Assembly: GCA_963752775.1 (NCBI GenBank)
Contig: CAVVZL010000035.1
Location: 10,249-74,248, forward strand
Source: an uncultured Chloroflexia bacterium
Lineage (GTDB): Bacteria; Chloroflexota; Anaerolineae; Anaerolineales; Villigracilaceae
Length of the DNA: 64,000 nucleotides
Direction of reading: 5' to 3'
Position numbers and translations under genes: made by a program. A model generated the notes under the pieces. That model worked only from the letters and a program-made list of their open reading frames with translations, did not search any database and was not told the origin of the DNA. This document shows, in pieces, positions 1-64,000 of this stretch; positions within the stretch are counted from its first letter, which is position 1, and each line of letters opens with the position of its first letter.

Positions 1-470
1 TTCCCAGGGACAATGGACGTAGGCAGACGCGCCTTTGAGGATTTCTGGCTGACTATCGCTGATGCGCTTGTTGCGCGCTGGCTTTGATCGTTCCTATTTA
101 ATAAGTGGATACGGAGTAAATCTTCGTTCCTCGTTAACGTCATCAGATACGCAGGCGAGGGTCATCGCCGAATCTTTTGTGCAACTGCATATCTACAAAC
201 ATCAGGAACAATTGTGCGCAGACAACAGAGAAAAATTGCACTGCCAAGACCGGCGGGATTGGAAGTGCCCGCGACATGGAAACCTCGTTCATGCTGCATC
301 GGCGCCCCGATTTATTTCAGATAGAAAGCGTCCTGGATGAAACAGACTTCGTCACGATGCCATCATCGTATGTGCATTGGATCAAGGGAGGCTCATTGGT
401 CGCCAACCCGCTTTGGCAAGATGACACTAGGACCGGCGCATACACGCAGGCAGCCACGGAGGGGAAAGAC
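1..470 (+). CDS. possible C-terminal fragment of a serine hydrolase (beta-lactamase/DD-peptidase-like), partial at window edge and frame-broken
   Basis: Overlapping + ORFs 62..340 and 177..515 lie in different frames. The second contains AKTGGIG (KTG-box-like). No start codon in window. Weak call. Confidence 0.2.
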
Positions 471-905
471 TTAACCTCTTGCCCAAATAAGTGTCACGAT
501 AGTTTTCTCTTTTGAAGCACAACCGATTGGATCGGTGCTCAACATCAAACAGTTGTCTTCGAATTTATAGTAACGCGATTGTATTGTCCCTGTCCAGATC
601 AGGAACAAGCCACCCAGGACAGTATGATGAATCACATGATTTGCTTCATCCACCCTATACGTGGAAAAATAAGCTTCGTAGCTTTCGTAAGCCGCCCTCA
701 TCTCGGAAGGTGTCGCGCGAAACTTCGTTTGGTCTGCGAATTTGTGCCGTCCCGACTTCATCATGTGCACAGACATATTCCCCGCTGCGTCATAGAACAA
801 CCTGCCGATTGGATTCTTACCATAAATTGGGATTACACTTCCCTTCGTACGAATCGCATCACAAGAAATCAATTTCCACGCACCAACAAATGAATTGTTG
901 TCCAT
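471..905 (-). CDS. lipocalin-like domain protein
   Basis: ORF 471..1157 trimmed to the ATG at 905 (MDNNSFVGAWKLISCD...). FVGAWKL...GRLFYDAAGNMSV...YEAYFSTYRVD resembles bacterial lipocalin-like domain proteins. Confidence 0.55.
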   Translation of the reverse strand: MDNNSFVGAWKLISCDAIRTKGSVIPIYGKNPIGRLFYDAAGNMSVHMMKSGRHKFADQTKFRATPSEMRAAYESYEAYFSTYRVDEANHVIHHTVLGGLFLIWTGTIQSRYYKFEDNCLMLSTDPIGCASKEKTIVTLIWARG

Positions 906-939
906 CGTCGGTTGATCCTCCACACAAGGTATAACATTG

Positions 940-2040
940 CTATTGCGTTGAATTCTTGACATATTGATCAAAGAACTGGGTTGTGCGATCCATGAACGCC
1001 AACCAGGCGTCGCCATTGAAGGAATGATATTGACCTTCATAGGCAAAGAGCTGTACATTCTTGCCGGCATCCTTAAATGCGTGATAAAGCTTCTTGGACC
1101 AGTCCGGCGGCGCACCACCCAAGGCCGGACTATCTTTGGTGCCAAAGGAAATTTCAACGGGAACCGTTACAAGGTCCAGATGATAGATCGCTGAGATTTG
1201 ATGAAGCAAATTTGAATCTGAAGACGCGGCACGATAGGCGCTGATCAAATCGGATGGCAAATTCAACGGAACAATATCCGATGAATTACAGTCAGTACTT
1301 ACTTCCCCGGCGTGGATATCGCCGATACAGCCAGTTCCCCAGAGCGCGATCAGATCCGCATCATCCGCACTGACAGTTGAATAAAAGACCGCGGCTTTGA
1401 CGCGCAAATTGACAACAATCACTTTGGCGGTCACGCCCCCGCCCATACTGTGTCCCCAGATTCCAATACGACTTGGATCAGCCTGCGGAATGGATGAAAC
1501 TGCGTTGATCAGATTAATAACATCAATGGCTAACCCAGTATAGAAAAAGCTTGGACCAATATCCGATTTGCCCCAACTGCGATAATCCGATGCAAGCGTG
1601 ATGTAACCATACTTGTTCAGGTATTCTGCAGCACGATAAGTTCCGTCGCCAGGGACATAACCCTCGCGGTCAAAGTATCCATGGTTCATAATAATAACCG
1701 GAAACGGCGCATGTCCATTGACAGGGATTTGCATGACACCTGTGATGGTCAAGCCGTCACTTGGGTAGCTGATGAGATAGCGAGTATAAACGTCCGTCGT
1801 TTCAACCGTCGAAGTGATAGTGATTTTGCCGCCTTGAAATTGATGATGACGAAGTCCGTCAATCGTATATGGGTAAATTATTTGCGCGACAGTGGGAGTT
1901 GGAGACGGAGTTCATGTTGGTGTTGGCAAAGGTGCTGAAGTTACAGATGGAATAACGACAAGCGACGGTAAAACTTTATCACCGGCGGGCTGGCAAGCCA
2001 CAATAAAAATCAACATTGATAACAATAAAAATCTTCTCAT
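940..2040 (-). CDS. alpha/beta hydrolase (S9/dienelactone-hydrolase-like) lipoprotein, interrupted by one in-frame TGA
   Basis: ORF 940..1752 has HGYFDREGY and the GIWGHSMGGG nucleophile elbow. The same frame continues upstream through a single TGA (1912..1914) to ATG 2040. That upstream part encodes MRRFLLLSMLIFIVAC (lipobox) plus a Pro/Thr linker. Confidence 0.75.
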
Positions 2041-2366
2041 TGCTTGCGAATAAACTCCTCGCCTTTTCGAATCAGCTCACTTTGGACATCCGGTGTAGAC
2101 GCAGACTAAAGCAAAGCCAGCGTTTTCTCCCGCAAGATTTGAGTTGCAGAGGGTTCACCTGCATCATGCCATGTTTTTCCATTATGTGGCGCGGATAAAC
2201 GCGGCCGACATTTTAAGCCGCCAATCGACGCGGTCGCCCGTTGCCTGCAGGACGCAGAAAGCATAAAAATACCCTGCTCGATTTGTTCCGCATTCGATAA
2301 ATGCAATTTCGATCGGACGTTGTTTATGGATTCACCTGCTGACAAAACATTCCCGGATTGTATCAT
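2037..2366 (-). CDS. hypothetical small protein (contains in-frame TAG)
   Basis: ORF 2106..2366 continues in frame past TAG 2106..2108. It ends at a TGA that overlaps the hydrolase start (ATGA at 2037..2040). No family recognised. Confidence 0.25.
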
Positions 2367-2735
2367 TGAGTAATTTTGCCTGGGGTCATTTATTGCACCG
2401 CTGCTCAGGTGCTACAAAGGGTGCCTATAAGCTGCTGGCGACAGAAAATGTGCGGCAGACCAAAAGGAATCGATGAAATCACTGGCGCAGGGCAGATACA
2501 ATGTAAACATAAATATTACCAATGGCGAGACCAGACATAACGCCAATACCAGGTTTTTTATGGGGAAGTTTCGGCAAGACGTGATGAATCGGTCATGCTA
2601 ATCGTAAAAAAATTGATATACTCACGCTGGAGTATATCTTAACGCAAGTTAAAGGCCTGATATGGATTTGTCTGCAAAAAGAACTGGCAGCGGCAGGATC
2701 TTTGACCTTCAATAATATTTCAAAGTAATGAATAA

Positions 2736-4202
2736 TTGAAGTTTTCATCTATTGGAAAAATACAAACCTTACTGGAATTCCTTGTCCCGATATTGGTCTT
2801 TATCATCCTGACTCGCACGCCGCAAGATGCAGATATGTGGTGGCATTTGCGTGCTGGTCAGGATATGTGGCAATCTAAATCTATTCTCCTGACCGACACA
2901 TTTAGCTATACGCGGGCCGGCCAGCCCTGGGTCAATGCTTTTTGGATTTCCGAAATCATTTTTTATTTGTTATATCGATTGGGAGGAATTTTTTTCGCTC
3001 ACAGTATTGGTCGCGTTAACCGGAGCTATAACATTTTATCTTCCTCTTTCGGCGCATGGAGGGAAACAAATTCGTCAACGCATTCATTATCGTTCTGGCA
3101 ACAATCACAGCCGCACCGATTTGGAGTCCGCGGCCAGCAAATTTTCTCCTTCTTGATTTTGGCTTTATTGGATGGCTGGCTGCTAAACCAAATTCAAAAA
3201 AACAACAAGGCATCGCTTTGGATTTTAGTTCTCGTCTTTGCACTTTGGGCTAATATCCACGGCGGATGGATCTGGGGATTTTCTACTTCTCGCTGCATAT
3301 ATCGTTGGTACTGCATTTAACAACTTAAGCAAAGAAAATCGCTGTGCTCCTGCTAACTGGAAATTTCTTTTGCATCTGATATTCTGGTCGCTCATCGCAG
3401 GATTGGCAATCGGTTTGAATCCCAACGGAATTTCGATTTGGCGTTTGCCTTTTACCACCGCCAACGTTTCGATGCAAATCCAGGAATGGGCTTCGCCGGA
3501 CTTTCATCAAATGGAATTTCAGCCCTTGCTATGGATGATGTTCCTGCTCATCATTACCGCTGTTCTTGCGAAACCAAAAACGAACTGGATATCACTGCTT
3601 AAGATAATCGGTTTTGCTTACCTCACATTTGTCTCTGAACGCAACATCGCTCTGTTTGCAATTGTCGCCGCACCGGCTCTGGCTGAATGGACCAACAGCG
3701 CCATCGAAAATATAAAGGCAGATTTATCAATTCACCTTGACAACGAGGCCTCTCCACTTTTCTCAGAAAAAATAAATATGATTTTTAATACTGGCCTTTT
3801 AGTCGTTATCGGGTTGATTGCTTTTGGCCGTGCATACCTTGTATCCATTTCGGCGGAAGTAAATAAGAACGTGCCGGTAGGCGCCGTCGAATGGCTAAAA
3901 GAAAACCAAGTCAGCGGTCACCTGTTTAATTCCTATAATTGGGGCGGATATTTGGCCTGGTCATTGCCGCAATCTCCCGTTTTTATTGACGGACGCGCCG
4001 ACCTATATGGAAATGAATTGATCAATGATTGGTGGAGTGTGGTAGACGGAACACCGCAAGGATTTTCGAACTTCTGGATCAATGGAAAGTCCAAACCATC
4101 CTATTGGAGCCGACTTGGCCGATTATCAAACTGCTTCCATCTTCAGGTTGGAGGGAAGTTTACCAGGACAACATGGCTGTAATATTTGTCAGGGACAAGT
4201 GA
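2736..4202 (+). CDS. large polytopic membrane protein, GT-C-like glycosyltransferase candidate (several frame breaks)
   Basis: ORFs 2736..3320, 2935..3156, 3056..3253, 3238..4182 and a further frame ending at TGA 4200..4202 join into one protein of about 480 aa. It has many TM helices. N-terminal motif DADMWWHLRAGQDMW...FSYTRAGQPWVN; C-terminal soluble tail ...ILLEPTWPIIKLLPSSGWREVYQDNMAVIFVRDK. Confidence 0.55.
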
Positions 4203-4423
4203 AGCTGAAATCATCTTCGAGCGAAGATCATTGCCCATTTTTATTTACAGACATGATTATGGCATTGGCTTCCGCTCAACAAAAAGCCGGGTACATGTCA
4301 TTTAATCATATTGGCGAGTCCCGTTTTTGTGACTGGAATCAGGATAGCCGGTTATATTAAAACCTGCCGATGAAAGGCAGACAACTTTTAGGCAAAGACA
4401 ACCAGTTGGTAATTAAGTTATGA

Positions 4424-5993
4424 CTACCGCTGTCGATAAATTACAACCGAGTCGGTTTCAAAAACTGATTGATAATTCGAATCACGATTGATAGTAGCAA
4501 GGAAGAAAGAAAAGTTGGGTGGGGGTATCAGAGGCTTACAATCATCGGCAACCAGTTTCTTCGAAATATAAAGGTAATCAAACTCGGGTCTATTTTTTAC
4601 CAGCCAAGTCCCAAGACAATCATCCGAAAGATATAAACAGCTCTGCAAATCACTTGACTCGCTCAAAAATGCGCCAAATCTTTTACCCAGCAACCACTCA
4701 GTGCCCTGAATAGTCGTCAAGCTATGACGAGAAGCCAGAGCAGGGAACCACTCCGCCACTGGGTCGCAAACAGTGGATAAGGCTCCCGTCAACACAAGAA
4801 ACCGCGCACCAGCGGGCGTGTTTCCCCTGACCCAAGCCATTGCTTCACGATTCCCTACGGAAAGCACATTAGATGCGAGCTCAATTCCAGCCTGTTGAGC
4901 GGAAACTAAGCTGTAAAGGATCAGGCAAATGATAATGATGATCTCTTGTCCGGAAATAAGTTCGGCCGGCCATTGGATCAGCTTTGGGTTTAAACGCTGT
5001 AAGGCGGGCAAGACTAATTCATCCAATGCCAAAGCTGCCAACAGGGCAAATGGGATCACAGCGACGGTTGTGGCACTTCGACCGTCAACAATAAAAGGTA
5101 AAACAAGCCAAACCAGCCAGAAATAATCCTTACGGATGATTTGGATAATTATGCCTAATAATCCTAGGCCTGTAATCAGTGTTGCAAACGGCTCTTGAAG
5201 AAAGGTAAGAAATAGCAGGTTAAAAATCGCCAATTGATTTCCACCTGTCTGCAAAGCAGAAACAAAGCCTTGAGAACCGGTTGAAAAGAGAACCATCAAC
5301 CACCAAGGAGATGTAAGCAAGCTGACACCCAAGCTGACCAGCAGCGAAGTCCCGAAGACAATTCCAAGAACGGGAAAGGAAAAACCAACTAATGACTGAG
5401 AGTGAAACTGTGTAAACGATGGCTTCCGGATGGCTGAGAACTGTCAAGCTGCCAAATAAAGCTGCGTAGCCAATATGCCGCTTTTGTCCACTCCGATATA
5501 GATCAATCACACTAGCCAACGTAAGAAGCATGCATAATTGCCCCAAGCTACGCGTCAGTCCGCCGCCAGAAATAAATGTAGCAATCGCGCGCGGCATCAG
5601 CGCGAAGAGGATCGTCGCCAACGAGGCTTGAAATCGGGAAATTGCAAGCCGGGTGGAAAGTCGATAAAAAGCTAAAACAGAAAAAGTACTGATCAGTGCC
5701 GGGATCCAGCACAAAATTTGAGTTACGCCAATTTTTGTCAGGTCTGAAACCAGCGCCACCAGATAAAACCCCAAAGGTGGATAGGCATAAGGAATTCCAG
5801 AAAAATTATAGGATGTAATTGCCGGAAGTTTGTAGGCATTGGCGCGCAGCTCCTGAATGATGACATAGAACATGCCCCCATCATTGATTGGGAACCCAGC
5901 GAAAATTGTAGGATAAAATCGTACCCAACCGCCTAGAAGAACAGCTAATATTAAGAGAAGGTTGGCAAAATCATCTTTTTTGAAATTCCGCAT
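4424..5993 (-). CDS. PMT/ArnT-like (GT-C fold) membrane glycosyltransferase candidate (frame break near 5220..5330)
   Basis: ORFs 5220..6005 and 4424..5332 join; likely ATG at 5993 (MRNFKKDDF...). N-terminus FPINDGGMFY...IPYAYPPLGFY with about 10 TM helices, plus a C-terminal extracytoplasmic domain. Confidence 0.5.
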
Positions 5994-6106
5994 AGAACCG
6001 CTCAAAATTATTGTGCTATTCTATCATAGCAGAACTACACGCCAAAAAAAGCGGGCTATAGATCTCATCTGACAAGACCTTGAAAGCGCCTATACGTTTC
6101 AGATTC

Positions 6107-7424
6107 TCAAACGAGCGCATCCACCATCAGTGCCAAGAATAGAAACATCAGATACATGCTCGACCAACGATACATCGTCCACGCTACCTTATTGCCTGGG
6201 ATTTTCCACACACTCCAAGCAGCGTAAATCAGCAAAAGCCCAAGCACAATCGCGGAAACCAGATAGACGATACCAGTCGCCCGAATGAGAGGCAACAAGA
6301 GAGTTGTGCCAACTAAAACAAAAGTGTAAATCAGGATTTGCAGGCGCGTCTCCTTTTCGCCTTTTATCACCGGGCAACATTGGCACTCCCGCGCGTTCAT
6401 AATCTTTGGCACGGACAATTGCCAACGCCCAGAAATGCGGCGGCGTCCACATAAATATGATCAGAAACAGAATCCAGGCTGCAAGGCTGAGATGGCCCGT
6501 TGCTGCGGCCCAGCCTACCATCGGAGGAATTGCCCCGGCTCCGCCACCAATCACAATATTCTGAACTGTTGCCTTTTTCAGCCAGAGACTATAAAACAAA
6601 ACGTAATAAAAAATCCCGGCAAGCGAAAGCAAAGCCGCTGTCAAATTTACGAGGCCAGCAAGAATGTAATAACTAGCAAGACATAATGCCAATCCAAAAG
6701 AAAGCCCCTCTGCCCCGTTCATACGCCCCGCCGCGAGCGGACGTTGGGATGTTCGCTGCATGTTCTTGTCCAGCTCGCGGTCAATGTATTGATTCAGAGC
6801 CGAAGACCCGCCTGCCGCTAACGCACCACCAAGCATAGTCCAAAGTGCGAGCGATGGAGAAGGCCAAGCTTTGCCGCCCATCACAAGCCCGCCAAAAGTT
6901 GTCACTAACAAAAGCGCGACGATCAGCGGTTTGCTGAGGATCAAGAAATCATTGAGGCGTTGACGAATATCCACTTTCGGAAATACTTTTCCATCATGCG
7001 CCGATATGCCAGAAATCACAGCTAGAGCGATTAAGGAAATCCAAAGCAGGACCGCAGTTAACGTATGCAAGATTACCAGATGAATTGGAAAATTCCGCAC
7101 AACCTGAATTGCTCCGACAAATGCCTGTCCAAAAAAAAGCACAGTAGTCACTGTTGTTAATGGCAACAAAAAAGAATTATCGTGTTGCTCGGACCACGCT
7201 TTTAGAAAAAGCCAGACGACCAAAACAGCAGAGATACCCGCCAAAGCAAAATGAATGTATTTCAGCCAACCTAATGGATTCTCTGGAATACAAGAAGGCC
7301 ATCCGGAACATGTCAACGCGGGGCCGGTGACAAATACCGCACGGCCCGCGATGGTCAGCAACAGGACAAAAACCATGGTCCAAAAAACCAATCGAGCAAA
7401 AGAAGAAGAGAAGCTATATTTCAT
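6107..7424 (-). CDS. ctaB: fused compact heme A synthase-like (CtaA) / protoheme IX farnesyltransferase (CtaB)
   Basis: The region from ATG 7424 gives about 150 aa with 4 TM helices, a CSGWPSC Cys pair and conserved His residues (CtaA-like half-size module). It runs without a stop into CtaB motifs (NQYIDRELD, GGGAGAIPPMVGW, WTPPHFWALA). The last ~75 aa lie in ORF 6107..6418 after a frame change near 6400. Confidence 0.8.
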
Positions 7425-8159
7425 GACCTCTTCCTTAACTCCTTTCTCCATAAAAAATAGGCATATCCTACAATAAATAGAATTGAAAACGAGAACCATT
7501 GAAAGACAGTAATTTAAGTTATTCGCACCGGAAGACAAATCCAAAGTTTCCTGTTGGATGGGGATGGGAGGATTTATGACGGCTCGATCAGGATTTAGCT
7601 TAATATACACCGGCAGTATCGGATACGGAATTTGTTGGCGGATGCGATCTATGTTGATATAGATCCAAAAATCCAGCCTGGTTTGGCCCGGAGTTAAAGT
7701 TGGATCTGAATTGCTGCCAAAGGTCGGTTGCGACTGTCCAAGGCGGATGGTACCGCTGACCATCACCTCCCCCGGCTGATCGTATTTGTGCCAATCAGCG
7801 GGGGTTGGATTACCTTCAGAGGGAATTGAACCGCGATCAACAAGAACCGCTTCCCCGTCAGAAAGCTGGAGTGGCGTAAATAGATCATACCCGGGTTGAA
7901 TGCCATCGTATTGATCACGGGTCGCGATTTGATTCTGGAAGTCATAAGTTCCGCTGGCTGTGACCGCGCGATATTCCATTGTCGTCAACTCCACTTTCGC
8001 CGGTAGATTAAGTGGCGGCATGGCTTGCACTGCATAAACATGGGTGGAAAAGGATCTTTCCTGTTTAAACCGATCCACTTGCCAGAAGCCTAAACGGATA
8101 CATACAACGGCTGCGACAATAATCAAAAGAGTCGCAAGCCAATAGCGGCGACTGAACAT
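7421..8159 (-). CDS. SURF1/Shy1-family cytochrome oxidase assembly protein (frame break near 7503)
   Basis: MFSRRYWLATLLIIVAAVVCIRLGFWQVDRF is a SURF1 N-terminus. The true C-terminus QWFSFSILFIVGYAYFLWRKELRKRS is recovered in another frame. Its TGA (7421..7423) overlaps the ctaA ATG (7422..7424). Confidence 0.75.
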
Positions 8160-8170
8160 CAAATTTATGA

Positions 8171-8695
8171 TTAGTTTGTAATTGCTTTTTTGGGCGGCCA
8201 TATCAGCAAACTGTACAGGACAAAAAGCATCGCCATCGGAACGCCGCCGATAAATATGCCCCACAATCGCGTATCCCATGTGAGCGCTTCGCTGACATTC
8301 AGACCGAAGATTTTACTTGGAACAAAGGAACATTGAAAGGCATATTTCTGATCAGTATTAAGCTTCATACTCGCCGAGGAACCAGCCGGGATCCATAAAG
8401 GTCCCAGTTGATGTTCCACCGAGTCTTCGTTCTTGACCACCAGGGTATCGCCGACAACAAAGCTCATATTTTGCGGAATAGATGGAGGTTGTTGTCCCGA
8501 CGCAACACGACGCGCCGTACCCGGCGGAATCACGAGCAGAATTTCTTGCGCCGGACGTGTGGCGATATTCATCTGAGGAAATAACAAAAATGGTATCTCC
8601 GCCAGCAAGGCGCCAAAGATCAGTCCCAAAACAAGCAGTAGAAGGGAGCGCCTTACAATTGGATTCTGCAACATGAATATGGTCTTTGCTTTCAT
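8171..8695 (-). CDS. hypothetical two-TM membrane protein embedded in the cox operon
   Basis: ORF 8171..8713 trimmed to ATG 8695. N- and C-terminal TM helices flank a beta-rich domain of about 110 aa (VVGDTLVVKNEDSVEHQLGPLWIPAGSS...). No Cu/heme motif and no family recognised. Confidence 0.5.
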   Translation of the reverse strand: MKAKTIFMLQNPIVRRSLLLLVLGLIFGALLAEIPFLLFPQMNIATRPAQEILLVIPPGTARRVASGQQPPSIPQNMSFVVGDTLVVKNEDSVEHQLGPLWIPAGSSASMKLNTDQKYAFQCSFVPSKIFGLNVSEALTWDTRLWGIFIGGVPMAMLFVLYSLLIWPPKKAITN

Positions 8696-8755
8696 TACAT
8701 AATGGATGGGCAATCAAGCGGCCGCCCATTCATTTTACTTCACATTAGTTTAATT

Positions 8756-9532
8756 TCAGATTAGCTTGCCGATCAAATACAAAGCTGGATAAAAGAAAAT
8801 CCAAACCACATCGATAAAGTGCCAATAAACCGTCGCCGATTTAACTGCCCAGTGTTTCTCAGGCGAATATACGCCGCGCAATCCGTTCCGCAAGACAATG
8901 CTGAGGAAGATCACGCCGGTCAATACATGGAAGGCATGCATACCTGTCATGATGAAGAAAATAGCGCCCGCCGCATTCGAGGATGTGGTCACGCCTGCAC
9001 GGATGGCAGATGGCCACTCAACCATGATCACACCGGCCAAAAATAGCAAGCCAAGCAGGATAGTTAGCGAGATTCCAATAATAAAACCCTTGCGGTCACC
9101 GTGTTCCATAGATACTTCCGCACGATTCATAAAGAATGACGACAGCAAAAGCACTGACGTTATAGTCAATGCAATATATTGACTATCAGGACTTAATGGC
9201 AAACCTGTCAGCCCCAGCAAGTTGAACCGGCTGATGAAGAGTCCGCCAAATATAAACGCATCGGAAAGGAGGAATAACCACAACCCCATTCGGCTTGTTG
9301 TAAGCTTATACTGATAGCTATGGCGATCAAGATTATCGTCCTGCACATTTAATCGATAAATATGCATATAGTAGTACATGACCAAACCAACTTTAACAAA
9401 CGCGATCATGGCCAGCAAAACTGTTGAGCCGATTTCAATTGCCACAAAGAACTCAAGCGCAGTCAAAGCCGCAAGAAAAACAAAGACGATTATGCCCTGA
9501 CGGAGGATGTCGGATTTATTAGTATGTTCCAT
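8756..9532 (-). CDS. ctaE: cytochrome c oxidase subunit IV-like N-terminus fused to subunit III
   Basis: ATG 9532 (MEHTNKS...). The first ~60 aa form 2 TM helices ending ...VKVGLVMYYYMHIY, which resembles bacterial subunit IV. They run without a stop into subunit III (MGLWLFLLSDAFIFGGLF ... VYWHFIDVVWIFFYPALYL). Confidence 0.8.
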   Translation of the reverse strand: MEHTNKSDILRQGIIVFVFLAALTALEFFVAIEIGSTVLLAMIAFVKVGLVMYYYMHIYRLNVQDDNLDRHSYQYKLTTSRMGLWLFLLSDAFIFGGLFISRFNLLGLTGLPLSPDSQYIALTITSVLLLSSFFMNRAEVSMEHGDRKGFIIGISLTILLGLLFLAGVIMVEWPSAIRAGVTTSSNAAGAIFFIMTGMHAFHVLTGVIFLSIVLRNGLRGVYSPEKHWAVKSATVYWHFIDVVWIFFYPALYLIGKLI

Positions 9533-9545
9533 CGGTGGTTTCCTT

Positions 9546-11409
9546 TTAATGGCTCTTGTTTTTCTTGTCTTCAAACCGAACATAGACTGAGCCCGGCAAA
9601 CCATAGTCATAAGGTTCGCCAATTACCTCAAAAGGCTGATCATAGTTATGCACCGGCATCGGCGAAGGAACCAGCCATTCAGGTGAACGCGAATTCCAAA
9701 GGTTGCCAGTGGCCACTTCGCCTTTTTTAATGCTAACAAAAAGATTATAGAGAAAGATCAGAACTGAGATTGCAATCAAATAACCTGCAACAGTCATGAC
9801 CAAATGATAATTGTCAAACCCCAGGGCTGGATCATAATCGGCGACGCGGCGGCGCATTCCAAGCAGTCCGACGCGCATCATCAGGAGCGTCAGAGTTAAG
9901 AAATGAGGGCGTCATCAACCAGAAATGAATTTTGCCAAGCTTCTCGTTCATTTTGCGGCCAGTGACTTTGGGGAACCAATAATAGATGGCGGCGAAGAAA
10001 GGATAGATATAACCGCCGAACATGGTGTCATGAAAATGTCCGACGATCCAGTATGTATTTTGTAGGTGCAAATCCGTCGCAACGGTTGCATTCGGAGGTC
10101 CGGAAAGACCGCCCAAAAGGAAGACGACGATCCCACCGACTACAAACAGCATCGGTGTCGGCATTTCAATTTTCCCTTTCCAAATGGTCGCAATCCACGA
10201 GAAAAACTTGACACCCGTCGGAACAGCAACCAAGAGAGTGCTGAACATAAAGGGGATGCGCAAATATGGATTCATTCCCGATACAAACATGTGATGCGCC
10301 CATACGAGGAAACCAACCAAGGCAATCCCCAAAGAGGACATCGCCACAAAACGATAACCGAAAAGGGGCTTCCTAACAAAGACCGGCACGAGTTCCGAAA
10401 TAATACCCAACCCCGGCAGAACAAATACATACACAGCTGGATGAGAATAGAACCAAAATAGATGTTGGAACAATATCGGATTCCCGCCCTTATCGGAATC
10501 AAAGAAACCCATTCCGAACAGGCGCTGGAACATAACCATCTGGAAAGAAAGGCCAATCAACTGAGTCGCGGTTGATGATATCAGGGAGGTTGCGATCGCG
10601 GCCCATACAAAAATTGGCATTCGGAATGCAGTCATTCCCTTGGCTCGCATTCTCAAAACCGTAACGATTAAGTTTATCCCTCCCAGAATGGAAGCCCAGC
10701 CCGCAACCGCCACGCCTAGAAAAAACATCTGCATGCCGAGTGGTGCGCGCTCCGAAAGAGGCGGATAGCCCGTCCAGCCCGTATCAAAGCCTCCAAACAC
10801 AAGAGTTGAAAGCAATAAAATTGCCGCGGGCGGAGCTACCCAATAAGAAAATGCATTCAAGCGTGGGAAAGCCATATCCTGTGCGCCAATCAACATAGGC
10901 ACGAGATAGTTCATCAGGCCGGCCACGCCGAGCAGGATACCAACGATCATGACGATGCCGTGCAAACTCATAAAGGTGTTGTATTCTTGAAGCGTCAAGA
11001 ACTGCAAACCTGAATGCGCCAACTCCGTGCGAAAGATCATGGCGAACAAACCGCCCACACACAGCAAGAATAGCGCCGTCATTGTATACTGCACGCCAAT
11101 TACTTTATGGTCAAGAGAAACGTTGAGATACTTTTCCCAGCCTGGCGGATCTTCGCGGTGCTCGGGAACTTCCTCGCCCTTTGCCCATTTGAACCAATCC
11201 GTCATGGCACCCGTACTGGCTACATACGAGAGAGCACCTACCAACCCGCCAAATACCCAAGCTGGTTCAGTGAAAAGGTATTGACCGGTGACAAATGCAT
11301 TCAATCCCATCAGGACACGAATCCCAGTCAAAAACAATGCACCTGCGATCCATCCCACGAATTGCCAGAGCAGACCGCGTACCAGCGCTGACGTAAGAAA
11401 TTTCCTCAT
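9546..11409 (-). CDS. ctaD: cytochrome c oxidase subunit I (frame break near 9905)
   Basis: WFYSHPAVYV, VWAHHMFVSG, GHFHDTMFGG and GMRRRVADY are present. ORFs 9832..11409 and 9546..9881 join at an AAA/GGG run (9901..9909). Confidence 0.9.
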
Positions 11410-11426
11410 TCTTTTTCTCCGCTCAC

Positions 11427-12458
11427 TTACTTTAGCGACTCGATATAAGCCACGATATCGCTGATCTGAGATTGAGATAAAACGGTTCCGAATGTCTTCG
11501 GCATTACGTTATCCTGAAAGCCATCCACGATCTTTGCACTTGGATTGACAATTGACTCAATCAAATACGCCTCGTTCGCCGTCACAACCGTGCCGGGCGC
11601 TACATTGGTTCCGCCAGACATTTTGACTTGTGAGAGATAAAGTCCCTTCCAGGTTGGAGCAATGCCGGTGCTACTACCGTCCACGGAATGACAACCTGTG
11701 CAACCATACTTGGCAACCAATTGTTGGCCGCGCCCTATCGGAGTTTGAGCCGCCACAGCCGCCGCCGCGAGTTGCGTTTGAATCCATGAATCATAATCAG
11801 CCTGCGAGCTCACAATGACTGGTGCAGTCATATAGGAGTGCTTTAAGCCGCACAACTGCGCGCACTCCACCTGATAGGTTCCGATCAGGTCCGGCGTGAC
11901 ACGATAAGTGGTGATGCGGCCCGGTAAAATATCCTGCTTCATGCGAAATTGAGGTACAAAGAATGAATGGATGACATCCGTGGATTGCATGTTCAACACG
12001 ACTTGACGATTAACAGGCAAATGCAACTCGGTGGAAGTAAACCCCGCCGGGTAGTCAAATTCCCATGACCATTGGCGGGCAGTCACATTTATTTCCAAAG
12101 CGTTTGGGTCCACCGCCATTACTTCCCCCAAGGTATACGTGCCCATATATGCAAGAACGAGAACAGTAATCAAAGGAATAACTGTCCAAATAATTTCCAG
12201 AGTATTGTTTCCTTCAATATGCGGACCATCCGATGTATCCCCTTTCTTCCGGCGAAACACAATCAGGCTATAAATCAGAGGAACCATGATCAGCGCAAAG
12301 AGAAAGCAAATAATAGCAATCTCAACATTCCACAACTGATCTATCGGAATGGATTGCGCACTGGCCTCGACAGGCATTAACTTTATGGCCATCAACCCGG
12401 CATAAGTAGCTATAGCTAAAACAACTACCAGCACGCCGGTAATTACATAATGTCGCAT
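11427..12458 (-). CDS. ctaC: cytochrome c oxidase subunit II with C-terminal cytochrome c domain (caa3-type)
   Basis: CuA site HSFFVPQF...CAQLCGLKHSYM, C-terminal CTGCHS heme-c motif and two N-terminal TM helices. Confidence 0.9.
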   Translation of the reverse strand: MRHYVITGVLVVVLAIATYAGLMAIKLMPVEASAQSIPIDQLWNVEIAIICFLFALIMVPLIYSLIVFRRKKGDTSDGPHIEGNNTLEIIWTVIPLITVLVLAYMGTYTLGEVMAVDPNALEINVTARQWSWEFDYPAGFTSTELHLPVNRQVVLNMQSTDVIHSFFVPQFRMKQDILPGRITTYRVTPDLIGTYQVECAQLCGLKHSYMTAPVIVSSQADYDSWIQTQLAAAAVAAQTPIGRGQQLVAKYGCTGCHSVDGSSTGIAPTWKGLYLSQVKMSGGTNVAPGTVVTANEAYLIESIVNPSAKIVDGFQDNVMPKTFGTVLSQSQISDIVAYIESLK

Positions 12459-12493
12459 ACTCTCTCTCCTGAGTTTTAATCACACGCGCCTTG

Positions 12494-12535
12494 CCCCTTG
12501 TTCGGCGACGGAAACAATTGCCGAAGAACAAGGGG
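12494..12535 (-). promoter_or_regulatory. stable hairpin in the cox 5' leader, about 35 nt upstream of the ctaC start
   Basis: CCCCTTGTTC..GGC / GCC..GAACAAGGGG inverted repeat (10 bp plus 3 bp). On the minus strand it is followed by GGAGAGAGAG and ATG 12458. Confidence 0.35.
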
Positions 12536-12654
12536 TGGTTGTCTCAAGAATAAGGCTGTATTCTCAAAGAGTTATCGATACAAATAAAACCCGCCGTAAG
12601 TGGCGAGGTCCTTAATGTACCAAATTTTCCTGATTTTGTCACTATAATTTGGAT

Positions 12655-12682
12655 ATTTTATTCCAATTTTGAAAATGGTCAA
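12655..12682 (-). promoter_or_regulatory. candidate sigma70-type promoter of the cox operon
   Basis: On the minus strand: TTGACC (12677..12682), a 16-nt spacer, then TAAAAT (12655..12660). It lies downstream of the bcp stop. Confidence 0.3.
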
Positions 12683-12717
12683 GCGCTTCATTTTTGAATT
12701 TTTAGCAGGTCGTGGAA

Positions 12718-13191
12718 CTATAAGTTTTTCAACGCTTCAAGCACTTCCGCACTGTGCTCTGCTGGACGCACATTCTCAAAAACTCGCGCGATCTTGCCGT
12801 GAGCATCTATCAAAAATGTGGTTCGTAGTACGCCTTCATATTCGCGTCCCGCAAATTTCTTTGGTCCCCAAACCCCATAACTATTACACACCTGATGATC
12901 CTCATCAGCAAGCAAAGGAAATGGCAATTGATATTTCTCTTTGAACTTCACGTGTGACTTTACCAAATCCGGACTTACCCCAAGAATGGTCACACCTGAA
13001 TTTTGATAAGCAGAATAATCGTCCCGAAAATTGCAAGCTTCCTTTGTGCAGCCCGGCGTATCGTCTGCTGGATAAAAGTATAAAATCACAGGTTGACCCT
13101 TGAAATCCGATAAACGACGCATTGCATTCGCATCATCGAGTAATTCAAATTCGGGCGCGGGTATTCCGGATAAAATAGGCATATTGGTCAT
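12718..13191 (-). CDS. bcp: thiol peroxidase Bcp (peroxiredoxin)
   Basis: FYPADDTPGCTKEAC active-site motif; full-length 157 aa. Confidence 0.9.
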   Translation of the reverse strand: MTNMPILSGIPAPEFELLDDANAMRRLSDFKGQPVILYFYPADDTPGCTKEACNFRDDYSAYQNSGVTILGVSPDLVKSHVKFKEKYQLPFPLLADEDHQVCNSYGVWGPKKFAGREYEGVLRTTFLIDAHGKIARVFENVRPAEHSAEVLEALKNL

Positions 13192-13203
13192 CTCCTTTAA
13201 ATC

Positions 13204-13614
13204 TTATTTTAGTGTACGTATAAACGCGATTACCTGCCAAATTTGTTGATCGGTAAATGTGCCCTTCCAGGCGGGCATGGCCGTTCCAGTAACACCGGTA
13301 CTGACTTTCCAAAACAGAAAATCATTGGCGGAGATTTCACAGAGATCAACCAAATTAGCGGGAGGCGGGTCAAGTGCCTCGCTTGCAGGTCCATCGCCAT
13401 GACCATTTTCGCCATGGCAGGTGACGCAATCTGCCTTAAATAAATTTGCACCAGCAGTTATGTCCACATTTGATGGAATTGTTTTTCCTGCAAATTCAAA
13501 AGGTACCGTTGGCAAAGGCTGCGAAATCGGCGCTGGAGCATCAAGAGATTGACTTGAACATCCTGATAAAACGAAAATTGAGACAGCCATAAAAACTGTC
13601 AATAAAGTCCTCAT
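13204..13614 (-). CDS. class I c-type cytochrome, lipoprotein
   Basis: Signal peptide with lipobox VLSGCSS, CVTCHGENGHGDG heme-binding motif and distal TGTAMPAW. Confidence 0.8.
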   Translation of the reverse strand: MRTLLTVFMAVSIFVLSGCSSQSLDAPAPISQPLPTVPFEFAGKTIPSNVDITAGANLFKADCVTCHGENGHGDGPASEALDPPPANLVDLCEISANDFLFWKVSTGVTGTAMPAWKGTFTDQQIWQVIAFIRTLK

Positions 13615-13649
13615 TCTTCCTTATTAACTATCACTCTAATGCTAACAGC

Positions 13650-14018
13650 TTATTTGAGGATACCAATTTTTTTCAAATCTTCTTCGAGAGACTCCAGCGT
13701 GGCAGGTTTGATGATCATTGCGTTTGCGCCGCCCTTCATGACCCACGCGCGCGTTTCTGGTTGATCGTCCGAAGTGATCACAATCACCGGAACCGGCACA
13801 AGCCTTGGTTCACGACGCAAATAAGCCAGGATTTCCAAACCATCTACGCCGGGCATGTTGATATCTAGCAAAATCAATCCGGGTGTAAAACCGCTCAACA
13901 ACGTTATCGCCGGGCTGGCACCATAAGCCACCCGCGCAGGCACATCCAGCACAGTTAACATTTGATGCAGTGCATCAGCCGTCGAACGATTATCATCAAT
14001 GATCAATGCTTCGCTCAT
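13650..14018 (-). CDS. single-domain response regulator (CheY-like receiver)
   Basis: IIDDN, LLDINMPGVDG and IIKP receiver signatures. The ATG overlaps the upstream moeA-PBP stop (ATGA at 14015..14018) and is preceded by GGAGGAC. Confidence 0.85.
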   Translation of the reverse strand: MSEALIIDDNRSTADALHQMLTVLDVPARVAYGASPAITLLSGFTPGLILLDINMPGVDGLEILAYLRREPRLVPVPVIVITSDDQPETRAWVMKGGANAMIIKPATLESLEEDLKKIGILK

Positions 14019-16040
14019 TTGTCCTCCAGAATTACCGTACCCATCACAGACACATCGTATCCTTTCAGTTTAGATACAGCCTCTCGCAACGCGCGGCCGC
14101 TCAAAAGTCCGAAGAGAGGCGCCAGCAATTCATCATGCGCATATGTATTCGGAATAACCAGATCATAACGCTCCTGAAACAATGGAATAAAATCCAAGTC
14201 AAGAGCTTGCGCCGCGGCTGCAATGCCAAGTCCGCAATCTGCACGTCCTGAAGCGACCGCCGCGGCTACGCCCAGATGGGTAAATTCTTCCTGATTGTAC
14301 CCTTGAATCATTTCCGGAGGAATCTCCATTAATTTCAAGTGATAATCCAACAGAACGCGCGTGCCGGCACCGCGTTGCCGGTTCACAAACCGGACCGCTG
14401 AGCGGCTGAGGTCGCCCAAACCTCTTATTCCCTTTGGGTTTCCCCGTTTCAAAAGCAGACCCTGCTCACGTCGAACCAGTGCAACAACTTTGACTGGAAT
14501 ATTCGGCAGGTACTGACGAATATATGGGATGTTGAATTCACCCGTTTGCGGATCAAACAAATGCGAGCCCGCCAAATGCGCTTCACCGCGACGAAGCGCA
14601 ATCAATCCGCCCTGCGAACCGACATTGGCAGAGACAAAGCGACGATCATGTCCAGCAAGGAATTGCGAAAGCAGATCAAGGGTCAAATCATGTGAGCCAA
14701 TGCAAAAGATCGTATTCTCAAGTTCGGCTTTGCTTTTGTAAAGATGAACATGGACTTTTTCTCCCGCCTCAACGCCTTGAATACCAGGCGGAAGAATCAC
14801 AAGTCCGTCTGCTTGAACCAATGAAGAAATTACTCCTGCCCCGCGTGAAAGCGGCGCGGCAAGAAGTTTATTGCCGACTCGGCCGACGACAACGCGCACA
14901 TAATCTTCATCACCCGCGGGTGAATTGATCTTGCGAGTCAACTGTGCAGTTTCGATGAGAAGCTTATTTGGTTCTCGTCCCAGCCATTTGGCGATCAACG
15001 GCTCAACAAAGATTTCAATTGTCAGCGCGGCGGAGACCGGATAGCCAGGAACGCCAATAATGGGAACAATGTCATTGTGAGCATCCGCGGGACGCGTGGC
15101 AATCTCCCGTTGGGTGGGCACTTGAGATTGCTTCGCTTCGCTGGCAATGGTACCAAGTATGACCGGATGTCCTGGCCTTACTGCAACTCCATGAACCAAA
15201 AGCGTTCCAAGTTTCTCAACTACCTTCGCTGAGAAATCTTCCGCGCCAGCAGATGAGCCAGCATTCAGCAAAATCAAATCGCAATCTCGTGCGGCTTCTC
15301 GCACGCGCTGGCAAATCAAATCGAAATCGTCCTTCGTAATCGGAAATCGTGTCGGCCCGCCGCCCATAGATTTGATCTGCGCTGCGAGCACTAGCGAGTT
15401 GTACTCAATAATATCGCCCGATTTTAATTTTGATCCGATGGGGACAAGTTCCGTGCCGGTTGGCAAAATTGCAACGCGTCGGTTTTCACCGCGCTACTTT
15501 GATTTCACCATAGCCAGAGGCGGCAATTGCGCCCAAATCAACCGGACGCAAGACATGACCTGCAGGCAAAACCAATTGTGTCGCGACAATGTCTTCTCCA
15601 ACCGCACGCACATGACTCCACGGCGCAACCGCCGCGCAAATCCGAATGGTTTTCACTTTACGAATCTCTTTGGTGATTTCGCCACGCTCATCCAACAATT
15701 CGACATTCTCGATGGGAATCACCGCATTAGCCCACTCAGGCAATGGATCTCCGGTATCCACATAGTCAGCCTCCGGACCAATCTTAAGATTCAATGGAAC
15801 AGAAGGCAACGCGCCGTTCGTCATGATGGCACGAACGGCAAATCCGTCCATGGCGGAGGCATGATAATGCGGTGATGAAATCTTTGCCCAAATAGATTCA
15901 GATAGGACCCGTCCCAAGGCGTTCTCATCAAGCGGAATGGATTCCGCGCCAAGCACGCGCCAAAGCCCAGCTTGCTCCAATGCAGAATGAAAGCGGGCTT
16001 GCGCTTTGGGAAGAGGAATATCGTGGAGGTAAAAGGACAT
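14015..16040 (-). CDS. moeA: MoeA-family molybdopterin molybdenum/tungsten transferase fused to a C-terminal PBP-like ligand-binding domain (frame break near 15470..15490)
   Basis: ORF 15486..16040 carries the MoeA N-terminal domains (SPHYHASAMDGFAV). ORF 14015..15466 carries PTGTELV, LLNAGSSAG and GVPGYPVSA, then a periplasmic-binding-protein-like domain of about 230 aa. Confidence 0.8.
15071..15152. repeat. palindromic repeat element inserted in frame in moeA (copy 1)
   Basis: GTCATTGTGAGC...GGCAATCTC-17 nt-GAGATTGCTTCGCTTCGCTGGCAATGG. It is translated as ASEAKQSQVPTQREIATRPADAHNDI between conserved MoeA blocks. Its left arm matches 41990..42025. Confidence 0.55.
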
Positions 16041-16210
16041 TTGTCGAATTTGATAAATTAACTCAATTAGCCGTGGGGTCGGGGTGATTCATACCCGATG
16101 AGCTGTAGTTTTGCAAAACAACTCCGTGCAGCGCGCTTCTGTTCCCATCTGTCGCAGCAGTTTTTTTGGAATCTGCAAATTTGGCAATTAAATCTCTTAC
16201 TCTTGGATAT

Positions 16211-16870
16211 TTAGCCATGGTCAAAGAAATAAGCAAATCTAAGTTTAGATTTAACAAACGACGTATTGCCATCAACCGCTGGAATTGTTTTCATTTGATT
16301 TTTCCATATGCCTATCTGAGCTTCGATTTGGGAATCGGAAAGCCCTGTAACATAATTGACAGTTATCACCCACCAGTTCTTATCGGGTGGTTTTTGTCAT
16401 AAAATTCAACAGGCATTACAATATTGCCAATGCACTTATATGTGACGAACCCGAATGACCTATTCCTGCTGAAAGGCTCAGATCCTGGTACGGTGAAGGT
16501 GAGAGCAGAGCTTGTATTATAAACAATTTCACCGTTGCTATAGTGAATCAACAGTACATCCTTAATATCAGATGAATCGAAATGTGTGGGGGGCAGTCGA
16601 GTTTAACCACGCCAGATACGCACCGTCAAGTAAGGCCCCTAAAGTTATCGGCCAATCTTTGTAATTTTCAATCGGGCAAACCTTAAACGGCGACTAAGGA
16701 GTTTTTGTGGGCTCAGGGGTGAAAGTGGATGTTGCGGTCTGTATATTGGGTATTGAAGCAGCGATAGTTAATGTGCGTGTGGAAGTAGGTAAAGTTTCAG
16801 GCCCTACTCGAATAGAACTACAAGCCATCAATGCGAGAACGAACAAAGCGATGGCGGTTGTTTTGCGCAT
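16211..16870 (-). CDS. Pro/Thr-linker lipoprotein, disrupted (in-frame TAG plus at least two frame breaks)
   Basis: ATG 16870 gives MRKTTAIALFVLALMACSS (lipobox) and a PT-rich linker, then TAG 16694..16696 in frame. The frame changes at a C6 run (about 16588) and near 16375, and the gene ends DHG-TAA at 16211. Confidence 0.4.
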
Positions 16871-16884
16871 GATAACCTAAGTCC

Positions 16885-18148
16885 TTAAATCAACATTACT
16901 TCCACCATCTCACCGGCGCTGAAACCCGTTGCATCCAGCGGAATGCAAATCAATCCATCCGCGGCAGCGAGGGTGAAGACCAAATTGCTTTTGCTGAAGG
17001 TGGGTTCGGCATCCCAATTTCCAAATTCCGATTTACGATTTACAAGCTTTACCGGAATCCAGTCTTCTCTGCCAGCCTGTGATGCAATGTTGACCATCAT
17101 GCGCGCCATCACAGATGCACGCGGTTTATCAATTGGCAAACCCAGCAACATCTCAATCACCGGCACCACAAATAAATATCCATTCACCAGCGCGCTGACA
17201 GGATTGCCGGGCAATCCAATCACAGCCTTGCTATTGCACACGCCCAAAATTGTCGGCTTGCCGGGGTGCGTGTTGATACCATGCACCAGCACCCCTGGTG
17301 CGCCCAGCGAGTCAATTACTATTGCGGTCATGTCGCGCGTGCTGGCGGATGAACCCGCCGTAATCAAAACGACATCACATTCCCTTAATGCACGCGATGC
17401 CATGTCTTTCAACACCGACAACTGATCAGGCACAATTCCATAAAGCACCCCTTCACCGCCAGACTTCATCACCAATGAAGAATAATGTATAAGCATTGAC
17501 ATCGCGCACCTGACCACGTCGCGGTTGTTGACTCGGATAAATCACTTCATCACCGGACGAAATCAAGCCGACACGAATCTTTCTGATGACATTTAATTGA
17601 ACAATTCCCAATGCCATCAAGCCGCCGATCTCCGCAGGGCGCATCATTCGGCCTCTCGGCAGGACAACCGTTCCCTCGGCCACATCCTCGCCGACGCGGA
17701 TCACGTTCTCGCCCTCGGCGACTGCGCGCATGATTTCGATTTCATCTTGTTTTTTTTGTTCTCCGTCGTGAATGGTTTGTATATATTCCAACATCACGAC
17801 CGCATCCGCACCATCCGGCAACATGCCGCCAGTGTGAATCAATGCACATTGACCGGATTGCAAATCAAATAATGGCACATCGCCCATCGGAACTTCACCA
17901 ATGAGATTCAAATAAGTGGGCAACGAGTCTGTTGCGCCGAAGGTATCATGCGCGAGGATGGCATATCCATCCATCGTCGAGCGCGGAAACTCAGGCAACG
18001 GATGCGGTGCGATGATGTCTTCGGCGGTCACACGGCCCAGAGATGAAACAGTGCTAATTGATTCGGAATCCGTTATCGGTCCGGAAAGATGTGAAAGCAA
18101 AAGCGCGCGCGCTTCATCAGGCGGAAGCAATCGAAGGAATTCGGGCAT
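16885..18148 (-). CDS. moeA: MoeA molybdopterin molybdenumtransferase (frame break near 17480)
   Basis: ORFs 17453..18148 and 16885..17517 join. Motifs RSTMDGYA, HTGGMLP, SSGDEV, ITAGSSAS and GLPGNPVSA are present. Confidence 0.85.
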
Positions 18149-18151
18149 GAT

Positions 18152-19034
18152 TCATCGCAGCCAAAAAGTCAACGTTAATAGATAAGCTGTTAAACCAAAA
18201 ATGGCAATCGCATTGGCAGTCAAAAAATTCCAAAGAGGTCGTGAGCCGAGCGAGATATTGCGAAGCCAGTAAATTTGCAGGAGTGCGAATGGGAACGTCA
18301 AGAAAGCAGGCCATAACAAACGGAATGAAAAACCAAAGATCGGCGCCGCTGCAAACAAGACATACGCACCAAGTATAAGGAGATGATGAAAAGGAATCGC
18401 ATGTTCCCAACCGAGACGGGCAAGCAGAGTATTGCGCTCATACTTTATGTCGTCAGCATAGGATGGGAAGTCAAGCGCCAGAAACATGGCAAGCGTGAGG
18501 AGAATGAGCGGAATAGAAATAAAAACCACCAAATTGTGGTAGGTTCCCGCCTGCAAAAGATAAGCAATGGATGGGGAAAAATATGCAATTTGAATGGATA
18601 GAAGCAATTCGCCAAAGCCTTTATCCATCAGGCGAAGAGGCGGGACAGAATAAATGAGCAATACAAATAATGAAACAGTGATAAATAGAAATGCAGATGC
18701 GCCCAAATGGTGATCTTTATATAAGCAGAAAAGCAATCACAGCCAGTGCAGCAAGAGCGCCAACTGAGACAGATAAGGCTGCGTCGCAAGTCAACCTGCG
18801 GTTAGTTGGTGTTTCATTGAGGACAATGGGTTCATTAGCGGGACGAAAAACTTCGGCAAGCAAATTCATGCTGAGCTGAGCAAATATGATGCCGATCAGC
18901 CCAAGCCAAAATGCTGTGGGCGCTTGCGGCTTGCCCAAATAGCGTGCGATACCCGCGCCAAGAATATAGGTCAGCGCAGTGAGGAGCAGGTAAAGCGGAC
19001 GAGATAATCGAAGGATTGTGACGAGACGGTGCAT
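18152..19034 (-). CDS. UbiA/MenA-superfamily-like membrane protein with degenerate first Asp-rich motif (frame break near 18725)
   Basis: ORFs 18717..19034 and 18152..18736 join; about 9 TM helices. The second motif region LDFPSYADDIKYERNTLLARLG is MenA-like. The position of NDxxDxxxD reads MNLLAEVFRPANEP. Confidence 0.55.
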
Positions 19035-19096
19035 AGGAGTTATTTAACCATAAAGGAAAGAGACGCAAAAGGTTTAAAAACTTACACACTTTGTGA

Positions 19097-20209
19097 TTAA
19101 GAGGCCTTTTCCAAAAACTCTTCAAGTCTGACGACGGCCTCTGGTAAATTCTTTCGTCCAAGTCCCAAACGGAAATGATTAGCATGTTCATCATACATTG
19201 AGCCGGGCAAAAGCAGGACTCCCGCTTTGTGAACCAGTTCATCGCAAAACAATTCTACATCACTGCCGAGATAATGAGGAAACGCCATCGAACCGGCACG
19301 CGGACGAATCCATGAAAAGAGATTCGCATAATGCTGAAAGAAATCATCCATAATCGAGAGATTATGCTTAATGATACTCAGATTCCGATCAATCAATTTT
19401 TGACGATTACGCATCGCAACTTCTGCCAAAAACTCACTTGGCGCGGAATTGCAAATCGTAGTGTAATCTTTGAGTGAAGCTATTCCTTCATAGATATTTT
19501 TATTCTTCGTCGCGATCCACCCGATCCGCAAACCAGCAGACCATACGTCTTTGATGTCACACCCAGCGGACACTGCATGATCGCCAAGATCGCAGGCGGC
19601 GGGCAGACGAGCGGAGGGATCGTATTCCGATTCGCGGTAAACCTCGTCTGAAAACAAGAGCAGATTATTTTCTCGTGCGAAGCGATGAACGGATTCACAA
19701 TCAGCGCACGACATCAAATATCCGGTCGGGTTATGCGGCGTATTGAGGATGATCGCTTTTGTGTTCGGTTAAATCATCCGACGCAATTCATCCAGATCAA
19801 GCGCCCAATGATTTTCTTCACGTGCAAGCCATAGACTAACATCACAACCAATCGAGTGCGCCACATCGGACAACGATTGATAACATGGACAATGCACGAT
19901 GATGTGATCGCCCGCTTCGAGCGCGGCGTGCATAAAGAGAAAGATGGCTTCCTCAGCCCCAGTGTGAACCAGAATATTTTCTGGTTGTATTGTTCTATAT
20001 AATTCGCAGATGGCTTGACGCAAAGATGCACTACCCTGCGATTCGGTATATCCGAGCCAATGCGACTGAAATTTCTCCGCCGCCTCCGGTTCAAGCGACA
20101 ACAAATCAGCGACAGTCATCGATTCGCAATCGGAACTGCAAAGCAGGTATTGAGTATTGAATTCGTATTTGGCGAAGTAGCGTTCGAGTTTGAATGGAGG
20201 AAGTTGCAT
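19097..20209 (-). CDS. class I/II PLP-dependent aminotransferase (in-frame TAA plus local indels)
   Basis: ORFs 19769..20209 and 19097..19717 are in the same frame, separated by TAA 19769..19771. LNTPHNPTG motif is present. The PLP-Lys region SKTYGL is recovered only in alternate frame 19480..19698. Confidence 0.8.
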
Positions 20210-20275
20210 AAATCGTTTTCCAAACGCAAAATAATAAAAACCTTTGGGCCTTTTGTGCCCTTTACGTTTAACCTT

Positions 20276-20740
20276 TTAAGAGCGCCTCAAATCGCGATAA
20301 TGAGTTTGGTTATGGATATATACCATCTTTATCATCTCGCGCAGAGTTGTGACGCCTAAGCCTGGATGCCGTCCAGTCTTTTCCAAATCAAAATCGCTGA
20401 TGTTTGAAACCCATTCAACCATTTGGGCACGCATCGCCTTATATTGCTCTAACAACTCCTCTGGATTTAAATTTTTTGTCTTTTCCTGCTGGCTGGCATT
20501 ATAACGGTCAATTACAAAATCTTCGGCGGCGCCTTGTCCGCCCTGACGAATATTCTCGAATAGTTTTACAAAGGCGCGCTCGGAGGTCATTAAATGTGAA
20601 AGGATATTGCGGATGGTCCATACAGAACCTTCAGTATAAACTTCCTTCTTCCATTGATCATCCGTTAAGCCTCCGAAGAATCGCAGCAAACTTTTCACCT
20701 TCGGATTTTAGTTTCTGCGCCAGTATAGAAGTTTCAGGCA
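20276..20740 (-). CDS. DinB-family protein
   Basis: ORF 20276..20698 has ILSHLMTSERAF...HNQTHYRDL. It is extended to ATG 20740 (MPETSILAQKLKSEGEK) through a frame change in a GAAAAG run. Confidence 0.7.
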
Positions 20741-20772
20741 TCACGCTTCCTAAAGTAATAAATATGAAAGTT

Positions 20773-22398
20773 TTATGGAAATATGATCGGATGATCTATA
20801 AAATCAACCGCTTTATTTCCCTGATCCGCCGCCCACGAATATCCTCTAAATTTTGAAATCAAATGAACTATGGTCTGGCTGTCCGCGAAATCAGGACGAA
20901 CGTAATAATAATGCGTATCATACGGTGTCACGCCAAATATCGCGGCAAGAATGTAATGATGGCTTTCGGCATAATTCTTGAGAGTCATCGTCATCGCAAA
21001 CCAAGCCGGATCAAGATAATGATCGGGTGTGGTCGGCGGAACTGAGCGGAGAAAAATGGGCATGAAAAATAATCAATTCAGGTTTGTATCGATCCAAATA
21101 ATCCGCGGTGATTTCGCCGTGATGCGCGATCCATTCATCGTTCAGTCCCCACGTGTCAATCGCATTCCATTGCGAATACAACGGCAAAAGCCCCGCTTCC
21201 GAAGTTGCCATGGTGTAGCCGCGGCTGGAATACGGTTCAACGCTTGAGCCATGTCATAACGTCCATCACGGAAGTAACCAATAGACGCTCCTTGATTATA
21301 TGAAGAATGCAAAATCAAAACCGCGATAATCGATAAGCCCACGATGAGAAACAAACGACGGACCCGTCTCGATCTGACCCAAAGCGGGTACAGCCAATCT
21401 CCTGGTCGAATCCACTCACCAACGGAAACCACGAAAGCAAGACGATCGGCAACAATGCATATTGAAATCGTCCGCCGAAATTTGTTTCATTTGAAACCAG
21501 AATAAAAGCCGACGCAAATCCAATGACAGGAACGAGAAAGGCAATGGTTTGCCGCGCGATTTTCGATGAACGAAAACCAATCAAATATGCCAACAGGAAC
21601 AATCCACAAAGCAAAAAGAGATTTGTAAATGATGCTTGAAGTCCATCCCAATGCAATAACCCTCCGCCCTTTTTATAAAACGGATTCGGCAACGGATACC
21701 CAAAATAGTTCCAGCGCCATACAAAGTATATCCCGCCGAGAATTAAGAACACGCCCACGAAGATGGCAATCGTCTTTGAAGATGCGCGCCAGCCTTTCAT
21801 AATGATAATCGCAATTAGCATCAATCCGGCCAGGATGACTCCTTCAGGCCGAATCAGGCCCGTGATCAAACCTGAAAACGCGAACAGTGCGGAAAGCCAT
21901 AGGTGTGGATTCTCTTTTTGAATCGAGAAGCAAGCTTAAAGTCCAGGTAAGAGCCGCAAAGAGCGCAAAGAGTGGTGTCCCAAAATAGGCGGCGACATAG
22001 GTCAAACCTGTGCCAACTGCAAGAAATAATGCCGATAGAGCTGCGAAAGCAATATGTGATTTCCACACTCTGCGATTGACCCAATATATCAATAGTGTAA
22101 GCGCGGCAACAGAAAACAATCCCAGCACTCGTACCGCGCGCCCAAGTGGTAGACCAATCTTCATTAACACAGCAACGCCGACCATAAAAAGAAAATCAGT
22201 TGCACCATCTACCGGGTGCTGGCCGATATTCCAGACAATGCCATAACCATGAGCCAGGTGGTCGGAATAACGCATGAGCATGGCCGCGTCTTCAAATGGT
22301 GGCATGTTGAAGTTAACAAAGAATATTGAAAATAGAGCAAGGACAAATACTAAAGCAGCAGAAACGACCAAATCGGGATGATGTTTAACAAAAGACAT
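20773..22398 (-). CDS. large polytopic membrane protein of unknown function (possible GT-C-like), at least four frame breaks
   Basis: ORFs 21844..22431 (ATG 22398, MSFVKHHPDL), 21315..21869, 21142..21432, 21011..21211 and 20773..21063 join. About 11 TM helices precede a soluble C-terminal domain (...WGLNDEWIAHHGEITADYLDRYKPELIIFHAHFSP...). Confidence 0.5.
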
Positions 22399-22402
22399 GA
22401 AT

Positions 22403-23130
22403 TTATCCAAGCAGAGAATAACCGCCATCAATTACGAGAGTTTGGCCGGTCACATATTCGTTCGAAAGCAAAAACTCCATGGCAGCAGCAACCTCTTCCA
22501 CCGTGGCAGCACGTTTGAGCGGAAGACGTTCAACGAGATGATCCCAATCGTCGGTCGGATACAAGGTCGGATTGTAATACGAGCCCCGGCGCGATAGCGT
22601 TAACTCGAATGGACGGCGCAAACGATCGGGCTAAGATCTTCGTCAATACCTCCAACCCGGCTTTACTCACCGAATAGGATGGATATCGGCTCCACGTCTT
22701 ATGCGCGCCGACATCAGTAACATTTACGATCAATCCGCCATTCGTCATTCTTTTGGCCGCCTCCTGCGCGCAGAGAAACGGGGCGCGCAAGTTGAGATCA
22801 AATGCCGCATCCCAATCCTTCGCTGAAAGGGTGTGTGGATCGCCCACCGGAATAATCGCTGCAGAATTGACGAGCACTTTCAATGGATATTGAATTTTAT
22901 CCACCATTGCAAATAAGGATGATATTTGTTTTGGATCGGTTAAATCTGCCTGCGAAAGAAAAACAGGCATGCCCAATGTGCGAATTCTGAGTTGCAGTTT
23001 TAGAAGCTTGCAATTCGGAAGACCGATAGTGCAGCAAAATGGCATATCCCCTGCGAGCCAGTGCCAGCACGAAGGCCTTACCGAGTCGGTGTGCGGCTCC
23101 TGTGACGAGAGCTAAAGGCTGATCGGACAT
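22403..23130 (-). CDS. short-chain dehydrogenase/reductase, pteridine-reductase-like (two frame breaks)
   Basis: TGAAHRLGKA dinucleotide motif, YSVSKAG (YxxxK) and C-terminal GQTLVIDGG. ORFs 22897..23130, 22530..23045 and 22403..22621 are in different frames. Confidence 0.8.
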
Positions 23131-23204
23131 AGCTTTGTTTTACCACAAAATAAAAAATGGCGTCCCGCCATAAGTACGGGACGCCGGTCCTGGTAAGATC
23201 AATC

Positions 23205-24164
23205 TTATCCTCTAAACAAATTCGAAACAAAGAACCAAATATTTGCCGGGCGTTCAGCCAGCCGCCGCATAAAGTAAGGATACCAATGCGTTCCAAACGG
23301 AACATAAACGCGAACCGGGTAGCCCTCTTTCACTAATTGATCTTGCAGGTCACGGCGGATGCCATATAACATTTGAAATTCAAACGCCTCTTTTGGAAGC
23401 CCGACCTTGGCCGCATATTGCTTTGCAAATTCGATTCGTTTTTCATCGTGTGTGGCAATCGCCGGGATTGGCGGAAAGATTCCATCATCCGAGACTTTTG
23501 GGGAACCGGCCACTAGGGCGGCATCCATCATGATCTTGGTAAGCAAATCGTAATTTGCATCGACATCGGCTTTCTTGGGAAATGCTTTGTCTGCCGGCTC
23601 CTGATAAGCGCCCTTGACTAATCGAATCTGCGTGTTATCTCCAAGCAATTTGCGGGCATCTGCTTCGGTTCGATAAAGATAAGATTGTAAAACGATCCCA
23701 ACGCCCCGGTAACCTTTCTTCTGCATCTGAGAAAAAAGACTCAGGGTCTTATCGGTATACGGCGTATCCTCCATATCAATGCGAACAAAGTTGCCGTAGG
23801 ATTGGGCGCGGGACAAGATCCGCTCCAGGTTTTCGGCACACAACTTTTCGTCAAGGCCGAGACCGATCTGGGTCAGCTTGATCGAAACGTTGGCGCGCGC
23901 GCCATCCTTTTTAATTTCATCGAATGTATTTAGGATTTCAGATGTTGCGCCTGAGGCTTCTTCGGGTGTACTGGTATTCTCCCCCAGATGATCGAGCGTG
24001 ACGTTGATGTTCTTCGCGTTCAGCTCACGAATGGCACGGATGGCATCTTCGATCTTTGTTCCCGCTACAAAACGAGAGGCAGTACGCCAGGCAAATCTCC
24101 ATTTTGTGACCATGTTCTGAGCCCAGGCGGCTTTAGAAAGATAAATCAGAATTGAGCGAAGCAT
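23205..24164 (-). CDS. proline dehydrogenase (monofunctional PRODH family)
   Basis: Intact 319 aa. VTLDHLGE, IDMED and LQSYLYR..., plus C-terminal YPYFMRRLAERPAN, are typical of bacterial PRODH. Confidence 0.8.
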   Translation of the reverse strand: MLRSILIYLSKAAWAQNMVTKWRFAWRTASRFVAGTKIEDAIRAIRELNAKNINVTLDHLGENTSTPEEASGATSEILNTFDEIKKDGARANVSIKLTQIGLGLDEKLCAENLERILSRAQSYGNFVRIDMEDTPYTDKTLSLFSQMQKKGYRGVGIVLQSYLYRTEADARKLLGDNTQIRLVKGAYQEPADKAFPKKADVDANYDLLTKIMMDAALVAGSPKVSDDGIFPPIPAIATHDEKRIEFAKQYAAKVGLPKEAFEFQMLYGIRRDLQDQLVKEGYPVRVYVPFGTHWYPYFMRRLAERPANIWFFVSNLFRG

Positions 24165-24264
24165 AGATTTCCTTTCTTAACAAAGGCTAAACTATTCTAG
24201 CACAATTACGCCCGATGCTTGTGTTATACTTTTTCACGACGAATGTCACCTTTTTGGAGGCACC

Positions 24265-25770
24265 GTGAGAAACCGCAATTCAAACATCATTTTGCGAGGA
24301 ACAGCCATTCTTTTGTTAAGCGTCGCCCTGATCCTCGCAATTATTTCATTGATAGGGTACAGCCGCCAGCGAGATTATTATCCATCCGGCATGACTATTG
24401 CAGGCGTGCCGGTCGGCGGCCTCGCCCCGCAAGCGGCTTCACAACGCGTGTTGCAAGTCTACAACACGCCGATTGAGATTCAATATAACGGCGGCATAGT
24501 TCAAGTCGATCCAACAATAATTGGCTTTCAAATGGATATGGATTCGATGCTTGCCGCCGCAGACTTAGCCCGCACGGGCGGTTCTTTTTGGGGCGGATTT
24601 TGGGATTACCTGTGGAATCGATCTCCCCAGCCAATTCAGGTTCCATTAAGAGCAACGATCGCCGAGGATCGTTTGCGAGCGTATTTGCAAACCGAGATCG
24701 CTCCTCGCTATGATCAATCTTCAACTCGTGCCGAACCAATCCCAGGTACACCGAATTACACATCCGGGACACCGAGTCAAACACTGGATATTGACCGCGC
24801 CGTTCCGCTGATTGATGGCGCACTTCAATCACCAACCAGCAGGGTTGTTGTTTTGTCATTTACACGCGCGGCGGTAGCGCGACCGACCATTCAGGACTTG
24901 GATCTACAATTAAAACAGATTATTTCAACGTCGGGCTTTGGTGGTGTCATTGGCTTGGACGCGGTTGACTTACAAAACGGACAGGAGATTCATTTTGCAC
25001 TTAATCAGGGACAGCCAATTTCCATTCAACCCGATTTAGCGTTTGCCGCACAAAGCACCATGAAAATACCGATACTAGTCTCATACTTCATCAAACACGG
25101 AACAGCTCCCGTTGACGCCGATACGGATTCAAAAATACTAGCAATGATACATGCATCGGATAATCCCTCCTCAGACGATATGATGCGTTTGCTGGATCCA
25201 ACTATTGGCCCATTGATTGTGACACAATACATGCAGAAGTTGGGTCTCGTTAATACGTTCATCATTGCTTTCTATTGCAGTCCGGAAAGCCCGTGTGCGC
25301 CTTTGCAATCATACAATTCGCCCGCCAATCAGCGATCAGACAGCAATATCACAAACCCCGATACCTACAATGAGACAACTCCGTCGGACATGGGAATGTT
25401 ATTGGAAGATGTTTACCAGTGCCAACAAACTGACGGCGGCCCATTGGTTGCCGCTTTTCCGGATAAAATGACCAAAGATGTGTGCAATAGAATTATCAAT
25501 TATCTGGAGCAGGACAAGATTGGTCAGCTCATTGAAGCAGGCGTACCAGACGGAACAGTAGTGGCGATGAAGCACGGCTGGATTTCCCGTTGCGTCGGAT
25601 GCGGCCTGACAGATATTAGCGCAGCCGGAATTGTCTTCTCTCCGGGCGGAAATTTTGTTCTTTCTGTTTATACTTATGAGTCGCCCCAAAACGATTTTGA
25701 CCCAACCAACTTATTGATTGCAAATTTAACCAAAGCAATATACAACTATTACAATCTGCCAATCCAATAA
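24265..25770 (+). CDS. membrane-anchored serine hydrolase (class A beta-lactamase-like fold) with N-terminal accessory domain
   Basis: GTG 24265 is preceded by GGAGG. One TM anchor. SxxK motif in AAQSTMKIP and a later KHGW region. 501 aa, intact. Confidence 0.65.
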   Translation: MRNRNSNIILRGTAILLLSVALILAIISLIGYSRQRDYYPSGMTIAGVPVGGLAPQAASQRVLQVYNTPIEIQYNGGIVQVDPTIIGFQMDMDSMLAAADLARTGGSFWGGFWDYLWNRSPQPIQVPLRATIAEDRLRAYLQTEIAPRYDQSSTRAEPIPGTPNYTSGTPSQTLDIDRAVPLIDGALQSPTSRVVVLSFTRAAVARPTIQDLDLQLKQIISTSGFGGVIGLDAVDLQNGQEIHFALNQGQPISIQPDLAFAAQSTMKIPILVSYFIKHGTAPVDADTDSKILAMIHASDNPSSDDMMRLLDPTIGPLIVTQYMQKLGLVNTFIIAFYCSPESPCAPLQSYNSPANQRSDSNITNPDTYNETTPSDMGMLLEDVYQCQQTDGGPLVAAFPDKMTKDVCNRIINYLEQDKIGQLIEAGVPDGTVVAMKHGWISRCVGCGLTDISAAGIVFSPGGNFVLSVYTYESPQNDFDPTNLLIANLTKAIYNYYNLPIQ

Positions 25771-25817
25771 TTTATCAACAATTTTTCCACAGGTGGACAA
25801 AGGCCGCCCGATCTGGT

Positions 25818-25861
25818 ACACAGTAACGCCATCCCACAGTTGGGGGATGGCGTTACTGTGT
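25818..25861 (+). terminator. 18-bp perfect hairpin downstream of 24265..25770
   Basis: ACACAGTAACGCCATCCC-8 nt loop-GGGATGGCGTTACTGTGT; only a weak T tract follows (ATTTC). Confidence 0.5.
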
Positions 25862-25913
25862 ATTTCAAATTAAACTTCTTCAATCATAAAACTTCAAAGA
25901 GAGGAATAATGCG

Positions 25914-26813
25914 ATGGACATAGTAAGTACTATTATGAATTCTATGGGGGCAATTTTAGGAATCGGTTTTACGCTCTGCATCTCCGTTGTTGTAATTGGC
26001 GTTGTCGGCTTTGTTTTTTACCGAATTTATCAAGGTCGGGCGCAGGCTACGTCTTTGCTTCAAAACGGGGTTCCCGCCCCAGCCACGATCGTCAGCATAC
26101 AAGATACAGGTTGGAGAATCAACGATCAACCACAAGCACTAGTAACTTTGCAAGTCACCCCTGCAGATCGTCCACCGTTCCAAGCGCAAGTGAAAGATAC
26201 TTTCAGTCCGTTTGATTTAGGCTCTCTGACACCAGGAGCTCCAGCACAAGTCCGGTTTGATCCGAACAATCCAAGCAAAGTCGCCATTAAATCATTGGGA
26301 GCGGGTATGACGGCGTCTATTAACAACATGATAGCGTCCACCGCAGCACAAAACATGATGACGCCAGGCATGATGATACCCAACAATATGATGCCAGGTG
26401 CTATGCCCGTTGTACCCGGCCAATTTACACCAAAATTTGCGGCACCGCCTCCAATGCCGGCAGGAGTGCCAGCAATGACAACTGCAGATGGCCAACCCTT
26501 AAATCCGCAATTACAAGCCGCAATGGTGACGCAAGATCAATATTACATGCAGCTACAGCAAACAGGCATAGAAGCAAAGGCTATTGTCCTTGCTTCCACC
26601 AATATGAACATTCGAAACTACACTACAGCCTGGGTATATGACATCACATTGGATGTAACATCACCGACCGGAGAACATTTCCAATCCAAAACTCAAGCAG
26701 CAGTCGTCGATACATCAGCCCATAAATATGCGGTAGGCAAAATGGTGATCGTTCGATTTGATCCGAACAACAAGGCGCAATGCACCCTGGTGCGCGCGGT
26801 TGAAAGTTTATAA
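25914..26813 (+). CDS. membrane-anchored protein with two related beta-domains joined by a Met/Pro-rich linker
   Basis: One N-terminal TM helix. Two similar modules end VRFDPNNPSKVAI and VRFDPNNKAQCTLV. Linker: NMMTPGMMIPNNMMPGAMPVVPGQFTPKFAAPPPMPAGVPAM. Confidence 0.5.
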   Translation: MDIVSTIMNSMGAILGIGFTLCISVVVIGVVGFVFYRIYQGRAQATSLLQNGVPAPATIVSIQDTGWRINDQPQALVTLQVTPADRPPFQAQVKDTFSPFDLGSLTPGAPAQVRFDPNNPSKVAIKSLGAGMTASINNMIASTAAQNMMTPGMMIPNNMMPGAMPVVPGQFTPKFAAPPPMPAGVPAMTTADGQPLNPQLQAAMVTQDQYYMQLQQTGIEAKAIVLASTNMNIRNYTTAWVYDITLDVTSPTGEHFQSKTQAAVVDTSAHKYAVGKMVIVRFDPNNKAQCTLVRAVESL

Positions 26814-26832
26814 CTCATATTCCAAAAATAAT

Positions 26833-26864
26833 AAAAAGTGGACACATGGCCGTGTCCACTTTTT
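26833..26864. terminator. bidirectional rho-independent terminator between convergent genes
   Basis: AAAAAGTGGACAC-ATGGCC-GTGTCCACTTTTT, with an A tract 5' and a T tract 3'. Confidence 0.65.
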
Positions 26865-26882
26865 ATTTAATTAAATTTGCTT

Positions 26883-28361
26883 TTAAGCAAGCCCGGCAAA
26901 GTAATCCGTCTTGACTTGATAGCTTGCTACTCCGAGTTTACGCAAAGCATCAGTCAAGGAATTTACCATGCTGCGCGAGCCCGAAATATAGAATAAACAA
27001 TTCCGATAATCCGGCACAGCCGCCTTGATCATCTGCGGATTGATGCGACCCACCTGTCCAGTCCATGAATTAGGTAAATTGCTATTATCGGTCACCGAAT
27101 ATATTGTTTTGATGCCCAATTCATATTGAGCCCGATCAAATACATCCTTGTAAACAAAATCATTGACCGTTGTGGCGGTGTAAAACAGAGTAATCAGTCT
27201 ACGCTGGCGGCTATCAAGCAAAGACTTGATCATGCTTCTGAATGGCGTGACGCCGATACCACCAGCGATGAGAACGACCTTCTGTTGCGGATTCTCGGGC
27301 AAAACAAAATCACCCGCCAATTGAGAGGCGACGATTTCAGTATCTTTGTCCATCGCAAGCAATGCTTTTTTAAAAGTGCTGGACCTTTGATTGAACTTCA
27401 CCCCCAATCGCAGATTGCGTTCGCCGGGTGAAGATGCCAGCGTGAAATATCGGCGGTTGCCGCGGTCATCAGTATCAGGATGAGCAAGCGTCCATTCCAT
27501 GTATTGACCGGGGACAAAACTAAATCTGCGTGGGGCGGGAAAAATAAATTCATAGGTATCGGGTGCGATGCGATTCTTTTCCTTAAGCTTCAGGACAAGC
27601 CTATCCTTGGAACTGACGGTATAGGATAATACATTGCCGATCAGAATCGCCACTTCCGGTGTCAAGTAAAATCCATCAAGATGAAATTGCGGTGTAAACA
27701 GGAAGCCTACCAAAACTCCATATATAATTCGTAACCGTCGAGTAGGCGGAGTCGTAAGCGGCTCTGTCAAGATGATGAATGCAAAGAACAACAATGGTGA
27801 ATAAAGGATTAGCTTTTGCGCCGAGCCAATGAAAGCGACGCCAGTAACCAAACTCGATACAAAGATTGTGGCCACAGCTGCAATCAAGAAACTGAGCACC
27901 ATATCAAACCGACCAAGCTTGCGGACCACGAGCAAGCCGCCCAAGATAACGAAGGTCAGCATTGCGCCGGAACCCACCCACCAACTAGCAGATTGATTGA
28001 TCGTGAAATATGTCAGGGCAACCGCAAAAGCCGCGGGATTAAACAAATGCTTCCCCTTCACCGCCACAATATACTTCGAGGCATTTGCTATAATCGCCGC
28101 CCAAGTGAGAAACCACAGATCATGGAGCGATGTTATCGGGGTGATGATCAGTGCCAGGATCAACGCCGTAATGTAAACCGACTCAACATTCGTTGGCACT
28201 TTAAAAATTTTGGCGAAAACTCGGTTGGTGACTGTGGAAACAGCCAGCAAAAACACGATCGTCAGCGCCAACGCGAAAGGATCAGAGGACGGATTGGCAA
28301 TACTAATGAAAAATGCAACTAAAAGTAGGGCAATTAGATAATAGAGCACGAGCCGGTACAT
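26883..28361 (-). CDS. NqrB/RnfD-like membrane domain fused to FNR-type FAD/NAD(P)H oxidoreductase domain
   Basis: The polytopic N-terminus has KHLFNPAAFA and ILTEPLTTPPT. The C-terminus has RRYFTLASSP (FAD motif) and LIAGGIGVTPF (NAD(P) motif). 492 aa, intact. Confidence 0.7.
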   Translation of the reverse strand: MYRLVLYYLIALLLVAFFISIANPSSDPFALALTIVFLLAVSTVTNRVFAKIFKVPTNVESVYITALILALIITPITSLHDLWFLTWAAIIANASKYIVAVKGKHLFNPAAFAVALTYFTINQSASWWVGSGAMLTFVILGGLLVVRKLGRFDMVLSFLIAAVATIFVSSLVTGVAFIGSAQKLILYSPLLFFAFIILTEPLTTPPTRRLRIIYGVLVGFLFTPQFHLDGFYLTPEVAILIGNVLSYTVSSKDRLVLKLKEKNRIAPDTYEFIFPAPRRFSFVPGQYMEWTLAHPDTDDRGNRRYFTLASSPGERNLRLGVKFNQRSSTFKKALLAMDKDTEIVASQLAGDFVLPENPQQKVVLIAGGIGVTPFRSMIKSLLDSRQRRLITLFYTATTVNDFVYKDVFDRAQYELGIKTIYSVTDNSNLPNSWTGQVGRINPQMIKAAVPDYRNCLFYISGSRSMVNSLTDALRKLGVASYQVKTDYFAGLA

Positions 28362-28383
28362 CGTGATGCGGTTCAGCTGATTA

Positions 28384-29160
28384 TCAACGAATTAAATCAT
28401 TTAATACATACCTCGTGAAGCCAGCAGTGAAGGTAGCTTGTTTATCTTTATCAATCATATATCCTTCGAAGCCTGGCAGATATTCGATGAAATCAATTCC
28501 GGATCGTCCCATCGCAAACGCAGAAGTCGCAAACCGATCCGCTTCGTAAACATCGGGCCCAATCACAGTCAGACTCAAAATGTCAGTAATGTCTTTTCCG
28601 GAATCCATTGGATTATAAATATGCTGACCGCGCACATACGTTCCCGAAGTTGCCACGCCACAATCAGAAACCGATAATACTTTGACGAGCTCGTCCCTGT
28701 TGAATGGGTTGCGGATGCCAACACGCCATTTCTCGCCCTGACTGTTCTTTCCGCAGGCTTGAATATCGCCACCCGCGTCCACATAGAAATTTTCAAAACC
28801 CATTTTATGAAAAATCTCAGCGGCGTTATAAATAGCCCAGCCTTTAACAATACCGGACGGATCAATAATGCCGTTGTGATGAATGTCGAAATAACCATTC
28901 GACTCGCGGCGCGTTTGTTCAGCTAACTCAAAGATCAGTTTCATTTCTTCGCCGGCCTCATCCAACTTCAAGTCGCCGCGATTGAGGCTTGAGATTTCGC
29001 TCGAATCTTTATAGGTGCTGAATTTATCATCAACGTATTGAAAGTAATCAAACACGTCATCGAGAGCCGAGTCGCTGATCATCGGACCCACGACTTCCAG
29101 CGTGATCGGCATGCCCATCATAATGCGCGTCTGCTTTACGCAATCAATGAGCATTGGCAA
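28384..29160 (-). CDS. apbE: ApbE-family FAD:protein FMN transferase
   Basis: MGMPITLEV..., FSTYKDSSEIS, VDAGGDI and VATSGTY... are ApbE signatures. The start is uncertain (29160/29154/29121) and no signal peptide is visible. It overlaps the upstream gene end. Confidence 0.8.
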   Translation of the reverse strand: MPMLIDCVKQTRIMMGMPITLEVVGPMISDSALDDVFDYFQYVDDKFSTYKDSSEISSLNRGDLKLDEAGEEMKLIFELAEQTRRESNGYFDIHHNGIIDPSGIVKGWAIYNAAEIFHKMGFENFYVDAGGDIQACGKNSQGEKWRVGIRNPFNRDELVKVLSVSDCGVATSGTYVRGQHIYNPMDSGKDITDILSLTVIGPDVYEADRFATSAFAMGRSGIDFIEYLPGFEGYMIDKDKQATFTAGFTRYVLNDLIR

Positions 29161-29713
29161 GCGCCGATTGTAATGACATTTGAAAGCCTTCGCTGGTCAG
29201 CGTAGCGCCCGAAATAATATCCACGTTGGCGGATTGCGCTTGAATTGCCTCCTGTTGAAGATACGGCATGGCAATCGCGTTGATTTGCTGTGAGGTGCGA
29301 CGGTCGTTAGGAAATTGTAGGAACTGAACGCTTGTGATCTTCCCGTTTCGAACGGTCGCCTGAACCTCCACCAAGCCGTAATTTACATCCACTGTAGGTC
29401 CGGTATAGGTTCCATCCCTGTAACCGCTGGCGTTGGATGACGCCGAAGTGGGAGCGGGAACCTGCGTTGATGTATTGGCAGCGGAACTACTCGACGATGG
29501 ATCGGTGGTTGGAGCGGCCGCAGACGAATTGGACGGGTCTTGATTCGCGCTGGCAGTCGGCGCGGCTGAAGCGTTGCTTGGTCCGCCACCGGAATTTGTC
29601 AACCTTTCGTGGATCGCGTAGGCGATGAAAGCAAACACGACAAAGGCGGACAGAAAAAACTTTTGGATGACCCGGTTAAAATTAGAGCTAGAATTAAATC
29701 GGTTTTTTGACAT
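29144..29713 (-). CDS. membrane-anchored extracytoplasmic FMN-binding (FMN_bind) protein, predicted ApbE substrate
   Basis: Positively charged N-terminus plus one TM helix, a Ser/Ala/Pro-rich linker, and an FMN_bind domain with flavinylation motif DIISGATLTS. Confidence 0.75.
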   Translation of the reverse strand: MSKNRFNSSSNFNRVIQKFFLSAFVVFAFIAYAIHERLTNSGGGPSNASAAPTASANQDPSNSSAAAPTTDPSSSSSAANTSTQVPAPTSASSNASGYRDGTYTGPTVDVNYGLVEVQATVRNGKITSVQFLQFPNDRRTSQQINAIAMPYLQQEAIQAQSANVDIISGATLTSEGFQMSLQSALANAH

Positions 29714-30243
29714 AAGCTTCCTCAGAAAGAATTCAATGTTTGCAAAATGGTAGCACAGCCAGATGACAGTCAGATGAATTTATTTATGAGTTATCGGTCA
29801 GCATTCAGAAGAAAGGCACATTATGGGAAGTTATCGATTAGATGGACAAATTGCAAGACAAGATGATATGTTTCCAGGTTACATATGGTGAAGTTGAATA
29901 ACGCCGCTGGACGACTTTACAACTTACTTAATCAACTTGGCATGAATTCATCCTTGCAACCATTTTCCTCTCGCTCCACCGTCTTCATTGGCGCATCTAC
30001 ATCTCCTGAAAAGCTTGATTGGCAAAGTGGGCAACCTGATTCACCTTGTTCCATGCGAGGAGTGTGAGGCGATATATCCCAGACACCCTGTTTTTAATGG
30101 TCTATTAGCTTAAGTTTTTACTTACATCAAAATAAATTTGGTTGTAGAATTAGATGGTCATTGGAGACCGAATAGCGATACAAGGGGAATACGCTAGGCT
30201 CGCTACCCAAAATTTGACGCATACTCAAATTATAGGAGACCAA

Positions 30244-31623
30244 ATGACTCACCCCTATCCACCTGAACCCTTCCGTATCAAAGTCATCGAACCAATCCAC
30301 CTCGTTCTGCCGGAAGAGCGCGAAGCAAAACTCAAAGAAGCAGGCTATAACCTGTTCTCGATGAAAGCCGAAGACATCTTCATTGATCTGCTCACCGACT
30401 CAGGCACGGGCGCGATGAGTCAGGATCAATGGGCGGCGATCATGCGCGGCGACGAGTTGTACGCGGGCGCGCGCTCATACTATCGTCTCAAAGCTGCAGT
30501 CGAAGATATTTTCGGATTCAAATATTTTGTCCCAACGCATCAGGGACGCGCCGCCGAAAATATTTTGTCGGCATGTTTGGTCAAGCCCGGGCAATATGTA
30601 CCGAGCAACATGCACTTTGACACCACCGACGCCAACATCCGCGCCCGAGGCGGTCGCCCGACCAATCTCATCATTGACGAAGCCTTCGATCCCGCCAATC
30701 CACATCCGTTCAAAGGCAACATGGACATCGTGAAATTAAAAGCCTTCATCGAAAAAACCGGCGCGGACAAAATTCCATTTGGCATGGTGACCGTCACCAA
30801 TAACGCAGGAGGCGGGCAGCCGGTCTCTATGGCAAACATCAAAGCGATTGCGGATGCTTATCACTCGCATAAGATTTCGTTCTTCATCGACGCAGCGCGC
30901 TACGCCGAAAACTGCTTCTTCATCAAACAGCGTGAACGCGGCTACGAGACGAGGTCCGTTAAAGAGATTGCCCGCGAAATGTTTTCTCTTGCCGATGGCA
31001 TGACTATGTCCGCCAAGAAAGATGCCATCGTCAACATCGGCGGATTGCTGTGCATGAACGATGGGTCGTTTTTTCAAAACGTAAAGAACGAATTGATCCT
31101 GCGCGAAGGCTTCCCCACTTACGGTGGACTTGCAGGTCGTGATCTGGATGCGATGGCGGTCGGTTTATACGAGGGAATTGATGAAGCATATCTTTCGTAC
31201 CGTCTTGCACAAACCGCGTATCTCGTAGCGCGAATCAATGAGGCGGGCATTCCGTCTATTCAACCCGCGGGCGGACACGCAGTTTATCTTGATGCACACG
31301 CGGTTCTGCCCCACATTCCGCAAAGCGAATTTCCCGGTCAAGCACTTGCCGTTGAACTTTACCGTGAAGGCGCGATCCGCGGCGCCGAAATCGGCTCGGT
31401 CATGTTTGCTTATCCAGATCCCGATTCCGGAAAAATGATTTATCCAAAACTTGAATTGTTACGGCTTGCAATTCCCCGTCGAACATACACCCAAACTCAC
31501 ATGGACTATGTGGCGGATACCCTCGCAAAAATCAAATCGCGCGCTTCATCTATTCGCGGTTACAAATTTACATATGCACCGGAATTATTACGTCACTTCA
31601 CCGCATGCTTCGAGCCGCTTTGA
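30244..31623 (+). CDS. tnaA: tryptophanase (beta-eliminating lyase family)
   Basis: ATG 30244 follows TAGGAGAC. VPTHQGRAAEN, NNAGGGQPVS, DAARYAENCFFIKQRE, MSAKKDA (PLP Lys), EGFPTYGGL, LPHIPQSEFPGQALAVELY and FTYAPELLRHFTA. By eye it is closer to E. coli TnaA than to tyrosine phenol-lyase. Confidence 0.8.
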   Translation: MTHPYPPEPFRIKVIEPIHLVLPEEREAKLKEAGYNLFSMKAEDIFIDLLTDSGTGAMSQDQWAAIMRGDELYAGARSYYRLKAAVEDIFGFKYFVPTHQGRAAENILSACLVKPGQYVPSNMHFDTTDANIRARGGRPTNLIIDEAFDPANPHPFKGNMDIVKLKAFIEKTGADKIPFGMVTVTNNAGGGQPVSMANIKAIADAYHSHKISFFIDAARYAENCFFIKQRERGYETRSVKEIAREMFSLADGMTMSAKKDAIVNIGGLLCMNDGSFFQNVKNELILREGFPTYGGLAGRDLDAMAVGLYEGIDEAYLSYRLAQTAYLVARINEAGIPSIQPAGGHAVYLDAHAVLPHIPQSEFPGQALAVELYREGAIRGAEIGSVMFAYPDPDSGKMIYPKLELLRLAIPRRTYTQTHMDYVADTLAKIKSRASSIRGYKFTYAPELLRHFTACFEPL

Positions 31624-31672
31624 GTCATGGTTTTCCGTTTAGGACCTGACCAAGATGCGTTAGCTCTGGCCG

Positions 31673-32089
31673 CTACTTCCTTCGCTTCGACACGCGTATC
31701 ACAAGCTTCAATCCCGACCACACCTCGCTTACCGCACAAACCTTTACATCCACGAAGCCAAGCGGAAGCGCGATATCGCGAATCACATGATCGGTAATAT
31801 TGGTCGATATCTTTGATGATTTCTTCGGCCATGATACCCACACGAAACCATCTTGTTTCAATTCCGTTCGCAATTTGAAAAGCATCGCATTCAAGAATGT
31901 GCTCTCGGTTGCAAAAAGATGAACCGCCTCAATGGGCTTTTTGATCCTGGTAACTAAAAGCGCACCTTCAGGCAATTCATCCAGCCATGTTTTATATCCC
32001 TTTGGCGCGTTGATGATAAGTAGTCTCATTGATGGAGTGATGCCCAGTTTCTTTGAGAGCGGGTTATCTGAATAACCAATATTTGCCAT
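31673..32089 (-). CDS. DUF3052-family protein
   Basis: MANIGYSDNPLSKKLGI..., WVSWPKK and DVKVCAVSEVWSGLKLVIR match the DUF3052 pattern as I remember it. Confidence 0.7.
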   Translation of the reverse strand: MANIGYSDNPLSKKLGITPSMRLLIINAPKGYKTWLDELPEGALLVTRIKKPIEAVHLFATESTFLNAMLFKLRTELKQDGFVWVSWPKKSSKISTNITDHVIRDIALPLGFVDVKVCAVSEVWSGLKLVIRVSKRRK

Positions 32090-32131
32090 CAGCAAATTAT
32101 ACAATCAAACTTGACACCCTACCTTTGACAA

Positions 32132-34421
32132 ATGATACTTACCCGTATGACGCACTGGCTTGATCCTCGTCCCGTAAAAATTCCGTTTTCATTTTCGACC
32201 TTCAATCTGCCTCCGCTAATCGCGCAGACTCTCCTCCGACGCGGCATCAATGACGCTGAATCTGTGCGCGCGTTTCTTTATCCTGATTCGCTTCCATCAA
32301 CTCTCTTTCCTGAAATTGAAAATGCTATTGAGTGTATTATGCTGGCTATGCGCTCCAACAAATCCATCTGCGTTTGGGGCGACTTTGACGTAGATGGGCA
32401 AACTTCCACTACCCTTTTAGTTCAAACCCTACAAGCTATCGGGGCAAACGTCACTTACTACATTCCGATTCGCGGCAAAGAGGGCCATGGCGTTCATATC
32501 GAGAGTCTCAAGCCCATCATTGATAACGGGGCGAAGTTAATGATCGCTTGCGATACCGGCATTACCGCATATGAAGCCATTAATTATGCCAACTCGCGGG
32601 GTGTAGATGTAATCGTCACTGACCATCATGACCTAGGCGACACACTTCCGAACGCAAAGGCGATCATCAATCCAAAGATGTTGCCCAAAGGTCATCCGCT
32701 TGCAAATCTCGCTGGCGTCGGTGTTGCGTACAAGCTCGCGGAGGCACTTTTAATCCATAACCGAAAATTTGAAGTCGCAGATCTGCTTGATCTCGTTGCT
32801 CTCGGTCTTATTGCCGATGTTGCCTTGCTTAGAGGTGAAACGCGGTCGCTTGCACAAAAAGGAATTCAAGCATTACGAAATCACAAATCGACTCGGCTTG
32901 AAGGTTATGGCCGAGTTATCGGGGACAAATCTCGAAATATTGACTGAAGAAACCATCGGCTTCACATTTGCCCCACGCCTCAACGCGCTGGGACGATTAG
33001 GCGATGCAAATCCCGCTGTTGAATTATTGTTAACGCAAGATCCAGTTCGAGCAAGAGTCTTTGCCGCACAAATTGAGGGATTGAACACGCAGCGGAGACT
33101 ACTTACGAGTCAAGTCTATCAAGCAGCAGAAGCACAAATTCGCGAGAAATCTTTCTTTGCTTGCCGAGCCTGCGATCATTTTGTCACACCGCGATTGGCC
33201 GGGCGGCGTGGTGGGAATTGTTGCCAACAAATTGGTTGAGCGATATCACAAGCCTGCCATTCTATTAACCGAATCAGATGATGGCATCTTGCGCGGCTCG
33301 GCTCGCTCGGTTGAAGGATTGCATATCACCGAAGCCATCGCGGCAAATAAAGATTTGTTGATCAACTTCGGCGGCCATCCCATGGCGGCAGGATTATCTT
33401 TGCAATCTGATAAACTCAGCGCCTTCAAGAAAGGCCTCGGCAAAGCAATTGAAAAACAACTTGGAGAAATAAGTTTTGAAGAGCCAACATTACAAATAGA
33501 TGCGTGGCTTGCATTGAACGAAATCAATTTTATGTTGGCTCAATCATTAGAATCACTTGCGCCGTTCGGCGCCGGAAACCCGGAATTGATCTTGGCGACT
33601 TGCAACCTAACATTGAAGTCCGTTAGAGAAATGGGAAAGACAAAGGAACATCGTCGGATGGTCGTTGCGGACGAGAACGGCGCTAAACAAGATATGCTAT
33701 GGTGGAAGGCGGAGTCCAAGGAATTCCCGATGCTGAAACAAAAATTGATGTGGCCTATTCTTTGCGCGCCAAGACATATCGAGGTGAGAAGCAACTCACT
33801 CTTCAGTTCCAGGAGTTCCGAGTGCTTAAAGAAACGCCAATCGAAATTCAGAAATCTAAAATCAAGATTTTGGATCGGAGAGCAGAGAATATGAAGTTGG
33901 ACGAATTGCCGTACGGCGTTTTAATATGGGCGGAAGGCGCCGATAGAGCCAAAGGCTCGAATCGTTTTGATTTGCACCCCGCAGATGAATTTGGAATTTA
34001 TACCACTCCGCCTTCACTCGTAGAATTGCGCGTCGCGCTTGAAGTCGTCAATCCAAAAATAGTTTATCTTTTGGGCATTTCACCAGCTGTGGAGAAGACC
34101 GATAATTTTTTATCGCGGCTAGCTGGCATGGCGAAATTTACAATCAATCAACGAACTAGTAAGACTAACATTTCAGAATTTGCCGCGGCAACTGCACAAC
34201 GCGAGGCGACGATTCGCATGGGGTTAGAATGGCTTGGGGCGGGCGGCCATCTCAAAGTCGAGGAAGAGAACGGCCAATTAAATCTTGCAATTGGAGATGG
34301 CATCTCTAATCCGTATCTGCAACGCGAGTTATACACTGCCATCAAAGGTCTCCTCAAAGAGGCAGAGGCATATCGCGATCATTTTATCCGTGCTGAGGCG
34401 GAATTACTTTTCAAGTTCTAA
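32132..34421 (+). CDS. recJ: single-stranded-DNA-specific exonuclease RecJ (at least three frame breaks)
   Basis: DFDVDGQTS, VTDHH and GGHPMAAG DHH/DHHA1 motifs. ORFs 32132..32947, 32769..33239, 33157..33894 and 33699..34421 rotate frames. Confidence 0.85.
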
Positions 34422-34439
34422 CCCCAAAACGATCACAAT

Positions 34440-34860
34440 CAAATACTGGCGGAACGAAAACTTCCCGAACATGGATGGTGTTTTGTGTGCAGCTCCGAAA
34501 ATCCGCGTGGCATTGTGGGTGGGTGATGATGGAATTATCATTTCGAGTTTACCCTAAACGATGCTCAACCAGGTCCGCCTAGTTACGCACACGGCGATGC
34601 CTCAACGGCAATTCCGGATGAAGCCACGGAACTTCGTGGTTTGGGCAGCCGGCTTGAAAGTGGCTGCGGTCAATTTGGGAGCCAATTATCTTAAGCCCCT
34701 CCCCTCCATCAGCCGTTAACGATTGAAGGGCGTCTCACAAAGAAAGACGAACTCAAAATTTTTTGGCATTGGTGAAATCAAATTGCTAAGCGGCGTCACT
34801 GCTGCGAGCGGACGCAGTATCGATGTAATTGCGCCCCACTGATTTGAAAAAGTTGATCCC
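34440..34860 (+). pseudogene. hotdog-fold (PaaI-like) thioesterase remnant with dense frame breaks and stops
   Basis: HGWCFVCSSENPRGI, YAHGG-like, VNLGANYLKPLP and IGEIKLLSGVTAASGRS are scattered over three frames in about 400 bp. No frame is open for more than about 45 codons. Confidence 0.35.
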
Positions 34861-34890
34861 TCCATGAAAGATAAAGGCCCATAGCTTTAA

Positions 34891-35379
34891 TCAAGGTTGG
34901 ACACCAGGAAAACTGACCTTTGCAAAGCGCCCATTTGTTAACTTCACCAAATCGACGACTCGCAATTTAATATTCAATCCCCGTTGCCCGCCTGAAATAT
35001 GAATTTCCTTAAAGTTCTGCGCGGATGAATCAATTACGAGCTGGAAGCCTTTGTTTATCAGGGCCAGCGGCGAAATCCCACCTGCCTGCAGACCGGTTAA
35101 TTCTTCGGCTTCGCGTTCTGTTGCGAGATGAACCTTCTTTTCATGAAGTGCCGATGCAACAAGTTTCAAATCAACGGTTAGATTTCCAGGAACCACAACC
35201 AGCAATGTTTTTTTTGGTTTCTCGCGTGTGACGACGATCGTTTTGAAAACAATAGCCGAATCAATGCCAAGAAGCCGTGCCGTCTCAAGCGCACCAAGTT
35301 TTTCGGCAGGCAATTCATACGCGGTGTATTCGATCTTGTGCGAGGCCAAAAGCCGTGTGACATTATTAATAATAGTCAT
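34891..35379 (-). CDS. ybaK: YbaK/EbsC-type Cys-tRNA(Pro) deacylase
   Basis: Intact 162 aa. ...VFKTIVV..., VVVPGN..DLKL and HISGGQRGLNI are typical YbaK pattern. Confidence 0.8.
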   Translation of the reverse strand: MTIINNVTRLLASHKIEYTAYELPAEKLGALETARLLGIDSAIVFKTIVVTREKPKKTLLVVVPGNLTVDLKLVASALHEKKVHLATEREAEELTGLQAGGISPLALINKGFQLVIDSSAQNFKEIHISGGQRGLNIKLRVVDLVKLTNGRFAKVSFPGVQP

Positions 35380-35529
35380 TTAATTAACTTTCATCTATTT
35401 TACTCCGCATGGTAAACTCTAAGTCAAACAAGTGACGCCATGATTTATCCCATCGATCTAGCGAGGGCGCTAGCGCAACGCCAATATCCAATGGATTTCG
35501 CTTAACCATTCCCACTTCATCTCAATACG

Positions 35530-36191
35530 AATACTGCCTTGCACAAGTAGATGATTACACACGCCTGCCCCGTCGCAATTTCCCTGCGCGTCCTCCTTTG
35601 ACTTTTGGTATACGCGTACGCGCTTCGGCTGAATTGATTCCCGGAACATGGGGCTTCGGTTTTGTGGAACGATCCATTTGGTTTGTCGCTTGGTTTTGGT
35701 GGGAATTCATTCCGTCTGCCCACTTTGCCAAATGCGATCTGGTTTTTCAATGCTTCACCACAAAACTATCTATCCTTTCGAAATGATAAGCCTGCGCAAG
35801 GTTTTCTCGCACAGACATTCAGCAGCCCGTTTTTTCCTCAATGCAATTCCTCATTGGATTTATGTTGCCTTTTTCAAAAGACGAAGGCGCGTCGAATACT
35901 TGGGCGCATCGTTGAGGAGCGATCTCGGTTGCCATCAGTACAGATGTGACTTAATGGCACAATTATCGGCTCGAGTGGAGTTCGAACCGGTCTACGTTTT
36001 GGGTGGACGAAACTTTAGTGTTAGAGACGCCAGTGAGTCCGCGCCCGCCATTGGGATTGGTCATTTGGATGGACAATCAGTATGCGGCATTTACGCCGCA
36101 GGGCAAAATGAAATGGGGATTGGAAGAAAATTTAACCGAGGCGTGGCTGGAAGTTGAAAAGATTGAAATAGAAGCATCAGGGCAGATCTAG
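35530..36191 (+). CDS. conserved-looking hypothetical protein, frame-broken
   Basis: Fragments PLTFGIRVRASAELIPGTWGFGF, WNDPFGLSLGFGG..RLPTLPNAIWFFNASPQNYLSFRNDKPAQGFLAQTF and IGLVIWMDNQYAAFTPQGKMKWG lie in different + frames. Family not recognised. Confidence 0.3.
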
Positions 36192-36252
36192 AACCTGCCT
36201 TGATGCTTTTATTATTAGTGCTTAATGAGGAAAACGTGATTAGGTATTGTCG

Positions 36253-36951
36253 TCAGTCGCTTGGTGTGTATGAGCAGCGCTGAATCAAAAGACTATTGAG
36301 ATAGATTTGGGTCCGGCCAGCCTCCTGCTGTTGGATATTCGTTGCGACCAATTGATATTGAACCCAGGCGACATTGAAATCCTTATAGTATGCGAGCACC
36401 TTTGTCGAAAGATCATACGTGAATGTGCCAAACCCATCGTCATGCATGCTGAGCCCTTTATTCCATGCGGTAGTCGTATTTCCGTTTTCACTCTGGAGAC
36501 GAGTGAAAAGTACCACTGAAGTAACGTTAAACCCGCTTACAACTTGGGCAGTAACTGTAATAGAGTTGGTATCACAGGTATCGCCCCAGTTAATTTGAGT
36601 ACCTGAAGTCGTAACACTTTCAAACACCGGGCCCTGCGGCGTTGGCTGGATTAAGGATGTAGAGGTCACTGGGACGACAGTCCCAGGAACCATTGTTGCA
36701 GTCGAAGTGGAAACCACAGTAGCCGTTGGTGTGCTGCTAACTGTCGGAGTGGGCTGAGTCGGTGTCATCGAGGGCGCTGGAATCAATGTAATCGAGAGAG
36801 TTTCTGTGGGAAGTGATGTTGGGACCGAAAGCGTTTCTGTCGGCACCGATGTGGGAACAAGCAACGTGGGTGTCGCGGGAATTAATGATGTGGTAGAGCA
36901 TGCCACAACAAGCAAGCCCAGGATAGAAAGGATGAGACAAATCTTTTTCAC
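36253..36951 (-). CDS. Pro/Thr-rich lipoprotein
   Basis: MKKICLILSILGLLVVACS lipobox. PT-rich linker of about 90 aa with an internal PTSxPTETLS repeat. Cys-containing beta-rich C-terminal domain. Confidence 0.65.
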   Translation of the reverse strand: MKKICLILSILGLLVVACSTTSLIPATPTLLVPTSVPTETLSVPTSLPTETLSITLIPAPSMTPTQPTPTVSSTPTATVVSTSTATMVPGTVVPVTSTSLIQPTPQGPVFESVTTSGTQINWGDTCDTNSITVTAQVVSGFNVTSVVLFTRLQSENGNTTTAWNKGLSMHDDGFGTFTYDLSTKVLAYYKDFNVAWVQYQLVATNIQQQEAGRTQIYLNSLLIQRCSYTPSD

Positions 36952-37070
36952 AGGATACCTCCTCGATTTTGCAAAAAGCTACCTATAGTCTTATTGTATT
37001 ATTAAACGAGTTTGGGATAACGCATATGGTTTGTAAACTCAAGATTTACTGATTAAGATACTTCCAGCCG

Positions 37071-37099
37071 TTGACATGAACACCTCATGCCATTATAAT
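37071..37099 (+). promoter_or_regulatory. consensus sigma70 promoter of the rplU-rpmA-rpmE operon
   Basis: TTGACA (37071..37076), a 17-nt spacer, then TATAAT (37094..37099). This implies a 5' UTR of about 125-130 nt before ATG 37234. Confidence 0.55.
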
Positions 37100-37233
37100 A
37101 TTGTCCGCTTCTGCCCTGGCAGTTGGATGTGCCGGGGCGGTTGCTTGATAAACCAGCTTCCCCAACGGGATGGGTCGAAGGATGCAAGTTTTCCCGCAGT
37201 CTGCATGGCGAAGTGAATGACTGGAGAAAAATA

Positions 37234-37794
37234 ATGAGATATGCAATTGTAGAAAGCGGCGGCAAACAATATAGAGCCGTCGAAGGACAGACGATTGAAG
37301 TGGATCGTCTGGCCAATAAAGAGGGCGCTCAACTTGATTTGATGACGCTGTTGATGGCCGATGGCGATGACGTATTGGTCGGAACACCGACCGTGGGCGG
37401 CATCCAGGTTAAGGCCACGGTGATGGATCACTTCCGCGGCGAAAAAGTCTTCCGTTTCAAGTACGCACCAAAGAAACGCATTCGTGTGCGGGGTGGTCAC
37501 CGCCAGCAATATACGCGGCTGATGGTGGACTTCATCGGCAAGCCCGGCGAGACTCGCAAAGTTGAAAAAGCGGAGCCGAAGCCTATTGTCGAGGAGAAAG
37601 CCAGGCCGAAAATTGAAAAGGCTGAGGCAGAACCGAAAGTCAAAGCTGAGAAGCCGGTTGTAAGTCCGACGAAGGAAGCGCCAGCTAAGAAAGCGGAGAA
37701 ATCCGAAAAGGCGCCAACTAAAAAATCCGCAGAAAAGAAAACCTCGACTCCAAAAAGTCGAGCAAGTGAAGTGAGAGGTAGAAATGGCTCATAA
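37234..37794 (+). CDS. rplU: 50S ribosomal protein L21 with a ~85-aa Lys/Glu/Ala/Pro-rich C-terminal extension
   Basis: [26 protein letters not shown]...[16 protein letters not shown] is the L21 core. The tail follows: [33 protein letters not shown]...[12 protein letters not shown]. The gene overlaps the rpmA start by 11 nt. Confidence 0.9.
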
Positions 37795-38044
37795 AAAAGG
37801 TGGCGCTTCCAGCCGCAACGGACGTGACTCCAATGGTCAGCGATTAGGCGTCAAGCGTTATGGCGGTCAATTCGTTTTGGCAGGTAACATTTTGATTCGC
37901 CAACGTGGAACCAAGATCAAACCCGGTTTGAATGTAGATGCAGGCAAGGACGATACTCTGTTCGCCACGATGGATGGCGTGGTAATGTTCGACTTGGTGC
38001 GGGGCCGCAAGCGCGTCAATGTGATGCCGGTGGCAAAGGAATAA
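37784..38044 (+). CDS. rpmA: 50S ribosomal protein L27
   Basis: [28 protein letters not shown]... There is no N-terminal propeptide, and GAGAGG lies upstream. Confidence 0.95.
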
Positions 38045-38045
38045 C

Positions 38046-38528
38046 ATGAAAGCAGAAATTCATCCGAAATTTTATACGGACGCCAAAGTGGTTTGCGCTT
38101 CGTGCGGCACCACTTGGACAACGGGTTCCACCAAAAAGGAATTACGCGTCGACATTTGCTCGAACTGCCATCCGTTCTTCAGCGGCGAGGCCCAGCGCAT
38201 CATTGACATCGAAGGACAGGTGGATCGCTTCTATAAGAAGTTGACTGCCCGCCAAACCTATGTGGATACCAAAAAGGCCCGCGATGCCGCGAAGAAATCT
38301 CCTGAGCGTCCCATCACCGAACTTGGGCTTTCGGCGCGTGCAACGGAAGCGTTGGCGAAAGCTGGCATCACCGAAGTCAATCAATTGTTAAATAAACTTT
38401 CTGAAGGTGAAGCAACTGTCCTTGCCATCGAAGGCTTTGGTCAAAAATCATTGATTGACGCAAAGAAGAAACTGCGCGGGTTGGGCTACGAATTGCCCGA
38501 GTCGTCCACTGCGGATGCGTCCGCATAG
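38046..38528 (+). CDS. rpmE: 50S ribosomal protein L31 (Zn-ribbon type) fused to a C-terminal helix-hairpin-helix domain resembling the RNA polymerase alpha CTD
   Basis: [10 protein letters not shown]...CASCG...[10 protein letters not shown]...GQVDRFYKK is the L31 core. A basic linker follows, then [24 protein letters not shown]...[25 protein letters not shown]. Confidence 0.9.
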
Positions 38529-38561
38529 GATTTGCAGAGGAAGTTTAATCAGGTAAACTTG

Positions 38562-38595
38562 ACAGGCAGATACGAAAGTGTCTGCCTGTTTTGTT
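38562..38595 (+). terminator. rho-independent terminator after rpmE
   Basis: ACAGGCAGA-10 nt loop-TCTGCCTGT followed by TTTTGTTG. Confidence 0.7.
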
Positions 38596-38609
38596 GAGAA
38601 GGAAAATGG

Positions 38610-39179
38610 ATGCGACATACCCACGGCTCGATTGAAGTGATTTGCGGCTCGATGTTCAGCGGCAAAACAGATGAGTTGATTCGGCGGCTTATTCGCGCAA
38701 GAATCGCAAAGCAGAAAGTGCAGGTTTTCAAGCCTGCCATTGATGTGCGCTATGCGGTCGAGAAGGTTACGTCGCACATGGGAACAAATTTCGAAGCCAT
38801 TCCGGTCGAAAAAGCGGCAGAGATTCGCAGCAAAGTTGAAAAGGATACAACGGTGGTCGGCATTGACGAGGCGCAGTTCATGGATGCTGAAATTGTCAAT
38901 GTAGCGCAGGAATTGGCGGAGCGCGGCGTTCGCGTACTTGTGGCCGGACTCGATATGGATTTCCGCGGCGAGCCATTTGGTCCGATGCCGATGCTGATGT
39001 CGATGGCGGAACGTGTGGATAAGCTTCATGCCATCTGCATGATTTGCGGAGATGAAGCTTCTCGCACACAAAGGCTTGTTAACGGAAAGCCAGCGCGCTA
39101 TGATGACCCCGTGGTAATTGTCGGCGCATCCGAATTATATGAAGCGCGTTGCCGCATCCATCACGAAATCCCACGGTAG
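38610..39179 (+). CDS. tdk: thymidine kinase
   Basis: GSMFSGKT P-loop, IDEAQF, and Zn-ligand pairs CMICG / CRIHH. Intact 189 aa. Confidence 0.95.
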
Positions 39180-39217
39180 TGGTGAGAAGCGCCGCGATAA
39201 TTTGCAGGAAAAATCAG

Positions 39218-39776
39218 ATGCAAGATTATAAAGAAGTATTAGCCGAAATTTTGATTGACGAAATAACGTTACAGGACCGAATCGCGGAACTCGGCGCGGA
39301 GATTAGCCACGACTATGAAGGCCGTAACTTGATTCTCATCTGCATTCTACGCGGCGGCATGGTCTTTCTTGTGGATTTAATGCGACATATCACGGTCCCA
39401 CACATGATGGATTTTATGGCGGTCTCTTCGTATGGTACGGGCGTGCGGGAATCAAGTGGAAGTGTGCGTGTTACGTATGATCTTCAAACCGATATTCGCG
39501 GCAAGGATGTATTGTTGATTGAAGATATTGTAGATAGCGGAAACACAATTGCTTCCGTGCTTGAATTTTTGCAAACACGCCAACCGCGTTCACTTAAAGT
39601 CTGCACATTGTTGGATAAAGAGGAACGGCGTGAAGCAGCCGTGCCCATCCATTATCGCGGCTTCCGTATCCCGAACAAGTTTGTTTTTGGCTATGGTCTT
39701 GACCTCGATGAGTATTATCGCAATCTTCCCTTTCATCGGCGTGGTGGATCTTAAAAAATACAAGCCACTCTCATAA
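39218..39776 (+). CDS. hpt: hypoxanthine phosphoribosyltransferase (frame break near 39730)
   Basis: ATG 39218 (MQDYKE...). VLLIEDIVDSGNT PRPP motif and FVFGYGLDLDEYYRNLPF. The C-terminus IGVVDLKKYKPLS is in the frame of ORF 39549..39776, after a CCC/TTT run. Confidence 0.9.
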
Positions 39777-39782
39777 AAGAAT

Positions 39783-39987
39783 ATGGACGATCAAGATTCT
39801 TATGCAGGACGCTGGGTAGCAAAGGTGCGCGGTAAAATCATCGCGCAGGGTGGAAACCCAGAGCAGGCTCTGCACGCAGCGCAAATAGAGTCGTCACAAA
39901 GAAAAGCCCGAAATTATTTACATGCCTCTTCCATTCACTTCTTCACCCATTATTGGATTCCATCCGTGCTGTGGTGCCGGATGTTGA
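39783..39987 (+). CDS. small hypothetical protein (frame break near 39890; end uncertain)
   Basis: MDDQDSYAGRWVAKVRGKIIAQGGNPEQALHAAQI..., then RHKEKPEIIYMP in the +1 frame. It overlaps the cca start. Confidence 0.25.
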
Positions 39988-41431
39988 ACTATATCTTGTA
40001 GGTGGTGCGGTGCGCGATTTGCTGCTCAGTCGCGTCTCGCATGATCTTGACTTTGCCATTCCTAAAGATGCAATTGAAATTGCTCGACGGGTGGCGAATG
40101 TGCTCCATGCTGATTATTATGTTTTAGATCAATCCTTTGATACTGCCCGCGTCATATTCCCGGCTGATAACGGCAAACCGCGATATTCTGGATTTCGCAG
40201 CGTTCCGCGGCTCTGACCCTTCGGCATCTTCGGGAGGGCAAACTCGAAGCCGATCTGCGCGGCCGCGACTTCACCATCAATGCAATCGCTTTCGATCTTC
40301 GCAATCAAACAATTCTCGACCCACTTGGCGGCGCATCGGATTTGCGCGCGAAATTAATCCGCGCTTGCTCGGATACTTCACTCAAAGATGATCCGATCCG
40401 AATTTTACGGGCGGTGCGTCAAGCCGCGGCGTTCGATTTCAAGATCGAAGCCGAGACGCGCAAAGCGATGAAACAAGCCGCGCCTTTGCTTCCGAAGATT
40501 TCCCCCGAGCGTCAACGCGATGAGCTATTCAAAATTCTCGAAGGTCCGCATCCTGACGCGTCTTTGCGCGCTTTGGAAATGCTTGGCGTGTTTCCATATT
40601 TTTTGCCTGAGCTCTCGGTGCTAAAGGCGTTGAGCAATCTACGCCGCATGTGCATGAAGTTTGGGAACATACGTTGAGTGTGATGCAAAATCTTGAGAGC
40701 ATTCTTTCAGCTCATTGCACTTAGTTATAACGCTGAGAAAACCAACGACCTGTTCACTGATTTGCTCGCTCTCCGCCTTGGACATTATCGCGAACAATTC
40801 GCCGCGCACTTCAATCAAGCTCTCAACACCGATCGCTCGATGCGCGCCTTATTGTTTTTCGCGGCGTTGTATCATGATGTGGCAAAACCCGCCACAAAGT
40901 CGATAGAAGAAATGGGGCGAATTCGACTTCTTCGGTCATGATAAATCCGGTGCAAAGGTTGTGGTTGAACGAGCGCATGTCTTAAATCTCAGCAATGATG
41001 AAATCGAACGCTTGAAGATCATCGTCGAAAATCATATGCGCTTTCATTTCTTCACCAGCCGAATGGAAGGCGGACAAAAAGAGCCTTCACGCAAATCCAT
41101 TTATCGTTTCTTCCGCAATGCTGACGAAGGCGGCGTGGATTTGGTTTTGCTTGGACTTGCTGATTTGCGGGGTACGCGTGGTCATACATTGACACAAGAA
41201 AGTTGGACTACCGCATTGGACGTCGCAGGAATTTTGCTTGAGAATTATTGGGAGAAGCCGGAAGAAACAGTCGCCCCGCCTCGTCTGATCAATGGGCTTG
41301 ATGTAATGAATGAATATCAACTCCAGGCGGGTCCGATCATTGGTCAGGTGCTCGAAGCGATCCGCGAGGCGCAAGCCATCGGCACAGTCTCGACACGTGA
41401 AGAAGCATTGTGTTCGGTCGTGAATGGTTGA
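39922..41431 (+). CDS. cca: CCA-adding tRNA nucleotidyltransferase / poly(A) polymerase family with HD domain (at least four frame breaks)
   Basis: LYLVGGAVRDLLL..DLDF (head domain), RDFTINA-like (RDFTINAIAF), PHVHEVWEHTLSV and LFFAALYHDVAKP (HD). ORFs 39953..40216, 40137..40391, 40342..40677, 40693..40941 and 40961..41431 join. Confidence 0.8.
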
Positions 41432-41444
41432 AGGAAAATCAAAA

Positions 41445-41979
41445 ATGAATTTCGTTTTCTTTGATCTCGAGACCCAAAAGTTGTTTCAGGATGTCGGCGG
41501 ACGCGATGCCGGCAAATTGCGTTTGGCTTGCGGCGTAACCTATTCAACCGACAAAAAAGATTTCAAGGTGTATTGGGAGCGTGATGCGCAAGCGCTGGTT
41601 GATAAATTGAAATCCGCCGATAAAGTAGTCGGCTTTCAATATCAAAGAGTTTGATTATGAAGTCTTGCGTCCGTATGCACCTACATGCAATTTCGCATCA
41701 CTGCGGACTTTGGATTTACTGCTCGATCTTAGCCACACTCTCAACTTTCGCATTCCGTTGGATTCTCTGGCCAAGGCCTGCCTTAATGTAAATAAGACTG
41801 CTGATGGAATTCAATCAGTGAAATGGTTTCGGAACGGCGAACTAGAGAAAGTCGCTGAATATTGCAAAGCCGATGTAGACATCACGCGCCGTGTCTTTGA
41901 GTTTGGGCGCGATCATGGCTTTGTTTATTATTATTCAAAGTTGGGAAGCAAATTGAAGGTAAACGTAAATTGGACGTAA
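41445..41979 (+). CDS. RNase H-like / DEDD-type 3'-5' exonuclease domain protein (frame break near 41640)
   Basis: MNFVFFDLETQK (exo motif I) ... GFNIKEFDYEVL-like ... AEYCKADVDITRRVF (exo III-like). ORFs 41424..41654 and 41665..41979 join. Confidence 0.55.
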
Positions 41980-41989
41980 CATCGTAGAT

Positions 41990-42099
41990 GCCATTGCGAG
42001 CGATCGCAGGGCGCGCGGCGATCTAATGTAACCATCATATACGAGATTGCTCATCTCCACTTGCTGCGCAGGTGCAAGTGTTGTTACCCTAGCAACGAC
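41990..42099. repeat. palindromic repeat element, intergenic copy (copy 2)
   Basis: GCCATTGCGAGCGATCGCAGGGCGCGCGGCGATCT...GAGATTGCT...CTAGCAACGAC. The left arm aligns by eye with 15071..15105 at roughly three quarters of positions, and both copies carry the GAGATTGCT core. Confidence 0.45.
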
Positions 42100-42113
42100 A
42101 TGGAGAAGGTAAA

Positions 42114-42878
42114 ATGGAAAAAGTAAAAGTCAACGGAATCAAGATCGCTTACGAACGCCATGGACGCGGTGAACCGCTGGTTTTGATTCACGGTTATCCG
42201 TTGGACCGCACAATCTGGAACGATATCGCGTCATTACTTGAAAATGATTTTGATTTAATTATTCCTGATTTGCGCGGCATGGGTCAATCCGATGCGGTGA
42301 ATAAAATGTACACCATCACCGATATTGCATCTGATATTGTTGGATTACTCGATCACCTCAAAATCCAAAAAACATTTATCGCTGGTCACTCCATGGGCGG
42401 ATATGTTGCATTGGCATCTGCGCACTCATATCCTAACCGCGTGTGCGGACTTGGAATGATCGCGTCCCAAGTTCTCTCCGATTCGCCGGAGCGCAAGCAA
42501 GGTCGTTATCAAACTGCCAAAGAAGTTGAAGAAAAAGGAATCGGCGTGGTGGTTGATTCGATGACAACCAAGCTTTCCGCTCTTGCACACATTCAATCAT
42601 TTGCGCGCGAAGTGATGCAGCGACAAAAGCCTGAAGGCATCATCGGTTCGCTCAAGGCTATGGCGGAACGAGATGATTCACTCGAATTGTTTAAATCATT
42701 CAAGTTTCCGGTTGTGATTGCGCACGGCGACGCCGACACGTTGATTCCCGTTGAGCGCGGACGCGAGATGAAAGTCGCGCTACCCCACGCGCATTACGCA
42801 GAGCTGAAACGTGCGGGTCATTTGGCATTGATGGAGAATCCGAAAAAAGTGGCAGATGCGTTGAAATTCTTTTTTTAA
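42114..42878 (+). CDS. alpha/beta-fold hydrolase
   Basis: LIHGYPLD, GHSMGG nucleophile elbow and AHGDADTLIP...AGHLALMENP. Intact 254 aa. Confidence 0.8.
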   Translation: MEKVKVNGIKIAYERHGRGEPLVLIHGYPLDRTIWNDIASLLENDFDLIIPDLRGMGQSDAVNKMYTITDIASDIVGLLDHLKIQKTFIAGHSMGGYVALASAHSYPNRVCGLGMIASQVLSDSPERKQGRYQTAKEVEEKGIGVVVDSMTTKLSALAHIQSFAREVMQRQKPEGIIGSLKAMAERDDSLELFKSFKFPVVIAHGDADTLIPVERGREMKVALPHAHYAELKRAGHLALMENPKKVADALKFFF

Positions 42879-42988
42879 AACCTGAGAGTTGGCACTCTTT
42901 GTTAGCCCTTTATCTCGTTAAGTGTCTTTAATCGCCATTGTTTTTAGCACCTTATTGGGCTGGATATACCTGTGGAGACATACGTGGA

Positions 42989-43748
42989 TTATTCCTTCAT
43001 CTTCACCAAAAATAAAGTCGAGCTATCCAACTCTTGTGCCTTCATCTCGAACTGATCTTTCAAACTTTTGATCAGCCGCGAGAGTTGGCGCTGTCCATAA
43101 GTGCGCGGGTCGAAGCCGGGATCAAGTTGATAGAGGGCATTGCCCATCAAGTCGAGTCGTGCCCAGCCGTCTTCTTGAACAGCCATGTCGAAGGCTTGTT
43201 CAAGCAATGGCATCGGGTCGGCTTCGCTCTTGGGCTTCGCTTTGGAAGTTGATTTTCTTTGTGATGAGCGCGCTGCTGCAGCTTTTGTCCCTGCCACCAA
43301 GTTTTCAGTGTAAACAAACACGTCGCAGGCGTTGACAAAAGGCTTAGGCGTTTTCTTCTCCCCGATGCCCATCACAAAAATTCCGGTCTCGCGGATGCGG
43401 GTGGCGAGCCGTGTGTAATCGCTATCGGATGAGACCAGACAGAACGCGTCAACAGCGCCCGAATGCAAAATATCCATCGCATCAATGATCATAGCGCTGT
43501 CGGTGGCATTCTTGCCGATGGTGTAACGGAATTGCTGGATGGGCTGGAAGGCGTGGAAGTTTAACGTTTCTTTCCACGAATTCATGTTGGCCGTCGTCCA
43601 ATCGCCATAGATACGTCTGACAGTGACCTGCCCATACGCGCGCCGCCTCCACCAGCATTTGCGGAAGCAGAGATGGCTGGGCGTTGTCGCCATCAATCAA
43701 CATCGCGATTTTTTGTCGTGGCAAATTAGAAAGTTGTTCTTCAGTCAT
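42989..43748 (-). CDS. NYN (LabA-like) domain protein with C-terminal OST-HTH/LOTUS domain (frame break near 43650)
   Basis: KIAMLIDGDNA, RIYGDW, GKNATDSAMIIDAMD and CLVSSDSDYTRLATRIRE (NYN). The C-terminus has GWARLDLMGNALYQLDPGFDPRTYGQRQLSRLIKSL (LOTUS-like). Confidence 0.7.
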
Positions 43749-43772
43749 AGTTTGATTATACCTGAATGACCA

Positions 43773-44480
43773 TCAAGGAGTCAGGATTGGGGTGACCGTG
43801 CCCAAACCACTGATCTTTGGACCGAAGAGACTGAAATCGGCACAAGAATTTTGAGCCACACGTTGAAGCAATGTGGTGCCCAAATCAACATCCACCTGAA
43901 CCGGCGAATCTATTCCGAGAGTTGAATCAACAGTAAGTTTTTCTGTAACCTGATCGTCCGCCGGAAGCAAAGAAACGCATTTGGTCTTATCGGGATGGAC
44001 ACGGCCCTCGCCCAACATATTAAGTGTGGCACATACGTTGGTTAAATCCGTGCTACTGGCGTTTTGAATTGTGATGTAGGCATTGGTCACTTCACCCATG
44101 CCGTGTGTTATGTCAAACCCGTTACTGCAGCCGAGAATTTTCGTTTTGACCGTGGCAGACAGCGTGGCGGTGATGGTGGGCGTCAAAGTTACAAGAACAG
44201 ATATTGTGGGTGTTGTGGTTATTGCTTCAGTCGCAACTTGCGTATCCGTGCCAGTCGGCGTAGGGGACGCAGGCACGGCTGTATTAGTCAATGTAGCGAG
44301 CGTCATATCTGTTGTTGCAGTAATCGGTAAGGGAAGGACGATAGGAGTTGGACTTAAGATGATCGGCGTCGACGAAGGGAACGGAGTCGAAGAAATATAT
44401 GGAAGCGGCTCCACAGTCCAGCCGCCGCATCCTGAGAGCACGACCGCCAACAAAGCACAGACGAAAACAAGCTGTTTCAT
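43773..44480 (-). CDS. Pro/Thr-rich lipoprotein
   Basis: MKQLVFVCALLAVVLSGCG lipobox, a long PT/ST-rich linker and a Cys-containing C-terminal domain. Confidence 0.65.
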   Translation of the reverse strand: MKQLVFVCALLAVVLSGCGGWTVEPLPYISSTPFPSSTPIILSPTPIVLPLPITATTDMTLATLTNTAVPASPTPTGTDTQVATEAITTTPTISVLVTLTPTITATLSATVKTKILGCSNGFDITHGMGEVTNAYITIQNASSTDLTNVCATLNMLGEGRVHPDKTKCVSLLPADDQVTEKLTVDSTLGIDSPVQVDVDLGTTLLQRVAQNSCADFSLFGPKISGLGTVTPILTP

Positions 44481-44563
44481 CCTCTACTCCTTTTTTGTTT
44501 CAATTTTATCCTGTCCCTAATCTGCATCAACCACACTTTAGAAACTGACAGCTTTTATTTAAA

Positions 44564-45805
44564 TCAAGCGCCGAGGGTTTTGAGGTAATCACGAATCGCC
44601 ATCGCGGCAGATGCGCCCTCACCGGCGGCGGAGGCGGCCTGCTTTGTTGATCCGGCGCGCACATCGCCGGCCACAAAGACTCCCGGCAGATTGGTCATCA
44701 TGTGCGGCGCTTTGATAAAGCCGCGGTCATCCAATTCGGCTTTATCTTTTACTAAATCATTATTCGGTGTCAATCCGATAAACACAAAAACACCATCATA
44801 ATGAGTTTCTTTGGTTTCATCCGTTGCAAGGTTCCGGAGAATAACAGCGTCCAATTTCTGCTTGCCTCGTAATTCTTTAACAGCATGATTCAAAATCACA
44901 TGCATATCTGATCTTTCAGCAACTTTATCTTGAAGTATCTTGCTGGCCTTCGGTTCCAATGAATTAACAACGATATCCACCTGTGTCGCGAATTTGGTTA
45001 GAAACAAGCCTTCTTCAAACCCGCTGTTGCCGCCGCCTACCACCAGGACTTTCTTGCCCTTATAAAACGCACCGTCACAGGTGGCACAAAAGTGAACATT
45101 GATCCCAAGCAAATCATCTTCGCCAGGAACTTCCATGCGGCGATAACTCGCACCTGTTGTAAGCAAAAGCGCCTGCGTGTGATAATGAATCTCGGAGCCG
45201 ATCTCTACTGCAAGGTATTGACCTTCGCGATCGATCGCGACAACTTCCTGCGCCTGTAAAATTTCCACGCCGAATTTTCTCGCCTGCCTTCCAAGCCGCG
45301 CCGCGAACTCGGCACCCGCGATGCCTTCATCGAATCCGGGAAAGTTATCAAGAGTTTGCGTTACGCTAGATTGTCCGCCCAATCCGGCTTTTTCAATCAC
45401 AAGCACGTCGCAACCTTCGCGCGCCAGAAAAAGCGCGGCCGTCAATCCGGATGGCCCGCCACCAACCACAATCACATCGTAATACGAGCGCTTTGCTTCC
45501 GTATTCAACCCGAGCTTTTGAGCAAGTTGCGCATTGGAAGGTTCAACCAGAACGCTCCCGTCGGGAAAGATAATAGTAGGAATGATGCGCTTGCCTTCAT
45601 TGATCTTTTCAATGAATTCCACGCTCTGAGGATCGTCATCAATATCCACGTTGAAATATTGAATTCGCTGATCGCCAAAGAATTGTTTGGTGCGTTTGCA
45701 ATCAGGGCACCACACGGCGCCATAAACCACAATCATCGAGGGATTTAAGTTATAAAGATCGGAAAAACGCCTAAACCGTGTAGAAGTATTCTTTTTCCGC
45801 GCCAT
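44564..45805 (-). CDS. trxB: glutaredoxin/NrdH-like domain fused to thioredoxin-disulfide reductase
   Basis: ATG 45805. The N-terminal ~95 aa carry WCPDC. They are followed by VVGGGPSGLTAA (FAD), the CATCDG redox centre, VVGGGNSG (NADPH) and VFVAGDV. Confidence 0.85.
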   Translation of the reverse strand: MARKKNTSTRFRRFSDLYNLNPSMIVVYGAVWCPDCKRTKQFFGDQRIQYFNVDIDDDPQSVEFIEKINEGKRIIPTIIFPDGSVLVEPSNAQLAQKLGLNTEAKRSYYDVIVVGGGPSGLTAALFLAREGCDVLVIEKAGLGGQSSVTQTLDNFPGFDEGIAGAEFAARLGRQARKFGVEILQAQEVVAIDREGQYLAVEIGSEIHYHTQALLLTTGASYRRMEVPGEDDLLGINVHFCATCDGAFYKGKKVLVVGGGNSGFEEGLFLTKFATQVDIVVNSLEPKASKILQDKVAERSDMHVILNHAVKELRGKQKLDAVILRNLATDETKETHYDGVFVFIGLTPNNDLVKDKAELDDRGFIKAPHMMTNLPGVFVAGDVRAGSTKQAASAAGEGASAAMAIRDYLKTLGA

Positions 45806-45863
45806 AATTTCTCCTTTGAGGCATAGATATGGGGAATCCACAGCTTCTTACAGTTATATTATT

Positions 45864-46095
45864 TCACTGATCTTGTTCTTTCCGCGCTGGTTCTTCTAAA
45901 ATTTGAAATCCTCTTTCCATCAAGCGCTTAAGTGCCGAATCGTCAACGGCTTGTCCCGTCTCAATCTTTTCCAACGCTCTCAACAGACCCCCGCGCACGC
46001 CGCTGGCACGATGCGCCCAATACGAGTTCAACGGAAACGCGCTCGAGGGCGCGCAGCAACAGTCTTACAAGTTGAATTTGATTGGACGGTTGCAT
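45864..46095 (-). CDS. small hypothetical protein (one frame break)
   Basis: ATG 46095 gives MQPSNQIQLVRLLLRALERVSVEL, then ...GGLLRALEKIETGQAVDDSALKRLMERGFQILEEPARKEQDQ in a second frame, ending at TGA 45864..45866. Confidence 0.2.
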
Positions 46096-46130
46096 TATTT
46101 TCTATTGTTGAGATTCTTTTTTGCAGGTTT

Positions 46131-47337
46131 TCATGGGCAGGCTAGAAGTGCAGATTCTAAATCAGCTAAAATATCCTCCACCGATTCAATTCCAACCGAT
46201 AAGCGCACAAGACCTTCTGGAATACCAACGTGCGCCCGTTCTTCGGCAGTCAATGTACGATGAGAAGATGTTGCGGGATGCAAGACGAGGGAATAAATAT
46301 CTCCTAGAGTAGTTGCAGGCAAACAGATGGTCAAAGCTTCCATAAAGCGATAAATTTCAGCTTTGCCTGCTCCAGCGATCTCAAACGAAAGCACACCTCC
46401 ATACCCCCTCCCTTCGAATAATCGCTCCGCTAGCACATGCTGAGGATGATTCGCAAGGCCTGGGTAGTTAACCTTTTTCACGCGTGCGCGTGATTGAAGC
46501 CACTTAGCAACTTGGATAGCACTCTCGCATTGCTGTTTCATTCGCAAAGGCAAGGTCTTTAGTCCACGCAAAGCCAGCCATGCCTCAAACGGACCCAGCA
46601 CAGCCCCCACGAGCTTATTCATCTCAAACAGTTTATTTTTATTCTCTTGGGATGTGATAATGATACCGGCCAGCGCGTCTCCGTGTCCAGAGAGATATTT
46701 CGTGGCGCTATGAATCACGAAGTCCGCGCCGAGTGCTAAAGGGTTGATTAGATATGGGGAAGCAAAAGTGCTATCCACCAGCAATGTGGCACCGAGACCA
46801 TGTGAAAGTTTTGCAAGTACTGGAATATCGGCCACCTTCAAAAGCGGATTGGAAATCGATTCAACGAAGAGAGCAACTGCTTTCGTTTCCTTGATGGCCG
46901 CTTCGACTTCTGCATGACCGCAAACATCCACCATGCGGTACGTTAACCCCGAGGCTGGTAAAGAGACTATTCAACAAAGTGAAAGTGGCCCCATAAACAT
47001 CAAGCGCGGCCACAACCGAAGTCCCGGCCTTGACGCCGGCAGCCAGGAGCGCGGCATGGATCGCTGCCATTCCCGAGCTATAGGCTTGGGCGGCTTCTCC
47101 CCCCTCGAGATTTGCAACTGCTGATTCGAAAGCCTCAACTGTAGGATTCGAGTATCGCAAATAAATCTGACCCGGCTTTGTATGTGCAAAGACTGAGTTT
47201 AAATCGTCCATGCTTTCATAAAGATAACTGACTGTCGGCCAAATGGGAGTCGCCACCGGTCTATAATCCGCAGGAGGAACGCGTTCCCCTGCGTGGACTG
47301 CGCGTGTTTGGAACGATTTTTGAGCAAGATCTTTCAC
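46131..47337 (-). CDS. Cys/Met-metabolism PLP enzyme (cystathionine gamma-synthase/beta-lyase/O-acylhomoserine sulfhydrylase family; frame break near 46930)
   Basis: RYSNPTV, SSGMAAI, HSATKYLSGHGD (PLP Lys) and LGDIYSLVLHPATSSH. ORFs 46861..47337 and 46131..46934 join. Confidence 0.8.
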
Positions 47338-47585
47338 GGGTTTGACACCTTTCTACTCATACGAGTCGCATCATGTTGACGGAAAAATTCGGAAACAAAT
47401 CTTTCAAATTCCTTATTGACTAATCGATTGTTTTCGGGCTTGGAGATAATTGCGTATCTGCGGCAACTCTGCGTGCTTTCATTTTTTCAATGCACATCTC
47501 ATCAAAGAATATTGCGCCAATTGTATCTCATAACCAACCTTCAAAGTGTTCATAATAGCTATCTTTTGCGATCCGATAATAATTT

Positions 47586-47611
47586 CTCATCGCCCACTCT
47601 CATCGCCCACT
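47586..47611 (+). repeat. perfect 13-bp tandem direct repeat abutting the candidate -35 of the alpha-2-macroglobulin gene
   Basis: CTCATCGCCCACT occurs twice (47586..47598 and 47599..47611). The last T is the first base of TTGACA. Confidence 0.6.
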
Positions 47612-47639
47612 TGACATCTTCACCGACAAAGGGCATACT
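47611..47639 (+). promoter_or_regulatory. candidate promoter of the alpha-2-macroglobulin gene
   Basis: TTGACA (47611..47616), a 17-nt spacer, then CATACT (47634..47639), about 55 nt upstream of ATG 47693. Confidence 0.3.
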
Positions 47640-47692
47640 GGTTTAGACGAGTACCAAAATCCAATTCTGTTCTTTCAAAACGATGGGCTCCC

Positions 47693-50600
47693 ATGAAAAA
47701 AAATCTTAGACTTATCGTACTGATCGGCGTTGTTCTATTTTTTGCGATAGTTCTCTCCGTTGCGAAATTTTCGAGTACGCCGACGGCCGAAAATCTTTCG
47801 GTGCAGGCGTCACCGATTCAGGTTGGTCCGCAGGTCGTCGCGCAAAATCCGGTGGCAGGACAAAGGTTGGATTTATTGCCACGGATTCAAATCACCTTCG
47901 ACCGCGATATGGATCAGGGGAAAACGAGCAACGCTTTTTCGCTTCTAGATCCCGACAATAAGCCGGTCGACGGTCAACCTGCATGGACCGACGCCCGGAC
48001 ATTTGAGTTTACGCCAATATCCAAGCTCGAACCCGCTTCAAATTACATCGGAGTCTTCTCGACCTCTGCCACTGCTCTCGATGGTACTTCCCTAAAAGAA
48101 AACATCCAATTGAATTTCACTACTGTTGAAGGCTTGAAGGTGGGACAAGTCTTTCCAATTGCCGACGCGGAAGACGTCGACCCTACAACAAACATCACCG
48201 TTATTTTCAATCATCCGGTTGTCCCGCTCACAATTCAAGAAGAACAAAGCAGTTTGCCGCAACCGATAGAGCTTTCGCCGCAAGTGGAGGGACAAGGTCA
48301 ATGGGTCAATTCATCGGTGTATGTATTCCAGCCGAGCCCAGCCCTATTAAGCGGAATCCGTTACACCATCCGCGTAGGGGCAGGAGTGAAAGATGCTAAC
48401 GGGGACGTGTTAGAGAAATCTTATTTGTCGCAGTTCACCACGCGCGCTCCCTCTGTCGTCAGCTTTGCTCTGAAGAATGGCGAAGAGAATCCAAAATTAG
48501 ATAATATCCAAAATGTTCTGCTCGATCAGACTTTCGTCATTACGTTCCTTCAACCGATGAATGCTGATAGCGTTGCTCAAGCGACGACGATTACGAATCG
48601 CGAAACTGGAAAATCTGTTTCTCTCGGGCTTAACTGGAATAAGGAGTTCACCGAGTTGACCATCCAGCCGAATGGAAGATATCAGATCGCCAGTGATTAT
48701 CATTTACAAATTATCGATACGGCTCAAGCCGCCGATGGAGGAATGTTAAAGAATGGTTTCTCGGCGAACTTCAGCACCGTGCCTTTGCCAAGCATCGTCA
48801 AGGTGACTCCGGAACCGAATTCGGTGGCAACTAATTATGATTTTTCACTTTTCATTCAATTTGCTTCGCCCATGCGTTTGAGCAGTTTAAAGGGAAAGGT
48901 GATAGTTACTCCTGCGCCGAAAACGGAACTCCAGTGGTATTACAACGATTATGATAATTCTTACGACACCTATGGATTGGATCCCGGCACAGACTATGAT
49001 GTACGTGTTCTGTCCGGCATGGCGGATATTTACGGCAACATCATCAATAGTCAAGATTCGTTTACCTTCAAAACCGCTGACGAAGATCCTTATGGCACAG
49101 CTAGCCGTACCGTGGACGCCGCTGGTATACCGCGCCAAAGGTTTACAAGATGTATTTTTCCAGTACACCAACCTGGATTCGGCCACGGTTTCCTTGTATT
49201 CTTTAACCTTCGATGAATTCAGTAGATTGGCAACGAACAGCCAAGGCGACAACAAAGGCGGTGTTACCCTCACCAGCTTTGTTCCGAAAACCGCGCCCAT
49301 CCGAGAATGGAATCCGAACACGAATGGAACACGCAATCAAACAAATTATGTTGATCTCAAATTGCAGGATCAAAAAGAAAATCCACTTGCGCCCGGATAT
49401 TATTTCATCGGCGTCAAAGGCTCGCCACTGGATTACACCACAAACTTTTATCAAGCGTCGGTGTTCCTCGTTGCAACGGATAACATCACGCTTAAAGCCA
49501 CTTCTTCGGAAGGCTTGGCGTGGGTTACTGACCTTGAAAGTGGAGCACCACAAGCTAATGTTCCTGTGATGTTTTACGACAAGGATTTCAATCAGGTTGG
49601 CGCGACAACCTCCACAGACCAGAATGGCTTGGTTTATCTAAAGGGAATCAACGCACCTGTTTACGCGCGTGTTGAAGAGACAAATCATCTGGCTTTCGTT
49701 TCCACTGATTGGGGCAGCGGCGTCTGGACCGGAGATTTGGGAATTGCCGAAGATTATTACGGCAACACCAATTCGCCGTTCGCATACCTCTATACTGATC
49801 GCCCGATCTATCGTCCAGGACAGCTTGTATACTTCAAAGGTCTGGTGCGGCAGAATGACGATCTCCATTATAGCTTGCTCAACGATGCCCAAGTATATGT
49901 AACGATTATTAACGAATCCAGCCAACAAGTTTATGCAAAGTATTTGCCTACTCTCGCAGTTAGGAAGCGTCAATGACGATTTCAAATTGGCGGACGATGC
50001 GGCACTGGGCACATACACGATTTCGGTAAGTACTTCGCAGAAGGCAGATGCGTTTGGAACCCTCAACTTCCGCGTAGCGGATTATCAGCCGCCGCGGTTT
50101 CAGGTCACCATTTCACAAGATAAGGCGGACGTTTTGAATGGCGATCAAGTCGATTTCGGTTTAGATGCAGCGTATTATTCCGGTGGAAATGTGGACAATG
50201 CTAATGTGGATTGGTTCACGGAAGCTGCGCCATACACCTTCACGCCTGACTCGAAGTATTCCCAATTCAACTTTACGGATTGGGATCAGGATCAAAATTA
50301 TTTGGCGCCGGCGCCTGCCGGCCAGGGCGGAACGCTCGAACAAGGAAGTGATACAACTGATTCAAATGGTCATCTTGATCTATCCAAGTGCGTTGAGCCT
50401 CGGAGAAACTGCAAGCGATCAACAAGTAACGCTGAATGCAAACGTCACGGATGTGGCGGGCGATGTGGTTAGCGGAAGCACAAGCGTGATCGTTCATCAA
50501 AGTGAACTGTATGGCGGTATCCGTTCGGTGAGCTACGTCGGCAAGCAGGGCCAGCCGCAACAGTTTGAGGCGGTGGTATTGGATTGGAATTCAAAGCCAG

Positions 50601-53600
50601 TGTCAGGGCAGAATGTCACGGTCAAATTCGTGGAGCGACAATGGCTCAGCGTCCAGAAGCAGGATGATCAGGGACAGTTGAGTTGGGTCACGTCCGTCAA
50701 AGATATCCCAATTGAGAAGCAAAGCGCTTCACAACAGATCAAGATGGAAAAGCCGACGGTTTCATTCATTCCGCCCGAAGGCGGAGTTTATAAAGCGGTT
50801 GTGATCGTTACCGATTCAAAAGGCAACCAGCAACAAGCTTCGGCGTATACCTGGGTTTCGAGCGATCAATATATTTCCTGGCGCGAGACAAATGACCGCA
50901 CATTCAATCTGGTCGCCGATAAAAACATGTATTCGCCCGGCGATACCGCCCAGCTTTTGATTGCGCAGCCGTTCCAAGGCAGTGTTTATGCGTTGGTCAC
51001 AACCGAGCGTGGACATGTTTACAAGCAGGATGTTGTTTTGTTGACTGGCAACAGCACGGTTTACAACCTTCCCATCACCAGCGATATGGCCCCGATGACT
51101 TATGTATCGGTGGTTGTGGTGAGCGGTGCGAACAATACTAAGACGCCGGACTTCAAGATCGGTTTGACGCGTATCAACGTGGACACCAGCCAGCAAACTC
51201 TCGATATCCAAGTCACAACGGATAAACCAACAGCCGGGCCGGGCGATAAGGTCACGTATTCCATTACGACCAAAGATCAAAGTGGCAAACCCGTTTCCGC
51301 GGATGTGTCGCTGGCGGTTGTGGACAAAGCCGTGCTGGCTTTGGCGCCATCGAATTCCGATCCAATCCTGAAAGGCTTTTATCCCGATACGGGACTCGGC
51401 GTGCAGACCGCGCTGGGATTGGTTTCGAGTGCTGATGATTTCAACGCGCAATATCGTAAGTAGCATTCCGACAGGCGGAGGCGCGGGCGGCGGAGGTGGC
51501 AACGAAGCCAGCCTCGGCATTATCACCGTGCGGCAGGATTTTAAAGATACTGCATTCTTCCAAGCGCAGGTCACAACGGATTCGAATGGTCAGGCGCAAG
51601 TGACGGTTACATTGCCGCAAAATTTAACCACCTGGGTTGCGGATGCACGCGCCGCGACAATTGATGGTCGAGTGGGACAAGCAACAAATGAAGTGGTCAG
51701 CACCAAGCCGCTCTTTGTCGAGTTGCAGACGCCACGCTTCTTCGTCGCCGGAGATCAGGCGCGCGTTGGAGCGGTGATTCACAACAATGGTGCGCAGCCG
51801 CTCCAAGTCAATGTTTTGCTGGAGGCGCAAGGAGTCACTTTGATCATGCCCGCTGCACAAAGCGTAAACGTCGCCGCAAAGGATCAAGCTTACGTCACAT
51901 GGGATTTGAATGTCAATACGGATGTTCAGCGCGTTGACCTGACGGCTAGCGCTGTGAGCGGTCCGTATACTGATTCGACTAAGCCGGAGCTTGGCACATT
52001 GCCGGGGCAGGGCATCCCGGTGTACACCTATACCGCGACCGAACCGGTCGGCACATCGGGAATTATCAGTTCGGCGAATTCGGTCACCGAGTTCAATTCT
52101 CCTGCCGTCCGCTCACGATTACACCGATGGGAATGTTTCTGATTCAAATTTCGCCTTCACTAGCGGCTTCGATGCAGGATAGTCTCACATATCTAAAAGA
52201 TTATCCGTACTATTGCATGGAGCAAACTGTTTCGAGCTTCCTGCCAAACGTGGTGACCAACCGCGCGCTTGAAACTTGCCGGCATTTCCAATCCGGGCTT
52301 GCAGAGCAATCTCGATGCCCAGGTGAATTCTGCCTTACAGAGAATCTATGCCAAACAATTATCGGACGGCGGCTGGAATTGGTGGGACGGCTCGAACCAG
52401 CGATCCGCAGACGAGCGCATATGTTGTTTTGGGTCTGCAGGAAGCCAAGGATTCCGGTTATCCGGTTTCGGACGATGTGTTAAATAACGGAATCGATTAT
52501 CTGAATAAAAATCTGCCCGAACTTGATCAAAATGCGGCAACATGGCAATATAATCGTTATGCGTTCATGCTTTACGTGTTGGCCCGGGGAAATGAATTGC
52601 AGGCTGAACAAACCAATTTCATATACCAGAATCAGCACCTCGTTGAGACCTATATGGTGAAGCGTATCTGGCTCAGGCGATGTCTATGCTCGATAAGAAA
52701 GACACGCGCATCAATTCGCTCATGTCGGACCTAGTGGCGGCTACCGTGATGTCGGCGTCGGGCGCACACTGGCAGGAGAAAGGCCCTGCCGATTATTGGA
52801 ACTGGAACACCGACACCCGCACGACTGCCATCGTGTTGAACGCCTTTGTTCAGATCGACCCGAACAATCCCATCACTGCAAATGCCGTGCGCTGGCTGAT
52901 GTCGGCTGCGACAGTGGCAAAAGCTGGTATTCAACTCAGGAAACAAGCTGGGCTTTGATCGCCTTGACGAATTGGCTGACCGCCTCGAAGGAATTTCAAA
53001 CGGATTTTCCCTACGCGGTTGGACTCAATGGCAATTCCATTGAGCAAGGAGTCGCGAATAAAGACAACCTGACCCAGTCCGTGAGCCTGCAAATTCAATT
53101 GAAAGATTTGCTGAAGGATACCGCCAATTATCTGGTGTTCACCCGCGGTGAAGGGACAGGCAATTTATATTACACGGCTTATCTCAGCACGAATCTTGGC
53201 GGTGGCATCGCTGCCGCCGCTCGATCAGGGCGTGAGTCTCTCGCGCCAGTATTTCACATTGACCGATTCAAAAAATCCGATCACGCAAGCCCAGCGCGGT
53301 GCCTTGGTCAAGGTGCGGCTCACCGTCGTCGTTCCGGATGATCTGCATTACATCGTCATCAACGATCCATTGCCCGCCGGACTCGAAGCGATTGACGCCT
53401 CCATTACCACCGATACCGCCGTGCCGACCAAATACACGGTGCAGGATTACAACGAACGCGGTTATGGCTGGTGGTATTTCGATCACACCGAATTGCGCGA
53501 TGAGAAGGTCGTGCTTTCGTCAGATTATCTGCCTGCTGGCACGTACGTTTACACTTACCTTGCGCGTGCCAGCACGGCAGGGACGTTCAACGTCATCCCG

Positions 53601-53675
53601 CCAACTGCCTCCGAGTTTTACTTCCCCGATGTCGGCGGACGAGGAGCAGGAAGTCAGTTTGTAGTGGATCCATAA
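47693..53675 (+). CDS. bacterial alpha-2-macroglobulin (YfhM-like) with thioester motif, about ten frame breaks
   Basis: Eleven overlapping + ORFs (47693..49216 through 53148..53675) rotate frames and join to about 1990 aa. There is an N-terminal signal-anchor without a lipobox Cys, then Ig-like repeats. MG-domain block YLYTDRPIYRPGQLVYFKG, TAFFQAQVTTDSNGQAQVTV...NLTTWV and thioester CMEQ (52214..52225) are present. Confidence 0.85.
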
Positions 53676-53699
53676 ATCTAGCCAGCAAAGTTATTAACT

Positions 53700-55050
53700 T
53701 TGAATCTGGTTTATCCATAAGTGTCTCCTGAAAAGTTGCCGTCAATCCCTGGTTATTATCCCGTGTTCAAAACGTATCACTTCCAAACTCTGGTCAGCGC
53801 ATCCCACAGATCAATAATGGCGAATAATCTCGCCGCCAGCGGAATCTACCCACCCTTCAAGCCTTGCGAATAACCCGTGCCGTTCCACTGCCGTCGTAGC
53901 AATAGGGGATGTCGAGGGCGCGGTGCAGGTAAGCAACGGAACGGAGCATATCGTAAGCAAACTGCGGGTTCTTTTTCATGATCTGCCATTCTTCATTCGT
54001 CAGTTTGGCCGGTTTGACCAGGATGGCATCAGGCACACCCAGCTTGCCAACCTCGTGAAGCAGGGCGCCGTGCCGCGTGCGAAGGAGGTATTCCTCGCCC
54101 AGTTGCATGGCTTTTCCTAATCGCAGTGACATTTGCGTCACGCGTTGGGTGTGCCCTTCGGTCTCCTTGTCTCGCAAGTCCATGGCCTAAGACTAACCCT
54201 CAATGGTGACATCATATGCGACTGTAAAATCCATTTTTGCCTGTCAAAGGCCTGCGATCAACGGCATAGTATCTATGGAAATGGCAGTCTCACCAAGTGA
54301 CAATAGCCGACCCAATGCTAGCCCGCTTTCATAAAGCGTTTCTAGCCGGGCAACATGTTGCCGGATCGCTCTTTCGGCCTGCTTGCGGTTTGCAATACCC
54401 ATGATTGAATTAATAGCCTTGGATAGGCTCTCTTCATAACCCGGTCCTGCCTGCCAGCGCACGCTGACGTTCAGTGGGTCGCTATCCAGCGTGAGCCGCC
54501 GCAAACAGACGGCAGTAGCGAAGCTCTGCCAGCTCCAATGACGGTTCAACGAACCTCTTAACTTTTTTGACTTTGACATCCATGATGCGCCGGCTACTTT
54601 CCTGCTATAGACACATATGATCGCGTCTTTTCGGCGGATTTTCGGTTTTTAATTGTAACTTGAGCGCTACACCACTTCAGCGGGTGACCGGCGAATAACC
54701 CCCCTTCGCCATTTGGGCGAGAGGGATTGCAGAGAAAAAAGTACAACAAAGAGCCATGTCCCCCATCCAGCCCCGTGGTCTTCCTCCCCAAATTTCAAGA
54801 ATTCGCAGATTCGCGTCGAATGAGCACGCGGGCTATCCGCCGCACGCTCACGAAAGGAGCAGGATAGAGGAGCCAGCAACAGGCTTTACCTCCAAGGCGT
54901 TCAGGTTTTGCAGGCAAGCCCTTTGGCTTAATCCCTGGACGCTCAGGTTTGATCTTAGCGAGTTAACGTATAACCATATGGGATTTTGGTTCAGCTTCAA
55001 GGCCTTAAAGCTTTGTCGAAAAGGGTTAGGGTTTATTCTTGAGGCGTCAT
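53700..55050 (-). pseudogene. decayed PAS / HD-GYP c-di-GMP phosphodiesterase gene
   Basis: ATG 55050 is followed by PAS-like NPIWLY...LNALEVKP. Coiled-coil linker NRKQAERAIRQHVARLE. HD-GYP core EG[TAG]S[TAG]AMDLRDKETEGHTQRV...LLHEVGKLGVPD...IPYCYDGSG...KGG[TAG]IPLAARLFAIIDLWDALT. In-frame stops lie at 54244..54246 (TGA), 54193..54195, 54187..54189 and 53846..53848 (TAG). There are also frame breaks, a missing GAF-size segment and a missing C-terminus. Confidence 0.6.
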
Positions 55051-55085
55051 GATTTTGATGGAAAGCCTTCCCGGTTCACGAGAGT

Positions 55086-56195
55086 TCAATGGTCCGCCGG
55101 TGCCGCGCCCGCCCAGGTCGCCAGTCGGTTACGTCCGGCGCGTTTTGCCTGAAACACGGCTTGGTCCGCATGGTCAATCAACGCTTCCACATTTTCACAG
55201 GTCGAGTCGAGGGCAGCTAGACCGAGGCTGATTGTTAATCTCTGGATGGCCGCGGTACTGAGGGAAGCGGTGTCCATTTGCTTAAAGTAATTGCGCACCA
55301 TTCCTTGATCCACCTGTTCTACTTCAATCCGCAAACGCTCAGCAACTAACACGGCCCCCGCTACGCTTGTGCTGGGCAGAATCAGGGTAAATTCATCGCC
55401 GCCATATCTACCAAAAATGTCCACGTTTCGGATTTGGCGACGACACAGTTCAACGATGATCTTTAATATCCAATCCCCCACCTTATGTCCATGACGATTA
55501 TTGAATTCCCTGAAGCGATCCACATCGATCATGACTGCCGCGAGTGGGTAGCGATACCGCTGGGCCTGCGCGAATTCTAGGCCAGCCAACTCAAAAAGTT
55601 TGCGCCTGTTCAAAATCCCAGTTAATGCATCGGTATCGGCAAGCCGTTTTACTTGTTGGAATAAGTTGGCATTTTCCAGAACGATGGCCGCATGGGAAGC
55701 AAGCATTTCCAGCAATTCCTGGTCTTCAAGCGTATAGGCATTCTCGGTATAAGATTGGACAGATATCATGCCGATCACTTTTCCGCGCAACCGCATGGGC
55801 ACTGCGATCAGAGATCGCGTGATGCGCTGGCTTCCATACAGTTCAAACCGGATACCGCTAGCGGCAATTGTTTCGGAATTGCTGAGCAAGATGGGCTTCC
55901 CCGATTGGAAGATGGTGCCGGCTAGGCCATGGTCTGCAAGATAACGAGGCGGATAAGCCCGAAGGCGGGGCGGTTCGATCAGGTAAAGCGGCACCACTTC
56001 ATTGGTTGCTTCGTCGTAGCCGTCAATGATGAAGTCTTCACAAGGCAACACCCTTTCCACGACGTTGTGAATAGCAACATACAATTCTTCGAGGTTAAGG
56101 GTCGCACCTAATTCCTGGCTGGCGAGATATAAGCCTTCCCAGCGATTGTCATGATTAGCAGCAGTTTTGGCCATTGGAGCTATTTTACCATTCAT
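55086..56195 (-). CDS. GAF-domain diguanylate cyclase (GGDEF)
   Basis: ATG 56195 overlaps the pbpC TGA (ATGA at 56192..56195). GAF block SLIAVPMRLRGKVIGMISVQSY, then DALTGILNRR...RYGGDEFTLIL. Intact. Confidence 0.85.
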   Translation of the reverse strand: MNGKIAPMAKTAANHDNRWEGLYLASQELGATLNLEELYVAIHNVVERVLPCEDFIIDGYDEATNEVVPLYLIEPPRLRAYPPRYLADHGLAGTIFQSGKPILLSNSETIAASGIRFELYGSQRITRSLIAVPMRLRGKVIGMISVQSYTENAYTLEDQELLEMLASHAAIVLENANLFQQVKRLADTDALTGILNRRKLFELAGLEFAQAQRYRYPLAAVMIDVDRFREFNNRHGHKVGDWILKIIVELCRRQIRNVDIFGRYGGDEFTLILPSTSVAGAVLVAERLRIEVEQVDQGMVRNYFKQMDTASLSTAAIQRLTISLGLAALDSTCENVEALIDHADQAVFQAKRAGRNRLATWAGAAPADH

Positions 56196-58671
56196 GGCAA
56201 GACGACGATGTTCACGGCGTTGCTGGTTACGGTTGCGTTGTTGGCATTTATCCCTTCCACCCAAAAGCTGTGATCCCCCGCCGATAGCGTCCACCAGGTC
56301 TGATAAGGCGGCGCGGAAAAAGTTTGCAATGGATTACCATCCCCATAAATGGTGACTTTGAGAAAAACCCTGACTGGCAACTGCTTCAACCGAAAGTTGC
56401 TGGGCTGATAAATTCAGATCAGAGGTAATGCGATAGGTCGTATTTGGCGAGGGGGAGACTAACATCAATTCATTTGCAGTTTTCGAAATTGCGTCTTGTT
56501 GGATGTCAATTAATAACGGAAGGCCTTGAGTGCGCGCCCAAGGTTGCGCCTCGACGGGCAGATCCAAAGCGACAATGGATTTGCGTCTATCTGGAGGAGT
56601 TAGATCAGTTGCAAGCGAATTCGTCAGCGCATCAATCCAAACTGGTTGATAATATGTATCGGTTTGTGTTGGCTCGGTGCCATCGATAAACCATTCCATG
56701 CGCGTGTATGGGCAAGCCGGAGTTGGAAGCAAACCGGAAAGATCGCACACTTCCACCTGCTTCATTCCATCCGGTCGAATGAACGGCTCATCCGGTTGGC
56801 CGGCCAATAGGGCGCGCATGGTTTCATTCCAAATCGGCGCGGCGCCGGTCACGCCGGTGACGTCATGCATCGCCTCGTAATTGCTATTCCCAACCCAAAC
56901 ACCGACCAGCAAATCGGGAGTGTAACCAATCGTCCAATTATCGTGGAAGTTCGTTGTCGTTCCGGTCTTGACCGCTGCAGTGTGGTCGATCTTTAAAGTG
57001 CTGTTGAGACCAAAGCCGATTTCGCGGGCGCTGTCGTCGCTAAGGATATCGCTAATGAGCCAAACGACGCGCGGATCAAAGGCTTGAAGCGGCGGAGTTT
57101 TATCCTGTGTATAAAGCAAGTTGCCATCCGCATCGCGAATATCAAGGATCGAATAATTTCCCGTGTAATATCCGCCGTTCGCCAAACTTGCATATGCCGT
57201 CGAAAGCTGGAGTAGGCTGATCTCGCCGCCGCCCAGCACCAGCGATAAATCATAGTCCTGCGGATCGCCAAGCGAAGTAATGCCGAGATGATCCGCAAGA
57301 TTGATCGTGTTTTCGATGCCCACTTTCTCTAAGGTTCGCACGGCGGGAATATTCAACGATGAAGCCAGCGCCTCGCGCATCGAGACCGGGCCGTGCTCGC
57401 GGCCATCATAATCAACCGGCGTATACGGTTGTCCATTGTGCGTGATGAACGTGGTGGAAACATCCAATAACTGAAGTGGCTGCCGTCCACGGTTCGGGTT
57501 GATTTGGATCCAAAGCCAAAGCATAAATGAATGGCTTGAAGGCCGAGCCGGTTTGGCGCGGCGAGGTGGCCATATCGAGCGCGCCGTCAATGGACGAATC
57601 GAAATAATCCGCGCTGCCGACCAGCGCAAGGATTTCTCCGTTATGCGGATCGAGAATCACCAGCGCGGCATTATTGACGTTGTGATTGATCTCGTTGGGT
57701 TTGGGCTTGAACTCCTCGATGTGGCGCGCCACGATTTGTTCGGCGAGTTCTGATCGTTCAAATCTAGCGTGGTGCGCACGACCAGGCTTTGATTTGGATT
57801 CAATTTTCCCGATGAGAATAACGCGTCCAGTTGATCCTTGATGATCCAGATGAAATGCGGCGCTTCAATCGGATAAGGAGCCGGGTTATAACTCAGAGGC
57901 GCAGCTTCGGCAGCGACGCGTTGTTCGTCCGTGATATAGCCTTGGGTTTCCATCAACCCCAACACAACTTGTTGACGCTGTTTCGCAAGATCGGGATTTG
58001 TAAATGGATCATAAAGTCCCGGTGCTTGCGGCAGGCCCGCGAGCATGGCACATTCGGGCAAGATCAAATCATTGGCTGATTTACCAAAATATGTCCGCGC
58101 GGCAGCTTCGACACCGTAAGCCATGCCACCATAATTAACTTGATTCAAATATAATGAGAGAATATCATTCTTCGAGTATTTCTGTGTCAACTCCCAAGCC
58201 AAAAGTGTTTCACGGAGTTTGCGGCGCAAAGTCCGTTCGTAACGCTCGTTTTGGCTCAATAATAAATTGCGCACTACTTGTTGAGTGATGGTGCTGCCGC
58301 CGGCAATTGTATCGCCGCCGCGCACGTCAATCCATAAAGCCCGGAGAATGCCTTCAAGGTCAAAACCCGGATTGCCGTAAAAGTTTTTATCCTCGACGGC
58401 AATGGTCGCATCCTTCATGCATTGCGGAATATTTTCAAAAGACAGCACTGCATGGCGTCCGCCTTGTTCTGGCAAAATATCATACAGCAGGCGGCCATTT
58501 CGATCCGTGATGCGAATACTGGGCGCGTCCAGGTTTGATGGAAGTAGAATTGATGGACGGCAAATCCCAAAATATATAAACGAGTAATCCGATGAGAACT
58601 ATAAGTCCTGCAGGCAGGAATAGCTGCCATTTGATTCTTTGGAAAGTTACACGTTCAATTGACTGGCGCAT
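56192..58671 (-). CDS. pbpC: bifunctional class A penicillin-binding protein, PBP1C-like (GT51 + transpeptidase + BiPBP_C-like C-terminal domain; at least four frame breaks)
   Basis: N-terminal TM anchor. GT51 motifs AVEDKNFY and GGSTITQQ. Transpeptidase motifs TGSAFKPFIYA (SxxK) and VKTGTT. The C-terminal Ig-like domain VTIYGDGNPLQTFSAPPYQTWWTLSAGDHSFWVEG lies in ORF 56192..56389. Confidence 0.8.
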
Positions 58672-58856
58672 CTGTTTATTGTAGCGCGTATCGGGATGAA
58701 GTTTTGTATCTCGATCTTCAGGTGGATGGCAATAAAAAATGAAGTAAACTTGATTGCTGGCGAGGATGTAAAGAAATCGCTGCAGCTCGAGCCAATAAGC
58801 ATCGTAATCATTCGGACCAGCAAAATAAATTCTTTGAAAAGAGATTAAACGTTGTA

Positions 58857-59901
<1,045 letters not shown>

Positions 59902-60033
59902 GAAGCTCTGCGGAGGCCAAAATCGGCGGCAACTGTTGCCTACATAATGGAACCCACGGGGGATAAGCTTTACGCGTGCAGTTCTTCCAGTTTGAAAAGA
60001 GGAAGGCGTTCATAAGTAAAAGGGCGAAATATC

Positions 60034-60929
60034 CTACTTGATAATTACAAAGATTGACATGATCGCTAGCTGTGCCATCGGATAATAACTGGCGTGATCA
60101 AACAATGTTGCTGCCCGACATCCTTCCTGATGGCGGAATAGCTGATAACCAGGTTTGAGGAGCAGCACGAAACCCACAACAGTACTTGCCAACAGATAGG
60201 GCCAGCCCAAATGCAGCGGCGAAATCGTTGGCAGGAGCATGCCGATAATTACCGTAAGTCCTAACGCAATAAGAACAATAAGCCCTGCTCTTTTGGTGCC
60301 AAAGTGGATGGGAATCGTTTTGGCATTGACGCGCCTGTCTTCGACGGTATCGTTCCAGTCTGCCGGGAATATTTTGCCCTCCGATTTCCCAAAAGAATAC
60401 CCAGGCAAATATTAGTACTAGGAGATATAGGCGAAGGGTGCCGATCTACAACAAAAACGGCAGCTAAAGGTCCACAGGACTTGACCATCCCACTTACCAG
60501 CGTCCGCAAGTAAGTGATTTTCAAAAGTAGACAATAAACGACTTCCAGAATTACGGCGGCAACCAAAATGATGACAATTGAAGCGTTGAGCAGGTAGGAA
60601 CCGATAAGCGCCAATCCAAACCAGGCGACAAACCAAATCAATCCGTCCCGGTAACTAAGCACTTTCTGCGCCAACGGATAGCGCACATCAGATGCTTCGA
60701 CAGAATACCCAGAGTTGATGCCCCCCGCAAACTTTTCCCGATCCACAGCAATGCCAACAAGATCGTTTAAGGCATATATCGATGTATAAGCGGCAAAAGC
60801 GGTGATAAGCGAAAGTAGAATGATCTGCCACTGAGGAAAACTACCCAAGCAAAGCAAAGTGCAAAAACCAGGGGTGGCAATATCCAAAACTCCATGTGTG
60901 GTCCTTGAAAGCGCGAAAAATCGTTTCAT
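60034..60929 (-). CDS. UbiA-superfamily aromatic/polar-head prenyltransferase (two frame breaks near 60400..60430)
   Basis: YALNDLVGIAVDRE (variant of NDxxDxxxD) and ADWNDTVEDRRVNAKTIPIHFG (second Asp-rich motif). About 8-9 TM helices. ORFs 60261..60929, 60418..60636 and 60034..60408 join. Confidence 0.75.
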
Positions 60930-60951
60930 ACACCATCCTTCCTTGCAGGAA

Positions 60952-61648
60952 CTAATTCTTCTTGATGAAATGCGCCATGTAATTCACATCTTCTTTGCCT
61001 GCGGCCACCTTGAATTTGCGCGTGAAAGGGTTATACATCAGGCTGGAAAGCCTTGAAAATTCCAAGCTGTTTTCTTCAGCCCAATTTTTCAATTCTCGGG
61101 GACGAATTAGATTTTTGGTACGTATGAGTTCCTCTTGGAAGAAGGCGTAATATATATTCGCCGCCAATGATGGCGAACAGAAAGGCTTTCGGCGTGCGAT
61201 TGATTGTCGAAAAAAAAGCATACCCGCCCGGTTTCAGCGCCTTTGCACAGGCGGTCACAATTTTGCCCGGCTCCGGCACATGCTCTAGCATTTCCATGCA
61301 CGTCACGACATCGAAACTTCCCGCGCGTCTTTGCACAACCTCTTCGACACTTTCATACCGGTAATCTATTTTCAGACCCTGCTTTTGGGCGTGTTGCGCG
61401 GCAACCTCAATAGCTGCCCGGGATAAATCAATGCCCGTTACCTGTGCGCCAGTTCTGGCAAGCGCTTCTGATAAGATACCGCCCCCACAACCTACATCCA
61501 ATATTTTCGGGTTGTGCATAGTTAGCGCTTCCATGATGAAGTTCATACGCAGAGGGTTGATGGTATGGAGGGTCCCCATTTCTCCCTCGGGATCCCACCA
61601 GATTTGAGATACCCTGTCGAACTTTTCAATTTCTCGTGTTGTCAGCAT
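60952..61648 (-). CDS. UbiG-like class I SAM-dependent (O-)methyltransferase (frame break near 61100)
   Basis: WWDPEGEMGTLHTINPLR, ILDVGCGGGILSE (motif I), VVTCMEMLEHVP and GGYAFFSTINRT are close to the UbiG pattern. The C-terminus FIRPRELKNW... is in ORF 60952..61221. Confidence 0.75.
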
Positions 61649-61650
61649 TT

Positions 61651-62793
61651 TCAAATGATGTCATGTTTTATGGCGATCCAATCTTCCAGTGATCTGACAG
61701 CGGATTTGATTTCGTGCGCATCGACATCATTCACAAAAACACATTTTCCTATGCCGTGCGGCAATGGAACTCTTTGCAATCCATTGCGGTGAAATGGCGC
61801 GCTCTTCCAAAGACTGCCAGAGCAGGCAAGGATCGAGAATAGTCCCGTCCAGCATAATCCCCAGCTTGGCGATCAGGTGGAATATCCTGCCGGTCTCCTC
61901 TTCGGATAATCAAGTTCCGCATCCTGGCAATTAGAATGGATATGGCAATATCGAGCAAAACCGCCTCGCCATGGAACAAATGGGCTTCGTGACGGATCTC
62001 CAGCCCGTAACTAAACGTATGTCCAAAATCCACCTTGCGTGCCAGGTCTTCTTCAAACAAATTCGGCTGCAATTCTTCCACCATCCCGCAAATGGCGCGG
62101 TCAAGAATCGTCTCGCCCTCCTCATTCTGGAATTGGGCATCAATGCTTTTCGCTCCATGTGTTTCCAGCAGGCAGAACAGCCCCGCGTCTTTGATGATGG
62201 CTAATTTGATAATCTCGCATATCCCATTCAGGAGATGACGTTTGGGCAGGGTTTTCAGGAAGGATTTATCCAGCAGAACCTTTTGCGGGGAAGCAAAAGC
62301 CCCAAGCCGATTCTTGTTGCCGTTGAAGTTGACTCCGGTCTTGATGCCTATCGAAGCGTCCACATATCCAATCAGCGTCGTGGGAACTTTGATGTGCGGC
62401 ACGCCCCGCCGATAACTGCCAGCTACAAAGCCAACCACGTCAGTTAGAACGCCCCCGCCAATGGCGATAATTGGCTCGTCTCTGCGATGGATGGGAAAGG
62501 AATCCAGTTCCCGCACGATGGAAAGATAATTTTCCATGGTTTTATTTTCCTCGCCGCCGGGGAATGGGACGATCTTTGCCTCAACCTTGTGATGCGAAAA
62601 ATAATTCCGTATTTCGGCGGAGTAATGTCTTCTCAACATTACTATCCACGACAACAAACCTGCGGCCATTTTCAATTCTTCCCACAGACAGCAGGGCCTC
62701 GTTCTGCGGGTGAAAAAGATTGGGGGCGTTGACAACCTCATATTCAATTGTGTGTTGATAGGTGACACGCCGCATGCACGTTCTATCCGTCAT
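61651..62793 (-). CDS. 3-dehydroquinate-synthase-superfamily sugar-phosphate cyclase (EEVS/DDGS/EboD-like rather than AroB-like; several frame breaks)
   Basis: ATG 62793 overlaps the luxS TGA. GGGVLTDVVGF, VPTTLIGYVDASIGIKTGVNFNGNKNRLG, DFGHTF, HGEAV and C-terminal HRNGLQRVPLPHGIGKCVFVNDV. The last block is recovered in a third frame that ends at TGA 61651..61653. Confidence 0.7.
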
Positions 62794-63269
62794 ACAACCT
62801 GCCGCCATTTAGACTTGGCATCCAACACTCTCCTGGCAACGCCCTGAGCGAGTTCCAGGCTGTGATTTTTATAATTGCCGCATTGCTGAATATTGGCATA
62901 GGGCACTTCACTGGCATTCAAAATATCGGTCAAAATGCGTTCGTACACACTACAAATTTTTTCTGCATTGCCTTCGTTATATAAAACAAGGTAGAAGCCC
63001 GTCTGACATCCCATCAGCCCCACGGAGAGAAAATTCCCTGGCATATATTTTTGAAACCCCGCCAGCAAAAAATGCTCAAAGGAATGCATTTCCGTTGAAG
63101 ACAAAAAGTTTGTATTTGGCTGGTTGATACGCAGGTCAACGCAATAAACCACATCGCCCTTCGGACCTTCTTCAAAGGAACGCAGTTTCACATGTGGGGC
63201 TTTCAATAATCTGTGGTCAAGTTCCCCAACGGTACCGGCATCCCAGCCTAGTTGTTTAACGTCTATCAT
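62790..63269 (-). CDS. luxS: LuxS-family S-ribosylhomocysteine lyase
   Basis: ELDHRLLKAPHVKL, HSFEHF (HxxEH), MGCQTGFYL (catalytic Cys) and QQCGNYKNHSL (metal Cys). All B. subtilis LuxS catalytic and metal residues are alignable by eye. AGGAGAG lies upstream. Confidence 0.8.
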   Translation of the reverse strand: MIDVKQLGWDAGTVGELDHRLLKAPHVKLRSFEEGPKGDVVYCVDLRINQPNTNFLSSTEMHSFEHFLLAGFQKYMPGNFLSVGLMGCQTGFYLVLYNEGNAEKICSVYERILTDILNASEVPYANIQQCGNYKNHSLELAQGVARRVLDAKSKWRQVV

Positions 63270-63368
63270 AAATCTCTCCTATTTCTGAATGGATGGATGA
63301 TCTGCTCGCATCGATTACCTATTGAAACCATGTTCTGCCAAAATGGCATTATCGTCAATGGAATGTAT

Positions 63369-64000
63369 TTACACAAATTGTGACAAATGCCTGAAACTGT
63401 CGTTCAACGCCTTTTCCCATGATTGAACATGGTGGTACAACTCAACCGACGCATATCCGGAAAATCCATGATCCGTTAAAGCCTTGAAACTGGCAGCAAA
63501 ATCAAGCGTTCCTTCGCCCGGGATTTCATGAAAGTGAACAATGCCCGTCAGGGTATTTGCAACCATCTTATCCACCAGCAATTTGCCGTCTGGGTCTCTT
63601 GTGCTTCGCAAATAAATAAGGATTGGTCTTGCCCTTTCCAGCACATCAAAACTCAACCCCGGCACCGAAATCAAGTAGGTGAAGATTTCGTCGTCGAATG
63701 GAGTTGAACCTGCGAACAGTCCGTGGTAATCCACATAGACTGGCGTCTGCGTAATGTTGACGGAGTTCAGGATGGAATCAATACGCTTTTCCTGCTCCCT
63801 GCCGGGTTTTTCATCGTAAAAATACATGGGATGGTTTCTGTCCACCAACAAATAATCCACAGATTCCGGGAAGTAAATCAGGTAGCTGGCGAAGTCAAGA
63901 TCAAGAGTCAGAATTCTCTGCCATCTTCACAATTTTCAAGTTATATCCTGCTTGGGCATCGGAAACGTGGAGATAACGTGTGTATGGAGCGGCCTGTGCC
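63369..64000 (-). CDS. xylose-isomerase-like TIM-barrel (sugar phosphate isomerase/epimerase family) protein, partial at window edge, frame break near 63860
   Basis: The C-terminal half has VHFHEIPGEGTLDF...GFSGYASVELYHH. An upstream part (...LDLDFASYLIYFPE) lies in another frame. The N-terminus is beyond 64000. Confidence 0.6.

What the first reader, a model, noticed from the sequence alone, without database searches (positions are those of the whole stretch)
60034..64000. Tightly coupled luxS-like / DHQS-like cyclase / UbiG-like methyltransferase / UbiA prenyltransferase operon with an upstream TIM-barrel gene: an ebo-like variant of unknown product
Four minus-strand genes are packed almost without spacers:
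- The luxS stop and the cyclase start share ATGA (62790..62793).
- The cyclase TGA (61651..61653) lies 2 nt from the methyltransferase ATG (61648).
- The methyltransferase stop (60952) lies 22 nt from the UbiA start (60929).
- A xylose-isomerase-like TIM-barrel gene lies 99 nt upstream and runs off the window.

The cyclase has DASIGIKTGVNF and HRNGLQRVPLPHGIGKCVFVNDV. I associate these with the sedoheptulose-7-phosphate-cyclase/EboD-like branch of the DHQS superfamily rather than with AroB.

Two known systems overlap in part. UbiA, a DHQS-like enzyme and a TIM barrel form the core trio (eboC/eboD/eboE) of the ebo cluster. That cluster is known from cyanobacteria (scytonemin-precursor export), Pseudomonas and eustigmatophyte plastids, and its product is still undefined. 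A DHQS-like enzyme plus an O-methyltransferase is also the entry into 4-deoxygadusol and mycosporines.

Here a LuxS-family enzyme and a UbiG-type methyltransferase accompany the trio. The LuxS-family enzyme keeps every catalytic and metal residue (HSFEH, MGC, QCG). I do not recognise this combination as described.

Working hypothesis: the operon makes a prenyl-anchored, O-methylated carbocyclic head group derived from a sugar phosphate. LuxS could recycle the S-ribosylhomocysteine that arises from the methylation step, or it could have been recruited for a new thioether or ribosyl cleavage.
Basis: partly seen in the sequence, partly recalled or inferred. Interest (0 to 1): 0.7.

Follow-up and report, generated by a model that had tools for sequence, protein, structure and literature searches.

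The report
LuxS-like cyclitol-to-prenylquinol five-gene cassette
A five-gene operon found in hundreds of Anaerolineales and in some denitrifying Proteobacteria pairs a sugar-phosphate cyclase with a repurposed LuxS-family enzyme, a TIM-barrel enzyme, a UbiG-type methyltransferase and a prenyltransferase, and it may build a ubiquinone-like membrane lipid from sedoheptulose 7-phosphate without oxygen.

Summary
Window 60034-64000 (minus strand) encodes TIM barrel, LuxS-like, DHQS-like cyclase, UbiG-like methyltransferase and UbiA, tightly packed. Single-base insertions break the frames, and they affect every gene in the window, so they are sequence errors.

The same five genes, in the same order, occur in 60 of 64 eligible GTDB loci and 44 of 46 eligible metagenome loci. 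Most are Anaerolineales. Cultured Rhodanobacter thiooxydans and R. denitrificans, and Woeseiaceae MAGs, also carry it. No sixth gene recurs.

- The cyclase is EEVS-type, not AroB.
- The methyltransferase is about 50% identical to E. coli UbiG.
- The TIM barrel is not EboE, and no eboA/B/F is present, so this is not an ebo cluster.
- The LuxS-like protein keeps its metal and catalytic residues. It lacks Asp78 and has no conserved Arg65, two residues reported as substrate-binding. It always abuts the cyclase and is fused to the TIM barrel in several lineages.
- Clostridium botulinum and Desulforadius carry only the cyclase/TIM/LuxS core.

Best reading (inferred): sedoheptulose 7-phosphate is cyclised to 2-epi-5-epi-valiolone. 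Two dehydrations by the LuxS-like and TIM enzymes give a methyl-tetrahydroxybenzene, which is then prenylated and O-methylated into a ubiquinol-like lipid. I found no published description of this.

The parts
63369..64000 (-). 3' part (aa ~205-413) of a 413-aa xylose-isomerase-like TIM-barrel protein carrying a ~130-aa insertion. The gene runs off the window and has one frame-shifting extra base near 63913.
   Evidence: The tblastn map is. Pfam AP_endonuc_2 scores 132 bits on the intact orthologue. The E-D-H-E metal tetrad is invariant across the family. The AlphaFold model (pLDDT 72) is nearest to UlaE, ketose 3-epimerases, TM0416, AsbF and IolI. It is not EboE: 16.7 bits against a cutoff of 250.
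62790..63269 (-). LuxS-family protein, 159 aa, intact. It belongs to a distinct cyclase-associated subfamily.
   Evidence: Pfam LuxS scores 115 bits, but the protein falls below every NCBIfam LuxS equivalog cutoff. H54/E57/H58/C84/C126/H11/R39 are kept; D78 is never Asp, R65 is not conserved, and A61 is Leu. It is always adjacent to the cyclase and is fused to the TIM barrel in P0244, P0250, P0260, P0280, P0289 and P0391.
61651..62793 (-). EEVS-type sedoheptulose-7-phosphate cyclase (DHQS fold), ~380 aa. Its start overlaps the luxS stop (ATGA). It has three frame-shifting extra bases, near 62629, 61911 and 61797.
   Evidence: Searches give the map and the overlap. It scores 311 bits to ValA 4P53, 239 to DDGS 5TPR and ~140 to AroB structures. 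It has Asp at the ValA-281 position and His at the ValA-360 position, where DDGS has Ala and Thr. It scores 224 bits to NCBIfam aroB, below the cutoff of 305.
60952..61664 (-). UbiG-family SAM-dependent O-methyltransferase, ~237 aa. The true start, ATG 61664, overlaps the cyclase 3' end by 14 nt. It has frame-shifting extra bases near 61638 and 61111.
   Evidence: The intact orthologue scores 266.8 bits to TIGR01983 UbiG, cutoff 103. It scores 250 bits over the full length to E. coli UbiG 4KDC, and the segment I recall as membrane-binding aligns without gaps. Identity to E. coli UbiG across the family is 44-55%. The start was determined.
60034..60929 (-). UbiA-superfamily intramembrane prenyltransferase, 297 aa, of an unassigned subfamily. 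It has frame-shifting extra bases near 60429 and 60371.
   Evidence: Pfam UbiA scores 87 bits on the intact orthologue. The best NCBIfam hit is ubiA_other at 58 bits against a cutoff of 181. Hits to UbiA/MqnP/DGGGPS equivalogs are 20-50 bits against cutoffs of 269-430. There is no PDB sequence relative. The second Asp-rich motif DWNDTxEDxRVNAKT is conserved.

Best explanation
The five genes form a self-contained, horizontally mobile biosynthetic cassette. I propose that it makes a polyprenylated, O-methylated six-membered ring from sedoheptulose 7-phosphate.

Proposed route:
1. The EEVS-type cyclase converts sedoheptulose 7-phosphate into 2-epi-5-epi-valiolone or a stereoisomer. This product (C7H12O6) has a ketone at C1, hydroxyls at C2-C4, a hydroxyl plus CH2OH at C5, and CH2 at C6.
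2. The LuxS-like enzyme uses its Fe/Zn site and its Cys/Glu bases on the keto-cyclitol in the same register as in its classical reaction. The carbonyl migrates from C1 to C3, C4 is deprotonated, and the substituent on C5 (here OH) is eliminated.
3. The metal-dependent TIM-barrel enzyme belongs to an enediolate-forming class that includes ketose 3-epimerases, inosose isomerase, and the IolE/AsbF dehydratases. It carries out the further enolisation and the second dehydration. The CH2OH becomes a ring methyl, and the ring aromatises to 5-methylbenzene-1,2,3,4-tetrol (C7H8O4, which equals the cyclitol minus 2 H2O and is redox-neutral).
4. UbiA prenylates the one free ring carbon.
5. The UbiG homologue methylates the two inner hydroxyls at the membrane.

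The substitution pattern that results is O, OMe, OMe, O, CH3, prenyl. That is the pattern of ubiquinol. It is reached without chorismate, without a C-methyltransferase, without a decarboxylase and without O2-dependent hydroxylases.

What is shown here:
- the gene content, and its conservation and mobility;
- the family assignments;
- the EEVS-type residues in the cyclase at the two discriminating sites;
- the near-orthologue similarity of the methyltransferase to UbiG;
- the remodelled substrate pocket of the LuxS-like enzyme, and its fusion to the TIM barrel;
- the joint presence or absence of the UbiG-like methyltransferase and UbiA.

What is inferred: every chemical step, the order of steps 2 and 3, aromatisation, and the identity of the product.

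My confidence that the product is a prenylated, O-methylated ring derived from an SH7P cyclitol is about 0.7. The confidence figure given for this explanation (0.4) refers to the aromatic, quinol-type version.
For: Conservation and boundaries:
- All five genes are co-directional in 60/64 GTDB loci and 44/46 metagenome loci.
- The flanks differ in the loci annotated, and no sixth gene family recurs in more than 14 of 79 loci.
- The whole operon is shared at 52-68% amino-acid identity between Anaerolineales and Rhodanobacter/Woeseiaceae.

Cyclase:
- It scores 311 bits to ValA, 239 to DDGS and ~140 to AroB structures.
- The ValA-type Asp and His are present in every family locus where the motif was found.

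Methyltransferase:
- It scores 267 bits to TIGR01983 against a cutoff of 103.
- It is 44-55% identical to E. coli UbiG over the full length.
- It is absent wherever UbiA is absent: C. botulinum L096/L097, L104, and Desulforadius L098/L099. This fits action on the prenylated intermediate, as for UbiG.

LuxS-like enzyme:
- The catalytic and metal residues are invariant, but D78 is never Asp and R65 is not conserved. E57, R65 and D78 are the reported substrate-binding residues (PMC2656534).
- It abuts the cyclase in lineages down to 36% identity, and it is fused to the TIM barrel.

TIM barrel:
- The metal tetrad is intact.
- Its structural neighbours all work through enediolates next to a carbonyl, and they include AsbF and IolI.

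Chemistry and precedent:
- The cassette contains no oxidoreductase, which matches a redox-neutral route.
- The atom-by-atom match of the cyclitol to the ubiquinol ring is my own chemical reasoning.
- BE-40644 is a precedent for EEVS plus a UbiA-family enzyme, and its pathway includes dehydration of the cyclitol (PMC5133447).

Hosts:
- The window encodes a caa3 oxidase.
- In one MAG the cassette lies next to nirS.
- In R. denitrificans it lies just downstream of two c-type cytochrome genes.
Against: - No chemistry was tested, and aromatisation of a C7-cyclitol by such enzymes has no precedent that I know of.
- Rhodanobacter makes ubiquinone-8 by my recollection, so the cassette would be redundant there unless it serves anoxic growth.
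- Clostridium botulinum and Desulforadius carry the cyclase/TIM/LuxS core without any prenyltransferase. The core product is therefore a soluble molecule in its own right and need not be a quinone head group.
- In one lineage the cassette sits next to a LuxI/LuxR pair, which hints at a specialised metabolite rather than a core respiratory cofactor.
- The UbiA protein does not fall in any characterised quinone prenyltransferase subfamily. Its first Asp-rich motif, read by eye, is NDLVGIxVD, with Gly where the canonical NDxxDxxxD motif has the middle Asp. O-prenylation (ether formation, as in DGGGP synthase) is therefore not excluded.
- The cyclase is only 39-47% identical to ValA. In the Anaerolineales/gamma clade it has Tyr where ValA and DDGS have Pro, so its product could differ from 2-epi-5-epi-valiolone.
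- To my knowledge ubiquinone has not been reported from Anaerolineae.
Confidence: 0.4

Rival explanations
1. The cassette makes a non-aromatic prenylated C7-cyclitol: a BE-40644-like or gadusol-like methoxy-cyclohexenone with a lipid tail. It would serve as a membrane antioxidant, a sunscreen, a signal or an inhibitor. The TIM and LuxS-like enzymes would only epimerise, isomerise or singly dehydrate the valiolone.
For: - EEVS plus a UbiA-family enzyme is the logic of BE-40644 biosynthesis, which includes dehydration of the cyclitol (PMC5133447).
- EEVS plus a methyltransferase gives gadusol (PMC4426668).
- The TIM barrel's nearest structures are epimerases.
- A LuxI/LuxR pair lies next to the cassette in one lineage, and an EamA exporter and a LytTR regulator lie next to the core in Desulforadius. 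Both suggest a specialised metabolite.
- The UbiA subfamily is unassigned, and some of its weak NCBIfam hits are to the ether-forming DGGGP synthases.
Against: - The methyltransferase is not a gadusol-type or caffeoyl-CoA-type enzyme. It is a near-orthologue of UbiG (267 bits against a cutoff of 103; ~50% identity to the E. coli enzyme), whose known substrates are prenylated catechols.
- Gadusol formation needs an oxidation, and the cassette has no oxidoreductase.
- Two enolising or eliminating enzymes are conserved and even fused, which is more than one epimerisation needs.
Confidence: 0.25
2. It is a variant of the ebo (eboA-F) cluster. It would make thallusin or a related prenylated, cyclitol-derived heteroaromatic compound.
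For: It shares the same three protein superfamilies (UbiA, DHQS-like, xylose-isomerase-like TIM barrel) as EboC/EboD/EboE (PMC5133447; preprint 10.64898/2026.05.21.724671).
Against: - The TIM barrel scores 16.7 bits to NCBIfam TIM_EboE against a cutoff of 250. It scores 132 bits to Pfam PF01261, whereas EboE proteins hit that family only marginally.
- The core genes eboB and eboF, each required for thallusin, are absent from the neighbourhoods annotated with Pfam, and no sixth gene recurs in 79 loci.
- The cyclase is EEVS-type, while EboD is a mannose-6-phosphate cyclase.
- Chloroflexota are not among the eleven phyla that the preprint shows with robust ebo core prevalence.
- The ebo cluster has neither a LuxS-like nor a UbiG-like partner.
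Confidence: 0.03
3. It is an ordinary juxtaposition of housekeeping genes. LuxS would be a normal S-ribosylhomocysteine lyase that clears the by-product of the methyltransferase or makes AI-2. The cyclase would be AroB. UbiA and UbiG would belong to a classical quinone pathway.
For: - Public annotation calls the proteins S-ribosylhomocysteine lyase, 3-dehydroquinate synthase or EEVS, UbiG and UbiA.
- The LuxS-like protein keeps all catalytic residues.
- A 'ubiG'-methyltransferase operon linked to SAM recycling exists in Clostridium acetobutylicum (PMC2566862, listed).
Against: - The cyclase scores far better to EEVS than to AroB and falls below the aroB cutoff.
- LuxS substrate-binding residue D78 is lost and R65 is not conserved, and the protein is below every LuxS equivalog cutoff.
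- The LuxS-like gene stays attached to the cyclase and TIM genes even where no methyltransferase is present, and it is fused to the TIM barrel.
- No gene family beyond the five recurs in the flanks, and no pfs/mtnN appears in the Pfam-annotated neighbourhoods.
- The five genes move together between phyla.
Confidence: 0.04
4. In this particular genome the operon is a decaying pseudogene cluster, and the frameshifts are real.
For: Seven frameshifts lie within about 3.9 kb.
Against: - The same kind of single-base insertion occurs at the same density in every other gene aligned, including PBP1A and GalT.
- Nearly all the coding-region indels in the window are +1 insertions.
- Amino-acid identity to the intact relative stays at 75-95% in almost every tblastn segment, and no in-frame stop separates the shifts.
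- Relatives have intact genes.
Confidence: 0.04

Closest known systems
BE-40644 biosynthesis (Actinoplanes sp. A40644): EEVS plus a UbiA-superfamily prenyltransferase making a cyclitol-derived meroterpenoid
   Same: A sedoheptulose-7-phosphate cyclase of the EEVS type supplies the ring, the cyclitol is dehydrated, and a UbiA-family enzyme attaches a prenyl chain (PMC5133447).
   Different: - No LuxS-like enzyme, 413-aa TIM barrel or UbiG homologue is reported for that pathway, as far as the text I could read shows.
- The BE-40644 ring stays non-aromatic.
- BE-40644 comes from a single actinomycete strain, whereas this cassette occurs in many Anaerolineales species and in several other phyla.
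- I could not compare sequences, because none of the BE-40644 proteins were available to the tools.
ebo cluster (eboABCDEF), the thallusin pathway
   Same: It combines a UbiA-superfamily enzyme, a DHQS-like cyclase and a xylose-isomerase-like TIM barrel, and it makes a cyclitol-derived aromatic ring that is then prenylated.
   Different: - The TIM barrel is not EboE: 16.7 bits against a cutoff of 250.
- eboA, eboB and eboF are absent.
- The cyclase is EEVS-type (C7), not the mannose-6-phosphate cyclase EboD (C6).
- LuxS-like and UbiG-like enzymes take the place of the other ebo proteins.
- No nitrogen source or aspartate-handling enzyme is evident.
Canonical LuxS (S-ribosylhomocysteinase, AI-2 synthase)
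   Same: It has the same fold and length, and the same metal ligands (H54, H58, C126) and acid/base residues (E57, C84, plus H11 and R39). It is 35-42% identical to solved LuxS structures. The proposed reaction keeps the LuxS register: carbonyl at C1, migration to C3, and elimination of the C5 substituent.
   Different: - Asp78 is never Asp, Arg65 is not conserved and Ala61 is Leu. The N-terminal segment that carries Ser6 in canonical LuxS is replaced by a conserved LGW...G stretch.
- It falls below all NCBIfam LuxS equivalog cutoffs.
- It is always next to a cyclase, and it is fused to a TIM barrel in several lineages.
Ubiquinone biosynthesis (UbiA/UbiG with UbiC, D, X, H, I, F, E; or the O2-independent UbiT/U/V variant)
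   Same: It has a UbiG-family O-methyltransferase at near-orthologue similarity, a UbiA-superfamily prenyltransferase, and a predicted product with the same ring substitution pattern.
   Different: - The ring would come from a sugar phosphate, not from chorismate/4-hydroxybenzoate.
- All four ring oxygens and the C-methyl carbon would come from the sugar.
- No decarboxylase, hydroxylase or UbiE is needed.
- The prenyltransferase is not a 4-hydroxybenzoate UbiA (31 bits against a cutoff of 275).
Gadusol and mycosporine entry steps (EEVS + MT-Ox; DDGS + O-MT)
   Same: A sedoheptulose-7-phosphate cyclase is followed by O-methylation (PMC4426668).
   Different: The methyltransferase here is UbiG-type and has no oxidoreductase domain. 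The cyclase has EEVS-type rather than DDGS-type residues at the two discriminating sites. A prenyltransferase is present.

Membership tests
ebo cluster | TIM-barrel protein is EboE (NCBIfam NF035939 TIM_EboE) | tested here: not met
   16.7 bits against a cutoff of 250 for the Anaerolineales protein. There is no hit at E<=10 for the Rhodanobacter protein.
ebo cluster | Core genes eboB (TatD-like) and eboF (PF01663 phosphodiesterase), plus eboA, are co-located | tested here: not met
   No TatD or PF01663 gene appears in the annotated neighbourhoods. No gene family beyond the five recurs in more than 14 of 79 loci.
ebo cluster | [quoted passage not shown] | tested here: inconclusive
   No EboD reference sequence was available. 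The cyclase is closest to ValA (EEVS) and has EEVS-type residues at the two discriminating sites. This argues against EboD but is not a direct comparison.
[quoted passage not shown] | DHQS fold with conserved metal ligands, and best similarity to characterised EEVS rather than DHQS/DDGS/DOIS | tested here: met
   PF01761 and PF24621 are both present. Scores are 311 bits to ValA, 239 to DDGS, ~140 to DHQS structures and 116 to DOIS. The E, H, H ligands align.
[quoted passage not shown] | Residues that separate EEVS from DDGS (ValA Asp281 and His360; the identity of these two sites is from my memory of Kean et al. 2014) | tested here: met
   Asp and His are present in every family locus where the motif was found, and DDGS has Ala and Thr. 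PMC4426668 confirms that two such sites exist but does not name them in the text I read.
[quoted passage not shown] | Match at all 14 active-site positions of the ValA set, and production of 2-epi-5-epi-valiolone | tested here: inconclusive
   The full list of 14 sites was not available. At the position of DHQS His275, ValA and DDGS have Pro. The Anaerolineales/gamma clade has an invariant Tyr there, and other clades have Pro/Leu/Thr/Val/Gln. The enzymatic product cannot be tested with these tools.
LuxS (S-ribosylhomocysteinase) | LuxS fold with metal ligands H54/H58/C126 and catalytic E57/C84 | tested here: met
   PF02664 scores 115 bits. These residues are invariant in the 69 cluster sequences.
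LuxS (S-ribosylhomocysteinase) | Substrate-binding residues Arg65 and Asp78 (PMC2656534, citing Lewis et al. 2001) | tested here: not met
   Position 78 is S/G/C/N/T/L/M and never D. The position 7 residues after H58 is Q/R/K/S/P/T/M. The alignment around residue 65 is ambiguous by one residue, and a K/R follows at +1 in most but not all lineages.
LuxS (S-ribosylhomocysteinase) | Score above an NCBIfam LuxS equivalog cutoff | tested here: not met
   The best scores are 127 bits against a cutoff of 208 and 113 bits against a cutoff of 158.
UbiG/Coq3 O-methyltransferase | Score above the TIGR01983 equivalog cutoff, and full-length similarity to a characterised UbiG | tested here: met
   266.8 bits against a cutoff of 102.95. 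250 bits to E. coli UbiG 4KDC over residues 5-232. 44-55% identity across the family.
UbiG/Coq3 O-methyltransferase | Works within a ubiquinone pathway (host has UbiA-4HB, UbiD/X, hydroxylases, UbiE) | not testable with these tools
   Whole genomes could not be searched. None of these genes lies in the neighbourhoods.
Quinone or ether-lipid UbiA subfamilies (UbiA-4HB, MenA, MqnP, DGGGPS) | Score above a subfamily equivalog cutoff | tested here: not met
   PF01040 is met at 87 bits, but the best subfamily scores are 58 bits (cutoff 181), 50 (269), 35 (430) and 31 (275). No PDB sequence relative was found.
BE-40644-type cyclitol meroterpenoid cluster | EEVS and a UbiA-family prenyltransferase in one cluster | tested here: met
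   Both are present and conserved. Sequence relatedness to the BE-40644 proteins could not be tested.

The most novel reading that the evidence does not exclude
The cassette is a complete five-enzyme route to ubiquinol, or a very close analogue, from sedoheptulose 7-phosphate. It would be independent of both oxygen and chorismate. All four ring oxygens and the ring methyl carbon would come from the sugar. A LuxS-family enzyme would perform its carbonyl-migration and beta-elimination chemistry on a keto-cyclitol instead of on S-ribosylhomocysteine. This would give Anaerolineales, and denitrifying Rhodanobacter and Woeseiaceae, a high-potential quinone under anoxia. It would also mean that the cyclase/TIM/LuxS core found in Clostridium botulinum and Desulforadius makes a soluble polyhydroxy-toluene or toluquinone.
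Probability: 0.25. Interest if true: 0.95.

Novelty: new variant of a known kind. Interest (0 to 1): 0.78.

Why it matters
1. If the proposed chemistry holds, this is a new way to build a benzoquinol head group. It starts from a sugar phosphate, is redox-neutral and needs no O2. It would bear directly on how high-potential quinones are made in anoxic habitats and outside the Proteobacteria.

2. It would give the LuxS family a second function. More than a thousand sequence clusters annotated 'S-ribosylhomocysteine lyase' in Anaerolineales and other bacteria are probably not AI-2 synthases. That matters for every metagenomic survey that counts luxS as a quorum-sensing marker.

3. The carriers include abundant uncultured bacteria of wastewater, anammox reactors, groundwater and soil, such as Ca. 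Villigracilis, OLB14 and the CFX genomes.

4. The question is directly testable, because cultured hosts exist: Rhodanobacter thiooxydans LCS2, R. denitrificans Yn1, Zooshikella harenae, Desulforadius tongensis and Clostridium botulinum group I.

Tried and rejected
Literature:
- Ten full-text searches looked for the gene combination, for valiolone with ubiquinone, for SH7P cyclase with quinone, for Anaerolineae quinones and for Rhodanobacter with LuxS. They found no functional description. The only mention is a table listing the five genes beside nirS (PMC8756737).
- Three papers I wanted could not be read because they are not held: Osborn 2017 (PMC5400686) on C7-cyclitol synthases, the EboD paper (PMC11567786), and the Rhodanobacter genome note.

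Readings rejected:
- I first considered that the DHQS-like protein might be a glycerol-1-phosphate dehydrogenase, which with UbiA would suggest archaeal-type ether lipids. It scores only 27 bits to G1PDH against 224-311 bits to aroB and EEVS.
- I considered AroB plus an AsbF-like dehydratase making protocatechuate for a classical quinone. The cyclase is EEVS-type and below the aroB cutoff.
- I tested the ebo reading and rejected it as a membership claim.

Analyses that led nowhere:
- Promoter and terminator scans of 59600-64000 gave no more sites than shuffled sequence.
- Rfam and tRNA scans of the window found nothing.
- The search for a conserved sixth gene found only antisense shadow ORFs.
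- The apparent exceptions to the five-gene rule proved minor. L027 has a ~1.4-kb inserted ORF that looks like a transposase, L030 has UbiA relocated upstream, L039 has an extra 202-aa ORF, and L010, L015 and L042 lack adjacent UbiA and/or methyltransferase genes.
- The AlphaFold model of the TIM barrel was only moderate (pLDDT 72). It cannot distinguish an epimerase from a dehydratase.
- I could not decide the direction of transfer between Anaerolineales and Gammaproteobacteria. Identities to the outgroups (E. coli UbiG, ValA) are similar for both groups.

Full report
**1. The observation**

ORF listing and domain scans confirm five minus-strand genes at 60034-64000:
- a xylose-isomerase-like TIM barrel, whose 3' part runs from 63369 to the window end;
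- a LuxS-family protein at 62790-63269, intact;
- a DHQS-fold cyclase at 61651-62793;
- a UbiG-family methyltransferase at 60952-61664;
- a UbiA-superfamily prenyltransferase at 60034-60929.

The spacer between the TIM gene and luxS is 99 nt. The luxS stop and the cyclase start share ATGA at 62790-62793. The cyclase stop is at 61651-61653. The methyltransferase stop and the UbiA start are 22 nt apart.

One detail is wrong. The methyltransferase start that matches all relatives is ATG 61664 (MTSFENADN...). It overlaps the cyclase end by 14 nt. The ATG at 61648 is an artefact of an extra base near 61638.

The frames are broken seven times. An alignment to the closest relative (L005, 89% DNA identity) shows the same single-base insertions every 300-700 bp in all genes, including PBP1A and GalT. 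The orthologues in L003, L004 and L005 are intact. I therefore treat the frameshifts as sequence errors.

**2. The unit and its distribution**

The LuxS-like protein has more than 1000 close homologue clusters. The 120 listed are 79-94% identical, and those that carry a name come from Anaerolineales or Chloroflexota MAGs. In five neighbourhoods the same five genes sit in the same order between unrelated flanks.

A scan of one genome per GTDB species with the TIM barrel returned 80 loci. Of the 64 loci long enough to judge, 60 carry all five genes co-directionally. The four exceptions lack an adjacent UbiA and/or methyltransferase gene, or have UbiA moved upstream. Other loci show only small rearrangements, such as an inserted ORF between two of the genes.

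Clustering all flanking ORFs found no sixth recurrent gene. The cassette is exactly five genes. Extending the contig would not reveal ebo partners.

Most carriers are Anaerolineales, including Ca. Villigracilis, OLB14 and CFX2/5/6/11. The whole operon also occurs in Gammaproteobacteria at 52-68% amino-acid identity for every protein. These are Rhodanobacter thiooxydans LCS2, R. denitrificans Yn1, two Rhodanobacter MAGs and two Woeseiaceae MAGs. The cassette therefore moves between phyla as a block.

A metagenome scan gave the same picture. Of 46 eligible loci, 44 carry all five genes, and several lineages are only 50-59% identical to L005.

**3. The individual proteins**

*Cyclase.*
- It scores 311 bits to ValA (EEVS, 4P53), 239 to DDGS (5TPR), about 140 to AroB structures and 116 to DOIS.
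- It scores 224 bits to NCBIfam aroB, below the cutoff of 305.
- Identity is 39-47% to ValA, 35-41% to DDGS and 27-33% to a DHQS.
- In the alignment it has the ValA-type Asp and His where DDGS has Ala and Thr, and KTG as in ValA. These two residues are present in every family locus where the motif was found.
- That these are the two EEVS/DDGS discriminating sites is my recollection of Kean et al. 2014. PMC4426668 confirms that two such sites and a 14-residue set exist.
- The Anaerolineales/gamma clade has an invariant Tyr where ValA and DDGS have Pro, so the stereochemistry of the product is open.

*Methyltransferase.*
- It scores 266.8 bits to the TIGR01983 UbiG equivalog, cutoff 103.
- It scores 250 bits to E. 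coli UbiG (4KDC) over the full length. The MEMLEHV block is identical, and the NR..K..L....G.EYILR..P.GTH segment aligns without gaps. I recall this segment as the lipid-binding region of UbiG.
- Identity to E. coli UbiG is 44-55% across the family.

*UbiA.*
- It is a clear PF01040 member. It lies far below every subfamily cutoff and has no PDB sequence relative.

*TIM barrel.*
- It scores 132 bits to PF01261.
- The E-D-H-E metal tetrad is invariant in a 16-sequence alignment spanning the family.
- A ~130-aa insertion follows the His-x-x-Asp strand.
- The AlphaFold model (pLDDT 72) is nearest to UlaE, ketose 3-epimerases, TM0416, AsbF and IolI. All of these enzymes form an enediolate next to a carbonyl.
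- It is not EboE: 16.7 bits against a cutoff of 250.

*LuxS-like protein.*
- I compared 69 cluster sequences with five canonical LuxS sequences. Four came from PDB alignments. The B. subtilis sequence came from memory and was used only for numbering.
- H11, R39, H54, E57, H58, C84 and C126 are invariant.
- Residues that are invariant in canonical LuxS are replaced: D78 by S/G/C/N, S80 by G/A, P81 by L/V, A61 by L and R20 by K. R65 is not conserved.
- PMC2656534 states that E57, R65 and D78 are the substrate-binding residues seen crystallographically.
- The protein falls below all NCBIfam LuxS equivalog cutoffs.

**4. A wider family with an invariant three-enzyme core**

I ran an exhaustive search of 1.84 billion cluster representatives with the window's LuxS-like protein. 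Thirteen representatives had E<1e-30. None of the 17 best shows Asp at position 78 (two of them are fragments without the motif). Lower hits carry the canonical D-x-S-P-M-G-C motif together with R65.

Several of the best hits are natural TIM-barrel::LuxS-like fusions of 424-584 aa. Their contexts are as follows:
- fusion, cyclase, UbiG-like methyltransferase, UbiA (L087);
- fusion plus cyclase (L092, L094);
- LuxS-like plus cyclase (L091, L095);
- fusion beside a divergent LuxI/LuxR pair (L088-L090).

Named carriers include Desulforadius tongensis and Zooshikella harenae, which have fusions, and Clostridium botulinum. In D. tongensis the fusion and the cyclase stand alone, next to an EamA transporter and a LytTR regulator. 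In C. botulinum the order is ECF S component, cyclase, FkbM-type methyltransferase, TIM, LuxS-like, and there is no UbiA or UbiG.

The invariant core is therefore cyclase plus TIM plus LuxS-like. The UbiG-like methyltransferase and UbiA are gained or lost together. This fits the methyltransferase acting on the prenylated, membrane-bound intermediate, as UbiG does.

**5. Mechanism (inferred)**

2-epi-5-epi-valiolone is C7H12O6. Going round its ring it carries a C1 carbonyl, hydroxyls at C2, C3 and C4, C5 with OH and CH2OH, and C6 as CH2. The ubiquinol ring carries O, OMe, OMe, O, CH3 and polyprenyl in the same order. Removing two waters from the cyclitol gives C7H8O4, which is 5-methylbenzene-1,2,3,4-tetrol. 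This is the ubiquinol nucleus before prenylation and O-methylation, and the conversion is redox-neutral.

The cassette has two enzymes suited to enolisation and elimination, no oxidoreductase, one prenyltransferase for the single free ring carbon, and one UbiG homologue. E. coli UbiG performs both O-methylations of ubiquinone.

The classical LuxS reaction starts from a C1 carbonyl. It moves the carbonyl to C3, removes the C4 proton and expels the C5 substituent, leaving a methyl-ketone terminus. The keto-cyclitol presents the same C1-C5 register, with OH as the leaving group. Loss of the residues that hold the homocysteine end of the normal substrate (D78 and R65) is what such a change of substrate would predict. 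The TIM barrel would then catalyse the second elimination, of the C7 hydroxyl through the C4 carbonyl, followed by aromatisation.

Every one of these steps is inference. The order of the two enzymes, the stereochemistry and aromatisation itself are untested.

Some context is compatible with a respiratory role:
- the window encodes a caa3 oxidase operon and heme A/O assembly genes;
- in one MAG the cassette is next to nirS;
- in R. denitrificans it follows two c-type cytochrome genes;
- by my recollection the Rhodanobacter species that carry it are the denitrifying ones.

Other context points elsewhere:
- prenyltransferase-free variants exist in strict anaerobes;
- a quorum-sensing pair lies next to the cassette in one lineage;
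- the UbiA subfamily is unassigned;
- Rhodanobacter already makes ubiquinone, by my recollection.

**6. Comparison with what is known**

The closest precedent in logic is BE-40644, which uses EEVS, dehydration of the cyclitol and a UbiA-family prenyltransferase.

The ebo cluster shares three superfamilies with this cassette, but every membership test that could be run fails. The ebo cluster is now linked to thallusin, with EboD acting as a mannose-6-phosphate cyclase.

The gadusol and mycosporine pathways share only the pairing of a cyclase with a methyltransferase.

The paper library holds no paper that connects valiolone-type cyclases with ubiquinone or with LuxS, apart from a gene list in PMC8756737.

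**7. Verdict**

The finding is real and strongly conserved. It is not an artefact, and it is not an ebo cluster.

I file it as a new variant of cyclitol-derived prenylated-metabolite biosynthesis. It has two features without precedent:
- a LuxS-family enzyme recruited into cyclitol processing and sometimes fused to a TIM barrel;
- a UbiG near-orthologue as the tailoring enzyme.

My confidence is about 0.7 that the product is a prenylated, O-methylated ring derived from an SH7P cyclitol. It is about 0.4 that the ring is an aromatic quinol, and about 0.25 that the product is ubiquinol or a near analogue made without oxygen.

Noticed in passing
window 56251-64000 (whole aligned stretch): Relative to the closest relative (L005, 89% identical), the window carries single extra bases every ~300-700 bp in coding sequence. 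Nearly all are insertions, and the contexts I looked at were not homopolymer runs. They break PBP1A, GalT and the operon genes alike. This is a systematic error signature, so any gene call in this window needs frame correction.
   Followed up: partly
window 6189-12458, minus strand: A caa3-type cytochrome c oxidase operon: COX2 with a fused cytochrome c domain (11427-12458), COX1 (9832-11409) and COX3/COX4 (8756-9622). Next to it is a 696-aa ORF that combines SURF1, a CtaA-like domain and a UbiA-family domain that is probably heme O synthase (6189-8279). The host is therefore a respiring organism.
   Followed up: partly
window 26883-29160, minus strand: An NqrB/RnfD-like membrane domain fused to an NAD-binding oxidoreductase domain (26883-28361) lies next to an ApbE flavin transferase (28384-29160). 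This looks like an unusual small flavin-based redox module.
   Followed up: no
L073 7700-9738 (Rhodanobacter denitrificans Yn1): Two c-type cytochrome genes (251 aa and 495 aa, each matching cytochrome c domains) lie directly upstream of the cassette in the same orientation. Whether they are co-transcribed with it is unknown.
   Followed up: no
L088-L090, 493-1918: A divergent LuxR-type regulator (Autoind_bind + GerE) and a LuxI-type AHL synthase lie immediately upstream of a TIM::LuxS-like fusion gene, in an AT-rich bacterium of unknown taxon. The cassette may be under quorum-sensing control in this lineage.
   Followed up: no
L096/L097 6730-15190 (Clostridium botulinum): A variant cluster: ECF-transporter S component, cyclase, FkbM-type methyltransferase (PF05050), TIM and LuxS-like. 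An APH-family kinase and a stand-alone DHBP synthase (RibB) follow 1-3 kb downstream. An S component next to biosynthetic genes is typical of vitamin-like compounds, by my recollection. The product is unknown.
   Followed up: partly
L098 8549-14109 (Desulforadius tongensis): A minimal version: only the TIM::LuxS-like fusion and the cyclase, flanked by a LytTR response regulator and an EamA-family transporter on the opposite strand.
   Followed up: no
L039 2506-3114; L027 4958-6400: Lineage-specific insertions inside the operon. In L039 an extra 202-aa ORF lies between the LuxS-like gene and the cyclase. In L027 a 480-aa ORF that looks like a transposase lies between the methyltransferase and UbiA.
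   Followed up: no
window 55086-56294 and 44564-45841, minus strand: A GAF-GGDEF diguanylate cyclase lies downstream of PBP1A. Further along there is a glutaredoxin domain fused to a pyridine-nucleotide-disulfide oxidoreductase.
   Followed up: no
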